Positions 1 to 64,000 of a DNA stretch of 64,000 nucleotides are shown piece after piece. The position numbers and the translations under genes are program-made. This stretch comes from Thiotrichaceae bacterium UBA7357 (GTDB lineage: Bacteria; Pseudomonadota; Gammaproteobacteria; Eutrophobiales; Eutrophobiaceae). The stretch is taken from the NCBI GenBank assembly GCA_002470825.1, contig DKOR01000014.1, forward strand, positions 7,021 to 71,020, given 5' to 3'. Numbering within the stretch: position 1 is the stretch's first letter; each line of letters starts with the position of its first letter. The notes below the pieces were generated by a model. The model was given only the letters and a program-made list of their open reading frames with translations, searched no databases and had not been told where the DNA came from.

Positions 1-322
1 TTAAAATTTTATCGTTAAGCTCTATAGTAGAATATTCTGTTTTACTCCAAGCAGGCATGGCATCAACTAATTGTCCGGCAAAAGCAAGACCAAGTAGCAT
101 TAGTCTTGATGATGGCCATTCAAGAATTTTATTAGTATGCCAATATTGTAAGCAAACTCACTCTCAAGCTCGCTAATCTCATCATTTAATTCATTAACCA
201 GTCGATACAGTAACGCACCAATGGCACCAAGCATTAAAAACCAGAAGATAACAGCAAAAACACATTTATGTGATTCGACTAAGCTAGATTTAATTATAGC
301 AATCTCACTTGAATGATTTTCA

Positions 323-658
323 CTAAATTAGTGAGTTATTTATTAGATTTTCTTCTAATTCAGAAGCTACATCAATATCATTCTTGTCTACTGCGCTAAT
401 ATATTTATCCAAACGACTATCGAGATTTTTTGATGAGAGACAATAAATCAAGACAACGAGAGATATCATGACTTGTACGGTCGATGGCAATAAGGTGCTT
501 AGACATAACAGGATAATTAGTCCAGATAAAGCAATCGATAAAACAATCAACAAACCAAATATGCCATCCCAAAATTTGTATTGTGCCAACCGTTTCTCTA
601 AAGAATAATATAATATGGCGCACCATTGATAACTACGAAAGTGTTCTAATCCACTCAA
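323..658 (-). CDS. hypothetical small membrane protein, possibly a fragment of a disrupted ampE-like gene downstream of ampD
   Basis: 111 aa ORF with hydrophobic stretches. It lies immediately downstream of ampD in the ampD-ampE position. The reading frame continues in a different frame below position 327 (see findings). Confidence 0.35.
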   Translation of the reverse strand: MSGLEHFRSYQWCAILYYSLEKRLAQYKFWDGIFGLLIVLSIALSGLIILLCLSTLLPSTVQVMISLVVLIYCLSSKNLDSRLDKYISAVDKNDIDVASELEENLINNSLI

Positions 659-697
659 AAAAAATCAAGCTAATAGCTATAATGATTATAACTAATG

Positions 698-1264
698 TCA
701 TAATGTCAGTAAGGATAAATAATAGTTCTTATCGAAAGTTAGACCTGGATCAGTTTTACGCCCTGGCGCAATATCACTATGGCTAACGATATGATCTATT
801 GTTATCTTATTCCAGCGTTGACAAATCAGGTCTGTTATCTTGGCTAAATTATAGTATTGGATTTCACAATAAGCTTCTTCATTACAGCCTTCAAGCTCTA
901 TACCAATAGCAAAATCATTACATTGTTTACGACCATTGAAAGAAGATTCTCCGGCATGCCATGCACGTTTAGTAAAAGGAACATATTGTGTTACATTACC
1001 CTTACGATCAATTAACAGATGCGATGAGACACGTAATTCATAAACTTCAGCAAAATACGGATGAGCCTCGGGATTTAATGTATTAGTGAATAATTGATCA
1101 ATGAAACCACCCCCATACTCTTTAGGCGGCAGGCTTATACCATGGATAACCAAAAGACCGATACCTGATAAATCGGGACGTTCATCGTGATTTGGTGATT
1201 CTACAATACGTGCTCCAACCAACCATTCACCATCTTCATCAATCTGAAAGTCCACTCTCTTCAA
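698..1264 (-). CDS. ampD: 1,6-anhydro-N-acetylmuramyl-L-alanine amidase AmpD
   Basis: 188 aa. It aligns along its whole length with remembered E. coli AmpD (WLVGAR, PDLSG, LLVIHGISLPP, AHPYFAE, YVPFTKRAWHAGESSFNGRKQCNDFAIGIELEG, HSDIAPGRKTDPG). Confidence 0.9.
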   Translation of the reverse strand: MKRVDFQIDEDGEWLVGARIVESPNHDERPDLSGIGLLVIHGISLPPKEYGGGFIDQLFTNTLNPEAHPYFAEVYELRVSSHLLIDRKGNVTQYVPFTKRAWHAGESSFNGRKQCNDFAIGIELEGCNEEAYCEIQYYNLAKITDLICQRWNKITIDHIVSHSDIAPGRKTDPGLTFDKNYYLSLLTL

Positions 1265-1341
1265 TTTGAATACCTGTATTGCCTTGTTAAACTCATACGC
1301 TAAAATAACATAATCGTGAAGAATCTAAAGAGAGAATTATG

Positions 1342-2106
1342 ATGTGCCGACTAGCCGCCTATATTGGTGCCAAAATATCTTTATCCGTATTTTTGAAAGA
1401 GCATGAACATAACCTTATACAGCAATCATGGGCTCCTAAAGAAATGCAAAACGGCATATTAAATGCTGATGGCTATGGTATAGCATGGCTATCAGAAAAA
1501 AATATTCCCAGTAGCTATAAAAATATCCTGCCTATTTGGTCTGACACAAATTTGAATAGCCTCGCTCGCTCGCTTAGCAGTCAGTTATGGCTAGCAAATA
1601 TACGTGGTGCTACATTGGGTCAAGGAATTAGCGAGTCAAATACTCAACCCTTTATAAAAGATAGCTTTATTTTTACCCATAACGGTAGTCTAGAACCATT
1701 CAATGATCTTACTAAAGCAAACTTTTTAGATATATTACCGAGCACGATCATTACAGGAATAACGGGTAATTCAGATTCGCTTTATTTATTTGCTTTATTA
1801 CGACATCACTTAGAAAGGCAAGATTCAATATCTAATGCTATTATTTCAATGATGGATGATTTGAAGTCGATATGCCGTCATTCAATATCAGCTTTAGTAA
1901 ATATCATCATCAGTGACGGAAATTCATTATATGCCTGTCGGCATGCATTGAATGGTGAATGTCCAAGTCTTTATTATCTCTTTAATCAAGACAATGTTTG
2001 GATAGCATCAGAACCTCTTTCTCCAAACGATACTTGGGTGTCATTTCCTGAAAATAGTTTTATTCGTTTTAACCGAGCTGGTGTGATTGAAGAACATCAC
2101 TTATGA
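1342..2106 (+). CDS. egtC: class II (Ntn) glutamine amidotransferase, EgtC-like
   Basis: The protein starts MCRLAAY, giving Cys2 as the Ntn nucleophile after Met removal; the likely start is the second ATG. The motifs LNADGYG, FTHNGSLE, ISDGNSLYACR and IASEPL parallel mycobacterial EgtC. It overlaps the next ORF by 4 nt (ATGA). Confidence 0.7.
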   Translation: MCRLAAYIGAKISLSVFLKEHEHNLIQQSWAPKEMQNGILNADGYGIAWLSEKNIPSSYKNILPIWSDTNLNSLARSLSSQLWLANIRGATLGQGISESNTQPFIKDSFIFTHNGSLEPFNDLTKANFLDILPSTIITGITGNSDSLYLFALLRHHLERQDSISNAIISMMDDLKSICRHSISALVNIIISDGNSLYACRHALNGECPSLYYLFNQDNVWIASEPLSPNDTWVSFPENSFIRFNRAGVIEEHHL

Positions 2107-3257
2107 AAAAGATGATTGCGACTTTTCGTTTATTACAAAATGAAGTCATTGATATTGTCAGTGATGTAACTGAAGAGCATTATAAGAAACAGTTCCATCC
2201 AGACTTGAGTCCAATTGGCTGGCACCTTGGTCATTGTGTTTTCACAGAAAGTTATTGGATAAAAGAACGATTATTAAAAAAGAAAGTCACGTATGACACT
2301 TTGAAGTCACTTTATATTCCTGAGTTAAGCATTAAGAAAAATCGTGGCGGCCCATTGCCAAAAAAAAGTAAAATGCTTTCATGGGCTAAAGATTTACAAA
2401 TAGAAAACTATACTTTACTAGACTTAGCGACTATTGAATTGGCCTCACATAAACTATTAAAAAATAATTTTTTAATACATTTTTTGATACAACACTACGC
2501 ACAACATATCGAAATCATAAAAATGGTTCTAACAGCAATACAAATCAAGAGAAATCACATTGATTTCAATTCATCAAAAATCTCAGAACCTAACCAACGA
2601 CAAAAAAAAATAATAACGGTTGAATCTAGTAACTATATTATAGGCCTTGAGGAAAATAATTTACCTTATGATAACGAAAAACCCCCTCACAGTATAAGAT
2701 TGGATAGCTTTAAAATATCAAGCTTACCAGTATCTAATGGTGAGTATTTAAGCTTCATGAATTCCGCAGCTTATTCAAAAAAAGAAATTTGGTCAGATGC
2801 TGGCTGGGAATGGTTTAGTAATGATAAGCAAGCACACCCATATCATTGGCATAAACATAAAAATGGATATTGGTATGGCGTAGGACATCAAGGTCCATAT
2901 ACACTAGACATACAACAAGCTGTTTATGGCTTAAACTATTTTGAAGCTGAGGCTATTGCAACATGGGCAGGAGGACGACTACCACATGAATACGAATGGG
3001 AAGTAGCGGCTAAAAATCATCAGTTAGAACAAAGGGGAGCTGTCTGGGAATGGTGTAGTAATGAATTTCATCCCTATGATGGATTTTTTTCTTATCCTTA
3101 TACCAACTATTCAGAACCCTATTTTGATGGTAAACATTACGTTTTAAAGGGTGGTAGTAAACATACAAAAACTCATATTAAACGAGCTAGTTTTCGTAAT
3201 TATTATCATGCAGATAAGCGTCATATTTTTGCAGGTTGTCGATTAGCTTATGACTGA
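2103..3257 (+). CDS. egtB: DinB_2 / FGE-sulfatase two-domain protein, EgtB-like sulfoxide synthase
   Basis: 384 aa. The N-terminal part has DinB-like His-rich motifs (LSPIGWHLGHCVFTESYW). The C-terminal part has FGE-sulfatase-like aromatic/Gly-rich segments (GNVWEW-type: GAVWEWCSNEF). It is translationally coupled to the egtC-like gene. It is too short to be OvoA. Confidence 0.65.
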   Translation: MKKMIATFRLLQNEVIDIVSDVTEEHYKKQFHPDLSPIGWHLGHCVFTESYWIKERLLKKKVTYDTLKSLYIPELSIKKNRGGPLPKKSKMLSWAKDLQIENYTLLDLATIELASHKLLKNNFLIHFLIQHYAQHIEIIKMVLTAIQIKRNHIDFNSSKISEPNQRQKKIITVESSNYIIGLEENNLPYDNEKPPHSIRLDSFKISSLPVSNGEYLSFMNSAAYSKKEIWSDAGWEWFSNDKQAHPYHWHKHKNGYWYGVGHQGPYTLDIQQAVYGLNYFEAEAIATWAGGRLPHEYEWEVAAKNHQLEQRGAVWEWCSNEFHPYDGFFSYPYTNYSEPYFDGKHYVLKGGSKHTKTHIKRASFRNYYHADKRHIFAGCRLAYD

Positions 3258-3658
3258 CCTATTGCTATATTAGTCACTTTAGCCTCCGAATATTTAAATA
3301 ATATACTGTTCATCAATTATCATTTCTATCATTATTCTTAAAAAAATTAGATTTTTCCGTTCTAGTAACTACGTTTTGTTCGTTGATATAATAGCAATAT
3401 ATGTGGCTAAATAGTAAGAACGAAAGTAAATGTCTCCCTTAACTAATTTAACTTTGAAATTACGGTATCAGAGAGTTTATTGTTACCATGGTACTTCACG
3501 TGAAAGAAAAAAATTCTTCTGAGCCTTAGCTTTTAAAAACATCTCAACTATTCAGAACAAAATGACTATTTCTTCATTCGACAATATTTAATAATAACGA
3601 TTAAACTAGCCTGACTTAAATCAATTTTTTATTATCTCAATAATATAAGAGTAACAGT

Positions 3659-5035
3659 ATGTCTTGGGTACACGATAAGTTAAATATAGTAAGCAGCATC
3701 ATTTGGGGGGAATATTTACTCATTCCTCTAATGGTATTTGTGGGCGTATATCTGACGATAGGACTTCGCGCTATGCCTTGGCTAAAAATACCTCTTGCAT
3801 TTCAAACGCTATGGCAAGGTCGAAAGAATTCATCTGAGAAAAAAGGTGATATCAGTCCATTTCAAGCTTTAATGACAGCCCTTTCAGCAACTGTAGGTAC
3901 AGGCAATATTGCTGGTGTTGCCACTGCGATTTATTTCGGAGGACCAGGCGCAATATTTTGGATGTGGGTCATTGCGATCTTTGGCATGGCGACAAAATAT
4001 GCTGAAGCTGTGCTCGCTGTAAGTTATAGAGAAAAAGATATGCTTGGCAATTATGTTGGCGGTCCTATGTACTATATACGTAACGGATTAGGTGACAACT
4101 GGAAATGGATGGCCGCTTCATTCGCTTTTTTTGCAATGATTGCAGCATTTGGCATTGGGAATATGGTTCAATCACATTCTGTGGCAGATGAAATTAAATC
4201 AAGCTTTAGTGTTCCTACTTGGTTTACGGGTACTATTATGGCAGCACTAACTGCCGTCGTAATTATAGGCGGAGTGAAACGTATTGCTCAAATAGCCTCA
4301 AAGGTTGTTCCTTTTATGGCAGCAATTTATATTATTGCTGCGCTAGCTATACTTTCCTTAAATATAGAAAAAATACCTGCTGCGTTTTTACTCATTGTTA
4401 ATAGCGCATTCACCGGCTCTGCCGCGAGTGGTGGTTTTTTGGGAGCATCAATCTGGATGGCTATACGCTGGGGCTTTGCTAGAGGTATTTTTTCCAACGA
4501 ATCTGGACTAGGTAGTGCACCAATTGCTCATGCTGCTGCCCAAACTAATGACCCGGTCAAACAAGGGATGGTGGCTATGTTAGGTACTTTTATTGACACT
4601 CTAATTCTATGTAGCCTTACAGCATTTGTCATCATTGTTACAGGCGCATGGGAAAGTGGACTACAGGGCGCGCCTATGACATCACTGGCATTTTCAATTG
4701 GTCTATATGGTTACGGTAATTATGTCGTTAGTTTTGGTCTGATCTTATTTGCCTTCACAACCATAATCGGTTGGAGTTACTATGGTGAAAGATGTGCAAG
4801 TTATCTGTTTGGAACATCGATTGTATTTTACTATCGAATTGTATGGATTTCAGCGATTTTCATTGGGGCAAATGTAAAGCTAGAAATTGTTTGGGCTTTT
4901 GCAGATGTTCTTAATGGATTAATGGCATTACCTAACCTTATAGCCCTGTTGTTGCTGAGCCCGATTGTCTTCAGCAAAACACGACAATATTTTAATAACA
5001 AAAATTCAAAATGGTCATTAATCAGAAAGATATAA
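3659..5035 (+). CDS. sodium:alanine/glycine symporter (AGCS family)
   Basis: 458 aa polytopic membrane protein with AGCS-type motifs (ALSATVGTGNIAGVATAI, multiple TM segments). Confidence 0.85.
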   Translation: MSWVHDKLNIVSSIIWGEYLLIPLMVFVGVYLTIGLRAMPWLKIPLAFQTLWQGRKNSSEKKGDISPFQALMTALSATVGTGNIAGVATAIYFGGPGAIFWMWVIAIFGMATKYAEAVLAVSYREKDMLGNYVGGPMYYIRNGLGDNWKWMAASFAFFAMIAAFGIGNMVQSHSVADEIKSSFSVPTWFTGTIMAALTAVVIIGGVKRIAQIASKVVPFMAAIYIIAALAILSLNIEKIPAAFLLIVNSAFTGSAASGGFLGASIWMAIRWGFARGIFSNESGLGSAPIAHAAAQTNDPVKQGMVAMLGTFIDTLILCSLTAFVIIVTGAWESGLQGAPMTSLAFSIGLYGYGNYVVSFGLILFAFTTIIGWSYYGERCASYLFGTSIVFYYRIVWISAIFIGANVKLEIVWAFADVLNGLMALPNLIALLLLSPIVFSKTRQYFNNKNSKWSLIRKI

Positions 5036-5832
5036 GCGCAAATGTCACATTGGCATTGATCGAAGATGTTGGTAGTGGAGATATTACCGCAGAATTAATA
5101 CCAGAAGATGCCTCAGCTTCGGCAATACTAGTCACTCATGAACATGCCGTAGTTGCTGGTTCTCAATGGTTTGAGGAAGTATTTAATCAATTGCCTGGTA
5201 ATACGACAATAGATTGGAATGTTTCAGATGGAGATGTCATTACACCCGAACAGAAATTATGCACAATTAATGGTTCTGCACGCTCGCTTTTAACAGGTGA
5301 ACGAACCGCAATAAATTTTTTACAAACCATTTCTGCTACTGCAACAACAGTTGCGAGTTTTGTCGACATCATAAAAGATACTAAAACTAAAATATTAGAT
5401 ACACGAAAAACTATACCTGGCTTAAGGCTTGCTCAAAAGTATGCTGTTTCATGTGGTGGTGGCGCTAATCATCGTATTGGACTTTATGATGCTATTTTGA
5501 TTAAAGAAAATCATATAATGGCAGCGGGAAGTATTATGCAAGCAGTTATAAAAGCAAGAGAAAAAAAACTACCTGTAGAAGTAGAAGTTGAGTCCTTGAT
5601 TGAACTTGAAGAAGCATTAAAGGCGAAAGCAGACCAAATTTTATTAGATAATTTTGATCTGCCCTCATTAGAAGTAGCCGTAAATATAAATCAAGGACGT
5701 GCCAAACTTGAAGCTTCTGGCAATATAAATAAAGATAATCTCTATGACATTGCGAAAACTGGCATAGACTACATCTCTATTGGCGCATTAACCAAACACA
5801 TCCGAGCAATTGATTTTTCCATGCGCATGTAA
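5011..5832 (+). CDS. nadC: nicotinate-nucleotide diphosphorylase (quinolinate phosphoribosyltransferase) NadC
   Basis: 273 aa with near-colinear similarity to E. coli NadC (LLTGERTAINFLQT, LDTRKTIPGLRLAQKYAV, GGGANHR, LIKENHI, VGALTKH). It overlaps the upstream transporter by 25 nt. Confidence 0.9.
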   Translation: MVINQKDISANVTLALIEDVGSGDITAELIPEDASASAILVTHEHAVVAGSQWFEEVFNQLPGNTTIDWNVSDGDVITPEQKLCTINGSARSLLTGERTAINFLQTISATATTVASFVDIIKDTKTKILDTRKTIPGLRLAQKYAVSCGGGANHRIGLYDAILIKENHIMAAGSIMQAVIKAREKKLPVEVEVESLIELEEALKAKADQILLDNFDLPSLEVAVNINQGRAKLEASGNINKDNLYDIAKTGIDYISIGALTKHIRAIDFSMRM

Positions 5833-6264
5833 TATTTTTAGAAAAAAACTATTGTGCTGATGAATCACTATACATGTTTGTTTATAAAAAATATTCCATA
5901 CAATCTCAAAATCAACAATAAGCTTTTTATTAACGGTCGTAAAAAACATCAACCAATGAAGAAATAGAACACATATTATTAATAAAACTAGATATCTCAC
6001 GCCCAGCAATTTATTTTTGTAGTCATGTTCTATACTGAATTAATAAAAGGGTTAGATACTTAGGGGATATATGAGCAAAGATATTGATATATAGGAATAT
6101 AATGCAACATTATCTATTTATAATGTGAAATTCTAAAAAAAAAGTAAATACAGGAATTTTTCCCGTATTATTCATGACTAACACTCTTTTTTTAATGTAA
6201 TTAATTCGATACTGTTACAATCAAATGATAACCTCAATAAGGTTCTAAAAAATGAAAGACTCTA

Positions 6265-8673
6265 ATGTATAACAGCACTATTTTTAAAATTACTAACTTC
6301 ATGGTAACACTGTTTGTGTTAATAACATCACAAAATATATTTGCTGATGATAATATCCTAGATAAAGAAAGTGTTGAGGTTATAGGTATTACACCGACAC
6401 ATGGTGTCGGACTTCCTGAAGAATTAATTCCTTATAATGTCCAGTCGGCATCAAGTACTGATTTAGAGGCAAGTCAAACTCTCGACTTAACTGACTTTAT
6501 GAATCGGAACCTTGGCAGTGTTACTATCAATGATGCTCAAAATAACCCCTTACAATCGGATGTGTCATATCGTGGTTATTCATTGTCACCATTACTAGGC
6601 TTACCTCAAGGATTGGCAGTCTACCAAAATGGTGTGCGAGTTAATGAACCATTTGGTGATTCTATGAATTGGGATCTAGTCCCAGAATCATCTATAGCAA
6701 ATATTAATCTAATCGGTGGTGCTAACCCTGTCTTTGGTCTTAATGCATTAGGAGGATCACTCTCCATTACGACAAAAAATGGTTTTACCCATCCGGGGCA
6801 AAATATTGAAACTTATGGTGGTTCGTTTGAGCGTATCGTTTCAACTATTGAGTCCGGTGGTAATAACGGTAAATGGGGTTATTTTATCACCGCAAATTAC
6901 TTCGATGAGGATGGTTGGCGCGATGCTTCGCCATCTGATGCGTTAAATCTATTTGGTTCACTAAGCTATCGTGCAACAAAGACAACATTAGACTTATCGC
7001 TTAATCACGCGAATACAGATTTAATTGGCAATGGTTCATCGCCCGTAGAACTACTCGAACTTGATAGGGCAGCTGTGTTTACATCTCCTGATCAGACAGA
7101 GAATAAAATGACAATGGTTAATCTAGAGGGCACTCAGTGGGTCAACGATAGTATCCAATTAAGTGGAAATGCTTTTTATCGTAAAAATGAGACTGACAGT
7201 TTCAATGGCGATGGCTCAGAATTTACTGATTGTGGTGGTGGTGACGCCGGTTTTTTATGTGAAGAAGATGATCTTACTGAGCCAATAGAAGACCAGAACG
7301 GAAATAACATTGCCGAATCAGTTAACGGAATTGAACGTAACGCGATAAACAATATCAGTAATCGAGAACAAGAAGGTTTCGGTGCAAACCTACAAACGAG
7401 TTTTCTGAATGATTTATTTGGTCATAAAAATCAGTTGATTTTTGGCACCGGCTACCAACAAGGACTTATCGATTTCTTTTCGACCGTAGAAATTGCATCG
7501 CTTAACTGTACTGTTAATGGGGAAGATTGCACTCTTGCTAGTGCAGATCGAGGCACATCAAGAACATCTCTCTTTGTACCTGAAGAAGGCACAAGCATTA
7601 AAGCCCATAACCGTGCATGGTCAATCTATGCGACGGATACTTTTTTAGTAACGGATAAACTCGCAATCACTGCATCAGTTCGCTATAACAACTCACATAT
7701 AGTCTTGAGTGATAGGAGTAGTCAAAACAATCTCGTTGACCCCGAAGACCCAACAGCACTGAATGGTGAACATGATTTTGATCGTATCAATCCCGCATTT
7801 GGTATTACTTATAAATTTGACAATAACATAGGCGTTTATGGTAGCTATAGTGAATCAGCTCGGGCACCTACGCCGATTGAATTGTTATGTGCACGTGAAG
7901 ACGCTCCTTGTAATTTACCCAATGCATTTCTCGCTGATCCACCACTTGAACAAGTTGTCACCAAAAGTTATGAAGGTGGTGTCAGAGGCGCCTTAGGTAA
8001 TGGCATCAGCTATAGTATCAGTGCTTTTCATAGTACTAATAACGATGACATTATCTTTGGTTCAACGGGTGGCACAACATCAAGCAGAGGCTTCTTTAGG
8101 AATGTTGGTGATACAGAACGTGTTGGTACAGAGGTTGGTTTAAATGGGATATTCAACAAGAAATTAAATTGGTATCTCAATTACAGCTATGTTGATGCTT
8201 CTTTTCAAGATGCTTTTGTTGGAATTAGTGCGAATCATCCAAATGCGACTGATTTAAACGGTGATGGAGATGCAGATGAAATTCAGGTCGATTCAGGAGA
8301 CAGGATACCCGGTATACCTGAGCATACATTTAAGTTAGGCGGTTTATATAGCTTCACAGAAAAATTCTCCGTTGGTGCCAATATGATTTACAACTCTACT
8401 CAATTTCTGCGTGGTGATGAGAGCAATGAGCTGGGTTCTGTCGATGGTTATGCGATCGTCAATTTAAATAGTACTTATAAAATTAATAATACCTTTTCAA
8501 TATTTGCACGTGTTAATAATTTATTTGATACAAACTATGAAACATTTGGATTGTTGGGTGAAGCAGATGAAGTATTTGATGGTACGGGAGCAACGGGGGC
8601 ATTCACTAGTTCAGTATTCCAAGGTGCGGGCGCACCCATTAGTGCTTTCGTAGGTATTTCTGCTTCTTTTTAA
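6265..8673 (+). CDS. TonB-dependent outer membrane receptor
   Basis: 802 aa with a signal peptide, an N-terminal plug-like region and a long beta-barrel-type sequence. It ends in a C-terminal aromatic residue (…ISASF). The true start may be the internal Met at about 6301. Confidence 0.85.
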   Translation: MYNSTIFKITNFMVTLFVLITSQNIFADDNILDKESVEVIGITPTHGVGLPEELIPYNVQSASSTDLEASQTLDLTDFMNRNLGSVTINDAQNNPLQSDVSYRGYSLSPLLGLPQGLAVYQNGVRVNEPFGDSMNWDLVPESSIANINLIGGANPVFGLNALGGSLSITTKNGFTHPGQNIETYGGSFERIVSTIESGGNNGKWGYFITANYFDEDGWRDASPSDALNLFGSLSYRATKTTLDLSLNHANTDLIGNGSSPVELLELDRAAVFTSPDQTENKMTMVNLEGTQWVNDSIQLSGNAFYRKNETDSFNGDGSEFTDCGGGDAGFLCEEDDLTEPIEDQNGNNIAESVNGIERNAINNISNREQEGFGANLQTSFLNDLFGHKNQLIFGTGYQQGLIDFFSTVEIASLNCTVNGEDCTLASADRGTSRTSLFVPEEGTSIKAHNRAWSIYATDTFLVTDKLAITASVRYNNSHIVLSDRSSQNNLVDPEDPTALNGEHDFDRINPAFGITYKFDNNIGVYGSYSESARAPTPIELLCAREDAPCNLPNAFLADPPLEQVVTKSYEGGVRGALGNGISYSISAFHSTNNDDIIFGSTGGTTSSRGFFRNVGDTERVGTEVGLNGIFNKKLNWYLNYSYVDASFQDAFVGISANHPNATDLNGDGDADEIQVDSGDRIPGIPEHTFKLGGLYSFTEKFSVGANMIYNSTQFLRGDESNELGSVDGYAIVNLNSTYKINNTFSIFARVNNLFDTNYETFGLLGEADEVFDGTGATGAFTSSVFQGAGAPISAFVGISASF

Positions 8674-8863
8674 AGATATGCCCTTAGCTTTGTTATCAAA
8701 AAAGGAGATTCTTATTTTAGGTTTGTCTTTTATTCTTATAAAGTATGATGTTTAATGTGATTTAACAACACTAAACTTTATCAATCCTTAAAAATAAAAG
8801 ATATTGAGGCTATATACGGCTCTTTATCGTATCCACAAGACTCGCCAATAAGTAGAGCTATTC

Positions 8864-10375
8864 ATGAGTAATCTATTCAAGCTTTTTGAAGAACGATTTC
8901 CAAAAGACTTATTACAATCTTTTATTGAAACTAAAGATGGAAAACAATATTGCTATCAAGATTTAATCAATCTTACTTCCAGCATCGCATCCACTCTGAG
9001 CAATGCGGGTATAAGTAAGAGCGATAGAATTATCTTTCAAGTAAACAAATCACCAGAAGCTATTTTTCTATATCTTGCTTGCATCAAAATTGGCGCAGTA
9101 GCAGTGCCTTTAAATTATGCTTACACGGCTTCAGAACTGTCCTATTTCTTAGATGATATAGAACCTAGCATGGTTATTTGTGACCCTGCTTCACCTATCA
9201 TCAAGGAGAAGCTTTTACAGAAAAAACATAACTCAATTCTATTGACACTAAATAAGCATGGCAAGGGGACGCTATTTAATGATAATAATGCAAGTAATTT
9301 CGTACAAACAGCTGATGTTGTTGGAGATGATGTTGCTTGCATACTTTATACGAGTGGTACAACTGGGAAACCTAAAGGAGCAATGATCACTCATGAGAAT
9401 CTATCTTCAAATGCAATAGCGATACATAAAAGCTGGGAGTTTAATAGTGATGATATCTTATTACATGCTTTGCCTATTTTTCATGTACATGGGCTTTTTG
9501 TAGCACTGAACAGTGTACTACTTAGTGGGGCAACTATGATTTTCTTAGCTGAATTTAATGTTGATGACATTATTAAATTCTTACCTCGAACTACCGTATT
9601 AATGGGTGTACCTACATTTTACACACGCTTACTCGCCCATGCTGAACTCAATGATAAGATCATAAAGAATATACGTTTATTTATCTCAGGCTCGGCTCCA
9701 CTGCTTAAAGAAGTTTCCGACAAATTTTATAAAAAAACAGGACACAGAATTCTAGAACGCTATGGTATGACAGAAACTATAATGATCGCGTCTAATCCAT
9801 TAAATGAAGAACGCATACCTGGAACTGTAGGACAAGCTCTACCTAATATTTCAGTAAAAATTACTACTGAGGATGACAAAACTCTTGAAACTGGATTAAC
9901 CGGAAACATACAAGTAGCAGGACCGAATGTATTCAAGGGCTATTGGAAGAATCCTGTAAAAACGCAACGAGAATTTACCAAAGATGGTTTTTTTAAAACC
10001 GGTGATATCGGTTTTAAAAATGTAAACGGCTATTTAACAATAGTAGGCCGTTCAAAAGATTTAATAATTTCTGGAGGTTATAATGTTTACCCAAAGGAAA
10101 TAGAAAATATTATAAATACCTTGGATGGTATTAATGAGTCAGCGGTAATTGGTATACCACACCCAGATTTTGGAGAGGGAGTTATTGCTATTATTGTTAA
10201 GGAGAAGAATAATAAATTCGATGAATTAAATCTAAAAAAAATTCTCAAAAAAAAGTTGGCTACTTACAAAGTACCGAAAAGAATTTTTGATGTTAGTCAG
10301 TTACCTCATAATATCATGGGTAAGGTTCAGAAGAATAGCTTACGAGAAAAATATAGACATATATTTGATGAATAG
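8864..10375 (+). CDS. AMP-dependent CoA ligase, malonyl/methylmalonyl-CoA synthetase (MatB)-like
   Basis: 503 aa adenylate-forming enzyme (YTSGTTGKPKGAMITHENL). The N-terminal region closely parallels remembered rhizobial MatB (VNKSPEAIFLYLACIKIGAVAVPLNYAYTASELSYFLDDIEP). Confidence 0.75.
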   Translation: MSNLFKLFEERFPKDLLQSFIETKDGKQYCYQDLINLTSSIASTLSNAGISKSDRIIFQVNKSPEAIFLYLACIKIGAVAVPLNYAYTASELSYFLDDIEPSMVICDPASPIIKEKLLQKKHNSILLTLNKHGKGTLFNDNNASNFVQTADVVGDDVACILYTSGTTGKPKGAMITHENLSSNAIAIHKSWEFNSDDILLHALPIFHVHGLFVALNSVLLSGATMIFLAEFNVDDIIKFLPRTTVLMGVPTFYTRLLAHAELNDKIIKNIRLFISGSAPLLKEVSDKFYKKTGHRILERYGMTETIMIASNPLNEERIPGTVGQALPNISVKITTEDDKTLETGLTGNIQVAGPNVFKGYWKNPVKTQREFTKDGFFKTGDIGFKNVNGYLTIVGRSKDLIISGGYNVYPKEIENIINTLDGINESAVIGIPHPDFGEGVIAIIVKEKNNKFDELNLKKILKKKLATYKVPKRIFDVSQLPHNIMGKVQKNSLREKYRHIFDE

Positions 10376-10421
10376 GTGATATTAATTGATTAGAGATATT
10401 ATTTTATTTATAGTACTAAAA

Positions 10422-12308
10422 CTATGTATGTCGTTTTAATGCATTAGTAATTTCACCTAAAATTTCTACATCATCAATTGTTGCTGGTGTATTGTATATT
10501 TCACCGTCAGCAATCTTTTTCATTGTGCTACGCAAAATTTTTCCAGAACGTGTTTTGGGTAATCTTTTTATAATGATAACTTTTTTAAAAGCTGCAACAG
10601 GACCAATATTCTCTCTTACACTTTCAATAAGTTCTTTAATAATGCTGTCTTGGTCAGTCACTACTCCACTGTTCAATACAACTAAGCCCATTGGTAATTG
10701 ACCTTTTAACTGATCATAAACCCCTATCACTGCGCATTCAGCAACTTTTGGATGGGCAGCCAGAACCTCTTCCATGCTTCCTGTTGATAAACGATGTCCT
10801 GCAACGTTGATAACATCACCTAATCGACTCATCACCCAAACATAACCATCTTCATCAATATAACCAGCATCCCAAGTCATATAGTAACCATCATAAACAG
10901 AAAGATAAGCATCAATATAAGCTTGATCATTTTTCCAAAGTGTCTGAGAACAACCAGGGGGAAGCGGCAACTTTAATGCCATTTTTCCCATCTCACCTAC
11001 GGGCAATGGCTCACCTTTTTCATCTAGCACTTCTAAATTATAACCAGGCACTGGTTTTGATGTAGAGCCATGTTTTACAGGAAACTGTTCAAGTCCCATG
11101 CAATTTGCGGTAATAGCCCAACCCGTTTCTGTTTGCCACCAGTGGTCGATGACAGGAATATTTAATTTTTTCTCAGCCCATTGTATAGTTGCAGGATCAC
11201 AACGTTCGCCAGCAAGAAATAGTGATTGTAGTGAAGATAAATCATATTCTTTAATGAAATGACCATCAGGGTCATTACCTTTGATTGCTCTAAAGGCAGT
11301 CGGTGCTGTAAAAAGTGCGTTAACTTTGTGTGTTTCAATAACTCGCCAAAAAGCACTTGCATCTGGTGTTCCAACAGGTTTACCTTCATAAAGAATCGTA
11401 GTGCAACCATATAATAAAGGAGCGTAGACTATATATGAATGCCCCACCACCCAACCAACATCTGAAGCAGACCAGAAGACATCTCCAGGTTTCATATTAT
11501 AGATGTTCTTCATAGACCAGTTTAGTGCAACGGCATGTCCGCCATTATCACGCACAACCCCTTTTGGCTTGCCTGTCGTTCCCGAGGTATACAGAATGTA
11601 CAGAGGATCCGTTGCATTTACAGAAACACAATTTACTGCTTTAGCAGTTACGCTAGAAGCTTGCCAATCAATGTCTCGGCCTTCAATCAAGGCCGCTTCA
11701 TATTGAGGTCTTTGCAAAATAATACAAATTTTCGGTTTATGACTTGCTATTATAATAGCTGAATCAAGTAAGGGTTTATACTTTATGATTTTATTCACTT
11801 CGATACCACAGGACGCAGACAAGATGACTTTTGGTTGAGCATCGTTAATTCGTGAAGCCAGTTCATTCGAAGAGAAACCACCAAAGACAACTGAGTGAAC
11901 AGCACCTAATCGAGCACAAGCCAGCATAGCAATTACAGCTTCGGGAACCATAGGCATATATATGATTATCGTATCGCCTTTACGTACTCCATGTTCTCTT
12001 AATACCCCTGAAAAGTTTGCCGTTAAATCACGCAATTCTTTATAGCTATATCGTTTTATCGTATTTGTTACAGGACTGTCATAAATGAGTGCAATTTGTT
12101 GAGCATGTCCATTTTCAATATGTCTATCGAGCGCATTGAAACAAGTGTTTAATTTTCCGTCTGGAAACCATTTGAAAAAGGGTGGGTTTTTATCATCAAG
12201 AACTTTTGTAAATGCTTCTTCCCAATCTATACCCTTTGCTGCATCAGACCAATATGCTTCAGGCTCCTCTTGTGAACGCTTATAATTTTTTAAATATTCA
12301 GACATCAT
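10422..12308 (-). CDS. prpE: propionate--CoA ligase PrpE
   Basis: 628 aa with strong colinear similarity to E. coli PrpE (NPPFFKWF, YMPM, LACARLGAVHSVVFGGFSS). It sits within the methylcitrate gene cluster. Confidence 0.85.
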   Translation of the reverse strand: MMSEYLKNYKRSQEEPEAYWSDAAKGIDWEEAFTKVLDDKNPPFFKWFPDGKLNTCFNALDRHIENGHAQQIALIYDSPVTNTIKRYSYKELRDLTANFSGVLREHGVRKGDTIIIYMPMVPEAVIAMLACARLGAVHSVVFGGFSSNELASRINDAQPKVILSASCGIEVNKIIKYKPLLDSAIIIASHKPKICIILQRPQYEAALIEGRDIDWQASSVTAKAVNCVSVNATDPLYILYTSGTTGKPKGVVRDNGGHAVALNWSMKNIYNMKPGDVFWSASDVGWVVGHSYIVYAPLLYGCTTILYEGKPVGTPDASAFWRVIETHKVNALFTAPTAFRAIKGNDPDGHFIKEYDLSSLQSLFLAGERCDPATIQWAEKKLNIPVIDHWWQTETGWAITANCMGLEQFPVKHGSTSKPVPGYNLEVLDEKGEPLPVGEMGKMALKLPLPPGCSQTLWKNDQAYIDAYLSVYDGYYMTWDAGYIDEDGYVWVMSRLGDVINVAGHRLSTGSMEEVLAAHPKVAECAVIGVYDQLKGQLPMGLVVLNSGVVTDQDSIIKELIESVRENIGPVAAFKKVIIIKRLPKTRSGKILRSTMKKIADGEIYNTPATIDDVEILGEITNALKRHT

Positions 12309-12418
12309 CTGTCATCTATGTTTAGTTTAATATTCTAATTAAAATATTTTTAGTTTTAGTTTTGCTTATTTAACAATAAGACTTCATTTCTAAAAACCAC
12401 AATACTTTCAAGTTTTAT

Positions 12419-14803
12419 TTAAACATCAACGCCGGCAATATATAGCCAAGTATCAATAACACTATCTGGATTTAACGAAATACTCTCAATACCTTCATCT
12501 AATAACCATTTTGCAAGATCTGGATGGTCAGATGGCCCTTGGCCACAGATACCAACATACTTCCCGGCCTTTTTACATGCCTTGATAGCACGACTTAACA
12601 TAAACTTAACGGCTTCATCACGCTCATCGAATAAATCTGCAACTAACCCAGAATCTCGATCAAGTGCTAAGGTTAATTGCGTCATGTCATTAGAACCAAT
12701 CGAAAAACCATCAAAATATTCAAGGAATTGATCAGCCAAAATCGCATTACTAGGTACTTCACACATCATAATCAACTTTAGGCCTTCTTTTCCTCTTTCT
12801 AAGCCATATTTGGCCAATAAGTCAACAACCTGCTTAGCTTGTCCTAGAGTGCGTACGAATGGAACCATAACCCAAATATTATCCAAACCCATCTGTTCGC
12901 GCGCATAAAGTAAAGCACGACATTCCAATTCAAAACACGCTTCAAACTCATCTGACAAATAGCGTGACGTGCCCCTGTAGCCAATCATCGGATTTTCTTC
13001 TTGTGGTTCGTATCGTTCACCCCCGAGTAAATTGGCATACTCGTTAGATTTAAAATCAGATAAACGTACAATAACTGGATTAGGCGCAAATGCAGCACCT
13101 AGTGTTGAGATACCCTCAACCAAATTCTGAACATAAAATTCCACTGGGCTTGCATAAGCTTTGATACATTCATCAATAGATTTTTTTATTACCTTTTCTT
13201 GATCATCGTAGTCTATTAAAGCACGTGGATGTATACCGATCTTATTATTTATAATAAACTCTAATCTCGCTAAACCAACACCAGCATTAGGAATCGATGC
13301 AAATGACATAGCCTTTCCAGGATTGCCCACATTCATCATTATTTTTAAAGGTGCAGGTGGCATATTATCTAATTCTGCTCGATTCACCTGAAAGTCCAGT
13401 TTACCTTCATAGATAAGTCCGCTTTCTCCTTCTGAACAGACCACAGTTATAACATCATCATAATTAATTTTATTAGTTGCATCACCACAGCCTACAACCG
13501 CAGGAACACCTAATTCTCGTGCAATAATTGCGGCATGACAAGTTCGTCCTCCTCGATTCGTCACTATCGCAGATGCACGTTTCATTACTGGTTCCCAATC
13601 AGGATCAGTCATCTCTGTCACTAACACATCACCCTCTTGTAGATCATCCATGTCTTTCAATTCTTGGATGACTCTTGCTTTGCCAATCCCTATCTTTTGA
13701 CCTATTGCAGCACCTCTAATAAGCAAATTTCCTTTTTCATTTAACTGATAACGTTCAATTATGTTTTTATTTTCACGACTTTGTACTGTCTCAGGTCGCG
13801 CCTGCACGATATAAATTTTATTATTATTACCATCTAAAGCCCATTCAATATCCATAGAACGACCATAATGTTTTTCTATTATTACAGCCTGTCGTGCAAG
13901 TTCTTCTAACTGTTCATCGTTTAGACAAAATATCGCAGAATCCTTAGCTAATACTTTTATGGTTTTTACCAATTCATCATTATCGGAAGAATCGTCATAT
14001 ATCATTTTAATCGCTTTACTACCTAAACTACGACTTAGTACTGATGGCCTACCCTGCGCTAAAGATTTTTTATAGACATAATATTCATCAGGATTTACTG
14101 CGCCTTGAACTATAGTTTCTCCTAAGCCATAGCTTGCTGTAATAAATACAGCATCATCAAAACCAGATTCCGTATCAAGAGTAAACATAACACCACTTAC
14201 GCCCAGATCGCTACGAACCATAAGTTGTAGACCCACTGATAAAGCTACTTCTTCATGAGCAAAGTTCTGATGCACACGATAAGCAATAGCTCTATCATTA
14301 TATAGTGATGAGAAGACCTCTTTAATTCTAAACAAGATATCGTCAATACCAGATACATTTAAAAATGTCTCTTGTTGACCTGCAAATGAAGCGTCTGGTA
14401 AATCTTCAGCGGTTGCTGATGATCTTACCGCAATAGAGCACTCGTCATCTCCATCACTCATTTCTTCATAAGCATCCTCTATGGATTTTTTTAATCGATC
14501 TTGAAATGGCGATTCGACGATCCATTGACGAATTTCTTTCCCGACCGATATCAGTTGTTTAACATCATCAACATTCAATTCTTTGAGCCTGAGTTTTATA
14601 CGCTCACGTAATTGATTATGATCAAGAAAATCCCAGAAAGCTTTGGCTGTTGTTGCGTAACCTCCAGGGACATTCACATCAGCCTCGGATAAATTACTTA
14701 TCATTTCTCCCAGTGACGCGTTTTTACCGCCTACGGTTCCCACATCTTTCATTCTTAATTCTCGTAGAGGCTGAATGTAGTCATTAGCTACCATTTTTTT
14801 CAT
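12419..14803 (-). CDS. ppsA: phosphoenolpyruvate synthase (pyruvate, water dikinase)
   Basis: 794 aa. The N-terminus [17 protein letters not shown] matches the PpsA hallmark, and a PEP-utilizing / PEP-mobile His domain architecture follows. Confidence 0.95.
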
Positions 14804-14842
14804 AAAATTCCTTTCTCAATAAATCTTTAAAATTACTTTTTT

Positions 14843-15673
14843 TTAATTATTTTTTAATAATTTTTTTTCTTTTACTATATTTACAGCAATTTCTTCAATC
14901 GATATCGCTGTCGAATCAAGAACAAATATACCTGCTTTATGCATCATGACTTCTGCTCGTTTAACTTCATGTTGACACTTTTTTAATGTGGCGTAAGGAG
15001 TATTCGGTCGTCGCTGTTGACGAACAGCACTAAGTTGATCAGCGCGTATGGTGAGACCAGCAATTTTATTGAGATGAGGCAATAAGAATTCAGGTAATTT
15101 CTCATTATCAAGATCATCATCAGTTAAAGGATAATTAGCTGCTTTCAATGAAAAATGCATCGCTAAATATAGGCAAGTCGGGGTTTTTGCAGAACGTGAT
15201 ACTCCTACTAATATAACATCAGCCTTGTCGAATAAATTTACTCTAATTCCATCATCGTTTTTAAGAGTGAAGTCGATCGCATCCATTTGTTTTTTATAAT
15301 CTTCATCACCAAATTCTTCATGTGGCTTTCCTATAGTATGTGATGACTTTATGTCTAGACTCTTTTCAAGAGGCTCTATAAATGAATTAAACAAACTGAT
15401 TACACATGCATCTGTAGTAGATATAAATTTTTGGAGGTTATCATTTACTAGTGTACTGAAAACAATCGGTTGAACACCACTTTCTTCATATTCTTGCTGA
15501 ATCTCACCTGCCACAAAAGAAGCTTCTATCTCAGTTATCACAAAAGCAAATGTTTTATCTGAAAAATCAACATCATCAAACTGTGAAAGCAAACTTTGCC
15601 CGAGTGACTCAGCTGTTTTTCCTGTTCGATCTGAAACATAAAAAACAGAACGTTTACTTTGTTTATTATTCAT
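14843..15673 (-). CDS. ppsR: PEP synthase regulatory protein (bifunctional kinase/pyrophosphorylase, DUF299)
   Basis: 276 aa with the P-loop-like ILVGVSRSAKTPTCLYLA motif typical of PSRP. It lies directly upstream of and co-directional with ppsA. Confidence 0.9.
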   Translation of the reverse strand: MNNKQSKRSVFYVSDRTGKTAESLGQSLLSQFDDVDFSDKTFAFVITEIEASFVAGEIQQEYEESGVQPIVFSTLVNDNLQKFISTTDACVISLFNSFIEPLEKSLDIKSSHTIGKPHEEFGDEDYKKQMDAIDFTLKNDDGIRVNLFDKADVILVGVSRSAKTPTCLYLAMHFSLKAANYPLTDDDLDNEKLPEFLLPHLNKIAGLTIRADQLSAVRQQRRPNTPYATLKKCQHEVKRAEVMMHKAGIFVLDSTAISIEEIAVNIVKEKKLLKNN

Positions 15674-15768
15674 TTTAAAATTTAAAAAAGCTGAGCTAGC
15701 TCACAAATACAGAAGACACCACGATTTAATAAAAAAAATAAGCTACTTGTAATCAACGCGGCAGGAAA

Positions 15769-16923
15769 TTATTTCCGTTTATCAATAGGAATAAATTTTT
15801 GATTCTTCGGACCAACATAATTTGCACTGGGTCGAATAATCTTACCATCCTCACGTTGTTCAATTACATGCGCTGCCCATCCAGATGTGCGTGCAACAAC
15901 AAATAGCGGAGTAAACATTGCTGTTGGAACATTCATTAATGAATAAGACACAGCCGAATACCAATCAAGATTAGGAAACATTTTTTTCTCCGCCCACATT
16001 ACTTTTTCAAGACGCTCAGCAATCTTATACATCTTCATGTTTTTAGCTTTAATTCCTAAACTTTTGGCTACACTTCTGATCATTTTATTACGTGGATCAC
16101 CCGTGGTATATACTGGATGCCCAAAACCAATAACAATTTCTTTACGCGATATACGTTCTTTTATATCTGCTTCCGCTTCACTAGGATTTGCATAGCGAGA
16201 CTGTATTTCAAATGCAACTTCATTAGCCCCACCATGTTTTGGCCCACGTAAAGCACCTATCGCGCCCGTTATACTGGAAAACATATCTGAACCTGTGCCA
16301 GCGATAACGCGACCAGTGAATGTTGAAGCATTATATTCATGTTCAGCATAAAGATTTAATGACGTATGCATTGCTCGAACCCATGTATCAGAAGGTTTAT
16401 TGCCATGTAGTAAATGTAGAAAGTGACCGCCGATGGAATCATCATCTGTTTCAACTTCAATACGCGTTCCATTAACTGCATAGTGATACCAATAAAGTAA
16501 CATAGAAGCAAAGCTCGCCATTAATTTATCGGCTATATCTCTTGCTCCTGCTGAATTATGATCTTCTTTTTCAGGCATTACTGCACCTAATACAGAACAA
16601 CCCGTCCGCAATACATCCATCGGATGAGCCGAAGGTGATAATTGCTCAAGAGAATTTTTCACAGCGATTGGTAAACCACGCAATGATTGTAATTTTATTT
16701 TGTAAGCATTGAGTTCAACTACCGTAGGTAATTTACCATGCACCAAAAGATAAGCAATTTCTTCAAACTCACAATTATCAGCTATATCGAGAATATCATA
16801 ACCGCGATAATGTAGATCATTACCTGTTAAACCGACTGTACATAAAGCGGTATTTCCTGCGGCCGTTCCACTTAATGCAACTGACTTTTTAGGTTTTGGT
16901 TTTTGTATTGTCTTTTTAGTCAC
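15769..16923 (-). CDS. prpC: 2-methylcitrate synthase (citrate synthase family)
   Basis: 384 aa citrate-synthase fold sequence. It overlaps methylisocitrate lyase by 4 nt (prpB-prpC order). Confidence 0.85.
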
Positions 16924-17810
16924 GGATTATCTCCTGAAAATAATTCATTTAATTTTTTTTCGTAATCATGATAAGCCAGATAATCATAAAGTTCTTCTCT
17001 GGTTTGCATTAAATCAACTACATTTTTTTGTGTGCCTTCTTCGCGTAAGCTTGAATAAACTTTTAATGCTGCAGCATTCATTGCACGAAATGCCGACAAC
17101 GGGTACAAAGCTAAACTGACATTTACTGAAGCGAGTTCTTCGATGGTAAATAAGGGTGTTGAGCCAAACTCGGTAATATTAGCAAGTACTGGTACACCGA
17201 CAGCATCGACAAACTTTTTATACATACTAAGTTCCGTCATTGCTTCGGGAAAGATCATGTCCGCACCCGCTTCAACACAGGCACATGCGCGCTCAATTGC
17301 AGCATTGAGTCCTTCAACTGATAAGGCGTCAGTTCTTGCCATAACAACGAAGTCAGAGTCGACCTTAGCATCTACAGCAGCCTTAATCCTATCAACCATC
17401 TCTACTTGTGTAACTATTGATTTATTAGGACGATGTCCACAACGTTTTTGTTGAATTTGATCCTCAATATGAACCGCTCCAGCTCCAGCTTTAATCATTG
17501 AACGTATCGTTCTTGCTATATTAAATGCTCCACCCCAACCAGTATCAATATCGACTAATACTGGTAAATTAGTTATGTCTGTAATGCGGCGAAGATCGAC
17601 TAAAACATCTTCCAAACTAGTAATTCCCAGATCAGGTATGCCACACGATCCTGCTGCGACACCTCCACCTGAGAGATACAACGCTCGATAACCAGTGGCG
17701 TCAGCTAAACGTGCATGATATGCATTTATAGCACCGACAACCTGCAATGGTTTTTCCTCTTCGACAGCAAGCCGAAACCGTGCACCTGGTGAATTAACCT
17801 TGTCGCTCAT
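16920..17810 (-). CDS. prpB: 2-methylisocitrate lyase
   Basis: 296 aa in the PEP mutase / isocitrate lyase family with PrpB-like motifs ([35 protein letters not shown]). Confidence 0.9.
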
Positions 17811-17830
17811 TGAAGTAACTTCCTCTTTAA

Positions 17831-18520
17831 TTAATCTGAAATAGCAAGATGTTCATCGAGCATTTTTTCAACAGTTCTACGTGAACTGCGGATATGTCTC
17901 GTCATCAAAAATTGTGCCAACTCACCATCATGCTGACGAATAGCATCCACAATTTGTCCATGCTCTACAAATGCTCGTGGCACACGTTTACTCACCATCC
18001 CAAACTGATATCGATATAATCGGATTAAGTGATAAAGGTCATTTATATACATTTCAATCAAATGGTTATTTCGACTGCCTTTAATTATTCGACAATGAAA
18101 GTCCATCTCACCTTCTTTTTGATAATAACTTTGATCTTGTTTGATATGTTGCTCATGCTTGTCGAGCAGTACATCGATTTCATTAAGTTCTTTATCTGAC
18201 ATATTTTTTGCAGCTTGCCTTGCAGCTAAACCTTCAAGTGACTCGCGAATAAGGTAAATTTCAACCAAATGTTGTCTCGTCAATGAGATGACACGTGCGC
18301 CCACATTTGGTTTACGTTCAATTAACTTACACGCTTCTAGTCGACTTAATGCCTCACGTAATGGCCCTCTACTGATACCAAATTGATTTGCCAAAGCCGG
18401 TTCACTTATTTTTGATCCCGACGGTATAATCCCTTCAACGATCGCTGTCTGTAATTTATTACATATGCTATCTGCTATTGTTAATGAAGCTATTGGCTCA
18501 TTTTTATTTGATTCATACAT
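17831..18520 (-). CDS. GntR-family (FadR/FCD subfamily) transcriptional regulator, probable methylcitrate operon regulator
   Basis: 229 aa with an N-terminal winged HTH ([25 protein letters not shown]) and a C-terminal FCD-like domain. It lies 20 nt upstream of prpB on the same strand. Confidence 0.8.
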
Positions 18521-18536
18521 AAATGATTAATGCAAT

Positions 18537-18611
18537 ATTGTTGACAATTTGTCTTTTTAAGGATGTGAATATGATCAATATTATCATTTTAAGGCAATAA
18601 TTGTTGACAAT
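18537..18611. promoter_or_regulatory. two copies of ATTGTTGACAAT (palindromic TTGT-N-ACAA cores) in the GntR/prp promoter region; candidate GntR operators
   Basis: Identical 12-mers occur at 18537-18548 and 18600-18611, 52 bp apart, 17-90 nt upstream of the GntR regulator start. They fit the generic GntR-family operator form (T-GT-N-AC-A). Confidence 0.4.
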
Positions 18612-18631
18612 ATCCAATGTTTATACCTAAT

Positions 18632-19960
18632 TTAAAATATAAAAATCATTGATAAACCAATAAGAAGTCCAGACCAAAGAACTATTACAGTACAGTAGCC
18701 CATAATATCTTTGATACTCAAACCAGCTATCCCGAGCAATGGTAAAGCCCAAAATGGTTGAATCATATTTGTCCAAGCATCACCAAAAGCTACGGCCATA
18801 GCCGCTTGGTTTAAAGGAACTCCAAGTGCTTGAGCTGCAGGTATTACGATCGGAGCTTGAACGGCCCATTGACCACCACCTGATGGAACAAAGAAATTAA
18901 CAATTCCTGCACTAAGAAAAGTGAATAGTGTGAATGTATCAATCGTAGAAATACTAATAAACCATTCACTGATTGAAACGGCAAGCCCTGAACTCACCAT
19001 CATTCCCATGATTCCGGCATAGAGAGGAAACTGCAATACAATTCCCGTTGTACTTTTAATTGCCTCATTTAAGGCACGCAAATAATTGGCTGGTGTCTTT
19101 TGTAATAATAGCCCTATCATGAGGAAAATCATATTAAGACTATTAAGTCCAAGTTTACCTCCATCCATGAAGTAACAAGTTATGTAATAGAGTCCCATAC
19201 CACTCAACAACAAGGAAACTAGCATACTATTTTCGAGCTTTTCAGCAGGAGTCATATCACTCAATGGAATAATGTTTTCTACTTCTTGATCTCTTATCTC
19301 TTCTGAAATTTCAATTACTTGATCAGGAGGCGGCATCATCAAACGATAAACCATCGGGACAGTCAATATTAACAATGCACAGATCGTCAATACTTCTGAA
19401 CTAAAAATAGTTTCACTTACGGGAATAGACCGTCCTTCCAATAGTATCCCCAGACTATCACCATCAGCAACTGCGATCTTTAACGGAATGGAGCCAGACA
19501 AACCAGCATGCCAAATTAACATGCCAGAATAAGCTGCTGCAACAAGAAGTGGATAATGCACACCTTTCACTCTTTGAGCAATTTCTCTTGCAAAAAGACC
19601 ACTGGCAATTAAACCAAAACCCCAATTGATCCAGCCAGAAATTAACGCTATGAAAGTCATTAATACTATTGCTTGACCGGGTGTCTTAGCAATCCCACTG
19701 ATTAAATGTAATAGACGCTTTACAAGTGGTGTTTTAGCCAGAACGTACCCCGTGACCAGTGTCAATAAGGCTTGCATAGCAAAAGTTAACAGATTCCAAA
19801 TTCCGTCACCCCAAAAGTCAATCATCTGATTGACTGACCTATCCTCGACAACAACACCACTAATTAATACTACAAATGTAAGAATGATTGCGAACAAAAA
19901 GGCGTCAGGTAACCAGCGTTGCATTACGCGAGTAAAGAAATTAGCTAATGATTGAACCAA
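18632..19960 (-). CDS. atoE: short-chain fatty acid transporter (AtoE family)
   Basis: 442 aa polytopic membrane protein. Its N-terminus and overall pattern are consistent with the AtoE/SCFA transporter family. It is adjacent to the propionate catabolic genes. Confidence 0.75.
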   Translation of the reverse strand: MVQSLANFFTRVMQRWLPDAFLFAIILTFVVLISGVVVEDRSVNQMIDFWGDGIWNLLTFAMQALLTLVTGYVLAKTPLVKRLLHLISGIAKTPGQAIVLMTFIALISGWINWGFGLIASGLFAREIAQRVKGVHYPLLVAAAYSGMLIWHAGLSGSIPLKIAVADGDSLGILLEGRSIPVSETIFSSEVLTICALLILTVPMVYRLMMPPPDQVIEISEEIRDQEVENIIPLSDMTPAEKLENSMLVSLLLSGMGLYYITCYFMDGGKLGLNSLNMIFLMIGLLLQKTPANYLRALNEAIKSTTGIVLQFPLYAGIMGMMVSSGLAVSISEWFISISTIDTFTLFTFLSAGIVNFFVPSGGGQWAVQAPIVIPAAQALGVPLNQAAMAVAFGDAWTNMIQPFWALPLLGIAGLSIKDIMGYCTVIVLWSGLLIGLSMIFIF

Positions 19961-20103
19961 AGCAGGCCTCTCTATTATCTTAAGGTTTATTTTTAGAACG
20001 TTAATATAATTATATCGATATAGAGATAGTCATTTTGTTTTAAACAGTAAGACTATTCTTTACTTAAAAAAAGCAATCGAAGTTACTATGTGATATGTGA
20101 AAT

Positions 20104-20742
20104 TTAAGCTTCTGCACTTGGTCGTGCCAAAACCTTTTCATACCATTTTTTTGTTCTAGTATTCGCATCTGGGATATGAATATCGGACCACTTGGCAAAT
20201 CCAATTGAACAAGTAGCAGTAATATCAACCATAGTAAATTGATCTCCGGTTAGATATGGCCCATCTTCAAGATATTTTTCTAACCACCAAAAAAAACGAT
20301 TTAATGTCTGATTACCGCGATCAATCAATGCCGGAATAGCTGGAATATTATCTTTTCCGCCACCTGGAATACCTCTCTTTAAAAACTCCTTATGTTGATT
20401 TCGAAACACTTCAGAACAAGATATCATGCCATCAAATTCCATCTTACGTTGACGCATGGTCACAATTGCTTTTTCTTTTAGATCCCGACCGAGTAATGCA
20501 GGCTCCGGCTGAACCTCTTCGAAATAACGGCAAATAGCCATCACCTCATCAATATATGTACCATCATCAAGTTCAAGTACGGGTAATAAGCCACGTGGAT
20601 TTACAGCAAGAAAATCATCTTGCAGATTTTCACCAGCAAGTATGTCAATTTCAATTTTTTCTAGCTTAATGTTTTTTTCAGCTAAAAAGATACGTGCGCG
20701 CCGTGGATTGGGTGCAACATGACAGTCATATAATTTCATCAA
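20104..20742 (-). CDS. glutathione S-transferase
   Basis: 212 aa with an N-terminal thioredoxin-like GST domain (KLYDCHVAPNPRRARIFLAEK). It is a paralog (about 45% aa identity) of the ORF at 49349-49978. Confidence 0.85.
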   Translation of the reverse strand: MMKLYDCHVAPNPRRARIFLAEKNIKLEKIEIDILAGENLQDDFLAVNPRGLLPVLELDDGTYIDEVMAICRYFEEVQPEPALLGRDLKEKAIVTMRQRKMEFDGMISCSEVFRNQHKEFLKRGIPGGGKDNIPAIPALIDRGNQTLNRFFWWLEKYLEDGPYLTGDQFTMVDITATCSIGFAKWSDIHIPDANTRTKKWYEKVLARPSAEA

Positions 20743-20846
20743 TTCTCTCCGTAACTTATTTATCTTATTTTTTAAATTTGAGATATTGCAAATTTTAGCG
20801 CTTTGATAGTTGAAGAACTTAGTAAAATTATCTATCTATATTTCAC

Positions 20847-21278
20847 CTACTCTTCCATCAGCACTTCAGTTAAATCTAGTTTCCAAACATCATTCACAAG
20901 AACCCAATGATCAATTTCTTTTTCAATAATTGGAATAACATTAAATACATCACTCGCCTTAGTCCAAGCATGCACACGTGCCTTGTCACCATCTACATCA
21001 ATAGCCGTCACACCACCTTCAATTAAATCAACTTGAGCTTGTTTCATAACACCTTCCCAGTCTTCAACATACTTTTCTTTGGTACGTCCATCTCGCATAT
21101 TCTCTGTAACCATATCGTATGCCGTAGCAAAATCTTGAGACTGTACTGCGTTAAAATAGGTTTGCTGTAATGCTGCTATAGTCACGCGAACTTCATCATC
21201 GCCCCCACAAAAACCTACCCTGAACATAGAAAAAAGTAGTATTAACGTAATAAAGATTGTTTTTATAATTTTCATCAT
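20847..21278 (-). CDS. hypothetical secreted protein (signal peptide; SnoaL/NTF2-like suspected)
   Basis: 143 aa with an N-terminal hydrophobic signal sequence. No recognisable catalytic motifs. Confidence 0.5.
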   Translation of the reverse strand: MMKIIKTIFITLILLFSMFRVGFCGGDDEVRVTIAALQQTYFNAVQSQDFATAYDMVTENMRDGRTKEKYVEDWEGVMKQAQVDLIEGGVTAIDVDGDKARVHAWTKASDVFNVIPIIEKEIDHWVLVNDVWKLDLTEVLMEE

Positions 21279-21309
21279 TAAGTATCCTTAGATCAAAGCT
21301 AGAATTGAC

Positions 21310-21744
21310 TTAGCCTAATATTTTTGTCATCTGGTTGGACGTAGGAGCGTAACTAAAATTTTCAAGATCAGACTCAAGGCATGTCCAGCTTTGAGCACTA
21401 CTAGTCCAAACTTCAACTTGGGCAGAAAACCGATTGGGATTATCCAAACTTGCAGCCCACAGTCCCATGAGGTCAGGAACAAGTTCCGCATCAATAAATA
21501 AAGGACAACCACAATTTGAACAGAAACCACGGTTCACAGCATTACCACTATCAGCTTTAACCCTATAGTATTTTGCTTTCCCTTTTATGAAAAGTGCTTT
21601 TTTTGGAACATACATTACAGGGCATAACATACTACCACTAGCACGCTGACAATCACGACAATGACATTTCCACGAAAACGTAGGCTCAGCAGTACATTCA
21701 TATTGTATTGCTTGACATGCACATGTCCCCGTTAACGAGTTCAT
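21310..21744 (-). CDS. GFA-family protein (glutathione-dependent formaldehyde-activating enzyme / CENP-V fold)
   Basis: 144 aa with the Cys-rich zinc motifs typical of the GFA family (CHCRDCQRASGS, CSNCGCPLF). Confidence 0.8.
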   Translation of the reverse strand: MNSLTGTCACQAIQYECTAEPTFSWKCHCRDCQRASGSMLCPVMYVPKKALFIKGKAKYYRVKADSGNAVNRGFCSNCGCPLFIDAELVPDLMGLWAASLDNPNRFSAQVEVWTSSAQSWTCLESDLENFSYAPTSNQMTKILG

Positions 21745-21751
21745 AATTTCA

Positions 21752-22402
21752 TCAGTTTGATTTTAAATCTGGACTAACAACGAACTCAGCTTGAGTTTTT
21801 TCCCTAATTTCATCCAAATCAACACCTGGAGCCAATTCAATCAAGGTAGGTTTATCTTCTTCAAATTGAAACACGGCTAAGTTTGTTATTAAAAGGTCCG
21901 TTACACTGGAGCCTGTCAAAGGAAGATCGCAAGACTTAAGAAACTTAGGACTACCGTCTTTTGCCGTGTGGTCCATAATAACAACGACTTTATTTACACC
22001 CGCGACTAAATCCATTGCGCCACCCATGCCTTTAATCATCTTGCCAGGTATCATCCAGTTTGCTAAATCTCCATTTTGAGCAACCTGCATGGCGCCTAAA
22101 ATTGCTAAATTAATATGCCCACCACGAATCATGGCAAAACTATCTGCACTGGAAAAATAACTAGTTTGGTCTAACTCGGAAATAGTTTGCTTACCCGCAT
22201 TGATTAAATCAGGATCAACTTGATCTGGGTAAGGAAATGGTCCCATACCAAGCATACCATTTTCACTTTCTAATATGACTTGTACATTGTCGGGGATATA
22301 GTTTGCGACTAAAGTTGGTATTCCAATACCCAGATTAACATAAAACCCATCTTGCAACTCTTCCGCAGCACGTTGCGCTATTTCTTCTCTAGACCATGGC
22401 AT
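21752..22402 (-). CDS. 3-oxoacid CoA-transferase subunit B
   Basis: 216 aa beta subunit of the family I CoA-transferase (ScoB/AtoA). It is paired with the subunit A gene 15 nt upstream. Confidence 0.9.
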   Translation of the reverse strand: MPWSREEIAQRAAEELQDGFYVNLGIGIPTLVANYIPDNVQVILESENGMLGMGPFPYPDQVDPDLINAGKQTISELDQTSYFSSADSFAMIRGGHINLAILGAMQVAQNGDLANWMIPGKMIKGMGGAMDLVAGVNKVVVIMDHTAKDGSPKFLKSCDLPLTGSSVTDLLITNLAVFQFEEDKPTLIELAPGVDLDEIREKTQAEFVVSPDLKSN

Positions 22403-22417
22403 AATTATAATCCTCTA

Positions 22418-23122
22418 CTAAGCTACGTATTCACGTGTAGTCATTATTTCGATAGGTTTTTTATGGTCAGTACCAACGATAAAGCCATTCACATAAATAC
22501 CTGGCGTATGGATATGATCAGGATCAAAATCTCCCAAGCTCACATATTCTTCAACCTCGGCAATCGTTGTTTTTCCAGCCGTTGCCATCACAGGATTGAA
22601 GTTTCTAGCTGTTTTTCGGTAAACTAAATTACCTTCATCATCCGCTTTCCATGCCTTGACAAGAGATAAATCGGCCACCAAACCAGTCTCTAATATATAG
22701 GTCTCACCATTAAATTCTTTATGCTCTTTACCTTCAGCAATAACCGTTCCAACACCTGTTTTAGTATAAAAACCAGCAATACCTGCACCACCTGCTCGAC
22801 AACGCTCAGCTAAAGTTCCTTGAGGATTAAATTCTAGTTCTAACTCACCCTTCATATATTGTTGTTCAAATGTTTTATTTCCACCAACATAAGATGAAAC
22901 CATTTTTTTTATTTGTCGTGTATGCAGTAAAATCCCCAAACCAAAGTCATCTATTCCGCAATTATTTGAAATCACGGAAATATCTTTCACGCCTGAATCA
23001 CGTAATGCAGTAATCAAATACTCTGGGATACCACAGAGACCAAAGCCACCTGCCATAATGGTCATACCATCAAACAGAATTCCTTCCAAAGCCTCTGACG
23101 CGCTATTTTTTAATTTATTCAT
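22418..23122 (-). CDS. 3-oxoacid CoA-transferase subunit A
   Basis: 234 aa alpha subunit of the family I CoA-transferase (ScoA/AtoD) (GGFGLCGIPE motif). Confidence 0.9.
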   Translation of the reverse strand: MNKLKNSASEALEGILFDGMTIMAGGFGLCGIPEYLITALRDSGVKDISVISNNCGIDDFGLGILLHTRQIKKMVSSYVGGNKTFEQQYMKGELELEFNPQGTLAERCRAGGAGIAGFYTKTGVGTVIAEGKEHKEFNGETYILETGLVADLSLVKAWKADDEGNLVYRKTARNFNPVMATAGKTTIAEVEEYVSLGDFDPDHIHTPGIYVNGFIVGTDHKKPIEIMTTREYVA

Positions 23123-23419
23123 TTACAGACACCCTTATGTTTTAACTTTGTATTCAATATTCGGTGAAAGTGCTACACAACCGTATAATGAGTATTAAGT
23201 TTTTTAAATACGAGTACTAAGAACAATGTGTCTTTTCTCATAGTAACAGATTGCACTTTATCTCTATACTGATTCCAATTAAGACTTATTTATTAGTTAT
23301 ATATATATTGCCAAAAATAAAATCATAAATAAATACTATACTTCGATAAAAGAATCTATTGTAGATGAATTTCGATATAAGAATAAGCATGTGCATAAAA
23401 TTGATATTGCTTTTTTCAA

Positions 23420-23457
23420 AACTTCTCATCCATGAGCAATGTCATGGATGAGAAGTT
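23420..23457 (-). terminator. 16-bp perfect inverted repeat (AACTTCTCATCCATGA-gcaatg-TCATGGATGAGAAGTT) downstream of the RND gene; probable terminator or insulating hairpin
   Basis: Perfect 16-bp stem with a 6-nt loop, 38-75 nt downstream of the RND stop. It is flanked by a T6 run on one side and an A5 run on the other. The U-tract on the minus strand is imperfect (UUUGAAAAAA). Confidence 0.4.
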
Positions 23458-23494
23458 GAAAAATCAATTACCTCAATTTTTTAGCTTAATTTAC

Positions 23495-25930
23495 TTATGC
23501 GGGTGTACTATCCGTTAATGCTGAGTCGGCCGCATCAGTAGTTTGATCTCGTTCTTCATTAAAAATGAATTTTGGTTTAAATATATATGCCATAGCAGGC
23601 ATCAAGAACAATGCTGACAGAGCAGATACAGTTAGCCACATACCGATTAACATACCCATTTCAGCCTGAAAGCGTAAGGATGAAAACAGCCACACACCAA
23701 CACTAACAATTAACACTAGAGCGGTAACCAATACACCACGACCAGCGCAATGTAATGATATTCCTATTGCCTCTAGATGCGTTTTTCCTGAATCATACTC
23801 ACCTTTTATACGATCACATATATACAGCGTGTAATCTACCCCCAAACCAATACCCAGAGCAGCAACCGGGACAGTATTAATATTCATACCAATGTTTTGC
23901 CAAGACATAAAGGCAAAGGTGACGAGATTCGCTAGGACTACCGGCACCATAAAAAACAAACCAGCAATACTTGAGCGGTAGACAAACATACACATCATCA
24001 CAAGGATAAATAACGCAAGCGCGATAGACTGTATCTGACCAGACAATATAACTTCATTCACAGAAGCGATCACACCGATGATTCCACCCGCCAATCTAAA
24101 ATTTGCAAGCTCCTGTAACTCAGGATTATCTTTTATGAATTGCTTAACACGCGCAATTGCCGTTGCAATCGTGTCACCTTTTCTATCAGAGAAATACATC
24201 AGTACAGAAGCATAGTTAATATCAACGTCAGTGAAGCGTAATAAATCACCAGGTTCAGCTGCACGTTCAAACATAAACAATAATTCACCATTCTGATCGG
24301 TAGTTGTACCTAATTCAGAGTACCTAAAATTACCTTCACGTAATGTTTGATTCACAGATGGAAGCACATCTGCTACAGATATAGTGGCGCCAATTTCTTT
24401 TTGCTGCTCCATATATTGTTGAAAACGCAACATACCATCAAGGATTTCAACATTTTTTATCTTCCCGACGACCTTGCCACCAAACTCATTTTTGGCTCCT
24501 TCCTCGACACCACCAACCACGACAAACATACGGTCAGCACCAGGGAATTGCTTATTGATGCTTGCAGAATCTACATTATAACGACCATCTGGCCATAGGA
24601 TTGGAGAACCTGGATTTGAATCACCAACATCTAAATCTTGCGCTAAATACCCACTACCAATAAACACTATCGTTGCTAGAAAAACGACAACATACCTTGC
24701 TTTTGTTGCAACCACTCTGACACAAATATCTAGGAAGGGTCTGATGACTAATAAGTCTAAGTTAAGTGGATGTGCATAAGATTTCGGATTTTTAACCCAT
24801 GATAATAAAACTGGTGTCACGACAAGTGAACTAATCGCAACTGTACCAACCCAGACAACCGCCAGAACAACTAATTTTTGCAGTAATGGAATTGGACTAA
24901 TCGCGACTACTGTCACACAACCTGCATCTGTTGCTATACCCAACAAACCAGGGCGCAACAAATCTTTCATTGTTGTTGTTGCAGCTGATAAAGAATTAAC
25001 GTCTTTATTATCATCTACTTTGTCGATCTCTTCATGATATCGCGTCATCATCTGTACAGAATGAGATACCGCTCTAGCAGTTATCAACATAGCAACAACA
25101 ACAACAAGCGGATCAAAGTGAATACCACAGAGTTGCGCCACACCTAACGCCCATATAGCACTAATAGCACCAGACAACAGCGGTAAAATAGTCCCACGCC
25201 AAGTTCTGTTTATAACAAACAGTAATACAAGAAATATTGATGCAGCTATACTAATAAGTTTCATTGTTTCTGGCAGGTAATGGTCTACCCAGCCATATAA
25301 AATCGGATTACCTACCAAACTTATATCGACAGTCTCATCATCAAGTTGTTTGACCAAATCGTAAGCTTGTTCATACGCCAGGTTGAAATCAAGTAAATTA
25401 TCAAAAAAATCAACCGTAATAAGTGTTGCTGTTAAATCTTTCGATACGAAAGGGCCGTAGACCAAGGGACTACGAAGTATAGCTTCTTTCATGTAGTCAA
25501 TATCTGCTTGAGTTTCAGGCAATTCTGGCCACATATACGGAAAACTTTCAATACCAACTGTAGAAGCTCGAGTCTCTTTGAGTTTCTTACCGGCTATAGA
25601 AAAAATTTGAAATTCATTGATGGCATCAATTGAATACAATCCTTTAGTGAGATCCCGTATTTTCTTCAATACAGGCATTTGAAAGATATCACCTTCGGTA
25701 GATTGAACCATGAAGGTCATAATATTAGTACCACCAAAAGTGTCTTTAAACTGCTCATGAACTTTAATGTATTCATGCGAACCAGGCTGTAAATCTTCAA
25801 ATACTGTTTTAACATCTATTTTATAGGCAAAGTTTGCCAATATAGCTGTCAAAAAAACAACCAGTCCAAGAACTACTTTTCGATGTCTCATGCAAAATAG
25901 TGCCAAATTCTCTAACATTTCTTTCTCCAA
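23495..25930 (-). CDS. RND-superfamily exporter (MMPL/HpnN-like; 12 TM with two large periplasmic loops)
   Basis: 811 aa with two blocks of about 6 TM helices, each preceded by a large soluble loop. The typical N-terminus MLENLALFCMRHRKVVLGLVVFL is present. Confidence 0.85.
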   Translation of the reverse strand: MEKEMLENLALFCMRHRKVVLGLVVFLTAILANFAYKIDVKTVFEDLQPGSHEYIKVHEQFKDTFGGTNIMTFMVQSTEGDIFQMPVLKKIRDLTKGLYSIDAINEFQIFSIAGKKLKETRASTVGIESFPYMWPELPETQADIDYMKEAILRSPLVYGPFVSKDLTATLITVDFFDNLLDFNLAYEQAYDLVKQLDDETVDISLVGNPILYGWVDHYLPETMKLISIAASIFLVLLFVINRTWRGTILPLLSGAISAIWALGVAQLCGIHFDPLVVVVAMLITARAVSHSVQMMTRYHEEIDKVDDNKDVNSLSAATTTMKDLLRPGLLGIATDAGCVTVVAISPIPLLQKLVVLAVVWVGTVAISSLVVTPVLLSWVKNPKSYAHPLNLDLLVIRPFLDICVRVVATKARYVVVFLATIVFIGSGYLAQDLDVGDSNPGSPILWPDGRYNVDSASINKQFPGADRMFVVVGGVEEGAKNEFGGKVVGKIKNVEILDGMLRFQQYMEQQKEIGATISVADVLPSVNQTLREGNFRYSELGTTTDQNGELLFMFERAAEPGDLLRFTDVDINYASVLMYFSDRKGDTIATAIARVKQFIKDNPELQELANFRLAGGIIGVIASVNEVILSGQIQSIALALFILVMMCMFVYRSSIAGLFFMVPVVLANLVTFAFMSWQNIGMNINTVPVAALGIGLGVDYTLYICDRIKGEYDSGKTHLEAIGISLHCAGRGVLVTALVLIVSVGVWLFSSLRFQAEMGMLIGMWLTVSALSALFLMPAMAYIFKPKFIFNEERDQTTDAADSALTDSTPA

Positions 25931-25992
25931 CGAGCCGAAATAAAAATCTTCGACTACCCCTAATTATTTATTATTATTTGAATTTAATAGAT

Positions 25993-27066
25993 TTAATCAG
26001 CAAACAATGTCCATGCATTTGACTTAATTTCCATTGCGCCTACTGTTTGACCAACTGACAAAAAGCTACCACCATCAATAGCCAATTCTGTGTGTGAAGT
26101 TAAATCTGTGTCTGACAAATTTCTTGAATCAAACTGAGTCATATCTGCTGAAAATTTTATCCACTTACCTTTATTACCCACAGCGACCCACTCGTTTGTT
26201 TCATCAGACCAATCTACATCCATTAAATGTTCCGTCATACCAGAAACTTTAGGGTCAATATAAGTCCAAGTTTCACCACCATCACTTGTAGCGACGATTG
26301 AACCGCCCAGTCCTACAACGACACCTTCCTGAGGTGAACGAAACGCAACAGCAGTAAAACTGTTAGGACTGTTTGTTTGAGTATCTTTCCACGTCTGACC
26401 ATTGTCAGCACTCTTAAATATGAGACCAAATTCACCAGCTATAAAAAGTGTAGTGTCGTTAACTCGAACTATGTCGTTCATGAAGACATCTTCTTCTTCA
26501 CGCATTTGTTTCCACGTTTCACCATAATCAAGCGATTGAAGAATCATACCCATCTCACCTACCGCCCAACCCTCACCATCGGGGTAGGAATGAACACGCA
26601 GTAGCTTATTCGCAGTTTCTGACTTTGGTGACTCAACTTCAATCCAGTTTTTACCACCATCACTAGTCCTGAGGGTCACACCATTATTTCCTACTGCCAC
26701 TGAATTATTTTCGTCCCAAGACGTGATATCTTGCAGATGTGATACTGTCGGAGCAGTTTGACTCTCCCAACTTTTACCCTTGTCCGTTGATATTATAATT
26801 TTTCCATAATTACCAACAGCCATGTAAACATCAGAATTCACTTTGCTCAAACCAAAAATATTGTCTCGGACATTTATCACCGGCGGGATAACTTCTTCTA
26901 TTACTGCTGTAGGTTTAATGAAAATACCAGCCCACAGTAATGTACCTACAATCGCCCAAGGCATTATAGATACAATAAGTTTTGCTATTTTCTGCACAAT
27001 TGATTCAGCAGTATTAGATATTTCGGATGTTTTTTCTACTGCAGTATTATTTTCTGACATATTCAT
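25993..27066 (-). CDS. BNR/Asp-box repeat beta-propeller protein (Ycf48-like), N-terminal membrane anchor
   Basis: 357 aa with repeated S-x-D-G-G-x-T-W motifs (TDKGKSWE, SDGGKNW, LDYGETW, ADNGQTW, SDGGETW) and one N-terminal hydrophobic helix. Confidence 0.75.
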   Translation of the reverse strand: MNMSENNTAVEKTSEISNTAESIVQKIAKLIVSIMPWAIVGTLLWAGIFIKPTAVIEEVIPPVINVRDNIFGLSKVNSDVYMAVGNYGKIIISTDKGKSWESQTAPTVSHLQDITSWDENNSVAVGNNGVTLRTSDGGKNWIEVESPKSETANKLLRVHSYPDGEGWAVGEMGMILQSLDYGETWKQMREEEDVFMNDIVRVNDTTLFIAGEFGLIFKSADNGQTWKDTQTNSPNSFTAVAFRSPQEGVVVGLGGSIVATSDGGETWTYIDPKVSGMTEHLMDVDWSDETNEWVAVGNKGKWIKFSADMTQFDSRNLSDTDLTSHTELAIDGGSFLSVGQTVGAMEIKSNAWTLFAD

Positions 27067-27178
27067 AACGACCCTTCTTCATAATGTGTTTCTTAACCAT
27101 CAGAATCTAAAAAGACATTAGTAATCCTTTTAATGGTTAACGTGTCATTTGTTTTTGAATACACCCCTAAATAAAAAT

Positions 27179-27213
27179 GGTGACTGCTAGAAAAGAATTA
27201 TCCAGCAGTCACC
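27179..27213 (-). terminator. intrinsic-terminator-like hairpin between the DUF1329 and BNR genes
   Basis: 10-bp perfect stem GGTGACTGCT/AGCAGTCACC with a 15-nt loop. On the minus-strand transcript it is followed by AUUUUUAUUU (plus-strand AAATAAAAAT at 27169-27178). Confidence 0.4.
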
Positions 27214-27248
27214 TTTGTGGGGAGAACAATATTAAAACTAATTTATTC

Positions 27249-28526
27249 TTATTTTGCGATACTGATTAACTTTTTAAGAGTCACATCGTCCGCTTCAACA
27301 CCCGCTGGGTTAGCCTTCATGTTAGATGACCATGTTGTAGAGAACTCAGCCTTCCAATCGATGATGTGACCAACAACTGGCATAGTGGATAAGTATCCAT
27401 CATCACCAACGTCACGACGGTTTTGGAAAATAAATGATTTCCAAAATTTGCCGTTTTGATCAAGTGCTTCTCCGTAGTAAGGGCGCGGATAATCAACTTC
27501 CATCCAAACAGTTTTCTTACTGTATGGATGTTCGACTGGTGGAACACCCTCGATTACAAATACTTCACGTGGCTCCCACTGCACTTGTGGCGCAGGGAAA
27601 AAGTGTGGAGGAATGTCCATGCCTACAGCGGGGAACTCTTTAATGGTGTTTTTGTACGTTAAGTCAACAGTCATAAGCGGTGCATGCGCAATTGCGAATA
27701 TCCATTGTCGACCTAGCAACTTAGTAGACTGATATTTGGTAGGAACCGCATCCCAAATATCCCAATCATCATACAATTGCACGGTACCACCAATTGGATC
27801 CATCCAAGAACTACCCGTCAAACGACGAGCACGACGAACAGACTTTAAATAAGCCCAAGTGTCATCTGGTGTTTTTGAAGTAGGATCGTTATAACGGATC
27901 TGGAAAATACCTAAACCTTTAATATCCTGAGGATAGGTAGCAACCAAAACAGTTTTTTGCATGATACTGCCATCGCCTTCAGAAATAGGACCGCCATCTA
28001 GACGTCCTTCCATATAGTAACGCTGAGCCCACCAACGTTGGATACGTTCCATACCCTTCGTGGCGTCCAAGAATACCCATGAAATGTGACGAAGATCCAT
28101 AGTGGCACCATATGTAGGTCCACGCAAATTCCAGATCAACTTGTCTCCTGCATGCGGATCATCCATCTTCACATCTTGTGGATCAAAGAACATCCCTGCT
28201 GTCCAACCAGTTGCAGTTCGGTCAGTTGGATTAAATTTTACAGTTTCCTTGCTCTTCTGAGTCCATGACATGTACTTTTCATCCATTGGCACAGGCTCTG
28301 AATGACGAACAGGTATTGCTAAATGATGATTACGAATCATCCACTCATACTTGCCTGGCAACATGTCACCTACACGCTTACCTTCAAATGTCATATCGAT
28401 AACACTATCCAGGTTTGCGGCATTAATGATTGTGCCTTCTGGCATTTCTTCAGCAATAGAGCTCAGGGGAGCGCCAACGAGCAACCCCAAAGATACTACT
28501 GATGTAGCTAATATTTTCATATACAT
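27249..28526 (-). CDS. DUF1329-family periplasmic protein (LolA-like fold suspected), signal peptide
   Basis: 425 aa with an N-terminal signal peptide. Its size and composition match the DUF1329 proteins that accompany DUF1302; the family call is from memory. Confidence 0.6.
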   Translation of the reverse strand: MYMKILATSVVSLGLLVGAPLSSIAEEMPEGTIINAANLDSVIDMTFEGKRVGDMLPGKYEWMIRNHHLAIPVRHSEPVPMDEKYMSWTQKSKETVKFNPTDRTATGWTAGMFFDPQDVKMDDPHAGDKLIWNLRGPTYGATMDLRHISWVFLDATKGMERIQRWWAQRYYMEGRLDGGPISEGDGSIMQKTVLVATYPQDIKGLGIFQIRYNDPTSKTPDDTWAYLKSVRRARRLTGSSWMDPIGGTVQLYDDWDIWDAVPTKYQSTKLLGRQWIFAIAHAPLMTVDLTYKNTIKEFPAVGMDIPPHFFPAPQVQWEPREVFVIEGVPPVEHPYSKKTVWMEVDYPRPYYGEALDQNGKFWKSFIFQNRRDVGDDGYLSTMPVVGHIIDWKAEFSTTWSSNMKANPAGVEADDVTLKKLISIAK

Positions 28527-28614
28527 ATATAAATACTCCTACCTTTTTTAAAATCGTCCTGCATCACTGCAGGGCATTATGGTTAAATCATTTTTCATAT
28601 TTTTACTACTTAGA

Positions 28615-30324
28615 TCAGAACTGCCTCGTAACCTTCAAGACAATTTGGTTATCATCGGCAAACCAATCAAATAGCGATGCGTTACCTTCACGAAAACCAA
28701 GAGGGTTCGAAGTGCCGGCGGCTAATGTACCACCTACACCCGATGTTTGATTGTTAAAGCCAGACCCGATATTGTCTGATGCTGTATTCTTTTTATCACC
28801 ATCATTCCACCAGAGATCAGCTTCTAACTTCACACGCCAATCGTCGCCAAAGACAAACTCAACTGCAGCGATACCAAAACCACCACCGTTGCTCAAGTCT
28901 GTACCAGCAACAAACATAGGATTAATTGTGTCACGCTTGAAATTTAGTAGGGTGAATACAGTCAAGTAGGCCGTATGTTCTCTCTTTTGTGCACCAAAAG
29001 AAGCAAACTCAACGATTTCATCGCTGTCGCTGTGATCGAGTATCCATGTGTCGAAAAGCTGAACACTAGAAAGTGATGGGCGGTTAGTCCCAATATATCT
29101 ACCCAACTTAAATTCCTTATCAATACGGAACATAGTGACTAATGTATCTTTCTCTATAATGCCGCCCCAACCAGGTAAATCTGATGCTAACTGACCAAAG
29201 TTAAAAGGTTTATTTGGAATGAACGCTACTTCGGCACTCAACGTTGAATCAATCGCTTGAGCATAACCGTTTGCACTCACACCAAAAACGTTAATGTGTG
29301 GATAAATCCAATCACCCAACACACCGTTTTCTGCAGCTTCACTAAAATGACTCTGCGTGCCATCAACTCCAAAGAGAGCCGTGGAAGCACTATTAGCTGG
29401 GTTCATCATCGGCGTTGGGTTAAAAGTTCTTAAGAACGCGACAGAGTAACCAATTGAACCAATTTCACTGTTCCAACGAAAACCGAATGTCGGATCATCT
29501 TGTGAACCGTCTGTGTGGTCTGCGTTATAGTCTGTGAACGCGGTGAAATCTACACCACGATACGGATGTGGAATCCAACGTCCACCCTCAATATTGTAGT
29601 TGCTGCCCACATCATCATCACGATCAAGTCCTGGTCGGATGAAGAAGTTTAATGAACCACCAAGTTCGTCATAGAGATCGAGATCAAAATTGACTAAAAA
29701 TAGTGGTTTACGCCAATCTTCGTTGTTCTCAAAAAAGAGTCTCCAACGATAATCAAAACCATGCACCAAATCCATTGCTTGGAAGAAATCACTTTCTCCC
29801 CAAACCAATTGCTGCTTACCTACACGCATATTCAACTTACCGTCAAATAACGAAAAGTCAGCGTAATATTCGCGAAAGAATTCTTGTAAATGGTTTGTAT
29901 TGTATTGATCCATGTAGTTGTTAGAACTACCAGCTTCACCAGCAGTACTTGTACCCGCTGTGATTCTTTGGAGGCTATCCATGTAATCCGTCTTGTACTC
30001 TCTATCAAAGCGACTGACGATTTTCCATGAAACTGGGCCTGTATAGATGTCTGTGTCTATTAATAGAGTAGCCCGAGCCATTGTAAGGTCAAATTTGTCA
30101 TCTTCTGGCGTTTCTTCATGGTCTTCAAGACCCATGCCGAAATATGTACGAGCGTAACCACTGATTTGCCAGCTCCATTCTTCACCATAGCCGCCTGTAC
30201 ACGTATCACAAGAAGGCTCACTTGCTAGATGACCGTCGGCGAATGCAGAACTTGTCGCAAATGTTCCTCCGAAACACAATAGAAAACCCATGGTTTTCAA
30301 AATATTGCTGTTATATTTTTTCAT
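28615..30324 (-). CDS. DUF1302-family outer-membrane protein (beta-barrel-like, C-terminal Phe)
   Basis: 569 aa with a signal peptide, a Gly/aromatic-rich beta-strand pattern and a terminal …VTRQF typical of OMPs. It is paired with DUF1329 as in the conserved DUF1302/DUF1329 gene pairs. Confidence 0.6.
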   Translation of the reverse strand: MKKYNSNILKTMGFLLCFGGTFATSSAFADGHLASEPSCDTCTGGYGEEWSWQISGYARTYFGMGLEDHEETPEDDKFDLTMARATLLIDTDIYTGPVSWKIVSRFDREYKTDYMDSLQRITAGTSTAGEAGSSNNYMDQYNTNHLQEFFREYYADFSLFDGKLNMRVGKQQLVWGESDFFQAMDLVHGFDYRWRLFFENNEDWRKPLFLVNFDLDLYDELGGSLNFFIRPGLDRDDDVGSNYNIEGGRWIPHPYRGVDFTAFTDYNADHTDGSQDDPTFGFRWNSEIGSIGYSVAFLRTFNPTPMMNPANSASTALFGVDGTQSHFSEAAENGVLGDWIYPHINVFGVSANGYAQAIDSTLSAEVAFIPNKPFNFGQLASDLPGWGGIIEKDTLVTMFRIDKEFKLGRYIGTNRPSLSSVQLFDTWILDHSDSDEIVEFASFGAQKREHTAYLTVFTLLNFKRDTINPMFVAGTDLSNGGGFGIAAVEFVFGDDWRVKLEADLWWNDGDKKNTASDNIGSGFNNQTSGVGGTLAAGTSNPLGFREGNASLFDWFADDNQIVLKVTRQF

Positions 30325-30805
30325 TCCTCCCCCTTAAAGAGTTTTAAAAATTTAAATCATCAAAACTACATCACCATTATCAATAAGACGAAGATTAGTT
30401 TTTAGAAATATATCTAGCAAGGTAGCAACAAGTTCTATGCCAAAAGAAGATATCGCTTTTAAAATGAAGCTAAGCTACTGATAATCATATATTAAATTTT
30501 TTTAAACTCGGTTCTAAGCTTTAATTTATCGAGCTATATAGGAACGATTGTGTCCTATCATAGAACGGTTCCTTTAATTATTTGCTGTAAAATTTTATTA
30601 ATTTCAAAATAATTAAAGTTATCATTCAAAATTTCCATATATATTAACTGTTTACCTGAGTAAATAACCTGTTTTGTGTGAGTTAATGAATAATGGTAAT
30701 ATCTATGCAACAACACAAAGCAATAGTTAATACCTCAATGAAATTAACATCCTGTTGTATTCCTGATAATTTTTTTACATAAGAGAATGGTGAAACACTC
30801 ATTTC

Positions 30806-32809
30806 ATGAATAAGATAAGAAAAGAAACAGATCTGAATACGCATTCATATTCTCAAAGGGATATCAATCAAGCATGGGATACTTTCAACTCATCGGGAGG
30901 AAAATCAAAAAATCTGACTGTGCGTGAGTTCATAGCTAGCTCGTGGCAGCGTTGTCTCTCTCAAGGCGTTAACCCTAAACAAACAGCGGCACCACTTCTG
31001 GCTACCGAGGGTAATTTACATATCTTACTCCAGAATAATCACAGTCTTATGAGATGCGCACGGCCAGTAACAACTCAGGCTAGAGTGCTTTTGCGCGATC
31101 TTGAATCCATATTAATTCTAACTGACTATGATGGCGTTATTCTTGATGTTGTTGGAGATCCAGAATGTGTTGAAAACGCTGTTGGAATTGGAATGGTACC
31201 TGGTAGTGGTTGGAAAGAAACTGTCTCCGGTTCAAATGCAGTAGGCACCGCAATAGCGACCGGTCTGCCGACACAAGTTCATGGAGAAGAACACTTTATT
31301 AAAGGTTTTAAGCGTTGGACTTGTACCGCTGGAATCATTAGCGATCCATATGACAATCAATTAGTCGGCGTGATTGATATCTCTGGCCTGTCTGATTCAT
31401 TTGACAAATTTCATGTCCCTCTAGTTGTGTCATGGGCTAACCAAATTCAATTATCGCTTGCTAAAAATACATCTGATCAGTGGAATCTTATTAAAGAGAA
31501 CAGTCAATGTGATTTTAAAAATAGTCATCGAAATAATGGTAAGATATTATTCGATAAACAAGGAAGAGTGATTGACCATTCTCAAAACACTTGCTCGGTA
31601 CTCAAATCTCTTGATATAGAGTATGACCTTTCTCTTAAGACTCGTTTATCACTAGAACGGTTTGGCGGAGACGAAATCATCTACCCCCATGATGCAGGAC
31701 TATGGCTTCTAGATGACTGGATTGAACCTATTAAGGATAAGAATGAAATTATAGGTTTTAAAATAGAACTCCCTATAGGCAACCGCTCCTCAAAACGAAT
31801 AAATATACCTTTTAAGACTCCAGCAATTAACATTGAAGCAGAAGCTTTTGAAAAGATATCTGGACAAAGTGCATCAATTAAAGCCAGTATAGAAAAAGCC
31901 CGCAAAGCAGCTAATACGCCCCTGCCCGTATTGTTATTAGGTGATACCGGTGTAGGAAAAGAAATGTTCGCCCGAGCGATACATGAATCAAGTAAATTCT
32001 CTAACGGTCCATTCATTGACTTAAATTGCGGTGCCTTCACCAGAGATATTTTGAGTAGTGAATTGTTTGGTCATGTCGAAGGTGCCTTCACCGGCGCTAA
32101 AAGAGGCGGCATGATGGGTAAAATTGAAGCTGCTAACGGTGGAACATTATTCCTAGATGAGATTAGTGAGATGCCACTTGATCTCCAACCTGTTTTTCTT
32201 AGGGTACTGCAAGAAAGAAAAATTCATCGTGTTGGTGCTATCGCTCCTATTCCAGTCGACTTTAGACTTATTGCTGCAACAAATAGCTACCTTAAACGAG
32301 AAGTCTCTGAAGGTCGTTTTAGAAAAGATTTATATTTCCGTTTATCGACGGTTGCCATTGGGCTTGATCCCCTATCAGAACGAAAAGATGATATTGAAGA
32401 AATTGCGCAACTTGTTTTAAAAGAAACACGAACTTCTCAAAAAATTATACCTAAACGAATTAGTGCTTCTTTAATCACAGCACTAAAAAATAGAGAATGG
32501 CCTGGCAATATTAGAGAGCTAGTCAATGTGATTGAATGTATGTGTTACATGTCTGCAAATCAAAATCTAACCACTCTAGATTTACCTGCAGGATATAGAC
32601 CGGGTGAATCACTTATTAACGTAGCATCAACTGAGCAAGGTCAGGTCCAAAAGACAAAATCAAGTCTAGATATTGCTGAACAACAAACAATTGAGAATGC
32701 GATTATCGAATTTAGTGGAAACATCACACAAGCTGCAAAACACTTGGGTATAGCGAAGGGAACTTTATATCGTAAGATGAAAAAATATAATTTAAAAAAC
32801 CCACGTTAA
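30806..32809 (+). CDS. sigma-54-dependent transcriptional activator (N-terminal GAF-like sensor, AAA+ sigma-54 interaction domain, C-terminal Fis-type HTH), AcoR/AcxR-like
   Basis: 667 aa with Walker A (GDTGVGKEMFARAIHESS), the GAFTGA sigma-54 contact motif (ELFGHVEGAFTGAKRGG) and a C-terminal HTH (AAKHLGIAKGTLYRKMKKYNL). Confidence 0.9.
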   Translation: MNKIRKETDLNTHSYSQRDINQAWDTFNSSGGKSKNLTVREFIASSWQRCLSQGVNPKQTAAPLLATEGNLHILLQNNHSLMRCARPVTTQARVLLRDLESILILTDYDGVILDVVGDPECVENAVGIGMVPGSGWKETVSGSNAVGTAIATGLPTQVHGEEHFIKGFKRWTCTAGIISDPYDNQLVGVIDISGLSDSFDKFHVPLVVSWANQIQLSLAKNTSDQWNLIKENSQCDFKNSHRNNGKILFDKQGRVIDHSQNTCSVLKSLDIEYDLSLKTRLSLERFGGDEIIYPHDAGLWLLDDWIEPIKDKNEIIGFKIELPIGNRSSKRINIPFKTPAINIEAEAFEKISGQSASIKASIEKARKAANTPLPVLLLGDTGVGKEMFARAIHESSKFSNGPFIDLNCGAFTRDILSSELFGHVEGAFTGAKRGGMMGKIEAANGGTLFLDEISEMPLDLQPVFLRVLQERKIHRVGAIAPIPVDFRLIAATNSYLKREVSEGRFRKDLYFRLSTVAIGLDPLSERKDDIEEIAQLVLKETRTSQKIIPKRISASLITALKNREWPGNIRELVNVIECMCYMSANQNLTTLDLPAGYRPGESLINVASTEQGQVQKTKSSLDIAEQQTIENAIIEFSGNITQAAKHLGIAKGTLYRKMKKYNLKNPR

Positions 32810-32911
32810 AAGAAAGTGATGATGATTTTCATTTCTGTTTTTTTTCAAACTATACAGCAGAGCCAAACTAAATCTTGCAATCTAAAGTAACTACATTTCA
32901 AAATTGTTACA

Positions 32912-33898
32912 TTAATCAATATCAACAAGCACCACTCCGTAAAAACCAGCTTGCTCGACCTTCTGATGTGCGGACGCAATATTTTCTAGACTCTCTCGAT
33001 GAGCAATTCGATGTTGTAACATTTTTCCATCTAGAAGATCGGTGATGTCTTCAATTGCATCATACTTTGCTATCTCAGGCATTGCATAGACTAAGACCAT
33101 GCGTATAGTTAAATCCTGAAATAACATTCTTCTAAAAGGTAATGTAGGTTCTGCCACTTGCATTGAGGCATAGGTTGCTATCGTTGCACTCGTAGCGGCG
33201 ACATCGAGTAATATAGGCAAATTACCACCAAACTCTCCATCGACAATACGTTCTACCCCATTACCTTCAGTTAACTCAGCTACGGTACTCAGTAAGTCTT
33301 CTCCTTGATGAGAACAAACAGCATCGGCACCTGCAGCATAACAATGCGCTTCTGCTGCAGGATTACCAGCAGTCGCTATGACTGTTGCACCGGCATATTT
33401 TGCCCATTGAATAGCATAATGACCGACTCTTCCCGCGCCACCCGTCACAAGAAGAGTTTGACCGTCGACTAATCCATCGGCAAAGACACAGCGATGCGCT
33501 GTCATTGCCGGTATACCCATGCAGGCACCCACCTCAAAATCAACACTGTCGGGTAGCCAAACTGCACGATTCGAATTGACTGTGACATATTCTGCAGCAG
33601 TACCAAAACGTCGACCATACTGAGCTTCATAGACCCATACTCGCTCACCAATTCTTGATGACGGAACACCACGTCCAACCTCTTCAATAATCCCAGCTCC
33701 ATCACTATGGGGAATAATAAACCCATCTTTTAGTAGATCAGGGAAAGCCCCGTTGCGTTTTTTTACATCTGAAGGATTTACCGCTGAACAATTCAGACGA
33801 ACGAGTACCTCTCCATGGATTGGCATAGGTTGGTCAAGCTCCATGATCTCCAACACTTTATCTGCTGGGCCCATGGTTTTGAATGCAGCTGCCTTCAT
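32912..33898 (-). CDS. MDR-superfamily NAD(P)H-dependent oxidoreductase (quinone oxidoreductase / alcohol dehydrogenase-like)
   Basis: 328 aa with a GroES-like N-terminal domain and a Rossmann domain (TGGAGRVGHYAIQWAK). It is the last gene of the ketone-carboxylase operon. Confidence 0.8.
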   Translation of the reverse strand: MKAAAFKTMGPADKVLEIMELDQPMPIHGEVLVRLNCSAVNPSDVKKRNGAFPDLLKDGFIIPHSDGAGIIEEVGRGVPSSRIGERVWVYEAQYGRRFGTAAEYVTVNSNRAVWLPDSVDFEVGACMGIPAMTAHRCVFADGLVDGQTLLVTGGAGRVGHYAIQWAKYAGATVIATAGNPAAEAHCYAAGADAVCSHQGEDLLSTVAELTEGNGVERIVDGEFGGNLPILLDVAATSATIATYASMQVAEPTLPFRRMLFQDLTIRMVLVYAMPEIAKYDAIEDITDLLDGKMLQHRIAHRESLENIASAHQKVEQAGFYGVVLVDID

Positions 33899-33935
33899 TG
33901 AATATCTCTCATTAATTTTATAATCCCGTTAACTT

Positions 33936-35201
33936 TTACTGAATTCGACGCAAAACAGATACACAATTTGTGACACCTGAGCCGCCAATATTAACTGTCA
34001 TTGCGAGTTCCGGCTGTCCTTTTACTGCCACTCCAATGGGTGTGCCCGTTAACTGTTTATACATAAGTGCATGCATTGATGCACCTGTTGCACCAACGGG
34101 GTGTCCTTTAGATTTAAGTCCTCCTGAAAGGTTTATTGGACACTCACTATCAGCATCATATTTCCCTTCCATAAAATCATGTCCCGCACGACCTTGCTCT
34201 GATAAACCCATTGCTTCTACACATAGCATTTGATTAATAGTAAAACAATCATGAACTTCAGCCATGTCAATATCTGTCACCTGCACTCCAGCCTCAGCAC
34301 AAGCTTGTTGCACACCATGTTTCGCTGCTTGAAGTTCATGCAGTGTCTCTTTACGTTCACTCATCATCATTCGTTGCGTCACATGTCCTATCCCTGAAAG
34401 TTCAACAGCGTGTTTAAAGTTTGCTTTGGCATTATCAGTTGATGTGAGTACGACAGCTGCTGCGCCATCCGAAATTAATGAACAATCATGCAGTCGTAAC
34501 GGCGGAGCAATCAATGGATTACTACCTTTACCTGAATCAGGTAAATCAAGAATTGCTTTTGCAGAGAGCAGTTGCTTTTTATCGGGTAAACTACCCGGCC
34601 CAAAGTGGGCCAAAGGATTTTGAATACCATTACGATAATTTTGCGCAGCGACATGGGCAAACATAGTACGCAGTTTTTCATCACTCAGACCATGCTTTGT
34701 TTGATATGCCTTAGCAAGTTCTCCAAACAATCCTGGAAAAGTAACGCCGATAGAACCTTCATCAGGCCAATATGAACTACACGCCAACGCATGCGTTACA
34801 CCTTTCGTATCAAGCAGACTCATCTTCTCCACACCAAGAGCGAGTACATTTTTAAATCGTCCACTAGCAACAGCATAGGCTGCGTTATAAATAGCTATCG
34901 AAGATGTTGCACAAGCCCCTTCTGTTCTTGTTGTTGGCTTATAAAGTAAACCCTTAGGGTCTATTTCTAGAGCCAGTGGGCCAACATGTTCCTGGTTGAC
35001 AAACAATGAAGGTGAACATGAGCCCAACCAAATAGCATCAATATCCTTTGCTTCTAGACCGGCATCGGCAATCGCACCGGCACCCGCTTCTACTATCAGT
35101 TCATAGAATGATTTTAAATCTTCTACTTTACCCGTCTCTCTATCACGCTTAACAAATGCACCAAACTGAGTGTTGTGTGCACCAACTATACTAATCTCCA
35201 T
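33936..35201 (-). CDS. thiolase-family protein (SCP-x / lipid-transfer-protein type 3-ketoacyl-CoA thiolase)
   Basis: 421 aa thiolase-fold sequence with an N-terminal catalytic Cys region (EGACATSSIAI) and the C-terminal thiolase domain. Confidence 0.75.
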   Translation of the reverse strand: MEISIVGAHNTQFGAFVKRDRETGKVEDLKSFYELIVEAGAGAIADAGLEAKDIDAIWLGSCSPSLFVNQEHVGPLALEIDPKGLLYKPTTRTEGACATSSIAIYNAAYAVASGRFKNVLALGVEKMSLLDTKGVTHALACSSYWPDEGSIGVTFPGLFGELAKAYQTKHGLSDEKLRTMFAHVAAQNYRNGIQNPLAHFGPGSLPDKKQLLSAKAILDLPDSGKGSNPLIAPPLRLHDCSLISDGAAAVVLTSTDNAKANFKHAVELSGIGHVTQRMMMSERKETLHELQAAKHGVQQACAEAGVQVTDIDMAEVHDCFTINQMLCVEAMGLSEQGRAGHDFMEGKYDADSECPINLSGGLKSKGHPVGATGASMHALMYKQLTGTPIGVAVKGQPELAMTVNIGGSGVTNCVSVLRRIQ

Positions 35202-35260
35202 TGAGCTACCCTCTCCACCTAGAACAGTGAATTAAAAATATGAAAAATAAAAATTTGAAT

Positions 35261-36826
35261 CTATATTTTACGACCAACTTTTTCCCAAAAATATTTACGG
35301 ACTTCTTTTTTTAATACTTTACCTACTGGGCTACGTGGTAGCTCATCCCAAATCAATATTTCTTTAGGTGACTTAACACTACCTAACTTCAGTTTACAAA
35401 GTGCAATAATTTCTTGTGTATCTAGTTTAACTTTTGGGTCTTTTAACTCAACTACAGCTGTGACTTGCTCACCCCATTTTTCATCCGGAATACCTATAAC
35501 ACAACAGTCTTTTATTGACGAGTGCCCCCAAATGAGTTGTTCAATCTCTCCTGGATAAACATTAAAACCACCCGATATAATCATGTCGCGTTTACGATCA
35601 ACTATCGTTAAATATCCTTCATTATCAAAGATGCCAACATCGCCCGTTTTCTGCCAACCATTTACACGTATTTCATTTGTTGCTTCTGAGTCATTAAAAT
35701 AACAACGCATTAATAAATCACCTTTAACAGCAATTTCACCCTCCTTCCCGAGAGGAAGAATTTTGTCATCATCATCCAAAATAACCACTTCAATTTGTGG
35801 TGCAATTTTACCACAGGACCGAATCTTGTAAAAATCATCCATTTCAACCGCATCCACGTGATCTTCAGCAGATAAAAAGGTACAAACCATTGGTGACTCT
35901 GCTTGCCCATAAGTTTGAACCATCACGGGACCGAAAACATCAATAGCCTCTTTAAGTTTTTCTACTGACATTGGTGCAGCGGCATACCAAAAGTAACGTA
36001 AACTTGTATAATCATAATTATTCACACCCTTGTGTGCTAACAACATATAAATCGCGGTCGGAGGCAAAAATAAGTGTGTAATTTTGTGTTTTTCGATGAT
36101 AGATAATATAACATCTGGAGTCATACCTTCCATCACTATGATGTTTGAACCTTGTAATATAAGCGCAAATGATGCTACCCCAGCTGCATGTGTAATTGGA
36201 GCGCTAACAAGATAAGAGGAAGCAATATCCGGTATAGGCATTAATTTATTCTGAATCGACACCATTGACTGCCACGTTAAATAACTCCACTCTGCTAATT
36301 TAGAATCACCCGTCGTTCCACCGGTCGGAAATAAGCTTATTAAATCAGGATCATTTCCCCTTATTAGTCTTTCTTCCGCTTGTTCAATGAATTCATTTTT
36401 AAAATTTTGGATGTCAATCCCTGCGATTTTCTTACCCGTAAATGATAAACAATTTTCATTGTTGTATTGAACAACAAGTTGATGATTAGCATCAAGAATA
36501 TCTAAGTCAACAAAAAGCAATCTTGCATTAGATTTTTTAAGCAATTTTAAATTTGCTTCAATGGTATTTCGAAGATTGAGTGGCAACCATATTGCACCTA
36601 TTTCAGAAATGGCAAAGATACAGCAATAAGTTGCAATAGAATTTGGTGCGTAGGTCGCAACAATATCTTGCTGTTTAACGCCCTTTTCTTTTAATTGCAT
36701 GGCAACATGCTGTGCAATATTAAACATTTCTCGATAACTTAGTGAGAAGTCGTTATTGATATCAATAAATTGCGCATCACCTTTACTAAAAGCCGGACTA
36801 TTTTCGAGAAAATCGATAATACGCAT
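35261..36826 (-). CDS. acyl-CoA synthetase (AMP-forming, class I adenylate-forming enzyme)
   Basis: 521 aa with the AMP-binding motif (FPTGGTTGDSKLAEWSY), a Gly-rich linker and the C-terminal conserved Lys region. Confidence 0.85.
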   Translation of the reverse strand: MRIIDFLENSPAFSKGDAQFIDINNDFSLSYREMFNIAQHVAMQLKEKGVKQQDIVATYAPNSIATYCCIFAISEIGAIWLPLNLRNTIEANLKLLKKSNARLLFVDLDILDANHQLVVQYNNENCLSFTGKKIAGIDIQNFKNEFIEQAEERLIRGNDPDLISLFPTGGTTGDSKLAEWSYLTWQSMVSIQNKLMPIPDIASSYLVSAPITHAAGVASFALILQGSNIIVMEGMTPDVILSIIEKHKITHLFLPPTAIYMLLAHKGVNNYDYTSLRYFWYAAAPMSVEKLKEAIDVFGPVMVQTYGQAESPMVCTFLSAEDHVDAVEMDDFYKIRSCGKIAPQIEVVILDDDDKILPLGKEGEIAVKGDLLMRCYFNDSEATNEIRVNGWQKTGDVGIFDNEGYLTIVDRKRDMIISGGFNVYPGEIEQLIWGHSSIKDCCVIGIPDEKWGEQVTAVVELKDPKVKLDTQEIIALCKLKLGSVKSPKEILIWDELPRSPVGKVLKKEVRKYFWEKVGRKI

Positions 36827-36856
36827 TTTGACTCTCGAAAAAGGTTGCTTTAGGTA

Positions 36857-37714
36857 CTAGGCTCTTAAGTTTGAAAGTGTATCAAGAACTAACTCAGGTG
36901 TTGTTTCTTCTGGAATCGTTAGATAATTAAAGCCATTCCCTACTGGGGGAACAGTACTCATCGATTTCCACAATGCTTTAGAAATGTCTTTGCCACATGA
37001 ACTATCAGACACTGAACAAGTAGACGGTACAATAGAAAAATTAACATCCTCCGGAACATTAAAACTAGTATCTGAAAATGGCAAATGTATACCAACTGAC
37101 CAACGATAATGTTTTGCAACATTATAAATAGGTTGATACCAAGATAACTCTTTTGCACTTTCGGGCATTGATTCCGGAACTTCTCGCAATAAAATACCTG
37201 AGAGATTTACTTCACTAAAGTATCTTAGATAGTCAGCAACATACATTGATGCCGTATCGATGTGTGCCTCTTCCGGCGCTACATCAACAGTATTAGCTGC
37301 TTTATTAGCCTTGATGAGCAAAGAACGTGGTGAGGGCATCACTAATACGATGGGCACTGAATCACCGTAATTATTACTTATTGCCGTCAATACTTCTGCT
37401 AGTAATTCACGTGGTCCATATGCTTCTAACATTGCTTTAGCAGCAACTGTAATACGTTTCTTACCTGCCATCGATGGAATCGCTTCTTCATCTTCTAACA
37501 TCCAATGATGAAAAAGATCCCATATATCTATGACGACTACATCTGCGTTTACTAAGCCATGCGCTTGTCCATAAAAAGACATATAAGATGCCGGGTTTGC
37601 CCATGGATTCTCTCCCTCAGCCAATAACAATTTCTTGGTATAGGCGTTGAAATCAATCCAGAGTTTTGGAGTTCCCTCTCCAGCAGATAAATAGTTAACT
37701 AAATCTATCGCCAT
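36857..37714 (-). CDS. hypothetical protein tightly coupled to the carboxylase HyuB-like subunit (candidate accessory/epsilon-like subunit)
   Basis: 285 aa with no recognisable motifs. Its start codon lies 2 nt from the stop of the upstream HyuB-like gene. Confidence 0.5.
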   Translation of the reverse strand: MAIDLVNYLSAGEGTPKLWIDFNAYTKKLLLAEGENPWANPASYMSFYGQAHGLVNADVVVIDIWDLFHHWMLEDEEAIPSMAGKKRITVAAKAMLEAYGPRELLAEVLTAISNNYGDSVPIVLVMPSPRSLLIKANKAANTVDVAPEEAHIDTASMYVADYLRYFSEVNLSGILLREVPESMPESAKELSWYQPIYNVAKHYRWSVGIHLPFSDTSFNVPEDVNFSIVPSTCSVSDSSCGKDISKALWKSMSTVPPVGNGFNYLTIPEETTPELVLDTLSNLRA

Positions 37715-37716
37715 AC

Positions 37717-39996
37717 TTAGGTACGTTTATCCTTAGCTTCTATACCAGAAGCTTTTCTAACCTCTTCAAGCTCTTCTTCGAGCTTTCTAATTTCCACATC
37801 TTTAGGATGTTCAAAGTAAACCGCACCAGGGTTATTAGGATCACGTTTGTCATCATTGCTGCCTGCATAGACAAAGCTCAAATCACTATTCCATGAACCA
37901 TAGAAAGGAATGTCTTTTGGAGGCACATCCTTGACATGCTTCTTAATAAATTCAGCATAGGGTACGCCCTGTTTCTTACGCTGTTCTCTATAAGCATCAC
38001 GCAACTTTTTGGTTGCTGCTTCATCAACGATTAAAGTTTCGTCATCAAACTCGACCTTATAAAGTTTCCTCACCCAATCACGTGTTGTTAAATTTTCTTC
38101 TATATCTTTAATAGCTAAAGCCGGATCGCGTTCCAGTGGGTCGCCGTAACCACCGCCAGAACCTTGAGAGATCATGTACAACTCACCACGTTTAGAGATA
38201 GAGAAGCCCATACCCATATGATGCGACGTATAGTTTGCATCTTCATAGGGCCGTTCATTCATGGTTTCTTCTATTGAATGTTTAAATTTTTCTGGGTTTT
38301 TAAGCATCTCTTCATAAACATCGACACCTGTTACTTTACATAATGGGTATGCGCCCGGAGCATAGCCACCAAACAAACCTGACAAAGGCGGTACTTTTGA
38401 TCCAACACAGGTGGTCATGAAACCCCACTGATCACTATCTTTGGTTGCAACCATTTGTGTATAACCCATACCACCACGATATTTACCAGGTGCTTGTGTA
38501 TTCCTAGTCATTTTTTTCGATACTAACTGCAAGAAAGGTACATCTTCTTCGTTCATCTCTTGCTCACCGATATCTGCCATGGATGCAAAAATTGGTGCTA
38601 AAGCATGTTCTCCATCCAAGTCCATACGAGCACCACCGCCCATACCATTTAAATCCGCACAAAGGTTACCAAGCATTTCACCATGTTGACTAACGCCACC
38701 CCAAATGTATGTACAGATCATGTTAAACCACGGTGCTACAACACGTGTATATTTAACCGGTACGCTATACAGAAATTTCGCAGCCGCTTGTTGGGCGATA
38801 GTGAATGAAAGAAAGATCGACATCAAACTCTGGGAGTTTGGCGCATTCACGCTACCATCAACAATAGAACAAGGTGGCGTTACCACTTCAATTGGGGCAA
38901 AACCCGCCTGACCACGTGGTAAATCTGGCCAGATATGATTCAAGAACGCTTGAGACATCATGCCTTTACAACCAGGTAATGCGGTATTTATAGCGCGGTT
39001 AGTGATCTCTGGGCTAGATCCTCTTAGGTCGAATATCAAACGATCACCTTTTTTGGTGAGGATACAATTTAATTTTATCAATGCATTTTCGCGTAAGGTA
39101 CTATCCATTGTACAGTAGGTACGGACCGTCATATCTGGCCATTCTTTAATACGGCGTCGTACTTCAGCCATGACGTTATCATTGGTACTACGTAGACATG
39201 CTGTTAACGCTTGAGGTCCGTCTATTGCCAATACTTCCCTAATGCGTTTTTCAAGACGCATACAAGCAAAAAGTTTTACCTTCATGTCTTCATACTGCAG
39301 CTTTGGCTCACGAACCGAGTTTTGCAAAAATGTCAGAAGATCCTTTTTCAGTTCATAGTTCTCGACAACTCTGAAAGGCGACATCTTCAAACCTTCATCA
39401 AATGGGCTTTCAGCCATTGATGGCATTCCACCTGGCTCGATAGCGCCGTTCTCACCTTCATGCACTGTAGAAGCGACCCAGCAAACCAGTTCACCTTCAT
39501 GGAAGATTGGCATGATCATACTTTGGTCAGTGTTATGTACATTCCCATAACGTGAGTCATTGTGAATAAAACCATCACCTTGTCTCAAACCAACTGTTGG
39601 TTCATTAATCCAGTTTTTAATAATAAATTTTATTGGATGATGCACCAGTACAGAGAAGATAAGTACGCCACCAGCACTACCAATGGTCAAATCACCCGAG
39701 GCAGAGTAGATACCGGTAATGACGTCACCCCATTTTGCACCTGGAGCCGCACCCATTTGTTCAAGCATTTCATAACTTTCGTCGCAAGCCGATTGCATAC
39801 GGTCACGTATCGAAGCCATTTGGTGTGGGTCAGTAAACTTCTTTACACTTTCGGCTTCATAATCTGTAATCGGCATGATGTCATGCGATTTCATTATTTC
39901 CGGATCAGGTCCGAGGAATAAAGTCGTTTCTTTAAGGAATTTTGCAACTAATTCTTTATCTTCAAGAACAGCTTCTGCGCTAAGTTTATCGTTCAT
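37717..39996 (-). CDS. hydantoinase B/oxoprolinase-family subunit of an ATP-dependent ketone carboxylase (acetone/acetophenone carboxylase alpha-type)
   Basis: 759 aa HyuB-family protein. Its size and family match AcxB/Apc HyuB-type subunits. Confidence 0.9.
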   Translation of the reverse strand: MNDKLSAEAVLEDKELVAKFLKETTLFLGPDPEIMKSHDIMPITDYEAESVKKFTDPHQMASIRDRMQSACDESYEMLEQMGAAPGAKWGDVITGIYSASGDLTIGSAGGVLIFSVLVHHPIKFIIKNWINEPTVGLRQGDGFIHNDSRYGNVHNTDQSMIMPIFHEGELVCWVASTVHEGENGAIEPGGMPSMAESPFDEGLKMSPFRVVENYELKKDLLTFLQNSVREPKLQYEDMKVKLFACMRLEKRIREVLAIDGPQALTACLRSTNDNVMAEVRRRIKEWPDMTVRTYCTMDSTLRENALIKLNCILTKKGDRLIFDLRGSSPEITNRAINTALPGCKGMMSQAFLNHIWPDLPRGQAGFAPIEVVTPPCSIVDGSVNAPNSQSLMSIFLSFTIAQQAAAKFLYSVPVKYTRVVAPWFNMICTYIWGGVSQHGEMLGNLCADLNGMGGGARMDLDGEHALAPIFASMADIGEQEMNEEDVPFLQLVSKKMTRNTQAPGKYRGGMGYTQMVATKDSDQWGFMTTCVGSKVPPLSGLFGGYAPGAYPLCKVTGVDVYEEMLKNPEKFKHSIEETMNERPYEDANYTSHHMGMGFSISKRGELYMISQGSGGGYGDPLERDPALAIKDIEENLTTRDWVRKLYKVEFDDETLIVDEAATKKLRDAYREQRKKQGVPYAEFIKKHVKDVPPKDIPFYGSWNSDLSFVYAGSNDDKRDPNNPGAVYFEHPKDVEIRKLEEELEEVRKASGIEAKDKRT

Positions 39997-40010
39997 AATA
40001 TATTACCCCG

Positions 40011-42158
40011 TTATTTCTTTGCTTCGTCGCGAAGGAACCAAACGGCACCTTGCTCAGCAGATACATAATTCCAACCCTTTTCGATAAGGTAGGTCGTTAC
40101 ATCAGATGCCACAATACCCGGCCCCTCTATTTGAGTACCCGCGGAAATATCATCTTTATTCCAGACCGGCGTATCGATCGCTTTACTTTCACCGACAAAA
40201 TGACACTTACGTGTTGATGATGGTTTCGGTGGCGCTTGTCGTTTATCTTCAGCAACTGGCTTAATATGCTTAAAGTGAACCGTATCATGCTCTACATAAG
40301 AAGCGACGCGAATTGTATTGATACGAATGCCGGCCTCTGGTGCCTGACTACCTTCACCAAAACGCTTACCGTAATCTGTAGAAAAGAGATCGACTATTTT
40401 CAATACATCCAGTGCTGACTCAACGGAATGTTTTGGTATAACAACGGTTGTTTGTACAAGTTGGTTACCGTAGCGCATATCAAGCTCAAGTGAATGTAGA
40501 ATATCGCCTTCATTTGCACCCTGTCTTGATAAATCAGCTCTACCTCTTTCACTTAGCTCAGCGACAATGTCATTAAATCGCGGATAGTTATCAAATACTT
40601 TTCTGCTATTAGAATCGTAAAGCACCATAAACAATGATGATTCATGGATATGCATCTGGTGCATATTACCCGCACCCACCGCAGAAAATACGGAACTCAT
40701 TGGTGTCGCTAATATTTTATTGATGTTCAAACGACTCGCGATACCACAGCAATGCAAAGGTCCATTTCCGCCATACGCCAGCATGGTAAAATCTTCAGGG
40801 TCATAGCCTCTGGCACGTAACTCAGTGTTCACACCATTCGCCATATTGGCATCGACTTTTTCTTTAATCATCATAGCAGCTTCCACCACTTCGATATCAA
40901 GATCATCACAAAGAGTCTCTTCTATGGCAAAGTTAGAACGCTTAGGGTTTAACGGAATATCGCCACCTGCGTAATTTTCAGCATCGAGATAACCCAAGAC
41001 CAAATCGGCATCGGTTACCGTTGGGCTCATGCCGCCACGGTCATAACAGGCTGGCCCTGGATCAGAACCTGCGCTCTTTGGTCCCACAGCAACAGTGTTG
41101 TACATGCGATCATATGAGGCGATTGAACCACCACCTGCACCCAATGTTACCAAGTGAACCATCGGTACAGACACCATCCAACGATCAATTACCGGGTTGA
41201 AATCATAATGTTTGATGCCACCCTCAACGACGATACCAATATCGTAGCTGGTACCACCCATATCGGTAGCAACAACACTACCCAGATCGGCTTCTTTCGC
41301 TAAATGTTCTGAGGCACTGATTCCTGAAACGGGTCCAGAATGAATTGTTTGCAATGCATCAGTTGAGTTTAACTGTGCCATACCACCTGAGTTATGAATC
41401 ACCAACATCGGCTTCTCATAAGCATGTGCGCGCAGGTTTTGCTCCAACTGCGTCATCGCATGATACATAGTCGAATGTAAATAACCGTCGACAATCGCTG
41501 AAGAGGCTCGAACATATTCACCTTTACGCCCCGCAACACGATGAGAAAGAATTACAGGAATAGCGCCTAATAGATGAGAAGGATATTCTTCAAGAATTAT
41601 CTCCTCTACACGCTTCTCATTCATTGGATTTACCACTGAATTCACGAAACAGATGACGATCACTTGAGCACCTTTATCGAATAAGGTTCTGATCTTGTGT
41701 CTAACGTCATCTTCATCAAGCGGCATAACAACCTTGCCCTCAAAATCTAAACGTTCACGAACTCCTTCTATCATATTAGGTAATACCAATGGTTCTGGTC
41801 GTCTAGCATCAGGTAAATTTGCCATACCTAACTTATCCAAACCTTCACCATAACCACGTGCTCGACTGAGTGGTACCGTTGCTTCAAAGCCTGCAGTGAC
41901 TAACATACCCATACGCGGACCATTGTGCTCAATCAAGGCATTCGTGCCTAAGGTCGTTGCGTAGCGAACCGAGTCGACTTCAGACAATATATCTTCCATG
42001 GTGATATTCAGTTCTTGGTATGCCTTTTCAACTGCTTCGTTGAAACCCAAGGCTAAATTCTGGTGTGTTGTTAATGCTTTGGTTTCAATATATTTATTAT
42101 CCCAAACCAAAAAACAATCGGTAAATGTGCCGCCGATATCTACTGATATTCGTTTCAT
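40011..42158 (-). CDS. hydantoinase A/oxoprolinase-family subunit of ketone carboxylase (acetone carboxylase beta-type)
   Basis: 715 aa with the N-terminal ATPase motif MKRISVDIGGTFTDCFLV (ASKHA fold), followed by the hydantoinase_A domain. Confidence 0.9.
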   Translation of the reverse strand: MKRISVDIGGTFTDCFLVWDNKYIETKALTTHQNLALGFNEAVEKAYQELNITMEDILSEVDSVRYATTLGTNALIEHNGPRMGMLVTAGFEATVPLSRARGYGEGLDKLGMANLPDARRPEPLVLPNMIEGVRERLDFEGKVVMPLDEDDVRHKIRTLFDKGAQVIVICFVNSVVNPMNEKRVEEIILEEYPSHLLGAIPVILSHRVAGRKGEYVRASSAIVDGYLHSTMYHAMTQLEQNLRAHAYEKPMLVIHNSGGMAQLNSTDALQTIHSGPVSGISASEHLAKEADLGSVVATDMGGTSYDIGIVVEGGIKHYDFNPVIDRWMVSVPMVHLVTLGAGGGSIASYDRMYNTVAVGPKSAGSDPGPACYDRGGMSPTVTDADLVLGYLDAENYAGGDIPLNPKRSNFAIEETLCDDLDIEVVEAAMMIKEKVDANMANGVNTELRARGYDPEDFTMLAYGGNGPLHCCGIASRLNINKILATPMSSVFSAVGAGNMHQMHIHESSLFMVLYDSNSRKVFDNYPRFNDIVAELSERGRADLSRQGANEGDILHSLELDMRYGNQLVQTTVVIPKHSVESALDVLKIVDLFSTDYGKRFGEGSQAPEAGIRINTIRVASYVEHDTVHFKHIKPVAEDKRQAPPKPSSTRKCHFVGESKAIDTPVWNKDDISAGTQIEGPGIVASDVTTYLIEKGWNYVSAEQGAVWFLRDEAKK

Positions 42159-42217
42159 AATCTACTTTCCTATAACTTTTTAGTAGTTTGATTTATTGTT
42201 TTAGTAAACTTTATTAA

Positions 42218-42625
42218 TTAGTGGCGATGTCTATGGCGCTCAACCTCACCTAAAACATCAGGCCCTTTCGTCGCCTCTGTGATCTCTTCTCGGTGACTCC
42301 ACTGTTCTTTAAGTGCATCAACATCCACTTCCATATCATAGAGCGGTTCATGATTCGGCAAAGTGTTTTCAACTTCAATCTGCGTACCACAACTTGGGCA
42401 ATAATATTCAAGAATATTGACCCAGTCTTTATCAGGACAAAATGTAAACTTATATTTTTCGGGGTCGATAACGTGTGGATGAATATCTGCTGGGTCGCGG
42501 TTATAAACCAGCAACCCTTCTTTGTAATTTCCACGTGCCGAATTGATTACATGATCACAAACACGACATTCCCAATTCTCTGTATCTAAATCGATACGAA
42601 GATATTCAGTCATTAATACTTTCAT
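42218..42625 (-). CDS. small zinc-finger subunit, acetone carboxylase gamma-like
   Basis: 135 aa with two Cys pairs (CRVCDH … YYCPSCGTQIEVENTLP) aligning with the remembered AcxC C-terminal motif (EYFCPECGTLHDVEAPTP). Confidence 0.75.
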   Translation of the reverse strand: MKVLMTEYLRIDLDTENWECRVCDHVINSARGNYKEGLLVYNRDPADIHPHVIDPEKYKFTFCPDKDWVNILEYYCPSCGTQIEVENTLPNHEPLYDMEVDVDALKEQWSHREEITEATKGPDVLGEVERHRHRH

Positions 42626-44562
42626 TATTTAGCCCCCTTAGTCAGACAGATATCACCTGCCTCGGTCACAACAAATTCCCAACCTTCACGTACAAGACAC
42701 GTAAAGTAATCTTCTTCAATAACAGCTGGGCCAGCAGCATGGTCGCCCGGCTTCATGTCGTTCACACTATAAACTGAAACATCTTGGCTTTTCAGATCAC
42801 TACCTACAATTGTTCGTGACCCTGATGCAGCAGCAGCCTTGCCTTTCTTGATTTTGAACTGCTTATCATCTTCAGTCTTTAGGCGTTTAGTCGCGATCAA
42901 TTCGAGCGTGACTGAATCCGCTTTTTCTAAAGCTTTAGGCAGTGCAACCTTGCCATTCAATTGATGGGTAGACTCTTTCGAATCTGATTCACTAACCATT
43001 AGCGCGTTGATATCAAAGTCGCCTTTCGCATAGCCTTCAGCAAACATATCACGTTCTGCGCGTTCAATAAGGTCCGCATGAGCTGACTTGAGAGCGTCTT
43101 GATTGTTAGCGGGCAATACAACGGCATAACTCTGTCCTATATCACATGAGCCTATTCCAAAGGCACTAAAAATAGCCGCAGTTTTTGGTACATACACAGT
43201 ATTAATGCCTGCTATTTCAGCTATACCACATGCATTCATCGGGCCTGCGCCACCAAATGCCAACAGCACAGTGTCCTTCGAAACATTACCAAAGTCTTTC
43301 ATACCATCAGCAATCTTTTGCTCATAAGCATCACTAAGCTTATGCAGTGCTTCATCAACAGAAATGCCTAAAGGCGATGCTACGTTTTCATCGATAGCCG
43401 CACGACCACGCTCAATATCGAGCTTTAGACCACCACCGAAATAGGTTGCAGGATCGAGTACGCCCAAGAGAAGATTGACATCTGTCATTGTTGAACTCTT
43501 TCCGCCACGACCAAAACTTGCTGGTCCAGGAACAGCGCCAACACTTTCAGGACCCACCTGAATATCGCCATCTTTAACAGACAAAATTGAACTACCACCA
43601 ACACCTTGACTATTTATCTCACACAATCCAAAGGAGATGGGCACACCCTCCATTTTACCATGTCGTTGTTCGTTTAATTTCAGATCAACCAGGTGACCAA
43701 TATCCGTTGTCGTACCACCGACATCCATAGTCATTACATCTGAAAGATTGTATTGCTTACTGAATGTTTTGACGCCTTCCATGCCACCGCGCGGACCAGA
43801 ACTATAAGTCTTAAGTGCAATCGTTTTTGCAACACGCGATGCATTGCCATCGTTACGAAAGATGAGAAGAGGGTTTTTTGTACGATATTCACGTAATCGA
43901 TTTTCAGCGTTATACAGGAAACTTTCCATCGCAGGATGCAAGAATGAATTAGTCAACGCCGTCCAACCGCGTCGGTCAGCTAAAACATCATCAACTAGCT
44001 CACTGGCAAAAAGTATTGGCACAGCACCTAGCAAGTGACGCGGATAAATATCGAATGCTATCCTCTTAAATTGAGCCTCAGAGATAGCCGCATTATCAAC
44101 ATCAAAACAAACAACGAGTCTATTAGCTCCCATTCCGGTAAGTCTGGTAATCACCGTAGCGTTATCTGCAGCCTTCGATTCATGACCTAAATCAGCAAGA
44201 TCAACCTCACATATTCGATCTCCGACTAAAAAGTCGAATAAATCTTCGTCTTGTTCGCGCATTCTTTTAACTAAGCCAGCATTTTTCTTATTTATTATCA
44301 GACCCAGTTTTGGTCCCTTACGCTCAACAATAGCATTAGTTCCCTGTGTAGTTGAATAACGAATATGCTCAACTTCCATCAAGAGTTTTGCGACATCTTC
44401 TTCTCCGTAAATCACGGTTGAGATAGATTTTAATCCATCAAAAAAACATTTACTTAAGTCGTACGGCGTCGTGAGTGTCTTGGTCTTGTAGACATTCTTA
44501 TCTTTCAATATACATATATCAGTCAACGTTCCACCGTTGTCAATATTAACTAGCATTCCCAT
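42625..44562 (-). CDS. second hydantoinase A-family subunit (alpha-prime-like) of ketone carboxylase
   Basis: 645 aa with an N-terminal NIDNGGTLTDICIL ASKHA motif and a hydantoinase_A core. It is the first gene of the operon and overlaps the gamma-like gene by 1 nt. Confidence 0.85.
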   Translation of the reverse strand: MGMLVNIDNGGTLTDICILKDKNVYKTKTLTTPYDLSKCFFDGLKSISTVIYGEEDVAKLLMEVEHIRYSTTQGTNAIVERKGPKLGLIINKKNAGLVKRMREQDEDLFDFLVGDRICEVDLADLGHESKAADNATVITRLTGMGANRLVVCFDVDNAAISEAQFKRIAFDIYPRHLLGAVPILFASELVDDVLADRRGWTALTNSFLHPAMESFLYNAENRLREYRTKNPLLIFRNDGNASRVAKTIALKTYSSGPRGGMEGVKTFSKQYNLSDVMTMDVGGTTTDIGHLVDLKLNEQRHGKMEGVPISFGLCEINSQGVGGSSILSVKDGDIQVGPESVGAVPGPASFGRGGKSSTMTDVNLLLGVLDPATYFGGGLKLDIERGRAAIDENVASPLGISVDEALHKLSDAYEQKIADGMKDFGNVSKDTVLLAFGGAGPMNACGIAEIAGINTVYVPKTAAIFSAFGIGSCDIGQSYAVVLPANNQDALKSAHADLIERAERDMFAEGYAKGDFDINALMVSESDSKESTHQLNGKVALPKALEKADSVTLELIATKRLKTEDDKQFKIKKGKAAAASGSRTIVGSDLKSQDVSVYSVNDMKPGDHAAGPAVIEEDYFTCLVREGWEFVVTEAGDICLTKGAK

Positions 44563-44885
44563 AATAGTTTTCCTTGGTTTTGCATTGTTGAATTTATGTT
44601 AAATCTTAAAATACTGTTTTTATTTCGTTTTTCTTTGATTTTGGTCCTGCACTTTTTGTTTCTTTTATAGTTTTTACTTTTAATAAACAACACCATATCC
44701 CATACATAGACTATGCCAAGATTTTAACTTCGTATAAATTAATCTGTATAATCCGTTTTAATTGAAATTTAGATATATAACTAAACTCATGTCACCAGCC
44801 GCAAGAGTTCCATTTTAGAGCACACAAGAGTAATTCGTTTCAAATTTGAACAGCGTCTTTTTATTTTAGAAATACAAATCAAGCC

Positions 44886-45923
44886 TCATACATCTTTCAC
44901 ACGGACCATTAGCTTACCTGTATTATCACCAGTATAGAGTTTCTTAACTGTCTCTACAGCGTTTTCAAGTCCATCTACGACGTCCTGTTGGACTTTAATT
45001 TTGCCTTCAGACATCCATTGAGTAATTGCCGCTATTGCTTCAGGGTAACGCTCCATATAATCGAGTATTATAAAACCCTCAACCTTAAGTCGATTCATCA
45101 GGATCATTGGATAATTTTTTGGTCCTGGGACTTCTTCGCTGGAATTATAATGTGCTATTAAACCGCATACAGATATACGGCCGAACATATTCATATGTTT
45201 GAGACAAGTGTCTAAGATCTCTCCACCCACATTTTCAAAATAGACATCAATGCCATTAGGACAAGTGCGTTCTAACGCTTTTGATAAATCTTCTGTCTTA
45301 TAGTTGATGGCTTCATCAAAGCCGAGCTCTTCAGTTATCCATTTACATTTTTCATCTGTACCAGTGAGTCCAACTACATGACAGCCCTTGATTTTAGCAA
45401 TCTGCCCGACGATCGACCCTACTGAACCAGCAGCAGTTGAAATAACAACAGTTTCTCCCGATTTCGGTTTCGTGATTTCAAGCAAACCAAAATAAGCCGT
45501 CGGCGCAGCGATAGCGAAAGTACCAAAAGCATCAATAACTGGAACAGACCCTGTATCACCTAATAAACTCACAGTTTCAGTAGTGCCAATTTGATAATCT
45601 GCCCAAGTACCAAGACCGCTAACTATGTCACCTTTTCTAAATGCTGAGTTTTTACTTTGTATCACAGTTCCACAAACGACACCACGCATCGGGGCATTAA
45701 TACTAACTGGAGGCATGTATTGCTCAACGTCACTCATCCACATCCGATTAGTCGCATCCAGCGACAAATAATTAAGACGAAACAGACATTCTTCGTCTGC
45801 TGGTTCAGGCATAGGCTCTTCATCATAAGTTAAATCACCCTCACATATATCACCAACAGGTCGTTTACGTAATCTCCAAACGTGATTGACTTCAGTCATG
45901 AACTTTTTCCCTTGATTTAGCAA
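44886..45923 (-). CDS. NADP-dependent oxidoreductase, MDR family (2-alkenal/enone reductase, YncB/CurA/PTGR-like)
   Basis: 345 aa with the Rossmann motif AAGSVGSIVGQIAKIKG and the overall MDR pattern. The real start is probably the internal Met (MTEVNHVW) at about 45899. Confidence 0.8.
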   Translation of the reverse strand: MLNQGKKFMTEVNHVWRLRKRPVGDICEGDLTYDEEPMPEPADEECLFRLNYLSLDATNRMWMSDVEQYMPPVSINAPMRGVVCGTVIQSKNSAFRKGDIVSGLGTWADYQIGTTETVSLLGDTGSVPVIDAFGTFAIAAPTAYFGLLEITKPKSGETVVISTAAGSVGSIVGQIAKIKGCHVVGLTGTDEKCKWITEELGFDEAINYKTEDLSKALERTCPNGIDVYFENVGGEILDTCLKHMNMFGRISVCGLIAHYNSSEEVPGPKNYPMILMNRLKVEGFIILDYMERYPEAIAAITQWMSEGKIKVQQDVVDGLENAVETVKKLYTGDNTGKLMVRVKDV

Positions 45924-46002
45924 AATTAATATTACGAGTATTACAATATTTTTTCACATTTTGAGCTTTTTTTAAATACCTGACAATCAGTTTCCATACC
46001 AA

Positions 46003-46461
46003 TCAATCATTTACCAACTGAAATACTTCATACTCGACTTTACCAGGCACCAAACGACCTTGTGCCACACAGAAAATGTTGTTTACCCAATCATATCTTT
46101 CATCGCCTGTTTGCATGCGTGGATTAATAAAGAAATTTTGTTCTCCAAAATCAGTCTCACCTTCTCCTGCAAGTACCCCCATTATTTCAGAGGTCAGTTC
46201 TATTACTCCAGAATATTGAACATAAATATTTGCACCATCGTCTGTTTCAAAACTTGCTCTTACATCTAAATGGCCATAGCCTTTGTCGTCAATTGTCATC
46301 CAGTCTGCACAACCCGCATCACGAATCTTTCCGTTGAGTTTTTCACCCTTAAATTCACCGCCATGCACTTCAAAAGTCATTCGTTTACCAAATGGTCCGT
46401 TGCCGACATCAAGTGCCGTGCCTAAGTTTGCATAATAAGTAAAAAGTGATTCAAGTTTCAT
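46003..46461 (-). CDS. hypothetical protein (DUF3237-like beta-barrel suspected)
   Basis: 152 aa with no catalytic motifs. The family assignment is from memory and weak. Confidence 0.45.
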   Translation of the reverse strand: MKLESLFTYYANLGTALDVGNGPFGKRMTFEVHGGEFKGEKLNGKIRDAGCADWMTIDDKGYGHLDVRASFETDDGANIYVQYSGVIELTSEIMGVLAGEGETDFGEQNFFINPRMQTGDERYDWVNNIFCVAQGRLVPGKVEYEVFQLVND

Positions 46462-46894
46462 TGCATAATCCCCTTTATAATTCTTGACAATATGTTCAGA
46501 TTAGATTCATATATATATTCAACAATTTTATAAACAGTTTCAACATTTTTTTCAAAGCAATGTCATAGTTTAAAATGTAATTCTTCCTACTACACCTTGA
46601 ATCCATGACAAAATTATTAAGACAACAAACATATTATTTTTTTATCATCTTACACAATCTAAATTCAACCACAAATCATACGGATATCAGACGGTCGATT
46701 CATTTTTGAGCGTTTTATTTAAGAACATATAAATCATCCAATTATGTAAACACATTGAAATTCAATCAGATAAAGATAGTAATGTAGTCATTAATATTCT
46801 GGCATAATGGTTGCTGATATTGATCTAGTTAAAAGAAAACAAATTTAAGCATCAAAAGGGAGAGATAGAGATTACAACGGAAAATTCAAAAATC

Positions 46895-49099
46895 ATGTAT
46901 ACGCTGACTGACGAAGCACCATTGTTAGCTACATACTCTTTACTCCCAATCATTAAAACATTTATATCAGCAGCAAATATAGAAGTTGTGGAAAGTGACA
47001 TCTCCTTAGCAGCTAGAATTCTCGCTGCATTTCCTGATTACCTTACAAACGACCAGAAAGTCGAAGATAACCTGGCAAAACTTGGTCGGTTGACGCAAAT
47101 GTCCAACACAAATATTATTAAGCTTCCTAACATTAGTGCTTCAATTCCTCAGTTAATAGCCACCATTATTGAATTGCAGATACACGGTTATGACATTCCT
47201 GACTACCCTGAAGAACCAACATCTGATGAAAAAAAACTCATTAAGGAACGCTACTCAAAGGCATTGGGAAGTGCTGTTAATCCAGTACTACGAGAAGGTA
47301 ATTCTGATCGTCGCGCGCCTGAGTCAGTGAAACGAAGTGCACGTAAAAACCCTCATTCAATGGAAAAATGGAGCCCTGCTTCCCGTACACATGTATCACA
47401 TATGCATGGTGGCGATTTCTACACTAGTGAAGAGAGTATAACAATAAAAAAAGCCTGCAATGTACGGATGGAGTTGGAAATGAACTCTGGTGAAATTATT
47501 ATTCTGAAAGAAAAAACAGCGCTATTAGAAAATGAAATTATTGATGGTATGTATATGTGCAAAGAAGCGCTTTGCGATTTCTATGAAGAGCAAATGGAAG
47601 ATGCTAGAGAAACAGGTGTAATGTTTTCCCTACATGTAAAGGCTACTATGATGAAAATTTCTCATCCCATCGTGTTCGGTCATGCGGTCAAAGTTTTCTA
47701 TAAACAATTATTCATTAAATATGGCGATCTATTCGATAAGTTAGGAGTCAATCCGAACAATGGTATCAGTAGCGTATACGATAAGATTCAATCTCTACCC
47801 AGCTCATTTCGAGAAGAAATAGAACATGATATCCATAGCTGCTACCAACATCGTCCTGAACTAGCCATGGTTGATTCTGCTAAAGGAATTTCTAATTTAC
47901 ATGCTCCTAATGATGTGATTGTTGATGCTTCTATGCCTGCGATGATTCGTTCTGGTGGTAAAATGTGGGGACCTGATGGCAAATTAAAAGATACCAAAGC
48001 TGTAATACCTGAGAGTACATTCGCACGTATTTATCAAGAAATGATTAATTTTTGTAAAACCCATGGTGCCTTTGATCCAAAGACTATGGGTAGTGTTCCA
48101 AATGTTGGGTTAATGGCACAAAAGGCCGAAGAATATGGCTCTCATGATAAGACCTTCGAAATCCAAACTAAAGGTATTGCACGAATTATAGATGAAAAAG
48201 GTAATATATTGATCGAACAGAATGTGAAAGAAGGTGATATTTGGCGAATGTGTCAAACTAAAGATGCACCTATCCGAGATTGGGTAAAATTAGCAGTAAA
48301 CCGAGCACGCCAATCGGATATGCCTGCTGTATTTTGGTTAGATGAGTATCGCCCACATGAAATGGAATTAATTAAAAAAGTGAAACTATATCTTCAAGAC
48401 CATGATTTATCAGGGCTTGATATTCAAATCATGTCTCAGACCCGTGCGATGCGTTATACCCTTGAAAGAATTATTCGTGGTAAAGATACCATATCTGTAA
48501 CTGGTAACATTTTACGTGATTACCTCACAGATCTATTCCCGATCATGGAATTAGGTACCAGTGCAAAGATGCTATCTATCGTACCTTTGATGGCAGGTGG
48601 TGGACTATTCGAAACCGGTGCGGGTGGTTCCGCACCAAAACATGTGAAACAACTTATAGAAGAAAACCATTTACGCTGGGATTCTCTTGGTGAGTATCTA
48701 GCCTTGGCTGTTTCTTTAGAAGACATTAGTATAAAAACCGGTAATAAGAAAGCAAAAATTTTAGCGAGGTCATTAGACGAAGCCACTGGGAAATTATTGG
48801 ATAATAAAAAAGGACCATCTCGAAGAACCGGTGAATTAGATAACCGTGGTAGTCACTTTTACCTAGCTATGTACTGGGCACAGGCACTTACTAAACAAGA
48901 GGAAGATTCAGAACTACGAGCTCAATTTAATACATTGGCAAAATCACTAGCAGAAAATGAACAATCGATTATTGAAGAACTTAATGCGTCACAGGGTAAC
49001 CCAGTTGATCTCGGCGGTTATTTTATGCCTGTTATAGAAAAAGTAAAAAACGTAATGCGTCCTAGTAAAACGTTCAATAATCTTTTAGATACAGCTTAG
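46895..49099 (+). CDS. icd: monomeric NADP-dependent isocitrate dehydrogenase
   Basis: 734 aa whose N-terminus [19 protein letters not shown] is the hallmark of about 740-aa monomeric IDH. An in-frame stop 69 nt upstream bounds the start. Confidence 0.95.
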
Positions 49100-49348
49100 C
49101 GTAAAACCAAACCTGATTTAGCTCTTAGTGATATACAGGAGAAAATGACTTTTTTCTTTCATCTCCTAAAACAATTTTGCTTAACAACGCGCATACTAAA
49201 ACGTTACATAATTATTTTAAGTTTTTTCTCAACAATGACTGAGCTTGATTTTCATGGTTCCATTGTTTGAATTCAATGATTATTATGTTGATGATTACGT
49301 ATGTAATTCAATAGTGTATAAAAATTATATAGGCAATAACAAAATGAT

Positions 49349-49978
49349 ATGAAATATTATGATTGTACAATGGCTCCAAATCCTCGTCGCACTCGAATTT
49401 TTATTAAAGAAAAAGGACTCGATATCCCTTCAATAGAAGTTGATCTTTTTGGTGGAGAAAATCTGCAAGAAGATTATTTATCAAAAACTATATGGGGCCT
49501 ATGTCCTGCATTGGAATTAGATGATGGGACGGTAATAAGCGAGGCTCCTGCAATTTGCAGTTATATAAATGACATGTATCCTGAACCACCCCTCTTAGGT
49601 ACCAATCCTTTAGAACGTGCACAGGTTATTTCTTGTGATCGACACATGGAACATAGCGGAATGCAATCTGTCATTTATGCATTTCGTAATGGTTATAAAG
49701 ACTTTGCTCTTCGCGGCGTTGGTGGTCGTGAAGGCGATAAGATAATTCCTGAACTAATTGAGCGCGGGCGTAACGGTATTAAAATTTTCTTTAAAAGGCT
49801 TGAAAAACAGCTTTCTAAATCAGAGTATGTCGCTGGAAACTTCTATAGCATGGCCGATATCACTGGATTAGTAGTCATTGATTTTGCAAAGTATGCTGAA
49901 TTCAAAATTCCAAGTAAAAATATAAACACCTTAGAGTGGTATGAAAAAGTCGCATCGCGTCCTGGCACACAAGTTTGA
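49349..49978 (+). CDS. glutathione S-transferase
   Basis: 209 aa and a paralog of the 20104-20742 GST (KYYDCTMAPNPRRTRIFIKEK). Confidence 0.85.
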   Translation: MKYYDCTMAPNPRRTRIFIKEKGLDIPSIEVDLFGGENLQEDYLSKTIWGLCPALELDDGTVISEAPAICSYINDMYPEPPLLGTNPLERAQVISCDRHMEHSGMQSVIYAFRNGYKDFALRGVGGREGDKIIPELIERGRNGIKIFFKRLEKQLSKSEYVAGNFYSMADITGLVVIDFAKYAEFKIPSKNINTLEWYEKVASRPGTQV

Positions 49979-50011
49979 ATTATTATTAATTAAATTTATT
50001 GAGGACCATCA

Positions 50012-50190
50012 ATGATAACCTCGTATACCTTTGTAACCTCTATTAGCAAAATGATATCAGTCGCATTAAAAAAATTAGCGCTTGATTATGAAGTTAAAGA
50101 TGTCAACCTAGCAGAAAATATATAGAAAGAAGATTGGTATTTAAAAAGCAACCTAAGTGGAATGAGACTATAGCTATGGGCTGAATAATA
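50012..50190 (+). pseudogene. decayed GST (zeta/maleylacetoacetate-isomerase-like) N-terminal fragment with in-frame stops
   Basis: A good RBS (GAGGA) precedes ATG at 50012. The 37 codons (…ISKMISVALKKLALDYEVKDVNLAENI) resemble the GST N-terminal domain and end at TAG. The same frame continues KEDWYLKSNLSGMRL-stop-LWAE-stop (GST-like EDYL..NP.G motif). The remainder of the gene is absent. Confidence 0.45.
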
Positions 50191-50202
50191 TTGGTTTTTT
50201 AT

Positions 50203-50970
50203 TTAGCAAACTCCGAGTATCCACCCCTCTAATTTTGCTTTCTTCAGTTCATCTAACATTAATGGTGGAGTAAAATATCCATCCAATATGCCTCGTCTAT
50301 CGGCTTCCTTCATCCAAGCTGAGATAGACCAAGCATCATGTTCATCGGGGCTCCGATCTTGTTTGCAATAACGTCTTTTATATAATGCTGGATAGGCTTC
50401 AACAATAACTGATTTATCATCAGGAACGGCGAACCCATCGAATGGCCAAAAATGAACACGTTCTCGAAAAAATGGTATTTCCCTTAACCAGAGTAACCAT
50501 GGCAGACCAGAATGTGTCGATTTGGCAACTGAACCCTGAACATCAAACATAAAGACACTTTTTGCAGTTGCCGTCCATTCTTCACAAAGACGTAACTCTT
50601 TTGCTTTACCGATGCGTGGATTATTATTACGCACCGAATCAACACGAGTAAGTGGCTCTGCTGTTGGCCAATGACGAACAAAATCAAGCAAAAAATCATC
50701 CCATGAATTAATCCCATAACGCTTCATATAGCCTATTGGAAATGAAAATCCATGATCAATTCCTATAATTGATATTTCATCAGTTTCCAATATTTTCTTA
50801 CAATATTGAGCAATCTCAAAACGAGACCAATTTTTTACACCTTGTGTTGGGGTAGTTATTTTCGCTGGTTGCTCATCTTGCGTTGCTTCATACACCTGCA
50901 ATCCTTTAAGCCGACTTTCGACTGTTTTAGCACCGGAGTAATCAATCCCGATATAATTATCGAATTTCAT
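50203..50970 (-). CDS. hypothetical protein (possible RNase H-like/ASKHA-like N-terminal motif IGIDYSGA; DUF429-like suspected)
   Basis: The ORF is 269 aa and the likely start is the internal Met (MKFDNYIGIDYSGAKT). The product is conserved-looking but unassignable from sequence alone. It lies downstream of and co-directional with folM. Confidence 0.5.
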   Translation of the reverse strand: MKFDNYIGIDYSGAKTVESRLKGLQVYEATQDEQPAKITTPTQGVKNWSRFEIAQYCKKILETDEISIIGIDHGFSFPIGYMKRYGINSWDDFLLDFVRHWPTAEPLTRVDSVRNNNPRIGKAKELRLCEEWTATAKSVFMFDVQGSVAKSTHSGLPWLLWLREIPFFRERVHFWPFDGFAVPDDKSVIVEAYPALYKRRYCKQDRSPDEHDAWSISAWMKEADRRGILDGYFTPPLMLDELKKAKLEGWILGVC

Positions 50971-51126
50971 GAGTTGCCACCACTTAATTATAAAATAGGA
51001 AAGGTATTTCAAATGAGAACTAGTTTAATAATCAAAGTTATTATTCAAAGTAACGATAAAAATACTACAATTTCAGTCATTAGCACCAAGTTAATGTCAC
51101 ATTTTCAATTGGTCTTTATAACAATA

Positions 51127-51840
51127 TCACTTCAGATGCCTACCGCCATCAAGGGGGAGTATTCTACCAGTAATGTATTCACTATTAAGTATATAGTCGA
51201 TTGCACTTTGAAACTCAGCACAGCCACCTTCACGTCCCATCAGACTTTTTTTTAATGTCTTCTTCTTATATTCATCATCATCTTCATGATTAAACAAAAT
51301 TAGAGAAGGTGACAGGCTATTCACTTTGACTTTAGGTGCAAACTTCGAAGAGAAAGAATAAGTGAGGTTATCTTGACCCGCTTTACTAGCGGCGTACGCT
51401 ACATGTTTCTTACTACCACATGAACTCACATAGTCACCGATATGAATTATATCTGCATGGCTATGTTGTGTGTTCATCAAAAGTGGTGCCAAGCCAAAAT
51501 TAAGTAAATACGGAGCATTAACATGCACCTGCATCATGCGCTTAATGATCTTTAATGAGGCAAGCTCAGCACTATCGCTCAGCCAGTCAGAAGCATTGTG
51601 AATAATGGCTCTGATACCACCACAGTTTCGTGTTACATTTTCAATCAATGATTCGATGTCTGCATCATTGTATAAATCACACTTTAAAAGTGTGGCGTCT
51701 TTTTTTTTAAGTTGCAACAAAGACTCTGTCTCATTACGATATGTTCCAATAACAGATATACCACGGTCGAGAAAATTATTTGCAAGATATTGGCCCAGTC
51801 GTTTTCCTACCCCAGTAATCAGAATTGGTTCGGTCGTCAT
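51127..51840 (-). CDS. folM: dihydromonapterin/dihydrofolate reductase FolM (SDR family)
   Basis: There is near-colinear similarity to E. coli FolM ([69 protein letters not shown]). The start was moved to the internal Met, giving a 4-nt overlap with folE. Confidence 0.85.
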
Positions 51841-52529
51841 GGATTCAGAAATTCGGCACGTGTATGTATATTTTCTTTGAAACAACCTCCCAATGCTGTT
51901 GTACTCGTTTGTGAATTACTATCCTGAACACCACGTGACTTAACACAGTAGTGTGTTGCTTCAAGATTTACTGCGACATTTTCTGTTTCGAGTAGGGTCT
52001 GTAACGCTATCAATATTTGTCTTGTTAGTCGTTCTTGTACTTGAGGTCGTTGCGCAAAAAAGCGAACCACACGATTGATTTTTGAAAGTCCGATTATTTT
52101 TTTATTCGGTATATAAGCGACTTTAGCAGTCCCATCTATAGTGACAAAATGGTGTTCACAGGTACTGGTCAGATCAATGTTTTTAATTTTAATCATCTCA
52201 TCCGCGCCCATCTTATTCTCAATTAATGTGATTTTAGGAAAATTACTATAATTCAAACCTGAGAAAATTTCGTGAATATACATTTTGGCTATACGATGTG
52301 GTGTCTCATTTAAACTATCATCACTTAAGTCAAGACACAGCGTTTCTATAACCTCCTTCATTAGAAATTTTATTTTTTCATATTTTTCTTCTCGAGATAA
52401 GGACGTTTCGATCATAGGAGTTTCTATCCTACTTTCAATCAAGGCATTTCTAACCATTAGAGCTTCGGGGCTTAAAGCAACATCTTCATTTTTGATAGGT
52501 GTTTTAAGGTATACTGGTGTAACGCTCAT
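51837..52529 (-). CDS. folE: GTP cyclohydrolase I
   Basis: 230 aa with the FolE active-site motifs STCEHHFV and [10 protein letters not shown]. Confidence 0.9.
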
Positions 52530-52966
52530 GATGCCCTACCCAAGAGTCTTAAACTCGATTTATTTTCAGTATTATATTCAAATGTTATTGATACTGAATC
52601 AGCAAACCTTAATGCATAAGGCTTATCTACCGTAACTCGAGCATTATTCACAGATTGATGTTGACTACATATATCAAGCACATCGGCGACAAGTTTTTCT
52701 AACAATAAAAAACTTCCTTCCTCAACATGTTCTATTACCTTTTTGGTAATATCCCTATAATTTAGAGCATCAGATATTTCATCATCTAGTACAGATTGAG
52801 TTATTGCATAGTTAATTTCTATGTTGATAACAACATCTTGTTTTTTTTCTTTTTCTTCTTGATTGAAACCAATGTAGGTGCGTAATCGAAGATTAGAAAT
52901 GTTAATTATTGCATTTTTTAGGCGCATTAAGTTTCTCAAGTGTTTTAGATATATTAAACCATACAA
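52526..52966 (-). CDS. dihydroneopterin aldolase-family protein (FolB or FolX epimerase)
   Basis: FolB-fold motifs ([26 protein letters not shown] … ALNYRDI … LLEKLVADV). It has a 4-nt overlap with folE. The N-terminus is probably MRLKNAI. Confidence 0.7.
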
Positions 52967-53146
52967 AGCATATGTGAAGTCAATATGAAATTAAACCCCA
53001 GATCAAATTATTAGCTAGTGTTGTCTAATACATCAACACCCCCTGATATACAAATGGACGAGAATGACTGTCTCTAGGCATATAAAGTATTATCATTAGA
53101 GCATAGTAAGTGTGTATAAAGATTTAAAATATATCGGAGATATTTC

Positions 53147-53680
53147 ATGCAAAAAATTCTTGTTTTATTCATTTTGTACTTTAGTAATGTGGGAAATATC
53201 TGGGCAGTTTGTCCAGATTACCTAAATGTTGATATGGAAGTGTTGCGTTCGAATAAAATAATTAATATTTGCGAAAACTTTGGCGATAGTCCCATGTTGA
53301 TAGTCAACACCGCAAGTCATTGTGGTTTTACGCCACAGTTTGAGGGAATTGAAAAATTATACAAGCAATATAAAGATCAAGGCCTTGTAGTACTTGGTTT
53401 TCCGAGCAATAGTTTCAAGCAAGAGGCTAAAGCAAAAGAAGAAACGGCTGAAGTCTGTTATGTCAACTACGGTGTATCATTTCAAATGTTTGCAGAAACC
53501 TTTGTACGTGGTAAAAACGCACATCCAATATTTAAAGAATTGGCGCGTCAGTCAAGTCCACCTTCATGGAATTTTAATAAATATCTGATAGATAAGAACG
53601 GTAATGTTATTGACCATTTTGGCAGCACAACTGATCCAAATTCCACTGAAATACATAGACTTATTAAAACTCTACTCTAG
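53147..53680 (+). CDS. glutathione peroxidase (with N-terminal signal-like sequence)
   Basis: 177 aa with GPx motifs (LIVNTASHCGFT, LGFPSNSF, KYLIDKNG). The first about 20 residues are hydrophobic, suggesting export. Confidence 0.85.
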   Translation: MQKILVLFILYFSNVGNIWAVCPDYLNVDMEVLRSNKIINICENFGDSPMLIVNTASHCGFTPQFEGIEKLYKQYKDQGLVVLGFPSNSFKQEAKAKEETAEVCYVNYGVSFQMFAETFVRGKNAHPIFKELARQSSPPSWNFNKYLIDKNGNVIDHFGSTTDPNSTEIHRLIKTLL

Positions 53681-53968
53681 AAAAAAAGACTATGACTTCT
53701 AATTACTATCTCAATTAGAGCGCATTGCTTGATGTAGAACAATAATTTAACGGAAGCAGTATCCATTATTGATAGTAGCACTTTGAATGGATTTATCAGA
53801 GGAGTTATCTTTCATATGATTAACAATGATACCAATAAGTTGGCCAATACCCTCACATAGAGAAATACGATCTCAAATTTTTGATTTATAAAAATTAAAG
53901 AGTGTGCATTATCTTTCCGAAAATAATCTTAGTAGAAGTACGCGACTAAAAATTTAGCTCCGGGAGTA

Positions 53969-54523
53969 CTAGTTTTTTGCAGATGAATTTTCACTATTAA
54001 AATATAAGTTCGCTGCAATAATACCAGCAACAAGTCCTGATGCGTGCCCTATCCATGAAATATGTGTTCGAACATCTAGCAAAATAAATAGAAATCCTCC
54101 GTACATAATCATCGCAACCAAACCAAGCAACATAGCTTTGATTGCTTTTGTATTATACGCATCAGTCAGTATAAATGACCAATACCCAAGGATTAATGCA
54201 CTAGCACCAGCATGATAAGCCGGTGAGCCAAATATCCAGGTTCCAATTCCAGACAACAGTATGATAATTAAGGTTGACTCCCAAAAAATAACACTACCTT
54301 TTAGCTGTACTAAAGTGCCTAGGATTAGAAATGGCATAGAGTTACTTATTAAATGCCACCAATTGTGATGTATCCAAGGTGCAGTAATGATGCCTGTTAA
54401 GCCACTAATAGATCGAGGATATATTCCGTGTTGTCCAATCACCGGAAAAAGAAAAAATTGAACAGCATGAATTATCCATAACGCAATTAACACATAAAAG
54501 GCATGTGAGATTATTCGAGACAA
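53969..54523 (-). CDS. rhomboid-family intramembrane serine protease
   Basis: 184 aa with 6 TM helices. A GxS catalytic motif (HAGASALILGYW) is followed by a later AH-x-x-G His motif (GHASGLVAGII). Confidence 0.7.
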   Translation of the reverse strand: MSRIISHAFYVLIALWIIHAVQFFLFPVIGQHGIYPRSISGLTGIITAPWIHHNWWHLISNSMPFLILGTLVQLKGSVIFWESTLIIILLSGIGTWIFGSPAYHAGASALILGYWSFILTDAYNTKAIKAMLLGLVAMIMYGGFLFILLDVRTHISWIGHASGLVAGIIAANLYFNSENSSAKN

Positions 54524-55635
54524 TTTAAAGCCTTATCCTCACTTACTTTTTGAGAATCGTTGATAAGTGTAATAATTCCAGTTCCGGAGCAAACCTCATC
54601 CGGTAATGGATTCACATTAATACCTTCTGAATTTATAAACGCCATAGGTATACCAGCATCGCCTTTAACAAACTTGCAAATAACATCTGACCAAGTGAGT
54701 TCTGTAAAATTAATATCGAGTCGAACCATATGATCATCATCATGGGTGAACATATTCTCGAGCACTTCTTCTGTGCCTGGCGCCACAATTGCGCGGACAA
54801 TAAGTTCAGGATAAGCTCTTACAGGACGAATGACGGCGATAGCCCCAGCTCTCTTTATACGAGCCCGATTAATATCTTGTGTGACTTCAGCAATTATTGT
54901 TGCTGAAGTACGTATTTCATTGATGCGACTTAGCACATCAAAAGTAAGACTATCAGATAGTGGCTCGTCAGCATCACGTGCAATGAGAATAATATGTTTT
55001 GCTCTATCAACGTTAACTGCGCGCAAGTTATCATTGCTCTCAGCAACGCCATTGTAATGTACAACACCCTTATCACAGAGGTTTGAAGGTAGCCCATTCT
55101 CAAATTTTCGTGTCAAGATCTGTATTGGCATCTCTTGCAATATAGGAGTTGCTCTGACTTGATCAACAAATTTAGTTAGATAGTTAACTGTATCATTATT
55201 AGGCGTATTGATAATAACTATGTGGTTTTTCATCTTCTTCCATCTCCATCGACCAGTGATTTTTGTATCTCTTGTGATTGTGCGATAATCGAAAAATTCT
55301 GCTGCAAGCTGTGCAACTAGTGATATGCCGATTCCATATAAGGTAATGATGGTTACAATGCGTCCTTCTGTTGTTTGAGCTGATAAGTCTCCGTAGCCAA
55401 CCGTAGTGACAGTTGTTATTGATAACCATATGGAATCTTCAAGTGATAGGTCTTCAATATAAGCTATGGCAATACTATGTAATGCAATCAAGAAAAATAA
55501 AATTAAAGCCGTCTTTCCTAATCGAATTAAAAAATCCTTTTCATTATGTCTAGTAAACTTAAGATAGTGCCTTCTCTTCCAGTATGAAGCCTTTATTAAA
55601 TTAAGAATCATCATTACTTTTATCTTTCTTGTCAT
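54511..55635 (-). CDS. potassium channel with C-terminal RCK/TrkA-N-type regulatory domain
   Basis: The canonical K+ selectivity filter TTVGYGD follows two TM helices. The C-terminal half is soluble and Rossmann-like. The start is possibly the internal MMIL. Confidence 0.8.
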   Translation of the reverse strand: MTRKIKVMMILNLIKASYWKRRHYLKFTRHNEKDFLIRLGKTALILFFLIALHSIAIAYIEDLSLEDSIWLSITTVTTVGYGDLSAQTTEGRIVTIITLYGIGISLVAQLAAEFFDYRTITRDTKITGRWRWKKMKNHIVIINTPNNDTVNYLTKFVDQVRATPILQEMPIQILTRKFENGLPSNLCDKGVVHYNGVAESNDNLRAVNVDRAKHIILIARDADEPLSDSLTFDVLSRINEIRTSATIIAEVTQDINRARIKRAGAIAVIRPVRAYPELIVRAIVAPGTEEVLENMFTHDDDHMVRLDINFTELTWSDVICKFVKGDAGIPMAFINSEGINVNPLPDEVCSGTGIITLINDSQKVSEDKALNCLE

Positions 55636-55933
55636 AGTAATGAAGATTTATTTCAGCGGTAACCCGTTTTTTTATTTCAAGCTCATTTGATTCATCAACC
55701 CCTAAACGCTTAGCGAGAATAGCTATATCTTCAGAGCTTAATGACATGGCCACACGACTACGTTGAATTTTCTTGTAGCTAAGCCCTGTTAATTTTCGAA
55801 CAAGATCGCTAGGCTTGATATTTTCTTCAGCGGCATCAACAATAATCATTTTATTAACGTCCTCCTGAAACTCAAACTGCATTTGAATTTTCTTTAATGC
55901 TTCCGTCTCATGATTCCACTTATCATTTGGCAT
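55601..55933 (-). CDS. hypothetical hydrophilic protein (operon member between the YjfK-like and K+ channel genes)
   Basis: 110 aa with charged residues and no TM helices. It overlaps both neighbours, suggesting translational coupling. Confidence 0.4.
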   Translation of the reverse strand: MPNDKWNHETEALKKIQMQFEFQEDVNKMIIVDAAEENIKPSDLVRKLTGLSYKKIQRSRVAMSLSSEDIAILAKRLGVDESNELEIKKRVTAEINLHYYDKKDKSNDDS

Positions 55934-56567
55934 TGGGCCACATCTCTAAAATCACATCAGTAGGAACTGACACTCCAAGGAAGACATCGGTTTCACCAGA
56001 GCTCCAAACTTCAACAGAAAGCGAATAGTTTTCATCCTTATTAAGCTCACAAATAAAGCCTCTAAACTCCTCGCATTTATCACTTTGCGTTGATGATGCT
56101 GTAATTTTTTTCACTATTAAGTCATCTTGATAAAAATAACCTTCGACATCTTTTTCAGTTTGAATATAAACACCTTCTTTAGTCCATCCCTCAGGAAGAA
56201 CTGTGATATCTTGTGTTTTGATCTGCGCATAATCATCATCAAAGAGTATTGAAAACTGTTCCAAATCAAATAACGACTCAACCATGGCTCTTTCAATTTT
56301 TATAGAAAAACATAGCAATGGGTCGCCATCATTATCATCCACTAAAAGATAGTATGTTTTATTTTCAGTGGAGCGTAATGTAACTTCTTTTTCTAAACCA
56401 TCATCGTATTGATAGGTACCAACGCTAATCACTTCCAAATCACTGCCTTGCAGTTCAGCAGGAAGAGATGACCTTTCTTTTAAAGTAACAAGGTCTCCAA
56501 CCTGTAATTCATCGGGTTTTGATAAGGTTCTCGTTTCAGTATTTTTTTTTCTATTAAAAAAAGCCAT
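55923..56567 (-). CDS. YjfK-like protein (DUF2491 suspected)
   Basis: 214 aa. It follows a PspA-like gene exactly as yjfK follows yjfJ in E. coli. The family name is from memory. Confidence 0.45.
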   Translation of the reverse strand: MAFFNRKKNTETRTLSKPDELQVGDLVTLKERSSLPAELQGSDLEVISVGTYQYDDGLEKEVTLRSTENKTYYLLVDDNDGDPLLCFSIKIERAMVESLFDLEQFSILFDDDYAQIKTQDITVLPEGWTKEGVYIQTEKDVEGYFYQDDLIVKKITASSTQSDKCEEFRGFICELNKDENYSLSVEVWSSGETDVFLGVSVPTDVILEMWPNAK

Positions 56568-56619
56568 CTACTTGAACTCCTTAAGGAAGTATTTTTAATA
56601 CTCCTTTAGTTATGCGACA

Positions 56620-57312
56620 TTATGATTTGTTTTTATTTTTTAATCTTTCAAGGATATCATTGGCACTCGTTTTTTTACCACCAATACCCTCTTCTGATAA
56701 TTTCTTATCCAGGTCACTAGAAGATTCTTCCTCCTCCATCCAATCACCTGCTTTTTGATTATCCTTCCACTCTTGCTGCTTCTTTTTAGCACGCGCTAAT
56801 GAATCTGCAACGCGATTGCCGCTTGATTTAGTCGACGCAAAGTTCTTATTAATACTTGCGGTCGTTTTTTGTAGCTGTTCAACTGTTTTAATTTTTTCAA
56901 GCTCTCGCTTACCTTTTTCAAGATTTGAACTGCGTGTTTTAATCATTTTATTAAGCTGTAGAACCTCTTTTGCCAACGCAGTATGCTCTGTGAAAAGAAT
57001 GTCTTTTTCTGACTCTAAATCAGCTATTTTTTCAGCAACCTGTATCGCAAGATCTTCTTTACCAGCGTCAAGTGCTTCAACCGTTTTTGCTTCATAGTCA
57101 GTAATATCTGTGGTTAAGGAATCAATTTTTCGTTTAAGTCCAATCTCAGTACCTTTCAACTGAGTTAGACTTTGTTTTGCCTTATTTATAGCGTTCGAGT
57201 CATCTCGAATATCTTGCTCGAGAATACGAATTAAGTTCGCATCAACGACAGATTCACCAACTTCACTAACACCGCCTTTTATCGCTTTAAATAAATCTTT
57301 TAATATACTCAT
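56620..57312 (-). CDS. PspA/IM30 (Vipp1/ESCRT-III-like) family protein, YjfJ-like
   Basis: 230 aa with a long coiled-coil and the characteristic PspA N-terminus (LKDLFKAIKGGVSEVGESVVDANLIRILEQDIRD … KAKQSLTQLKG). Confidence 0.8.
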   Translation of the reverse strand: MSILKDLFKAIKGGVSEVGESVVDANLIRILEQDIRDDSNAINKAKQSLTQLKGTEIGLKRKIDSLTTDITDYEAKTVEALDAGKEDLAIQVAEKIADLESEKDILFTEHTALAKEVLQLNKMIKTRSSNLEKGKRELEKIKTVEQLQKTTASINKNFASTKSSGNRVADSLARAKKKQQEWKDNQKAGDWMEEEESSSDLDKKLSEEGIGGKKTSANDILERLKNKNKS

Positions 57313-57327
57313 GTGTAAAATTACCTC

Positions 57328-57735
57328 TTATTTAAGTAAGGGTGAGATTGTTTCAAGAACATCAATCGTATTCTCAGCTTGAACTTCAAGCTCATGTGAA
57401 ATGTTCTCAATAGTCGTGTTGACAGACATTGCGCCAAATAGAATGTAGTTATTGTCCTGAAGGCCAACTGAGCTTAATGGCACGGCTGGGCTAACCCTCA
57501 ATAACAATGAATTTAACTCGTTAACTTTTTCTTTAGGAACTTCATCTGCACTAAACAATGGTGTGACAGTAAGAATCTGTTTCTCAGTCATCACTACATG
57601 AATTGAGAACTCATCATTATTAGAGCAAGTCACCTCCAATATTTCATCATCAACGAAAACAGCTTCAAATGTAGTACCTTCGTCAGTGCTCATTTCATTA
57701 AGAATGAGTGATAGTTCTTGTAAATTATTCTGCAT
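57328..57735 (-). CDS. YjfI-like protein (DUF2170 suspected)
   Basis: The 135 aa acidic protein lies immediately upstream of the PspA-like gene, as yjfI does in E. coli. Confidence 0.45.
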   Translation of the reverse strand: MQNNLQELSLILNEMSTDEGTTFEAVFVDDEILEVTCSNNDEFSIHVVMTEKQILTVTPLFSADEVPKEKVNELNSLLLRVSPAVPLSSVGLQDNNYILFGAMSVNTTIENISHELEVQAENTIDVLETISPLLK

Positions 57736-57771
57736 TTTAGTTCTCCATTGTTAAGACGATCTTTTGTCCGT

Positions 57772-57792
57772 TTAATATTATATTGCCATATT
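57772..57792. promoter_or_regulatory. 21-bp perfect palindrome TATTGCCATA-T-TATGGCAATA in the promoter region of the yjfI/pspA-like operon; candidate operator
   Basis: The two arms are exact reverse complements, read directly from the sequence. The palindrome is 37-57 nt upstream of the YjfI-like start codon. Confidence 0.35.
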
Positions 57793-57848
57793 ATGGCAAT
57801 AATCAAACTATATTTTCTATATAGTACTTTTATGTCTTCTGAATTAAG

Positions 57849-59561
57849 CTAATCAACTAAAAAAGCGCCGTTTTGTAATGACCATGCATTGTGGTGATAA
57901 CGGTATAATATGTGGCTTCCTAGCTCATTGACGCGAATATCCTTAGCTGAATTGTAGAAATCCTGTGAAAACGTGAATGCCGTTTTTATTTGTTCTATCG
58001 AGATCCAAGTGTTTTCAATAGGCAGTTTGTTTATATTATTGATTCTCGTTCTTGCATCAATGCCATGAACTGTACCAATGGTCCATCCCCACTCACCAAA
58101 GGTCGGTACGTTCGCATGATACTGGTCTGTAATGAAGCCTGCATCAGCTAGTGTCCTACCTATAGAAATGAATGCTTTTTTAGCGTGATAAGGTGATGTC
58201 GACTGAATAGCGATTGCTCCATCACCATTCATGAGTGCTTTTAGCCGCGTATAAAAATAGTTTGAATACAACTTATTTAAGTCAGGATGGCTTGGATCAG
58301 GAAGATCAACGATAATGGCATCAAAAAGTTGTTGATTACTTATCATTTTTTCGACTTCTAAGAATGCATCTGCGGCGACCGTTTTTACTCTAGGGTCGAG
58401 GAAAGCGCTCCCATTCAACTTAAGCAATATCTCATTAACCTTTTTAGGCGCATTCTGGTCTTTTCCTGAAAATAGTTCGAGCATTGAAGGGTCAAGATCC
58501 ACTAACGTAACGGAGTTTGGATTCCATTTTAGAATTTCTCTAACCGCCATTCCGTCACCGCCGCCGATTACAAGAACGTTATCCTGTCTCGCGGATGAAA
58601 GAAGTGCTGGGTGAGTCAAGTAATTGTGATAAATAATTTCATCATTGCTTGAGAACTGGAGTCGACCATTAATGTACAGACTGGTGATTGGTTGAATCCC
58701 CTTTCCTACTTTACGTTCTGTTAGTGTCAAGTGCTGATAGGGTGTTATTTTCGTATAAACAACCTTATCTTTAAAGAATGAGGAACCCATTCCTTCAGTG
58801 ATGGTTGTGCTAAAAAACCCTATCGTTATTAACAGTATAGTTAATCCGACATGCGCTAAGAATAATAGTTTTGGCCTATTGAGGTACTTTTGATAACGAA
58901 ACAGAAAAATAAAGCCAATAAATATATTGACTGACGCAGTCCCTACTGCTGAAACAATAATAGGCTGTTTTAAACAAAAAATTACCCATATAGCCGCGCC
59001 CACACCCGCACCAATATAATCTGCACCATAAATAGTGCCTGTATTATGTGTTAAATGTCTTTCATAAATAATTTCACGAATTCGTGCAATCAGTGGTATT
59101 TCCATTCCAATCATGACTCCAAGAAAGAAGCCACAGATGAAAGGTGTGTAGTACACAAAACGCTGTAATAGCTGAATTATGCCTCCATCTGTGGTGATGC
59201 TGCTGTGAAGGCCATAGATTTCTTGTAATTGCTGAGGTAGCGAGTAACTCAAGCTAATAATTCCTGCAACAATTAATATTGATGTCGCACCAAAAAATCC
59301 AATTAATAATTCAAGTACAGTAAACCCAGTAAACGGATCTTTTATGAGTTTTGCTGCAAACGCGCCAATGCCCATGGAAACGATCATTATTCCAATCATG
59401 GAATATATGGCGCTATCTACAGCACCAATGACACGTCCGGCATAGTGAGACAATAGGTATTCATAAATAAGTCCACATGCCGCTAATACTGACATAATTC
59501 CGATAAGCGTTATGTCATGCGATAGCTTTAAGTCTCTTTTATTGCCTAATAAAGCATTCAT
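57849..59561 (-). CDS. spermidine synthase-family aminopropyltransferase fused to an N-terminal polytopic membrane domain
   Basis: The N-terminal about 230 aa has multiple TM helices. The C-terminal half has SpeE motifs (NVLVIGGGDGMAVREI, VDLDP, the AIIVDLPDP region). Confidence 0.8.
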   Translation of the reverse strand: MNALLGNKRDLKLSHDITLIGIMSVLAACGLIYEYLLSHYAGRVIGAVDSAIYSMIGIMIVSMGIGAFAAKLIKDPFTGFTVLELLIGFFGATSILIVAGIISLSYSLPQQLQEIYGLHSSITTDGGIIQLLQRFVYYTPFICGFFLGVMIGMEIPLIARIREIIYERHLTHNTGTIYGADYIGAGVGAAIWVIFCLKQPIIVSAVGTASVNIFIGFIFLFRYQKYLNRPKLLFLAHVGLTILLITIGFFSTTITEGMGSSFFKDKVVYTKITPYQHLTLTERKVGKGIQPITSLYINGRLQFSSNDEIIYHNYLTHPALLSSARQDNVLVIGGGDGMAVREILKWNPNSVTLVDLDPSMLELFSGKDQNAPKKVNEILLKLNGSAFLDPRVKTVAADAFLEVEKMISNQQLFDAIIVDLPDPSHPDLNKLYSNYFYTRLKALMNGDGAIAIQSTSPYHAKKAFISIGRTLADAGFITDQYHANVPTFGEWGWTIGTVHGIDARTRINNINKLPIENTWISIEQIKTAFTFSQDFYNSAKDIRVNELGSHILYRYHHNAWSLQNGAFLVD

Positions 59562-59583
59562 CTAATCCATTCCACTGGATTCC

Positions 59584-60489
59584 TTAAATAATTGAATCGA
59601 GCATTTCTACTAATGGATTCAATATAATTGCCATTGATATAAAAATTTGAGCTTCAATGAAGGCCACACCAATATTTTTTTGATTATCAACTTCTTCGAT
59701 AACATTGATACCTATGAGAATAAAACGCCTTGCTATCGCTGCAAGAATAGTGATGAAAATAACAATTGCGATGGAAACCAAAAGCCATATTCCTGCTGAT
59801 ATCATTAGAGTGTCAGGCATATAACTCACTAGATGAGAACTTGCGCTTACGCCAAGTGCCGCAGCTATGATATGTCCGGCGTAACGTATAGATAGTGCTG
59901 GATTTCCTACTTTAATTGCATCCTGAAGACGCTCGCCATTGTGTCGTCGCATATAAATTTGTGAACGCATTCTTGTTATCAGTAACAGAATGAACTGAGA
60001 TGCAAAAAAGATAAAAACAACTGACAGTAAACCATCGGCCGACTCAGTTTCAATCCACTTTATAGATGTTGATATAATAATGCCTAAAGACAAATAATTT
60101 GCTGCCTGGACTATGCCTGCTGAAATATTTTCGCTTGAAATTTCATCTTTCAATGAAAATCGATTAAAGATAACGAAATCATTAATCAATTTGCCTGTCC
60201 ATAACAAGACGATACCTGCGAATGCGTATATCAAGACATTGGTGGCTTCAGTCAAAAGATTGTTACTCGGTGTACCGTCAACTGCTGCGGCAATGATCAT
60301 TGCTAACGCTAGTGCACCACCAGCAAAAGCAACTCCATAAGCGAAGTTATCTTTCTTTGATAGCTCGTCACTTGTATTGACCCCTTCTATGAGACCTTTG
60401 ATCCATCGAAAAGCGCTGATTGCTATTACTGATAAAACGAGATCGAGACATATCACGCTGACGACCCATATTAAGTTGTTATCTAACAT
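59584..60489 (-). CDS. tandem DUF350-type membrane protein (YjfL-like, duplicated)
   Basis: 301 aa made of two similar halves of short TM helices, each with A/G-rich segments (GVAFAGGALALAMII, GHIIAAALGVSAS). The family name is from memory. Confidence 0.5.
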   Translation of the reverse strand: MLDNNLIWVVSVICLDLVLSVIAISAFRWIKGLIEGVNTSDELSKKDNFAYGVAFAGGALALAMIIAAAVDGTPSNNLLTEATNVLIYAFAGIVLLWTGKLINDFVIFNRFSLKDEISSENISAGIVQAANYLSLGIIISTSIKWIETESADGLLSVVFIFFASQFILLLITRMRSQIYMRRHNGERLQDAIKVGNPALSIRYAGHIIAAALGVSASSHLVSYMPDTLMISAGIWLLVSIAIVIFITILAAIARRFILIGINVIEEVDNQKNIGVAFIEAQIFISMAIILNPLVEMLDSII

Positions 60490-60503
60490 AATTTTCTCCT
60501 GAA

Positions 60504-61478
60504 TTATTTGCCGCGACGACCGCTACGAGAAGTTCTTGACGATGAGTTTCGAGTCGTACTTTGAGAGCTACTCTTTTTATATGCGCTACTAAATTTAGCT
60601 TTTGTGGGCCTTGGTTTTGCTGACGTAGAAGAACCGCCTATTCTCTTTTTAGCGTAAGGACTCGTAAACTTTTTTCCTGATTTTTGGAATTTATTTTTTA
60701 CTGTAGCTTGTGTTGCCCGCTGGTTTTTAAATTGAGAGGGTGAAGTATAATGACTTCTACCATAATCATTATAATAACTGTAGCCACGGTTATTTGACCA
60801 AGAAGAATAATAGATCGGTCGTCCAAAATTACTGAACATCGAATACATCCCATACCATGCCCAAAAAGAGGTGCCGTCATTTCTTCTTTGCCAGTTTCCG
60901 TAATTTGGATTACCTACTAACTGGTTTCCAGTTTCAGAATCAGCAATTCCATTTGCTCTATCACTCGCTTCTTTACTTAATGCTTCTATACGAGGTAGTT
61001 TGCCATTTGATATGTCGGCGATGACATTGATTGGATCTGTGAGCATCATATTGTAGATTGCTGGGTTTGCTGCATCAGATATTAACGCCAACTCTTGAGC
61101 GACATTTTCTGTCGCCAATTTTCCGTTTGCCGGTGCTGACTTAGATAGCGCAAGCGATGTTTTTAATCTATCAGCAAGACCTAAATAAATAGGTCCTCTC
61201 GAGGTTGAATCGAGAGCTAACGCGTTAATAAGTTCAATGAATTCAGTCTCACTATTTTTTACAGTATCGGCATACATTTTTAATATACCTGTGTTTTTAA
61301 CCAGTCCTTTATCGATATGATCTTTTAGTTGAGCAACTGAACGCTGCGCGTTCGTTATGTAGACCTCCAGTTCCTTTGTTAGAAGTTCTTCCTGAGAAGT
61401 GCATCCAGATGTTGATATTATTAATATAATTAACAAGCATAATATGTTAAATTTTTTTTTCATAATAACTCCAGTCAT
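60504..61478 (-). CDS. lipoprotein with YjfM-like (DUF1190-type) C-terminal Ser/Arg/Lys-rich region
   Basis: It has a signal peptide with the lipobox ISTSGC. The segment GTSFWAWYGMYSMFSNFGRP resembles the E. coli YjfM motif (SFWMPLMAGYMMGRLMGG). The low-complexity basic tail is S/T/R/K-rich. Confidence 0.5.
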   Translation of the reverse strand: MTGVIMKKKFNILCLLIILIISTSGCTSQEELLTKELEVYITNAQRSVAQLKDHIDKGLVKNTGILKMYADTVKNSETEFIELINALALDSTSRGPIYLGLADRLKTSLALSKSAPANGKLATENVAQELALISDAANPAIYNMMLTDPINVIADISNGKLPRIEALSKEASDRANGIADSETGNQLVGNPNYGNWQRRNDGTSFWAWYGMYSMFSNFGRPIYYSSWSNNRGYSYYNDYGRSHYTSPSQFKNQRATQATVKNKFQKSGKKFTSPYAKKRIGGSSTSAKPRPTKAKFSSAYKKSSSQSTTRNSSSRTSRSGRRGK

Positions 61479-61490
61479 GTTACAGTTTCC

Positions 61491-61883
61491 TTATTTTTTA
61501 TTCTTTACACCATAGTTAAAGCTTCCAGCATCACGACTTATCATTTGTATCCTAAAACTATCAGGTTTCATATTCTTAGTGATAACGTGCGCTGCTTTTT
61601 CAGTTTCACAATCACCACACATAAAAACATCGAATGCAGCATAGTTCTTTTCTGGCCAAGTGTGCACTGTAATATGAGATTCAGTGAGTACTAATACACC
61701 TGTTATGCCACATCCTTCTCCGAAATGGTGAAAGTTGGATGACAGCACAGTAGCGTTTGCTGCATGGGCTGCTGAATGAAGTAATTTGAGCATTTCCTGC
61801 TCATCAAAATGTGACACTGCCCCTTTACAATCGATGATTGCGTGCTTACCAGGAGCATACATATTATTTCTTATAATCGACAT
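61491..61883 (-). CDS. speD: S-adenosylmethionine decarboxylase proenzyme, small class 1A (SpeH/PA4773-like)
   Basis: The 130 aa protein has the self-cleavage site LTESH (Glu-Ser) and a conserved HTWPE motif (HITVHTWPEKNYAAFDVFMCGD). Confidence 0.8.
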   Translation of the reverse strand: MSIIRNNMYAPGKHAIIDCKGAVSHFDEQEMLKLLHSAAHAANATVLSSNFHHFGEGCGITGVLVLTESHITVHTWPEKNYAAFDVFMCGDCETEKAAHVITKNMKPDSFRIQMISRDAGSFNYGVKNKK

Positions 61884-61969
61884 ATTATGTTTATATTAAA
61901 TATATCAGTTTGCATATTAAAAGATCATAATTAAACTAAATCGATAATAATTTTAAAATATATGACTGT

Positions 61970-62233
61970 ATGAAAAGTAAAAAAACTATCGCGCAAGGAC
62001 TCGTCAACCGAGAAAAAAAAGTGAGCCGATACCTGAAACTAAGAAAAAAACTTCGCGTATTATCATTTGAGGAAATCTCCAAACGATTAAAATTAATAGA
62101 CATTATTCAAAGCCGAGAGAACCTAAGTAATAAGTTCCAGACGGGCAGAATAAGCGCCTCATTGTTCTTTTCTATCCTTGAGGTCATGAATGAAGAATCC
62201 GTTGACCTAAATGATTTAAATAAATCAATATAG
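61970..62233 (+). CDS. small Xre/Cro-like HTH protein (tentative), divergent from the speD-led operon
   Basis: 87 aa with the pattern LRKKLRVLSFEEISKRLKL…SRENLSNKFQTGRISASLFFSILEVM, consistent with a Cro/C1-type HTH. There is no clear Shine-Dalgarno sequence. Confidence 0.35.
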   Translation: MKSKKTIAQGLVNREKKVSRYLKLRKKLRVLSFEEISKRLKLIDIIQSRENLSNKFQTGRISASLFFSILEVMNEESVDLNDLNKSI

Positions 62234-62409
62234 TCGCTTTTTTTCGGTAATCAAGCGCTTTCATCATAACATTATTCCCGTTATAAGTTTTGAAACCTTT
62301 GATAAATCTCATTACCAAAAGAAGTACGCAGATGACGCTCTTTTCGCACCTTATAAATGACAATCTATAGTTCAATATTGCTAGTATTTATCGTTAAAAT
62401 CCACACAAG

Positions 62410-62485
62410 TGGTGCCGGAAAGAGGATTCGAACCTCCGACCTACTATTTACGAAACAGTTGCTCTACCAACTGAGCTATTCCGGC
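62410..62485 (-). tRNA. tRNA-Thr (anticodon CGU)
   Basis: The reverse complement folds as a canonical 76-nt cloverleaf: GCCGGAA acceptor, GCUC/GAGC D-stem, ACUGU-UUCGUAA-AUAGU anticodon arm with CGU at positions 34-36, GGAGG-UUCGAAU-CCUCU T-arm, and an encoded CCA. Confidence 0.9.
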
Positions 62486-62508
62486 ATTTTGTAAAAATAT
62501 GAGAAAAA

Positions 62509-62949
62509 TTACATCGAATTTTTTACTCGAACAACCACATCAATACCCGATTGCACTGTGTTTTCAGGTAATGATGATTTTGGGTTTAAGCTCATTTCGT
62601 CAATTTCAAAATCAGATAGTTCACCCGTATCTTCATTGTAAAAATGGTGATGATGCGAGGTATTAGAATCATAAAAAATCTTTGTTGGATCAATACTAAC
62701 TTCTCGAATCAATCCTTTCTCAACAAAAAGATTCAATGTGTTATAAACAGTTGCCTTTGAGACATGCACACCACTTTCATTAACAAATGCGAGGACTTTG
62801 TCTGCTGACAAATGTTGAGGTTTATTCAACATTACTTTAGCAATCTCATTTCTCTGAAACGTAGGATTGATATCGCATTTGAGTAATTTCACCTTTATGT
62901 GATTTTCGCTGTCCTTCATAAAATCCTGTTTGTTGATCTTTTCACTCAT
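62509..62949 (-). CDS. Fur-family transcriptional regulator
   Basis: It has an N-terminal winged helix and a Fur-like DNA-binding region (RNEIAKVMLNKPQHLSADKVLAFV…SKATVYNTLNLFVEKGLI). A His-rich HHHH motif is present and the C-terminus lacks Cys. The probable start is MSEKINK. Confidence 0.75.
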   Translation of the reverse strand: MSEKINKQDFMKDSENHIKVKLLKCDINPTFQRNEIAKVMLNKPQHLSADKVLAFVNESGVHVSKATVYNTLNLFVEKGLIREVSIDPTKIFYDSNTSHHHHFYNEDTGELSDFEIDEMSLNPKSSLPENTVQSGIDVVVRVKNSM

Positions 62950-63010
62950 AAGAAAATTATAATAGAGGCTAATAGCAAAGTGGAAATGATACAACTCAGA
63001 TTATCATTTA

Positions 63011-64000
63011 TCACGCTATTTCAGCTGAATTTGTCTGCCTATTAAGAGAAAACTCATCGATCTCCATAAACGAAGAATCGCCAGCAAACATATCCGCTAG
63101 TAATAATGCCGATGAAGGTCCCTGAAGTATTCCCTTCCGAAAATGTCCTGTATTGAAATAGAGATTTTTAAAATTTGGGACCGAACCGATAAATGGTTTT
63201 TCAGTATCTGTCGAAGGACGTAAACCAGACCAATGCTTTACTAGCGTTGCATTTTTGAGCGTAGGCCAAACAGTAACAGCCCAGCTTTGAAGCTCTTGCT
63301 GCGCAGTCATTGTCGTTTCTTTATTAAAACCAATGTCTTCCATGGTGCTGCCAATCAACACATGTCCATCTTGCCTCGGAATCAAGTAATGGCCACCATC
63401 CAATATTATTGTCTGTAATACCGATTCAATAGGTTTAACACAGATCATCTGCCCATGGATGGGTTTAATATTCATATCAATACACTTGTCTCCTAGTACG
63501 CATTTACTCCAGGCACCAGCAGTAATAATCACTGATTCAGCAGATAGCTCACCACCTTTATATTCTACTTTTTCACACCGACCAGCAGATATGACAAACT
63601 TATTAATAGTTGTATTTTCATAAAGTGAAACCGATAATTTTTTTAAGCTTTCACGCAGTGCCGTTAATAATCTGGGTGGTCTAATTTGTGCAATTTCGGG
63701 GAGTAAAATAACCTGATCAGGAAGGGTTATATTAGCATGCAGATTTTCCATTTTTTCTATTACTTTTATACACTTACTGCGTGCCCAATGATTTATGTCG
63801 TTAACATGCTCCGCTTCTATGATAACAAGTCCTGATTTTACGTATTCAGGGTCAATACCTGCCTCGTTAATTAATGCTTCTATAAAGCTTGGATAATGTA
63901 ATTTGCCATGCTCAGACAACTCAGCAGACGACGAGTTTTCTGTCCATGGGCGCATTGAAGATAGTATCCCGCCTGCCGCCCAACTTGCTTCTTTGCCCAA
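63011..64000 (-). CDS. FAD-dependent oxidoreductase (glycine oxidase ThiO / D-amino-acid oxidase-like), N-terminally truncated by window edge
   Basis: The frame is open to position 64000. DAO-family C-terminal motifs are present (GLRPSTDTEKPFIG, FNTGHFRKGILQGP). Confidence 0.7.
   Translation of the reverse strand: MGKEASWAAGGILSSMRPWTENSSSAELSEHGKLHYPSFIEALINEAGIDPEYVKSGLVIIEAEHVNDINHWARSKCIKVIEKMENLHANITLPDQVILLPEIAQIRPPRLLTALRESLKKLSVSLYENTTINKFVISAGRCEKVEYKGGELSAESVIITAGAWSKCVLGDKCIDMNIKPIHGQMICVKPIESVLQTIILDGGHYLIPRQDGHVLIGSTMEDIGFNKETTMTAQQELQSWAVTVWPTLKNATLVKHWSGLRPSTDTEKPFIGSVPNFKNLYFNTGHFRKGILQGPSSALLLADMFAGDSSFMEIDEFSLNRQTNSAEIA

Follow-up and report, generated by a model that had tools for sequence, protein, structure and literature searches.

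An AmeABCD-type envelope cassette beside ketone-activating enzymes and a divergent sigma-54 activator

Four envelope genes lie on one strand between a sigma-54 activator gene and a pair of CoA-transferase genes in the window (the whole 64,000-nt stretch that was analysed), raising the question of what they carry across the envelope and in which direction. The module has been described before; its architecture is that of AmeABCD from Castellaniella defragrans. The cassette is an envelope transporter of a known kind, still poorly understood, made up of an outer-membrane barrel, a periplasmic carrier, an anchored propeller and an inner-membrane pump. The first-pass annotation had called the function of such modules essentially undefined. 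This was not fully right, as an AmeABCD deletion phenotype and cofit gene sets have already been published. New here is that, in this genome and some 40 other species, cassettes of this AmeA subfamily adjoin enzymes of ketone degradation and a sigma-54 regulator of the ketone type. Also new are a conserved -24/-12 promoter of the sigma-54 class on ameA, with another on the upstream Apc-type carboxylase operon, and an inter-pair hairpin that holds its position across relatives.

The four-gene cassette and its products

28615..30324, minus strand: ameA-like gene, DUF1302 outer-membrane beta-barrel, 569 aa (Pfam, N- and C-terminal sequence, homologues, AF2/Foldseek)
27249..28526, minus strand: ameB-like gene, DUF1329/LolA-like soluble periplasmic protein, 425 aa (Pfam, PDB matches, N-terminal sequence)
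25993..27066, minus strand: ameC-like gene, Ycf48-like BNR beta-propeller, 357 aa (Pfam, PDB match, hydropathy)
23495..25930, minus strand: ameD-like gene, MMPL/HAE3-type RND protein, 811 aa (Pfam, NCBIfam, PDB matches, conserved residues)

The four reading frames fell exactly at the coordinates first given for them, with spacers of 88, 182 and 62 nt, confirming a codirectional set with short gaps. AmeA matched DUF1302 with an E value of 2e-15 (57 bits against a Pfam cut-off of 23), and PF06980 was present in 401 of 401 homologues. Its signal peptide is predicted to be cleaved after A29 (between AFA and DG) and its last residue is Phe. The AF2 model was of low confidence (pLDDT 51) and consisted almost entirely of beta-hairpins; when this low-confidence model was used as the query, all Foldseek matches in the PDB were 16-18-stranded outer-membrane barrels, with AlgE giving the top query-normalised TM-score (0.38). 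AmeB carried DUF1329 (E 1.5e-42) and LolA_like (E 5e-11) domains in Pfam, and its PDB matches included the LolA-like proteins 3bk5 and 9tp6. Its predicted signal peptide is cleaved after A25 (between SIA and EE), and no lipobox Cys was present at the N-terminus. Published contact predictions place DUF1302 with DUF1329 in one complex and DUF1329 with the BNR and RND proteins in another (PMC10866462; PMC13499233, ipTM 0.84).

AmeC matched PSII_BNR/Ycf48 (E 3e-22) as well as BNR and Sortilin repeats in Pfam, and Ycf48-like 2xbg in the PDB (E 1e-21); hydropathy indicated a single N-terminal TM anchor at about residues 26-50. AmeD, for which an alternative ATG start exists at 25918, matched MMPL in Pfam (E 5e-25), and its ACR_tran score was only 21 bits. 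The best NCBIfam model was HAE3 TIGR00921, at 161 bits under its 352-bit cut-off, and PDB matches included MmpL3 and HpnN. Its hydrophobic segments fit 12 TM helices and two predicted periplasmic loops of about 175 aa each. The AmeD motif GVDYTLY aligned with the Asp-Tyr motifs of MmpL3 TM4 and TM10, and D699 and Y700 in TM10 were invariant in all 80 homologues covering both positions, making Asp699-Tyr700 a candidate proton relay by alignment. The HMM search, which had been proposed as a check, upheld the DUF1302, DUF1329, BNR and MMPL assignments, and signal peptides and TM segments agreed with the locations predicted earlier. From this composition and localisation, the cassette is very probably an AmeABCD-type four-component trans-envelope transporter.

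Activator, promoters and hairpins

30806..32809, plus strand: divergent sigma-54 enhancer-binding protein, 667 aa (GAF, Sigma54_activat and HTH_8, Pfam)
30427..30442, minus strand: sigma-54-type -24/-12 promoter of ameA, TGGCATAGAACTTGTT (conserved element; GT, not GC, at -12)
30471..30483, minus strand: IHF-like site TATCAGTAGCTTA, between the upstream block and the ameA promoter (core TATCA; by-eye match)
30530..30572, minus strand: conserved upstream block GGAACCGTTCTATGATAGGACACAATCGTTCCTATATAGCTCG, about 100 nt upstream of -24 (phylogenetic footprint)
44703..44718, minus strand: sigma-54-type promoter of the carboxylase operon, TGGCATAGTCTATGTA (conserved in relatives; GT at -12)
27169..27213, minus strand: ameB/ameC intercistronic stem-loop and T-run (folding against shuffles; comparison of relatives' spacers)
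23420..23457, minus strand: strong stem-loop with a 16-bp core, 38 nt past the ameD stop (-29.4 kcal/mol, z -7.2)

The divergent gene had been read as a GAF-domain sigma-54 activator, and this was borne out: an N-terminal sensor is followed by GAF, AAA+ and HTH_8 domains, with Walker A GDTGVGK and GAFTGA both present. Homologues at 76-79% identity (loci L001-L004) and more distant ones (L005-L007) carry a precomputed PF26965 MimR_N domain. At the ameA promoter, TTGGCAT(A/G)(A/G)AACTTGT was shared by the window and 7 relatives although the rest of the spacers had diverged, and more distant relatives had a canonical TGGCA(C/T)-N5-TTGC at this position. Likewise, TGG(C/T)A(C/T)-N6-TGC was located 115-160 nt before apcA in 13 of 16 related metagenome loci. 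However, both promoters of the window strain have GT instead of GC at -12, which counts against the sigma-54 reading. The IHF-like site, whose core TATCA was invariant in the 8-sequence alignment, appears by eye to resemble WATCAANNNNTTR. The upstream block contains two GAACG repeats, 21 nt apart on the opposite strand, and is a candidate activator-binding site. An operator common to the ameA and carboxylase promoters was sought, and none was established. The cassette probably belongs to a ketone regulon.

The ameB-ameC hairpin reads GGUGACUGCUGG...CUAGCAGUCACC, then AUUUUUAUUU, at 27213-27169, with a stem of 13-16 bp depending on the fold. At -26.7 kcal/mol (z = -5.0), its fold was equalled by 0 of 200 shuffles. 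Most of 38 distinct gamma/alpha-group B-C spacers had a strong hairpin 10-55 nt past the ameB stop, often of the form GCTGCTAG..CTAGCAGC and often followed by a T-run. Fold and conserved position both support the terminator-like hairpin first noticed between the gene pairs, and the stem-loop is a candidate terminator, attenuator or mRNA stabiliser. We read the stem-loop after ameD as the end of the transcription unit.

Ketone linkage and possible routes of transport

32912..44562, minus strand: Apc-type ketone carboxylase operon (domain searches, PDB match)
21752..23122, minus strand: 3-oxoacid CoA-transferase A/B genes, downstream of the cassette (Pfam CoA_trans)

In transcription order, the carboxylase operon encodes ApcA-like (645 aa), ApcB-like (135 aa), ApcC-like (715 aa) and ApcD-like (759 aa) proteins, then a conserved 285-aa protein, an acyl-CoA ligase, an SCP-x-type thiolase and a QOR-type (quinone-oxidoreductase-type) dehydrogenase. 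Hydantoinase-type carboxylase domains were detected (two Hydantoinase_A proteins, Acetone_carb_G and Hydantoinase_B). The best PDB match of the 759-aa subunit was acetophenone carboxylase delta (5l9w, 275 bits), with Apc-type used as a class label that makes no substrate call because all NCBIfam Apc scores were far below equivalog cut-offs. CoA-transferase genes were also cassette-linked in the closest relatives, Thalassotalea, Pseudomaricurvus and Aromatoleum.

The ketone link, drawn at first from adjacency in a single genome, proved far stronger when co-occurrence was checked in 49 species-level loci, chosen by AmeA similarity and flanked on both sides by about 10 kb of sequence. All four cassette genes were kept in every one of these full-flank loci. 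A ketone-activating system was found within 10 kb of the cassette in 42 of 49, a count that overstates independent associations because the set was picked by AmeA similarity and many loci share ancestry. The neighbour was an Apc-type carboxylase in 18 loci, a bona fide acetone carboxylase in 20 (match to PDB 5svb at 1284 bits), with the cassette permuted to C-D-A-B, and a Baeyer-Villiger monooxygenase (BVMO) with an esterase in 4. The activator was found in 40 of 49 loci, its gene adjoining the cassette in 20 of 25 gamma/alpha and 20 of 24 beta loci.

Working from the genes present, the places predicted for their products, the conservation of promoter and hairpin elements and the linkage to ketone-activating enzymes across genomes, we infer activator control, cargo, carrier hand-over and direction as follows. 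In the presence of ketone, a MimR/AcxR-type GAF activator would switch on the ameA sigma-54 promoter and the adjacent Apc-type carboxylase operon. AmeD, presumed to be a proton-motive-force-driven HAE3/MMPL-type RND protein of the inner membrane, and the Ycf48-like propeller AmeC anchored beside it would extract from the inner membrane a lipophilic ketone, or a compound close to it that is dissolved in the membrane. The ketone would be loaded on AmeB, a soluble LolA-like carrier in the periplasm, and exit via AmeA, a DUF1302 barrel of about 18 strands in the outer membrane. The conserved hairpin after ameB may allow more channel and carrier (the outer pair) to be made than propeller and pump (the inner pair), which is easier to reconcile with a shuttle based on a diffusible carrier than with a rigid bridge of the AcrAB-TolC type. 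Such an outward shuttle would hold the growth substrate in the membrane at a tolerable level while the carboxylase uses it up, as proposed for AmeABCD. To our knowledge, all characterised bacterial RND proteins (HpnN, MmpL3, AcrB) transport cargo outward. The C. defragrans ameABCD deletion mutant provides a precedent, being less limonene-tolerant and accumulating more Nile Red (PMC6394551).

We hold this explanation as a whole tentatively. That transport is linked to the substrate is reasonably likely; that it runs outward with the ketone as cargo is more doubtful than the whole. A trafficking route for a hydrophobic substrate, as suggested earlier, is plausible, but a purely hydrophobic substrate fits poorly because the linked betaproteobacterial acetone carboxylase has a small, water-miscible one. 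Acetone is also membrane-permeant, so that neither efflux nor uptake is obviously useful, which counts against a shuttle.

A somewhat unlikely alternative is inward scavenging, in which AmeA would let either the ketone itself or a methyl ketone of greater hydrophobicity through the outer membrane, AmeB would ferry it over the periplasm, and proton-driven AmeC/AmeD would strip it from the carrier, following NPC2/NPC1 logic, and place it in the inner membrane. We know of no RND importer in bacteria, where this one would be the first; that counts against it, as does the fact that acetone requires no transporter. In streamlined marine Porticoccus genomes (1.3-1.4 Mb), however, the cassette lies directly behind the carboxylase genes without the activator, where a tolerance pump would be unlikely to persist; this retention fits nutrient acquisition better than solvent tolerance. 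To grow on Tween 20 and on butyl stearate, Pseudomonas putida needs its homologous set (bioRxiv 10.1101/2020.07.04.188060; PMC10866462). A role in substrate transport was proposed for these homologues (PMC10866462), and failure on non-toxic butyl stearate points to acquisition, against the outward reading. The C. defragrans mutant grew poorly on hydrocarbon monoterpenes as sole carbon and was rescued by acetate up to 5 mM limonene, favouring import, but its lower tolerance of these monoterpenes, lost at high limonene, and its Nile Red accumulation count against it (PMC6394551). The carrier and channel excess implied by the hairpin may also recall binding-protein-dependent importers.

Export of an endogenous lipid or other outer-membrane component, as by HpnN, MmpL3 and BstABC, hardening the envelope and merely co-induced with catabolism of membrane-active compounds, is unlikely. 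It would agree with the pleiotropic phenotypes from which Price et al. suggested cell-wall component export, with Delftia nanopods rich in DUF1302 and DUF1329, with lipid export by the nearest characterised RND proteins, and with paralogous cassettes that accompany catabolic clusters for membrane-active compounds as different as monoterpenes, p-cresol, phenanthrene, steroids and detergents; the acetone linkage would then need no acetone transport. However, it leaves unexplained why this AmeA subfamily tracks three enzymatically unrelated ketone-activating systems and why oligotrophs at nM ketone retain the cassette in a catabolic operon, and domain searches found no lipid-biosynthesis genes near the cassette in the window. 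A chance neighbourhood, with a housekeeping envelope system merely beside ketone genes and activator, is very improbable: 7 of 49 full-flank loci had no ketone enzyme within 10 kb and 9 no activator, but linkage came up with each of three different enzyme systems, in both of two gene orders and in several classes of bacteria, and the conserved ameA sigma-54 promoter adjoins the sole activator gene nearby. Least credible is the hypothesis of Thompson et al. that the DUF1302/DUF1329 pair is an outer-membrane esterase and the RND/BNR pair unrelated. Although P. putida fitness data on fatty esters favour it, Pfam and NCBIfam searches detected no hydrolase domain or catalytic motif, the folds are beta-barrel and LolA-like, BVMO-linked loci encode their own alpha/beta hydrolase, the four genes stay together in all full-flank loci, and the authors' group later adopted a transport model (PMC10866462).

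Comparison with known systems

AcrAB-TolC and TtgGHI-type HAE1 solvent pumps are likewise envelope-spanning RND-based systems, often encoded beside solvent catabolism. However, the cassette has no membrane-fusion protein or TolC-family channel, and has instead a LolA-like carrier, a beta-propeller and an AlgE/porin-like barrel. The HAE3/HAE2 RND lipid exporters HpnN, MmpL3 and BstA share the RND fold with small periplasmic loops and were the best NCBIfam and PDB relatives, with the MmpL3 TM10 Asp-Tyr aligned; the similarity was weak (E 1e-7 to 1e-3), limited to the TM bundle, and NCBIfam scores were far below cut-offs. HpnN and MmpL3 also function without a dedicated outer-membrane barrel, LolA-like carrier or propeller.

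AcxR, the Xanthobacter/Rhodobacter acetone carboxylase activator, and MimR, the mycobacterial acetone-responsive activator, are ketone-responsive. Like them, the window activator is by sequence a sigma-54 AAA+ protein, predicted to have a MimR_N/GAF sensor at its N-terminus and HTH_8 at its C-terminus, and its gene adjoins those of ketone-activating enzymes; identity to betaproteobacterial activators adjoining acxABC was only 36-39%. FadL/TodX-type channels and AupA/AupB of Marinobacter are also proposed outer-membrane and inner-membrane partners in hydrophobic carbon uptake, but belong to unrelated families, AupA being FadL-like and not DUF1302 (PMC5989066).

The same four families are cofit by RB-TnSeq in Shewanella amazonensis (Sama_1588-1591), Kangiella and Pseudomonas (bioRxiv 10.1101/072470), the last including P. 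stutzeri Psest_1122/1123 with 1923/1924 and P. putida PP_0765/0766 with PP_2018/2019. The Pseudomonas A-B/C-D split matches the hairpin-separated pairs here and the betaproteobacterial C-D-A-B permutation. These copies have pleiotropic or fatty-ester phenotypes and LuxR-type regulation, whereas the window subfamily goes with ketone enzymes and a sigma-54 activator. AmeABCD of C. defragrans 65Phen (PMC6394551) matches the window cassette component for component: a DUF1302 outer-membrane protein bearing a signal peptide, then a periplasmic protein of the DUF1329/LolA-like kind, a COG4447/Ycf48-like protein and an RND protein of HAE3 type with 12 TMS, the likeness being one of families and gene order. 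The window cassette differs in its N-terminal TM anchor on AmeC (predicted periplasmic in C. defragrans), its putative control by a divergent sigma-54 activator, and a neighbouring pathway of ketone carboxylation instead of monoterpene metabolism. Both cassettes form part of a catabolic island whose carbon source is lipophilic.

Families, topology and pairing of the cassette proteins

Four co-directional open reading frames were found on the minus strand in the order A-B-C-D, separated by gaps of 88, 182 and 62 nt. The coordinates given in the first-pass annotation were borne out in every particular, and so were its DUF1302, DUF1329, BNR and MMPL assignments, all four of which scored above the curated Pfam cut-offs. 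The genes, whose names are borrowed from AmeABCD of Castellaniella defragrans, were as follows.

Genes of the cassette, with Pfam matches
28615-30324, minus strand: ameA, DUF1302 (PF06980, 57 bits against a cut-off of 23)
27249-28526, minus strand: ameB, DUF1329 (PF07044, 147 bits) and LolA_like (PF17131)
25993-27066, minus strand: ameC, PSII_BNR/Ycf48 (PF14870, 80 bits) and BNR repeats
23495-25930, minus strand: ameD, MMPL

The best NCBIfam model for AmeD was HAE3 (TIGR00921), with 161 bits under a cut-off of 352 bits, and no NCBIfam model matched AmeA or AmeB. Cleavable signal peptides were predicted from sequence for AmeB and for AmeA, the C-terminal residue of which is Phe. By sequence and hydropathy, AmeC had a single N-terminal transmembrane (TM) helix as an anchor, and AmeD fitted a 1+5/1+5 TM layout with two periplasmic loops of about 175 aa. 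When PDB sequences were searched, AmeB matched LolA-like proteins, AmeC matched Ycf48-like propellers (2xbg, E 1e-21) and AmeD weakly matched MmpL3 and HpnN. The AlphaFold (AF2) model of AmeA, built from 15 sequences only and of low confidence (pLDDT 51), was used for fold class alone; it was nearly all beta-hairpins, and its Foldseek matches were all 16-18-stranded outer-membrane barrels, including AlgE. DUF1302 has been described as an 18-stranded, AlgE/Occ-like barrel, with the structure still unsolved (2026 paper, PMC13499233). An esterase role for DUF1302 or DUF1329 was considered and found no support in Pfam or NCBIfam. The ameD reading frame as listed begins with TTG and lacks an obvious ribosome-binding site (25918-25930, minus strand); translation may begin instead at the in-frame ATG four codons on (25918), which would agree with the 808-809 aa of relatives.

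A hairpin between the gene pairs had been noted in the first-pass annotation, and the 182-nt gap did contain a strong stem-loop with a T-run behind it (z = -5.0); a second strong hairpin was located 3' of ameD (z = -7.2). The ameB-ameC hairpin was missed by a consensus terminator scan because its loop exceeds 8 nt, and was recovered by folding. Most of 38 distinct spacers from the gamma/alpha group had a stable stem-loop 10-55 nt past the ameB stop, often with the core GCTGCTAG...CTAGCAGC and a T-run after it. The cassette was permuted to C-D-A-B in betaproteobacteria, and in Pseudomonas the A-B and C-D pairs are unlinked (bioRxiv 10.1101/072470; 10.1101/2020.07.04.188060). Taken with the hairpin, these arrangements therefore indicate that the organisational unit is two pairs, one belonging to the outer membrane (barrel and carrier) and one to the inner membrane (propeller and pump). 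The hairpin would raise the abundance of the outer pair over that of the inner pair.

The ameB-ameC spacer (27067-27248, minus strand) also held a conserved inverted repeat, AACAATA-N13-TATTGTT, just 5' of the hairpin, and the conserved blocks GAATGACACGTTAACCAT and GGATT-ACTAAT 3' of it; these may serve ameCD as an internal promoter or as an element of its 5'-UTR. No Rfam family matched in the cassette, and a tRNA gene (62413-62485, minus strand) was the sole Rfam match in the window.

Linkage to ketone-activating enzymes

The carboxylase operon of the window (32912-44562, minus strand) had the gene order of acetophenone carboxylase: A, B, C and D, with the epsilon position taken by a 285-aa protein that no Pfam or NCBIfam model matched. 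ApcA, ApcB, ApcC and ApcD were the best models for the subunits, at 339, 121, 580 and 305 bits against cut-offs of 1250, 250, 1500 and 1500; all scores were far under the cut-offs and short of acetophenone carboxylase at the equivalog level. The best PDB match was an Apc subunit. Judged on sequence, the window enzyme is of Apc-type architecture. Its ketone may be larger than acetone, going by the dedicated ligase, the SCP-x-type thiolase and the two dehydrogenases of the enoate/quinone-reductase type that accompany it. The genes downstream of the cassette were annotated by Pfam.

Genes downstream of the cassette
15769-18520 and 18632-23122, minus strand: 3-oxoacid CoA-transferase A/B, GFA, NTF2-like, GST and AtoE-type short-chain fatty-acid transporter genes; then a GntR/FCD regulator, methylisocitrate lyase (prpB-like) and citrate/2-methylcitrate synthase

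The 3-oxoacid CoA-transferase, the AtoE-type transporter and prpBC would suit short odd-chain ketones, and the predicted functions are compatible with ketones giving acetoacetate or propionyl-CoA.

One genome per species was scanned with an AmeA alignment, which gave 80 loci (L001-L080); these were annotated by tblastn with the window proteins, and linkage was counted in the 49 loci whose flanks reached about 10 kb to either side. The loci were chosen by AmeA similarity and many of them share ancestry, and the counts below should be read with that and the tblastn-based annotation in mind. The four genes were kept in 49 of 49 loci and an activator with MimR_N/GAF in 40 of 49, and gene order was ABCD in all 25 gamma/alpha loci and CDAB in all 24 beta loci. 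Co-occurrence with hydantoinase-type carboxylase operons, put forward as a check in the first-pass annotation, was observed in the gamma/alpha group, where 18 of 25 loci shared the window's arrangement of an Apc-type carboxylase-ligase-thiolase operon directly upstream. Loci of the beta group, which includes Aromatoleum, Azoarcus and Methyloversatilis among others, had a three-subunit carboxylase directly upstream of ameC (20/24); its large subunit matched the crystallised Xanthobacter acetone carboxylase with 1284 bits, indicating that the beta-group enzyme is a bona fide acetone carboxylase. No carboxylase accompanied the cassette in Pseudomaricurvus alkylphenolicus and three Neptuniibacter genomes, and in its place a Baeyer-Villiger monooxygenase (BVMO), an alpha/beta hydrolase and an AraC regulator adjoined the activator and the cassette.

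Loci of the BVMO type (coordinates within each locus)
L014, 3655-7475: BVMO-type locus
L021-L024, for example L022, 3716-6428 and 16392-17294: BVMO-type loci

We take the BVMO and alpha/beta hydrolase to be a ketone route of the MekAB/AcmAB type. In total, 42 of 49 loci had this AmeA subfamily together with a ketone-activating system, and the systems were of three unrelated kinds. In complete Porticoccus genomes of 1.3-1.4 Mb, the cassette came immediately after the carboxylase genes, and no activator gene intervened.

Several features of individual loci were also recorded. Apc-type operon and cassette formed one co-directional block, uninterrupted by a sigma-54 activator gene, in streamlined marine genomes (L036, L047, L032 and L037), of which L036 is Porticoccus sp. 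Uisw_050_02, with a complete genome of 1.44 Mb, and L047 has 1.31 Mb. In L049-L080 (Methyloversatilis, Aromatoleum, Azoarcus and others; about 1100-18800 in each locus), the acetone carboxylase operon acxABC was followed directly by ameC-ameD-ameA-ameB. Next came, in many cases, genes for 3-oxoacid CoA-transferase, and after them an AcxR-like activator. L024, labelled a Dokdonia MAG, was near-identical to Neptuniibacter marinus and is probably mis-binned.

Predicted sigma-54 control regions and the activator

The gene divergent from the cassette (30806-32809, plus strand) had been read as a sigma-54 activator with a GAF domain, and GAF, AAA+ and HTH_8 domains were indeed present, with Sigma54_activat at 213 bits, Walker A at residue 379 and GAFTGA at residue 426. 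Its adjacency suggests that it is the cognate activator of the ameA promoter. With a strict GG-N10-GC scan, neither intergenic region yielded a sigma-54 promoter; conserved elements emerged when the -12 position was relaxed to G[C/T] and the sequences of relatives were added. When the activator-ameA spacer of the window was aligned with those of seven relatives (AmeA 74-82% identical), conservation was confined to islands amid diverged sequence, the classic sigma-54 layout.

Conserved islands of the activator-ameA spacer, from the alignment
30530-30572, minus strand: upstream conserved block of about 43 bp
30471-30483, minus strand: IHF-like site, TATCA(G/A)-N4-TTA
30442-30427, minus strand: -24/-12 element, TTGGCAT(A/G)(A/G)AACTTGT
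further conserved island: ribosome-binding site

The window ameA element, TGGCAT-N5-TTGT, had the correct GG and spacing, with GT and not GC at -12; transcription would be predicted to start about 12 nt downstream of 30428. More distant relatives, including Thalassotalea, Pseudomaricurvus, 'Pontibacter sp. JAM-7' (as deposited) and Emcibacter and Kordiimonadaceae MAGs, carried the canonical TGGCA(C/T)-N5-TTGC at the equivalent position. Upstream of apcA, the first gene of the carboxylase operon, TGG(C/T)A(C/T)-N6-TGC was found 115-160 nt before the gene in 13 of 16 related metagenome loci; the homologous site in the window was TGGCATAGTCTATGTA, again with GT at -12. With such elements before both ameA and apcA, both operons therefore have putative sigma-54-type promoters. 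The sole activator gene nearby sits between the two operons, and regulation of both by this activator is a well-supported reading of the sequence. A shared operator was not established for the two promoters: GAACG half-sites occurred in both upstream blocks at differing spacings.

The replacement of the near-invariant GC by GT at -12 was seen in both predicted promoters of the island (30428-30429 and 44704-44705, minus strand); it was common to the whole clade at ameA and confined to the window at apcA, where relatives have GC. Elsewhere in the window, a gene for a monomeric isocitrate dehydrogenase (46895-49099; Pfam IDH, 1258 bits) was preceded by a canonical sigma-54-type match, TGGCATAATGGTTGCT (46800-46815, plus strand), 80 nt before the ATG, and this was the best such non-coding match in the window.

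Cargo, direction and relation to known systems

Asp699-Tyr700 in TM10 of AmeD aligned with the proton-relay Asp-Tyr of MmpL3 and was invariant in 80 homologues of the gamma/alpha and beta groups, indicating that AmeD is likely proton-coupled. In TM4, all gamma/alpha-group homologues had Arg286 and His290 and all beta-group homologues had Gln and Asn (window about 25061-25075, minus strand); this swap may mark a proton-relay network that differs from the Apc-linked to the Acx-linked subgroup. The parts list, comprising a barrel, a soluble LolA-like carrier presumably made in surplus, a propeller with its membrane anchor and an RND protein, would make a carrier-mediated shuttle between the membranes rather than a bridge of the AcrAB-TolC type. 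AlphaFold co-folding has predicted a DUF1302-DUF1329 complex and a DUF1329-BNR-RND complex (PMC10866462; PMC13499233).

What such a shuttle would carry, and in which direction, was weighed among three readings. Efflux of substrates of the ketone regulon is the reading we adopt, tentatively. It agrees with the direction of all characterised bacterial RND proteins, which to our knowledge is universally outward, and it draws on the tolerance and Nile Red results obtained with C. defragrans AmeABCD (PMC6394551). Uptake is possible and rather doubtful; it is favoured by the P. putida phenotype on butyl stearate, a non-toxic substrate (bioRxiv 10.1101/2020.07.04.188060), and by retention of the cassette inside the catabolic operon of streamlined oligotroph genomes. 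Export of an envelope lipid, the least probable of the three, would account for the pleiotropy in Shewanella and P. stutzeri (bioRxiv 10.1101/072470). It is also favoured by the consideration that acetone itself should need no transporter, which makes the link to a bona fide acetone carboxylase puzzling.

A more specific form of uptake, a dedicated inward route energised by the pmf and leading volatile or lipophilic ketones from the barrel through the LolA-like carrier to the propeller and RND protein, is unlikely in our estimate. If true, it would be the first importing bacterial RND system, resembling eukaryotic NPC2/NPC1, and an unrecognised component of the marine turnover of acetone, butanone and methyl ketones, kept even in Porticoccus genomes of 1.3-1.4 Mb. 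The ketone linkage and the predicted sigma-54 region single out one class of inducers and one regulator, and they point to hosts that can be cultivated, candidates being Porticoccus litoralis, Pseudomaricurvus alkylphenolicus, Neptuniibacter and Aromatoleum. With these findings, the choice among uptake, efflux and envelope remodelling becomes experimentally tractable.

The DUF1302/DUF1329/BNR/RND cassette is widespread in Proteobacteria and recurs in catabolic islands whose substrates are monoterpenes, aromatics, steroids and fatty esters. The first-pass annotation had regarded the function of such modules as essentially undefined; the module itself had already been described, as AmeABCD and as cofit sets. 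The four families were cofit in Shewanella, Kangiella and Pseudomonas, and export of a cell-wall component was proposed by Price et al. (bioRxiv 10.1101/072470); Thompson et al. found the P. putida homologues to be required on Tween 20 and butyl stearate (bioRxiv 10.1101/2020.07.04.188060). No description of a ketone linkage of the cassette, including in acetone carboxylase clusters, was found in the literature searched. New here are the conserved, predicted sigma-54 control region, the conserved hairpin between the pairs and the recurrent link of this subfamily to three kinds of ketone-activating enzyme.

Two other systems were considered as relatives and set aside. Marinobacter AupA/AupB is not a named homologue, AupA being FadL-like and the AupA/AupB paper mentioning no DUF1302, DUF1329 or RND protein (PMC5989066), and Cycloclasticus PahS/PahP is an unrelated, TonB-dependent receptor system. 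The cassette also differs from HAE1 tripartite pumps of the AcrAB-TolC type in lacking their membrane-fusion protein and TolC-family factor; no HlyD/MFP or OEP domain was detected in the four proteins or their neighbours. It is instead a probable new member of a known family, the AmeABCD-type HAE3 cassettes. In C. defragrans, AmeABCD was induced on alpha-phellandrene, and deletion of ameABCD impaired growth on hydrocarbon monoterpenes and lowered limonene tolerance (PMC6394551). By its families and gene order, the window cassette is the same four-gene cassette as AmeABCD, which its authors assigned to a distinct HAE3 sublineage with the three partners always present (PMC6394551).

Follow-up and report, generated by a model that had tools for sequence, protein, structure and literature searches.

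The closest described relative of the locus analysed here is the acetophenone carboxylase (Apc) of Aromatoleum aromaticum EbN1 (PDB 5L9W for the core, 9FOU for epsilon), whose genes stand in the order apcABCDE (PMC5214803); its gamma subunit binds Zn/Hg through Cys22/25/75/78, and its alpha-prime subunit is devoid of the fingerprint [RK]ERxDxxG found in alpha (PMC5214803). The AcxABC enzymes of Xanthobacter autotrophicus and Aromatoleum aromaticum (5SVB, 5M45; PMC5543143) belong to the same superfamily and likewise convert a ketone to a beta-keto acid in an ATP- and bicarbonate-dependent manner, but have three subunits, without alpha-prime and epsilon, and a single kinase site that is used sequentially, hydrolysing ATP to AMP (PMC5214803); their downstream pathway includes a 3-oxoacid CoA-transferase and a thiolase, as the present locus does (10.64898/2026.08.16.745133). 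N-methylhydantoinase (7HK5), the caprolactamase CapAB (6YRA) and 5-oxoprolinase have the HyuA/HyuB-like folds in common with the present locus and also use ATP to phosphorylate a carbonyl oxygen, but hydrolyse amides and form no C-C bond; the family's hydrolases are built from just two subunits, with neither gamma nor alpha-prime nor epsilon (PMC5214803).

The window (the whole stretch of DNA that was analysed, 64,000 nucleotides from Thiotrichaceae bacterium UBA7357) holds a locus that, with a probability of about 70%, encodes an Apc-like five-subunit, biotin-independent, ATP-dependent ketone carboxylase of a distinct clade, coupled to CoA activation and thiolysis and under sigma-54 control.

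Operon layout and core subunits

An operon of eight genes had been proposed in an earlier note on this DNA; all eight open reading frames are intact, lie on the minus strand and agree exactly with the coordinates given there, and all but the 285-aa one carry the expected Pfam domains (Table 1). From the first gene to the last, the intergenic gaps are -1, 59, 14, 2, 30, 59 and 37 nt. The order alpha-prime, gamma, alpha, beta, epsilon, CoA ligase is that of Apc, and the five-gene carboxylase arrangement is found again in about 39 loci of other organisms, in part of them accompanied by the CoA ligase and the thiolase; it thus goes far beyond chance. Clusters of this kind had been thought rare, but the gamma probe matched 175 species-representative genomes and the epsilon-like family forms 514 clusters at 50% identity: five-subunit clusters are common in genomes, and rarity is limited to their characterisation.

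Table 1. Features of the carboxylase locus and its surroundings (window coordinates).
Feature	Position	Strand	Basis or remark
3-oxoacid CoA-transferase subunits A and B	21752..23122	-	above TIGR02429 and TIGR02428 cut-offs
AmeABCD-like envelope system: DUF1302, DUF1329, BNR/Ycf48-like, MMPL/RND	23495..30324	-	Pfam
Second candidate sigma-54 promoter, TGGCAT-AGAAC-TTGTT	30427..30442	-	118 nt upstream of DUF1302 gene
Sigma-54-dependent activator, 667 aa, N-terminal MimR_N/GAF sensor	30806..32809	+	Pfam
Quinone-oxidoreductase-like MDR, 328 aa, accessory reductase	32912..33898	-	MDR domain
SCP2-type thiolase, 421 aa	33936..35201	-	thiolase domain
Acyl-CoA ligase, FadD/MenE-like, 521 aa	35261..36826	-	AMP-binding domain
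Epsilon-like, 285 aa, uroporphyrinogen-decarboxylase-fold barrel	36857..37714	-	remote ApcE homologue
Beta, ApcD-like HyuB, 759 aa	37717..39996	-	Hydantoinase_B, 5L9W_A match
Alpha, ApcC-like, 715 aa	40011..42158	-	Hydantoinase_A, 5L9W_B match
Gamma, 135 aa, Cys4 zinc-finger motif	42218..42625	-	Acetone_carb_G Pfam domain
Alpha-prime, ApcA-like ASKHA kinase paralogue, 645 aa	42625..44562	-	NCBIfam and motif match
Candidate sigma-54 (-24/-12) promoter, TGGCAT-AGTCT-ATGTA	44703..44718	-	156 nt upstream of first gene
Curcumin-reductase-like enone reductase (MDR)	44886..45923	-	Pfam, NCBIfam
DUF3237 protein	46003..46461	-	neighbour of enone reductase

The proposed subunit inventory, two HyuA-like proteins, a Cys4 gamma and a HyuB-like protein, is borne out. 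Pfam assigns Hydantoinase_A with its N and C domains to alpha-prime and alpha (E 6e-61 and 3e-74), Acetone_carb_G to gamma (E 1e-33) and Hydantoinase_B to beta (E 2e-75). As in Apc, there are two paralogous ASKHA kinases, each with its ATP motifs (DNGGTLTD, DVGGT and GAVPGP in alpha-prime; DIGGTFTD, DMGGT and GSDPGP in alpha), only one of which, alpha, carries the fingerprint, as RERLDFEG. The gamma cysteines C19, C22, C75 and C78 align with the four metal-binding ones of Apc and are all invariant; the AcxABC gamma is also of the Cys4 type but, unlike the roughly 130-aa gamma shared by Apc and this locus, has 168 aa and an N-terminal extension. The beta subunit, 75 aa longer than ApcD, keeps the Asp/His/Asp/His metal-ligand positions (D65/H123/D126/H148 in Apc beta, equivalent to E89/H150/D153/H175 in Acx) and, again as in Apc, Gly-rich segments (449-455, 504-510, 539-546, 610-616). 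By analogy, alpha-prime is the predicted bicarbonate-activating subunit, and alpha is predicted to bind and phosphorylate the ketone.

The top NCBIfam models for the core subunits are ApcA, ApcB, ApcC and ApcD, in apcABCDE order, with scores 2- to 5-fold under the Apc equivalog cut-offs (339/1250 bits for alpha-prime with the ApcA model, then 121/250, 580/1500 and 305/1500). Apc is also the best sequence match of all four, though at an identity of only about 30-50%: in the PDB search, alpha reaches 541 bits with 5L9W_B against 274 with acetone carboxylase and 260 with N-methylhydantoinase, beta 275 with 5L9W_A against 125 with acetone carboxylase, and gamma 99 with 5L9W_C against 33 with acetone carboxylase gamma, AcxABC scoring half of Apc or less. 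The preference for an Apc-type composition over that of acetone carboxylase thus stands. The public names of identical proteins ('hydantoinase', '5-oxoprolinase', 'N-methylhydantoinase A') would make the complex an ATP-dependent amidohydrolase, a hydantoinase, 5-oxoprolinase or lactamase, with which it has Pfam domains in common; this is highly improbable, since gamma, alpha-prime and an epsilon-like protein are all present here, the solved hydrolases score about half of Apc or less (258-260 bits for alpha, 80-88 for beta, and at most 260 for hydantoinases and lactamases), and the neighbouring genes encode beta-keto-acid-processing enzymes rather than amino-acid or nitrogen metabolism. The HyuA- and HyuB-like subunits lie closer to the carboxylases than to the hydrolases, as had been claimed.

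The epsilon-like protein

The epsilon-like gene starts 2 nt past the beta stop codon. Its product matches no domain in the Pfam search, does not match the ApcE model NF042977 in the NCBIfam search, and gives nothing with 9FOU by sequence search; kinship with ApcE is detectable only by profile-profile and structure comparison, which together uphold its earlier proposal as the epsilon candidate. Both proteins have a UroD-like fold and the motif NVA[KR]x[HY]R. Relative to (beta/alpha)8 barrels of the uroporphyrinogen decarboxylase/MtaA type, the protein is 50-60 aa shorter and just 11-15% identical, and its family alignment contains zero invariant cysteines; an MtaA-type Cys-containing zinc site is thus unlikely. 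By analogy with ApcE, it is predicted to be a partner of the carboxylase core, and a separate enzymatic role is not proposed.

Clade II and the predicted substrate pocket

Sequence comparison places the carboxylase in a separate, widespread clade ("clade II"), with hosts among Alpha-, Beta- and Gammaproteobacteria, Geobacter and Rhodococcus, and not among the orthologues of Apc. Clade II is monophyletic in 100/100 NJ bootstraps, whereas Apc and clade II together are so in 5/100, the alpha-prime paralogue attaching to clade II through long-branch effects. The four core subunits are 50-58%, 57-73%, 65-77% and 67-72% identical to those of clade II members, against 27-33%, 42-53%, 36-44% and 28-32% for Apc-proper. 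The alpha pocket residues, at positions that represent a tentative assignment from the substrate-free Apc structure (PMC5214803), map to T72, I272, H273, P276, I324, H335 and L336; T-I-H-P-I-H-L here stands against L-F-N-P-I-Q-T in Apc, with five of the seven residues changed and the aromatic residue at position 281 lost. TIHP(I/V)HL recurs in 36/36 clade II loci from genomes and metagenomes, and 4/4 plasmid loci of the clade have TIHPIHL or TVHPIHL; the 46 Apc-proper loci read L/M-F/Y-N/G-P-I/V-Q/E/A-T/S/V/C/G. The clade II pocket is thus predicted to be essentially invariant and unlike that of Apc, and the substrate is most likely not acetophenone but another ketone.

A genuine orthologue of acetophenone carboxylase, supplying benzoyl-CoA metabolism, would explain the top match of every core subunit to Apc, the identical gene order, and the epsilon-like protein followed by a CoA ligase. 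It would, however, leave at odds the changed pocket, the scores under the equivalog cut-offs and an ApcC identity of only 45%, where real orthologues have 51-95%; moreover, the ligase differs in type from Bal (PaaK), control is predicted to be by sigma-54 with an enhancer-binding protein rather than by the two-component system AdiRS (PMC4729919), and no benzoyl-CoA pathway genes are seen in the window. We consider such an orthologue very doubtful.

Predicted activation and cleavage of the product

The ligase of the operon is FadD-like, that of Apc PaaK-like; a PaaK-type ligase comes after apcE in 18/50 Apc-proper loci, and the 521-aa protein is not homologous to that ligase, which holds the Bal position. 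The FadD-like ligase and the thiolase are kept in the clusters of marine relatives, and a thiolase (homologues of 38-41% identity), ligase or ScoAB-type transferase lies close to many other clade II clusters. The predicted role of the ligase is to activate the beta-keto acid formed by the carboxylase, and that of the thiolase to split the 3-oxoacyl-CoA into acetyl-CoA and acyl-CoA; here the thiolase gene lies inside the operon, whereas Aromatoleum encodes its as yet unassigned thiolase elsewhere (PMC4729919). Among solved structures, the thiolase is closest to the archaeal acetoacetyl-CoA thiolase 6ESQ (194 bits) and to SCP2-thiolase-like proteins of trypanosomatids; it is thus no argument for a bulky ketone, at which the earlier note had seen it hint. 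The 3-oxoacid CoA-transferase, with which Apc is not linked, offers a possible alternative route of activation: homologues of its A/B subunits occur near 12/39 clade II loci against 2/50 Apc-proper loci, and in Geobacter-type loci (apc-like genes, cobW, CoA-transferase A/B, thiolase) it takes the place of the ligase. Also within 15 kb are prpBC and a gene for an AtoE-like transporter of short-chain fatty acids.

The last gene resembles NADPH:quinone oxidoreductases, of the zinc-free MDR class, and not zinc alcohol dehydrogenases: its best NCBIfam family is PIG3/quinone oxidoreductase (score under cut-off), its top solved relatives are quinone oxidoreductases, and the GHE zinc motif is not found in its sequence. 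It carries NCSAVNPSD and PHSDGAG, which we take to be reminiscent of zeta-crystallin-type sequences. The related loci L091, L092 and L007 have a counterpart; L094 has none. In the complete route previously envisaged, from secondary alcohol to thiolysis, the oxidation step therefore goes unsupported, while the logic of carboxylation, CoA activation and thiolysis is supported by the conserved ligase and thiolase. The enone reductase was rightly placed just upstream, but is not conserved with the operon: with its DUF3237 neighbour it is retained only in L091, there after a TetR gene, and the neighbourhood comparison finds both absent from L092, L093 and L094. Since the enone reductase is confined to close relatives and its position is upstream of the promoter candidate, the pair is probably a unit apart from the carboxylase operon. 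Overall, the earlier interpretation is partly supported; it passed over the sigma-54 elements, the neighbouring envelope-transport operon, the 3-oxoacid CoA-transferase and the placement in a clade of its own with another substrate pocket.

Regulation, neighbouring operons and the substrate

The candidate promoter of the carboxylase operon has counterparts (TGGCAY-N5-TTGC, score at least 9 of 11) at the equivalent position in 21 of about 31 related loci, among them the marine relatives L091, L092 and L093. It has the nonamer TTGGCATAG in common with the second candidate (at 30442), before the envelope operon; in both, the -12 element is GT, where GC is near-invariant. L091 has the same second site, and the distant relatives L007, L079, L086 and L090 have a canonical TGGCAY-N5-TTGCT before the equivalent operon. 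The activator gene, convergent with the carboxylase operon and divergent from the envelope operon, encodes Sigma54_activat (E 3e-63), GAF, HTH_8 and, from precomputed Pfam matches, PF26965 MimR_N; many clade II clusters have a homologue of 37-43% identity in their vicinity, and its sensor domain is homologous to that of the regulator beside the Rhodococcus RHA1 cluster (E 2e-19). AcxABC is itself controlled by a sigma-54 activator, AcxR, which like MimR is acetone-responsive.

The envelope operon, which has no counterpart in the linkage of Apc, is of the DUF1302/DUF1329/BNR/RND family, described for AmeABCD of Castellaniella defragrans, where the same four Pfam families form an operon beside a catabolic cluster for hydrophobic or solvent-like compounds (PMC6394551; bioRxiv 10.1101/072470); here the order is DUF1302-DUF1329-BNR-MMPL, behind a sigma-54-type promoter. 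The same four genes adjoin clade II clusters in distant genomes, and the system, which may serve uptake, efflux or envelope maintenance, is probably co-regulated with the carboxylase.

Its co-location and common promoter type are consistent with a large hydrophobic methyl ketone as substrate, for instance a 2-alkanone of medium or long chain, or else an isoprenoid or apocarotenoid ketone such as the phytol-derived 6,10,14-trimethylpentadecan-2-one; in that case the AmeABCD-like system would function in uptake or tolerance, while enone precursors would be saturated by the MDR reductases. The FadD-like ligase, the two C=C-reductase-like MDRs in or adjoining the operon, a chemoreceptor that adjoins the cluster in L007 and in a Neorhizobium plasmid, and the marine source, a setting in which chlorophyll-derived ketones are common, fit this reading. 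It is nevertheless tentative at best: ScoAB-type transferases, normally specific for short 3-oxoacids, are enriched around clade II, the enone reductase is not conserved alongside the operon, no atu/liu-type isoprenoid-degradation genes are seen in the window, and the literature search found no link to phytone carboxylation.

A narrower version of the main explanation, somewhat better placed though still doubtful, is a second acetone/butanone carboxylase of Apc architecture, in which either the ligase or the ScoAB-type CoA-transferase would activate acetoacetate or 3-oxopentanoate for cleavage to acetyl-CoA, butanone yielding extra propionyl-CoA for the nearby methylcitrate genes. The enrichment of the CoA-transferase, its substitution for the ligase in Geobacter-type loci, the kinship of the thiolase, the MimR_N/GAF sensor, and the AtoE-like transporter with prpBC all agree with it; the invariance of the pocket over five phylum-level groups, and over marine, freshwater and soil environments, is suggestive of a small molecule that is ubiquitous. 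The sigma-54 linkage of the AmeABCD-like system to the carboxylase in distant genomes is, however, hard to reconcile with a freely diffusing solvent, such systems occurring in monoterpene, p-cresol, phenanthrene and steroid clusters (PMC6394551; 10.1101/072470); the ligase is FadD/MenE-like, not an acetoacetyl-CoA synthetase; and in related marine Porticoccaceae the role is already filled by a canonical acxABC (10.64898/2026.08.16.745133).

Proposed mechanism

From the observed gene content, homology, clade structure, pocket signature, promoter motifs and neighbourhood statistics we infer a reaction, an ATP stoichiometry, subunit roles, regulation and a substrate class for the clade II carboxylase. 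By analogy with Apc, alpha would phosphorylate the ketone enolate and alpha-prime bicarbonate; the coupling of the two half-reactions would require the epsilon-like protein with its uroporphyrinogen-decarboxylase fold, and would yield a beta-keto acid. The FadD-like ligase or the nearby CoA-transferase may convert this acid to its CoA thioester, which the SCP2-type thiolase would cleave to acetyl-CoA and a shorter acyl-CoA. Transcription would start at the sigma-54 promoter, driven by the neighbouring activator with its putative small-carbonyl-sensing domain of the AcoR/MimR type; the same activator probably switches on the envelope operon too. The substrate is most likely an aliphatic methyl ketone of short to medium chain, possibly a hydrophobic one. 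As to substrate size, the context is divided: a small ketone is suggested by the AcoR/MimR-type sensor and the 3-oxoacid CoA-transferase, a hydrophobic one by the FadD-like ligase together with the AmeABCD-like system. Apc is the sole enzyme of its kind studied so far, and clade II would be its widespread sister group.

Subunit composition of the operon

The eight minus-strand ORFs within 32912-44562, which the earlier note had delimited exactly, are all intact (645, 135, 715, 759, 285, 521, 421 and 328 residues, in order) and are separated by gaps of -1, 59, 14, 2, 30, 59 and 37 nt, a spacing that is operon-like. In Pfam, the 645- and 715-residue proteins match Hydantoinase_A with its N- and C-terminal domains, the 135-residue protein matches Acetone_carb_G and the 759-residue protein Hydantoinase_B; the last three carry AMP-binding, thiolase and MDR domains, respectively. 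The best NCBIfam matches along the gene order are ApcA, ApcB, ApcC and ApcD of acetophenone carboxylase (Apc), with none for the 285-residue protein. The order alpha-prime, gamma, alpha, beta, (epsilon), or apcABCD(E), is the hallmark of Apc-like clusters (Weidenweber et al., PMC5214803), and it is the order of the 645-, 135-, 715-, 759- and 285-residue proteins here.

Both kinase paralogues, alpha and alpha-prime, contain the PHOSPHATE 1, PHOSPHATE 2 and ADENOSINE motifs. The alpha fingerprint R/KERiDsxG, which is missing from the alpha-prime paralogue in the Apc type (PMC5214803), occurs as RERLDFEG at residue 134 of the 715-residue protein and is absent from alpha-prime. Gamma is of the short Apc type (about 130 residues, without the N-terminal extension of acetone carboxylase, Acx), and its C19, C22, C75 and C78 align with Cys22, 25, 75 and 78 of Apc gamma. 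Beta carries Gly-rich segments and keeps the Asp/His/Asp/His positions that are the Mn ligands of Acx (PMC5543143). The set of alpha, alpha-prime, beta and small Cys4 gamma subunits of Apc type proposed in the earlier note thus stands, in gene order, kinase paralogue and gamma alike; none of the in-silico findings that the earlier note named as speaking against it was obtained.

By bit score, beta matches Apc beta at 275, against 125 for Acx and 88 and 80 for other family members, and gamma matches Apc gamma at 99, against 33 for Acx gamma; alpha scores 273-274 with acetone carboxylase, 260 with N-methylhydantoinase and 258 with a caprolactamase-type protein. Membership in AcxABC is rejected: Acx has three subunits only and a gamma of ~168 residues, whereas the window adds alpha-prime and the epsilon-like protein, has a gamma of 135 residues, and reaches only 33, 125 and 274 bits (gamma, beta, alpha). 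Membership in the hydantoinases, oxoprolinases or lactamases is rejected likewise, as HyuAB, OplAB and CapAB are two-subunit alpha-beta enzymes without gamma, whereas this operon has one, and as the similarity is lower than to Apc. Proteins identical to the window's are found on many marine metagenome contigs, and the source is accordingly taken to be an uncultured gammaproteobacterium of the sea. In public records of identical proteins, alpha is named 'hydantoinase', '5-oxoprolinase' or 'N-methylhydantoinase A', beta 'acetone carboxylase alpha subunit' or 'hypothetical protein', and the epsilon-like protein always 'hypothetical'; one MAG-derived NCBI record of an identical protein reads 'hydantoinase [Legionellales bacterium]'.

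G+C is ~37% over the window, 0.41-0.445 in the operon and 0.35-0.38 in its flanks; the higher value could reflect horizontal acquisition or amino-acid constraint. Elsewhere in the window, an AdoMet-decarboxylase-like protein, an unannotated 324-residue protein, a DUF350 membrane protein and a 570-residue spermine/spermidine-synthase-like protein, followed by DUF2170 and PspA-family genes, may form an unusual polyamine module.

Features of the window, with positions
Feature	Position	Strand	Remarks
Carboxylase operon	32912-44562	-	eight ORFs
Curcumin-reductase-like MDR (enone reductase)	44886-45923		upstream of operon; Pfam
Sigma-54 enhancer-binding protein, MimR_N/GAF sensor	30806-32809	+	convergent with operon; Pfam
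Candidate sigma-54 site TGGCATAGTCTATGTA	44718-44703	-	position equivalent to canonical sites of marine relatives L091, L092 and L093; GT at -12
Candidate sigma-54 element TTGGCATAG...TGT	30442 (30427-30442)	-	before envelope operon; near-identical to 44703-44718 site
Envelope operon, AmeABCD-like	23495-30324	-	DUF1302-DUF1329-BNR-MMPL
3-Oxoacid CoA-transferase A/B	21752-23122	-	ScoAB-type
Gene run downstream of envelope operon	15769-23122	-	begins with CoA-transferase A/B
Canonical sigma-54 -24/-12 match TGGCATAATGGTTGCT	46800-46815	+	10/11 consensus positions
Monomeric isocitrate dehydrogenase gene	46895-49099		~80 nt downstream of TGGCATAATGGTTGCT
Possible polyamine module	57328-61883	-	

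A clade distinct from acetophenone carboxylase

Of 175 loci confirmed when genomes were scanned with an alignment of gamma, 80 were returned, and tblastn of the window's proteins against these 80 divides them cleanly into two groups: orthologues of Apc (Apc-proper) and an Apc-like sister clade that holds the window's enzyme (clade II). Apc-proper loci are up to 87% (gamma) and 95% (alpha) identical to the proteins of Aromatoleum aromaticum, which was itself not among the loci of the scan, the best gamma match being the one at 87%; orthologues such as locus L011 stand in for it, anchored to the solved epsilon subunit (9FOU) and to the model NF042977. Clade II occurs in Zoogloea, Hydrogenophaga, Acidovorax, Methyloversatilis, Rubrivivax, Ampullimonas and Acinetobacter populi, as well as in Gluconacetobacter, Rhodospirillaceae, Geobacter and Desulfuromonadaceae; on plasmids it is further found in Rhodococcus jostii RHA1 (pRHL2), Rhodococcus sp. 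DK17, Cupriavidus necator N-1 (pBB1) and Neorhizobium petrolearium.

Apc-proper and clade II loci compared: protein identity to the window and neighbouring genes
Property	Apc-proper	Clade II
Alpha-prime identity	27-33%	50-58%
Gamma identity	42-53%	57-73%
Alpha identity	36-44%	65-77%
Beta identity	28-32%	67-72%
285-residue protein identity	no homologue detected	31-37%
3-Oxoacid CoA-transferase A/B	2/50	12/39
PaaK-type ligase (Bal type)	18/50	0/39
CobW-type GTPase	8/50	20/39
ZIP transporter	0/50	7/39

In a neighbor-joining tree of the N-terminal 400 residues of alpha, clade II is monophyletic in 100/100 bootstraps and Apc-proper in 86/100. The monophyly of Apc plus clade II breaks once the alpha-prime paralogue is included, and where clade II stands with respect to Acx is judged by bit score, not from the tree. 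Against the equivalog models of Apc-proper (NF042960, NF042974, NF042975, NF042976, NF042977), the window's subunits score 2- to 5-fold under the cut-offs (339/1250, 121/250, 580/1500 and 305/1500 for alpha-prime, gamma, alpha and beta). An Apc orthologue is rejected on these scores, on the residues of the alpha pocket and on the ligase, which is FadD/MenE-like in the window, whereas the PaaK type expected of a benzoylacetate-CoA ligase occurs in 18/50 Apc-proper loci and in no clade II locus. As judged from these comparisons, the window's enzyme is a member of a distinct clade.

Apc-like clusters apcABCD(E) with a divergent epsilon are known, with one characterised enzyme in the Apc branch (PMC5214803), and a 2026 preprint on Arctic Porticoccus treats the canonical acxABC without assigning the deeper clades (10.64898/2026.08.16.745133). 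Literature searches on phytone carboxylation, butanone carboxylases, the ApcE structure, Geobacter, Rhodococcus RHA1 and Hxd3 turned up no account of clade II or of the pocket, epsilon family and regulon that go with it.

The predicted substrate pocket of alpha

The acetophenone pocket of Apc alpha has been tentatively assigned to L81, F281, N282, P285, I333, Q344 and T345 (PMC5214803). Mapped by pairwise and multiple alignment, these positions are T, I, H, P, I, H and L in the window, with two of seven identical to Apc. The pattern is TIHP(I/V)HL in 36/36 clade II loci from genomes and metagenomes, and TIHPIHL or TVHPIHL in the four plasmid loci, Actinobacteria included. In 46 Apc-proper loci it is L/M-F/Y-N/G-P-I/V-Q/E/A-T/S/V/C/G, narrowing to L/M-F/Y-N-P-I-Q/E-T in the orthologues. 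Relative to Apc, the predicted pocket of clade II has thus lost an aromatic residue and gained two histidines. One pocket, apparently common to the whole clade and unlike that of Apc, argues for a shared substrate other than acetophenone; acetophenone itself is unlikely.

A probable, divergent epsilon subunit

The 285-residue protein has no match in Pfam or NCBIfam (up to E = 10), nor in the PDB, whether by phmmer or with a 35-sequence profile; only profile-profile and fold comparison connected it to anything. Its family is nevertheless judged real, since it has 105 close homologues, its profile finds 514 clusters at 50% identity, and its gene lies directly 3' of beta in every related locus with enough sequence. 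For comparison, the ORFs in the ApcE position were taken from 30 Apc-proper loci; the one from L011 hits 9FOU with an E-value of 5e-95 and reaches 2e-98 with the NCBIfam model of ApcE. The ApcE and 285-residue families match in profile-profile comparison with a probability of 91.7%, and with 96.1% (E 2.9e-9, 241 columns) when the profile is enlarged; they are further linked by weak direct BLAST matches through intermediate sequences and by the common motif NVA[KR]x[HY]R. We conclude that the 285-residue protein is probably a divergent epsilon subunit and not an ApcE equivalog, the model NF042977 giving it no score. The wider epsilon-like family (proteins P0152-P0299) has many members of 270-290 residues that are intermediate between the 285-residue family and ApcE, which, on sequence grounds, implies further, unexplored Apc-like clades.

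Pathway partners

In the marine relatives, whose fifth protein is 59-73% identical to the window's, a FadD-like ligase gene and an SCP2-type thiolase gene always accompany the five genes, and the 328-residue MDR usually does. The enone reductase is found, with a DUF3237 gene and preceded by a TetR gene, in the closest marine relative only and is not considered part of the conserved unit. Other clade II loci frequently have homologues of the thiolase (38-41%) and of the ligase (about 30%); those of Geobacter type instead have cobW, CoA-transferase A/B and thiolase after the apc-like genes. The window's own CoA-transferase scores 258 bits against a cut-off of 128.5 (TIGR02429) and 318 against one of 243.6 (TIGR02428), which places it within the PcaIJ/ScoAB family. 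This pattern of neighbours supports a predicted route from carboxylation through CoA activation of a beta-keto acid to thiolysis, in the order that the earlier note had proposed; the thiolase of the Aromatoleum apc pathway has not been identified (PMC4729919).

Two further suggestions of that note fare less well. The 328-residue MDR resembles NADPH:quinone oxidoreductases and lacks the GHE zinc motif, so it is rejected as a zinc alcohol dehydrogenase and the step from secondary alcohol to ketone is unsupported. The thiolase, read as a hint of a bulky ketone, has archaeal acetoacetyl-CoA thiolase and SCP2-thiolase-like proteins as its nearest solved relatives and says little on bulk; its likeness to acetoacetyl-CoA thiolases and the ScoAB-type transferase favour a small aliphatic ketone (acetone, butanone) as substrate. 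Points in favour of a hydrophobic ketone are the likeness of the ligase to FadD and that of the MDRs to C=C reductases.

Downstream of the envelope operon, the CoA-transferase genes open a run that continues with GFA-family, NTF2-like and glutathione S-transferase genes, an AtoE-like short-chain fatty acid transporter, a GntR/FCD regulator, methylisocitrate lyase and 2-methylcitrate synthase; together their products might process acetoacetate or 3-oxopentanoate as well as propionyl-CoA. In many loci, a metallochaperone GTPase of the CobW/COG0523 family follows the epsilon gene or a ZIP metal transporter lies nearby (clade II: L061, L064, L066-L075, L077, L078, L080, L081, L083-L086, L089, L090, L096; Apc-proper: L012-L019, L022), which suggests a metal-loading requirement for the enzyme family. 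Neither gene is present in the window, and CobW is rejected as a marker specific to clade II, since it adjoins Apc-proper loci too.

Regulation and the envelope operon

Homologues of the window's sigma-54-type activator adjoin many clade II clusters, and its sensor domain shares homology with the regulator adjacent to the RHA1 cluster (27% over 195 residues, E 2e-19). About two-thirds of clade II loci carry a TGGCAY-N5-TTGC motif ahead of the first gene, at a distance of 86-220 nt. In the window, a strict scan requiring GC at -12 gives no hit ahead of the first gene, and the candidate site is seen only by comparison with the relatives. It contains TTGGCATAG, as does the one before the envelope operon, and in both GT replaces the near-invariant GC at -12; in L091, the closest marine relative, GT stands before the DUF1302 operon and GC before the carboxylase operon. 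The Rhodocyclaceae/Zoogloea relatives have an equivalent envelope operon downstream of the carboxylase, with canonical sigma-54 sites. We infer that the carboxylase and envelope operons are probably co-regulated. The Aromatoleum apc-bal genes, unlike these, are associated with the two-component system AdiRS (PMC4729919).

The envelope operon combines DUF1302, DUF1329, BNR and MMPL proteins (PF06980, PF07044, PF14870/PF02012, PF03176) in one cluster, a four-gene set that corresponds to AmeABCD of Castellaniella defragrans and is known from monoterpene, p-cresol, phenanthrene and steroid clusters (PMC6394551; 10.1101/072470). This AmeABCD-like system, together with the chemoreceptors adjacent to the clusters of L007 and the Neorhizobium plasmid, favours a hydrophobic ketone; the sensor, which is of AcoR/MimR type, favours a small one.

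A further site, TGGCATAATGGTTGCT, precedes the isocitrate dehydrogenase gene; on the two strands of the window together, only three matches are this good. No rpoN gene is seen in the window, scans of it for sigma-70 promoters and intrinsic terminators give no excess over shuffled expectation, and an Rfam scan finds one tRNA only.

Proposed reaction and significance

Apc carboxylates acetophenone with the hydrolysis of 2 ATP to 2 ADP. By analogy with Apc (PMC5214803), alpha of the window's enzyme would phosphorylate the ketone enolate and alpha-prime bicarbonate; the epsilon-like barrel would be required for coupling, and the resulting beta-keto acid would be thioesterified and cleaved. The hosts of clade II range from marine bacterioplankton and freshwater Betaproteobacteria to Geobacter and the catabolic plasmids of Rhodococcus, and this ubiquity again favours small ketones. 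We tentatively propose, with a probability of roughly 0.3, that clade II is an unrecognised worldwide class of aliphatic ketone carboxylases, mis-annotated as hydantoinases and oxoprolinases, which would provide a second biological route by which acetone, butanone or higher methyl ketones are assimilated along with CO2; its two-histidine alpha pocket and UroD-fold epsilon, possibly the site of C-C bond formation, would make it a mechanistic variant unlike Apc and Acx.

The clusters in R. jostii RHA1 (L095, RHA1_RS41475-41495), N. petrolearium (L096) and C. necator N-1 (L097) lie on large plasmids and have the clade II pocket signature. In L095 the cluster is joined by a MimR-like regulator and an SCP2-domain protein; L096 includes an rpoN copy of its own, along with cobW, genes for CoA-transferase A/B and one for a PAS chemoreceptor. 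RHA1 and N-1 are tractable strains, in which the question of the substrate is directly testable.

The locus defines a large sister clade of Apc with a different and essentially invariant predicted pocket, its own epsilon family, putative sigma-54-type control and a consistent set of partners that process beta-keto acids. Its value lies in a clade that is coherent, widespread and testable in such hosts, and in connecting the ApcE structure, itself new, with a far larger family of proteins. If the proposal is true, a widespread mis-annotation as hydantoinase or 5-oxoprolinase would be corrected. The uncultured marine Gammaproteobacteria that carry clade II recur in many ocean metagenomes, and should acetone, butanone or some other volatile ketone prove to be the substrate, the enzyme would represent an added, so far unrecognised sink for marine volatile organic carbon and an extra heterotrophic CO2-fixing reaction.

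Follow-up and report, generated by a model that had tools for sequence, protein, structure and literature searches.

The ten genes on the minus strand between positions 61883 and 53969 of the window, the whole 64,000-nucleotide stretch of DNA analysed here, probably form an extended version of the SO_3765-type 'CesT/Tir–PspA plus 7TM-aminopropyltransferase' envelope operon, a reading that, together with the mechanism proposed below, we hold with a probability of roughly 0.6. Its predicted role is membrane maintenance, and relative to the published core, sequence comparison points to three new elements, namely a dedicated K+ channel, a dedicated rhomboid and a conserved putative repressor-binding site. 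The core was described from comparative genomics by Ravi et al. 2024 (PMC11237479) as a 'CesT/Tir–PspA–7TM spermine-synthase' operon, typified by S. oneidensis SO_3765, with the order 'LipoSIG+Ctha_1186+Low-comp→YjfL-TM→TM+Spermine_synth→CesT_Tir-DUF2170→PspA→DUF4178→RHH' given in the supplement. Genes 2-8 of the window locus are identical to this 'second group' in content and order, and the core is therefore a known one and not of the E. coli yjfIJKLMC type.

All genes of the locus are co-directional and separated by gaps or overlaps of at most 52 nt, with the single exception of a 113-nt gap between genes 4 and 5. Spacings from gene 1 to gene 7 are 12, 14, 22, 113, 15 and 52 nt, followed by overlaps of 11, 35 and 13 nt from gene 7 to gene 10. 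This layout, including a 21-bp palindrome in the 113-nt gap, agrees with the original prediction, seven of whose family calls were upheld: class 1b AdoMetDC, two DUF350 domains, membrane SpeE (PRK03612), DUF2170/YjfI, PspA, RCK K+ channel and rhomboid. HMM searches recovered DUF2170 and DUF350, whereas the proposed DUF2491 (gene 7) and DUF1190 (gene 2) assignments failed. In orthologue alignments, the catalytic motifs of all four enzymes and channel proteins are intact.

Gene 1 (61491..61883) encodes a small class 1b S-adenosylmethionine decarboxylase, a pyruvoyl proenzyme (AdoMet_dc, PF02675, E 3e-30; TIGR03330, 111 bits against a cut-off of 75.65), whose ESH…HTWPE processing site and DVFMCG motif are kept in 35/38 and 37/38 orthologues, respectively. 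The product of gene 2 (60504..61478) is a lipoprotein with an invariant lipobox Cys26, a conserved W/Y/G-rich core (alignment A5) and a basic, Ser-rich low-complexity tail. It matched no Pfam family, and its position and description agree with the 'LipoSIG+Ctha_1186+Low-comp' entry in the supplement of PMC11237479, which places it in the Ctha_1186 type of Ravi et al. An assignment to DUF1190/YjfM was rejected, the hhalign probability being 0.8% with an alignment confined to the lipobox. Gene 3 (59584..60489) encodes a protein of about eight TM helices with two DUF350 (YjfL-like) domains (PF03994, two stretches, E 5.5e-31), in which a hydropathy scan found 7 partly overlapping hydrophobic peaks.

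The membrane-anchored aminopropyltransferase encoded by gene 4 (57849..59561) combines an N-terminal multi-TM region of ~250 aa with a SpeE domain (PF01564). Among SpeE models it passes only NF002956, the membrane aminopropyltransferase model (570 bits, cut-off 472), and falls far under the cut-offs of the others; 9 partly overlapping hydropathy peaks in residues 19-250 would fit the 7TM domain that Ravi et al. describe. The GGGDG and DLPDP motifs are present in 47/48 and 48/48 orthologues, respectively. In the work of Li et al. 2019, carriers of the MFS–SpdSyn fusion were reportedly devoid of spermidine. The label 'polyamine synthesis' originally given to the locus is not established: Ravi et al. 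(PMC11237479), who cite Li et al. 2019 for the AdoMetDC linkages, paraphrase that work as 'aminopropylation of other substrates', and the literature suggests an acceptor other than putrescine for enzymes of the gene 4 type.

Genes 5-7 had been read as yjfI-yjfJ-yjfK, which stands for the first two and fails for the third. Gene 5 (57328..57735) encodes a YjfI/BacA-like DUF2170 protein (PF09938, E 1.4e-23) with 31% identity to E. coli YjfI (BLAST, E 1e-11), and a CesT/Tir chaperone fold has been assigned to such proteins (PMC11237479, PMC10948618). The product of gene 6 (56620..57312) is a PspA/IM30 (YjfJ-like) ESCRT-III-type membrane-remodelling protein (PF04012, E 2.7e-32), 31% identical to E. 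coli YjfJ over its full length (E 3e-22). Gene 7 (55923..56567) encodes a soluble, two-lobed, β-rich protein that appears to be a distant DUF4178 relative, its sole Pfam match being a weak one to that family (E 0.0087), and structure comparison yielded no informative match. DUF2491/YjfK was rejected for this protein, as BLAST against E. coli YjfK was empty and the hhalign probability was 0.2%.

The 113-nt gap carries a σ70-like internal promoter, P2 (TTGATT-18-TATAAT, 57777..57806, minus strand), read from the sequence with 10/12 matches. Its spacer is filled by O2 (57781-57801), a perfect 21-bp palindrome (10+1+10) that extends into the -10 hexamer and occurs once within the window (0.03 matches expected by chance). 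A second operator-like site read from the sequence, O1 (AACATAATATGTC, 61879..61891, minus strand), overlaps the ATG of gene 1 and contains a perfect 11-bp palindrome (61880-61890). In 45/48 loci the gene 4-5 gap holds the palindrome core CATAWTATG, immediately preceded by a conserved TTGAC box and located at -62 to -79 and -33 to -47 relative to the start of gene 5. In 18/37 informative loci another copy coincides with the gene 1 start or closely precedes it, and only 7 further matches occur elsewhere in 738 kb. An internal promoter of this kind permits separate expression of the two halves of the operon.

Gene 8 (55601..55933), which the original prediction had left unnamed, encodes a 110-aa RHH-like predicted DNA-binding protein that, judged from its relatives and context, is probably the repressor acting at O1 and O2. 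The protein itself has no significant match in Pfam or PDB, modelling with AF2 gave mediocre confidence (pLDDT 70), and its top Foldseek match, the RHH regulator AvtR, is non-significant. Within a family of only 80 representatives, sub-threshold RHH matches are repeated (NikA-like in 7 members, best E 7.7e-6; also FitA-like_RHH, RHH_1 and RHH_10), and an RHH gene occupies the same position in the operon of Ravi et al. (PMC11237479). Two of the three loci lacking the palindrome (L023, L054), the only ones without gene 8 among those scored for it, also lack the gap, so that gene 4 runs directly up to gene 5 or overlaps it; the third (L057) has gene 8 and a degenerate palindrome only.

An alternative reading of the palindrome, which we regard as unlikely, takes it for an RNA hairpin or a terminator-like element, or for the target of a regulator whose gene lies elsewhere, such as a divergently encoded DUF6471 protein. 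In the window and in loci of the L001 type, the gene 1 copy and the start codon overlap, a position that could affect translation, and the window, L002 and L022 each have a divergent DUF6471 ORF upstream. Against these points, the 10+1+10 structure leaves a 1-nt loop, which would limit any RNA stem to a short and weak one, and the palindrome has the conserved TTGAC box on one side and the -10 hexamer on the other. The DUF6471 gene was found in 3/23 loci searched, compared with 45/48 for the palindrome, and no putative DNA-binding protein other than that of gene 8 co-occurs with it.

The genes at the 3′ end of the proposed operon encode a channel and a protease. Gene 9 (54511..55635) encodes a 2-TM K+ channel with a TTVGYGD filter, kept in 49/50 orthologues, and a cytoplasmic RCK domain (Ion_trans_2, E 4.6e-13; Slo-like_RCK, E 1.2e-6). 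Because its homologues begin ~8 residues later, translation probably starts at Met8/9 (about 55611-55614), which would reduce the overlap with gene 8 to about 11-14 nt. Gene 10 (53969..54523) encodes a minimal rhomboid intramembrane serine protease (PF01694, E 1.7e-17) with invariant Ser108, His160, His57 and Asn61 (alignment A4). A rhomboid-anchored metagenome scan returned 34 loci (37-62% identity), some of them probably duplicates of MAG loci, and the K+ channel adjoins the rhomboid in all 33 that are informative, that is, with upstream sequence present, the order being swapped in L042. The operon core is present in these loci as far as the contig extends, and this rhomboid subfamily was seen only beside this channel and, contig permitting, downstream of the core. 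The inclusion of both genes in the operon, as originally proposed, is thus borne out as a recurrent arrangement and not a chance neighbourhood.

All ten genes occur in order in 13 of the 22 loci of a core-anchored survey (38-64% identity), although the locus samples were seeded with close-relative patterns and the frequencies are therefore not unbiased. Co-occurrence of PspA, membrane SpeE and the K+ channel, which the original prediction had proposed to survey, was found. These loci derive from MAGs of Methyloprofundus, Sedimenticola, Polarisedimenticolaceae and several unclassified Gammaproteobacteria, and the ten-gene form is also encoded on the complete Ca. Vondammii chromosome. Two further loci have their 5′ end cut off and are otherwise consistent with this form, four comprise genes 1-8 only, and single loci lack the rhomboid alone, have the rhomboid and no channel, or comprise genes 1-7. 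From Gammaproteobacteria to Desulfobacterota, genes 2-8 are contiguous and co-linear in every locus of sufficient length, whereas the flanking genes are not conserved. The proposed coupling of decarboxylated AdoMet/aminopropyl chemistry to the YjfI–PspA module is thereby strongly conserved.

This co-linearity argues against two adjacent, uncoupled units, a spermidine-biosynthesis operon (genes 1-4) and a PspA stress operon (genes 5-10), which would account for the good promoter ahead of gene 5 and for an Amphritea locus (L018) without the AdoMetDC gene. In 18 loci one palindrome core is shared by P2 and the gene 1 start, and where gene 8 is missing (two loci) the gap has disappeared; both observations also speak against independent units, which we consider improbable.

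For the extended SO_3765-type operon, we propose that gene 1 would supply decarboxylated AdoMet, which the gene 4 enzyme would use at the inner membrane to aminopropylate an amine, possibly one other than putrescine. On the periplasmic side, the product may be handled or sensed by the lipoprotein and the 8-TM DUF350 protein, and YjfI, PspA and the DUF4178-like protein could make up a stabilisation or repair module in the cytoplasm close to the membrane. The RCK-gated channel would tune K+ flux or membrane potential, and the rhomboid may serve control or quality control by cutting one of the system's membrane components. Bound within the spacer of P2, the gene 8 protein would repress genes 5-10, its own gene among them, and it would probably also repress the gene 1 promoter, making the two halves one regulon.

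The original prediction had likened the locus to E. coli yjfIJKLMC, and a variant of this cluster, with AdoMetDC/SpeE in place of YjfC and surface spermidine made as by PA4773-PA4774, is quite unlikely. Both clusters, and the Alteromonas 'third group', share the DUF2170–PspA dyad, with genes 5 and 6 resembling YjfI and YjfJ as given above, a DUF350 protein, a lipoprotein and a polyamine-related enzyme, and the Alteromonas yjf-type operon likewise encodes a K+ channel (Ion_trans_2+TrkA). However, the DUF2491, DUF1190 and GSP-synthetase-like ATP-grasp ligase components of the yjfIJKLMC type were not found in the locus, which instead has DUF4178-like, Ctha_1186-type, AdoMetDC/SpeE and RHH components. 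Gene 4 belongs to NF002956, the literature suggests a non-putrescine acceptor (PMC11237479, paraphrasing Li et al. 2019), and Ravi et al. keep the SO_3765 and yjfIJKLMC types apart as separate operon groups (PMC11237479). On these comparisons, membership in the yjfIJKLMC type appears largely refuted. We consider it highly improbable that the channel and protease form the centre of a mobile island with an anti-phage defence or toxin-like role: transposase genes flank the operon in Ca. Vondammii and flanks vary among genomes, but PADLOC matches are generic only (methyltransferase-fold, coiled-coil), GC content is similar to that of the flanks, and the genes are of metabolic and envelope-related types, in a class documented as a Psp variant (PMC11237479).

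Compared with the SO_3765 type, the window locus adds a 5′ AdoMetDC gene and a 3′ K+ channel and rhomboid, and its operator/promoter architecture is absent from the description of Ravi et al. (PMC11237479). The earlier suggestion that the unit had not been described does not hold for genes 2-8, reported there in the same order; it stands for the rhomboid, a word with 0 occurrences in the accessible portions of that text and supplement, and, as far as these portions extend, for the K+ channel within the SO_3765 class. In the biofilm-associated P. aeruginosa bacABCDEF operon (PA3732-PA3729…), the DUF2170 protein BacA is followed by the PspA homologue BacB, as in genes 5-6. The crystal structure of BacA has a CesT-like chaperone fold, and its loss increases the other Bac proteins (PMC10948618). 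Unlike the window locus, bacABCDEF has no aminopropyltransferase and a proposed σ54 promoter, and gene 5 scores 46 bits against the BacA equivalog model (cut-off 300). Clusters of AdoMetDC, an MFS–spermidine-synthase-like fusion and DUF350 were reportedly described by Li, Kurihara, Kim, Liang and Michael in 2019, and their trio of class 1b AdoMetDC, membrane-fused aminopropyltransferase and DUF350 corresponds to genes 1, 4 and 3; these clusters are not known to have a PspA, channel or rhomboid extension. Like the classical Psp system (pspF–pspABCDE), the locus pairs a PspA/IM30 effector with the gene for a transcription regulator of its own, here a putative one, but it lacks the σ54 activator PspF as well as PspB and PspC, and its regulation would instead depend on a σ70 promoter and an RHH repressor.

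The ten genes of the locus lie on the minus strand and run from 61883 down to 53969 of the window (genes 1–10, numbered 5′ to 3′). The first seven are separated by 12, 14, 22, 113, 15 and 52 nt, the last three each overlap the gene before them, and the GC content of the locus is that of its flanks. The original prediction of a ten-gene co-directional layout is borne out by the ORF listing, a palindrome, a promoter match and the GC content. Gene 1 encodes a class 1b AdoMetDC (TIGR03330, 111.4 bits against a cut-off of 75.65), in which the conserved Glu-Ser self-processing site LTESHITVHTWPE and the conserved catalytic-Cys motif DVFMCG are those expected of a pyruvoyl class 1b enzyme. Gene 4 encodes an aminopropyltransferase anchored in the membrane (570 bits with NF002956, cut-off 472; PF01564, E 3.6e-32) with an N-terminal multi-TM domain of about the first 250 residues (nine partly overlapping hydropathy peaks, residues 19–250); it is above the cut-off of NF002956 only and far under those of NF002435, NF002010 and TIGR00417. 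The scores above the TIGR03330 and NF002956 cut-offs uphold the predicted pairing of AdoMetDC with a membrane-anchored SpeE. Between these two genes lie a lipoprotein gene (gene 2), with an invariant lipobox Cys26, a conserved W/Y/G-rich core and a basic Ser-rich tail but no Pfam family matched by HMM search, and gene 3, which encodes two DUF350 domains.

Directly after the 113-nt gap, a DUF2170 gene (gene 5; PF09938, E 1.4e-23) is followed at 15 nt by a PspA gene (gene 6; PspA_IM30, PF04012, E 2.7e-32), and BLAST against E. coli identifies the two products as relatives of YjfI (31% identity, E 1e-11) and YjfJ (31% identity, E 3e-22). The predicted yjfI-yjfJ-yjfK order therefore holds for genes 5 and 6 but not for gene 7, whose assignment to DUF2491/YjfK was rejected (no BLAST match to MG1655 YjfK; hhalign probability 0.2%). 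Gene 7 gives a sub-threshold match to DUF4178 (E 0.0087), as do 6 of 17 relatives, also sub-threshold (best E 0.0012), and its position after PspA fits this family; its AF2 model is a predicted two-lobed, all-β fold (pLDDT 78.8), for which a structure search found no informative neighbour. The DUF1190/YjfM identity proposed for the lipoprotein had to be abandoned too, given the lack of a Pfam match and an hhalign probability of 0.8% with alignment at the lipobox only; HMM search thus confirmed the DUF2170 and DUF350 calls and not those of DUF2491 and DUF1190. Gene 3 and YjfL have only the DUF350 domain in common (BLAST E 0.12).

HMM scores and motifs uphold both the RCK K+ channel and the rhomboid protease at the 3′ end. 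Gene 9 encodes a TTVGYGD filter and two TM peaks (Ion_trans_2, E 4.6e-13; Slo-like_RCK, 28.7 bits against 24), and gene 10 the Ser-His dyad (GxS in TM4, H in TM6) and TM2 H…N motif of a rhomboid (PF01694, E 1.7e-17). Neither the E. coli Kch equivalog for gene 9 (34 bits against a cut-off of 425) nor rhombosortase for gene 10 (26.6 bits against 84) was retained. As listed, gene 9 (ORF 54511–55635) begins with the ATG at 55635, and every homologue starts about 8 codons further downstream; the true start is probably Met8 or Met9, at about 55611–55614, which would lower the overlap with gene 8 to about 11–14 nt.

A genome scan seeded with the gene 7 family yielded 16 loci, all from MAGs, representing Methyloprofundus, Methylococcaceae, Sedimenticola, Polarisedimenticolaceae, unclassified Gammaproteobacteria, one member of the Pseudomonadales and two Desulfobacterota. 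Six further contexts obtained via gene 4 homologues brought the set to 22 loci, against whose ORFs the ten window proteins were compared by BLASTP. All ten genes are present in order in 13 of these, at 38–64% identity, and the arrangement is not unique to UBA7357; two more loci are cut at the 5′ end and consistent with the full form. The remainder carry genes 1–8 only (four loci: L014, L015, L020 and L022), genes 1–9 (L016), genes 1–7 (L023), or genes 2–8 and the rhomboid with neither channel nor AdoMetDC (L018). In the last, an Amphritea sp. MAG (operon at 6043–12496 of the locus), the rhomboid gene directly follows the RHH-like gene. The constant unit is an eight-gene core; genes 9 and 10 are accessory to it, and either can be present without the other.

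We asked whether the rhomboid is dedicated to the operon with a metagenome scan seeded with the rhomboid alignment, which returned 34 loci at 37–62% identity; close relatives supplied the seeds for the locus samples, in which some loci probably appear twice, as both a MAG and a metagenome record. The K+ channel gene adjoins the rhomboid gene in all 33 loci with sequence upstream of the rhomboid, and in these same loci the operon core is present as far as the contig extends. As far as our search patterns reach, the rhomboid subfamily does not occur outside the operon context. One metagenome contig (Ga0114931_10029124, 3096–5202) has the two accessory genes rearranged yet kept together, in the order gene 8, gene 10, gene 9. 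Active sites are intact across orthologues: the AdoMetDC processing site is kept in 35/38 and its catalytic Cys motif in 37/38, the gene 4 motifs GGGDG and DLPDP in 47/48 and 48/48, the K+ selectivity filter in 49/50 and the rhomboid GxS in 50/51, with Ser108, His160, His57 and Asn61 of the rhomboid invariant in a 16-sequence alignment.

Carriers include Ca. Vondammii, Sedimenticola, Methyloprofundus and Desulfobacterota, with Thiodiazotropha represented by protein matches only. On the chromosome of Ca. Vondammii sp. HM_W22, several transposase genes or fragments lie on both sides of a complete ten-gene operon (2582–5199 and 14475–17380 of the locus), and this bracketing suggests that the operon may move as a block. 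No flanking gene is conserved beyond synteny among close relatives. In the window, a tRNA-Thr(CGT) gene (62410–62485, minus strand) and a gene for a Fur-family regulator (62509–62994, minus strand; PF01475, E 6e-21) are found shortly upstream of the locus, and a glutathione peroxidase gene (53147–53680, plus strand) converges with its rhomboid end. Beyond this, a possible pterin/folate cluster consists of three overlapping ORFs (51127–52966, minus strand), whose translations read as those of a short-chain dehydrogenase, GTP cyclohydrolase I and a dihydroneopterin-aldolase-like protein.

The gap between genes 4 and 5 holds the predicted 21-bp palindrome, a perfect 10+1+10 repeat (TATTGCCATA-A-TATGGCAATA, 57781–57801) whose 19-nt core occurs once in the 64-kb window against 0.03 matches expected by chance. 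It occupies the 18-nt spacer, and extends into the -10 hexamer, of the best σ70-like match of the region (P2, TTGATT-18-TATAAT, 57806–57777, minus strand). A TGCCATAWTATGGCA-type palindrome lies directly 3′ of a TTGAC box in orthologous gaps, and Sedimenticola-type and Desulfobacterota loci have two copies about 31 nt apart. A census of the window and 56 loci found the core NNCATAWTATGNN in the gap in 45 of the 48 informative loci, where its distance from the start of gene 5 varies little (promoter-embedded copy at -62 to -79, proximal copy at -33 to -47). Two of the palindrome-negative loci (L023 and L054) also lack gene 8 and the intergenic gap itself, and the third (L057) has a degenerate copy only. 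In 18/37 loci a core copy coincides with the start of gene 1 or immediately precedes it. The gene 1 copy of the window, AACATAATATGTC (61879–61891), overlaps the ATG; other matches to the core number only 7 in 738 kb. A σ54 promoter as in the bac operon was considered and rejected (TGGCA occurs in the palindrome without a correctly spaced TTGC after it), as was a riboswitch or other RNA, Rfam finding tRNA only anywhere in the window.

Among 1.84 billion proteins, the family of gene 8 (55601–55933) has only 80 representatives, and the gene at its position has been labelled RHH by Ravi et al. (PMC11237479). For the window protein itself, neither Pfam nor the PDB gave a significant match, and the N-terminal half of its relatives gives sub-threshold RHH matches, NikA-like in 7 members (best E 7.7e-6) and otherwise to FitA-like_RHH, RHH_1 and RHH_10. 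Foldseek with a pLDDT-70 model returned non-significant matches only, of which the RHH regulator AvtR ranked first and F-plasmid TraY and single-chain Arc lower; all three combine two RHH units in one chain. A tandem-RHH architecture for gene 8 was rejected, as hhalign of the two halves shows no internal repeat. The best matches of the family profile against the PDB were Vps4 MIT (E 0.21) and NikA (E 0.42), neither significant. The former falls in the C-terminal half of gene 8. The tails of ESCRT-III proteins, which PspA resembles, are ligands of MIT domains; this likeness could be a coincidence or a hint at PspA-dependent repressor control. We propose gene 8 as a candidate autorepressor sitting in the P2 spacer, which probably also controls the gene 1 promoter, in which case both operon halves would form one regulon.

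The palindrome might instead be an RNA element or the site of a foreign regulator such as a divergent DUF6471 protein, but its position in the promoter spacer argues against both, as does the rarity of DUF6471 among the loci against that protein. The window encodes an 87-aa DUF6471 protein (61970–62233, plus strand; Pfam E 2.7e-10, above cut-off) divergently from gene 1 at a distance of 86 nt, and homologous divergent ORFs lie upstream of the AdoMetDC gene in L002 (3025–3330) and L022 (246–572); this protein may serve some of the loci as an additional regulator. Genes 1–4 and genes 5–10 could also be read as two independent units that happen to be adjacent, a reading contradicted by a gene order strictly kept across phyla and an operator common to both halves. 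An anti-phage defence island was rejected, PADLOC being negative.

Our data directly support the membership and conservation of the operon, its intact active sites and its operator and promoter architecture. Based on established family knowledge for genes 1–6, 9 and 10, AdoMetDC would supply dcAdoMet, with which the membrane aminopropyltransferase could modify an amine acceptor, possibly not putrescine, at the inner membrane, while the DUF350 protein and the lipoprotein would work on the periplasmic side. A TM-SpeE search alone recovered 4449 proteins at E≤1e-10. Li and colleagues reportedly found that genomes with an MFS–SpdSyn-like fusion hold class 1b AdoMetDC genes in their thousands, clustered with DUF350; carriers are said to lack spermidine, and the fusion is said not to complement a spermidine-synthase deletion. 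The AdoMetDC link of our locus is presumably the one that they described. Ravi et al. (PMC11237479) cite Li et al. 2019 (Biochem J 476:2579) for AdoMetDC gene linkages, in the context of their group 3, and paraphrase it as ‘aminopropylation of other substrates’. The YjfI-like gene 5 product would be a CesT-like chaperone or regulator of PspA, because the crystal structure and regulatory phenotype of its P. aeruginosa homologue BacA (PMC10948618) support such a role. PspA itself would act as an ESCRT-III-like membrane stabiliser, to which the RCK channel may add ion-flux control and the rhomboid proteolytic control. Since the lipoprotein signal peptide is the only single-pass candidate in the operon, the rhomboid substrate is more likely to be a multi-pass partner (gene 3, 4 or 9) than the lipoprotein, by analogy with B. 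subtilis YqgP/MgtE.

Taken further, the operon could encode a self-contained machine for envelope modification and repair, a combined reading to which we assign a probability of roughly 15%. In this scenario, gene 4 would act on a non-polyamine envelope substrate, for example a lipid head-group, the lipoprotein or an exported amine, and one stress circuit would unite the PspA module, itself ESCRT-III-like, with a ligand-gated K+ channel and a dedicated rhomboid. The physiological substrate of the rhomboid would be encoded in the same operon, and the RHH repressor would be released through partner switching with PspA, which the faint, non-significant likeness of the gene 8 C-terminus to the ESCRT-III-binding Vps4 MIT domain (E 0.21) would fit.

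These observations bear on the role of clusters of membrane-fused aminopropyltransferase and AdoMetDC and on that of the YjfI/YjfJ branch of the PspA family. With a rhomboid subfamily restricted to this context, only a few membrane proteins of the operon need be searched for a bacterial rhomboid substrate, and the co-encoded RCK K+ channel ties the operon to ion or potential homeostasis. With a sharply defined 15–21-bp putative operator and a candidate repressor, induction conditions are easy to screen by reporter, making the ten-gene form a useful, testable system; its carriers are ecologically notable (the sulfur-oxidising symbionts Ca. Vondammii and Thiodiazotropha, methanotrophs of the genus Methyloprofundus, Sedimenticola and Desulfobacterota).

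Three operon groups have been described around the CesT/Tir(DUF2170)–PspA dyad (Ravi et al. 2024, PMC11237479). The third, the E. coli/Alteromonas yjf type, is defined by DUF2491, DUF1190 and a GSP-synthetase-like ligase, and its Alteromonas operon also carries an Ion_trans_2+TrkA channel (PMC11237479). Our locus does not belong to this yjfIJKLMC type, because it lacks all three defining features; HMM and BLAST searches found no match to YjfC or a glutathionylspermidine-synthetase-like ATP-grasp ligase among the ten proteins. The original prediction merged groups 2 and 3 into one, and its claim of an undescribed unit does not stand, since genes 2–8 were already described in silico by Ravi et al. 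(PMC11237479), as was a K+ channel in the sister group. In the literature searched, we found no previous description of the dedicated rhomboid, of the K+ channel in group 2, or of the putative operator conserved at two sites, together with a candidate RHH repressor; no paper combined rhomboid, PspA, K+ channel and operon, and a search for SO_3762–SO_3767 found nothing. The second group, typified by S. oneidensis SO_3765, has the order LipoSIG+Ctha_1186+Low-comp, YjfL-TM, TM+Spermine_synth, CesT_Tir-DUF2170, PspA, DUF4178, RHH (supplement, PMC11237479), and matches genes 2–8 here in order and, as far as the family assignments reach, in content, with gene 2 equated to the Ctha_1186 lipoprotein by position and description only, gene 7 as the probable DUF4178-like protein and gene 8 standing where Ravi et al. 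place an optional, terminal RHH gene. Shared with this group are the multi-TM–Spermine_synth fusion, DUF2170 followed directly by PspA and, 5′ of the synthase gene, the 8TM DUF350 (YjfL-family) protein together with a lipoprotein whose tail is of low complexity.
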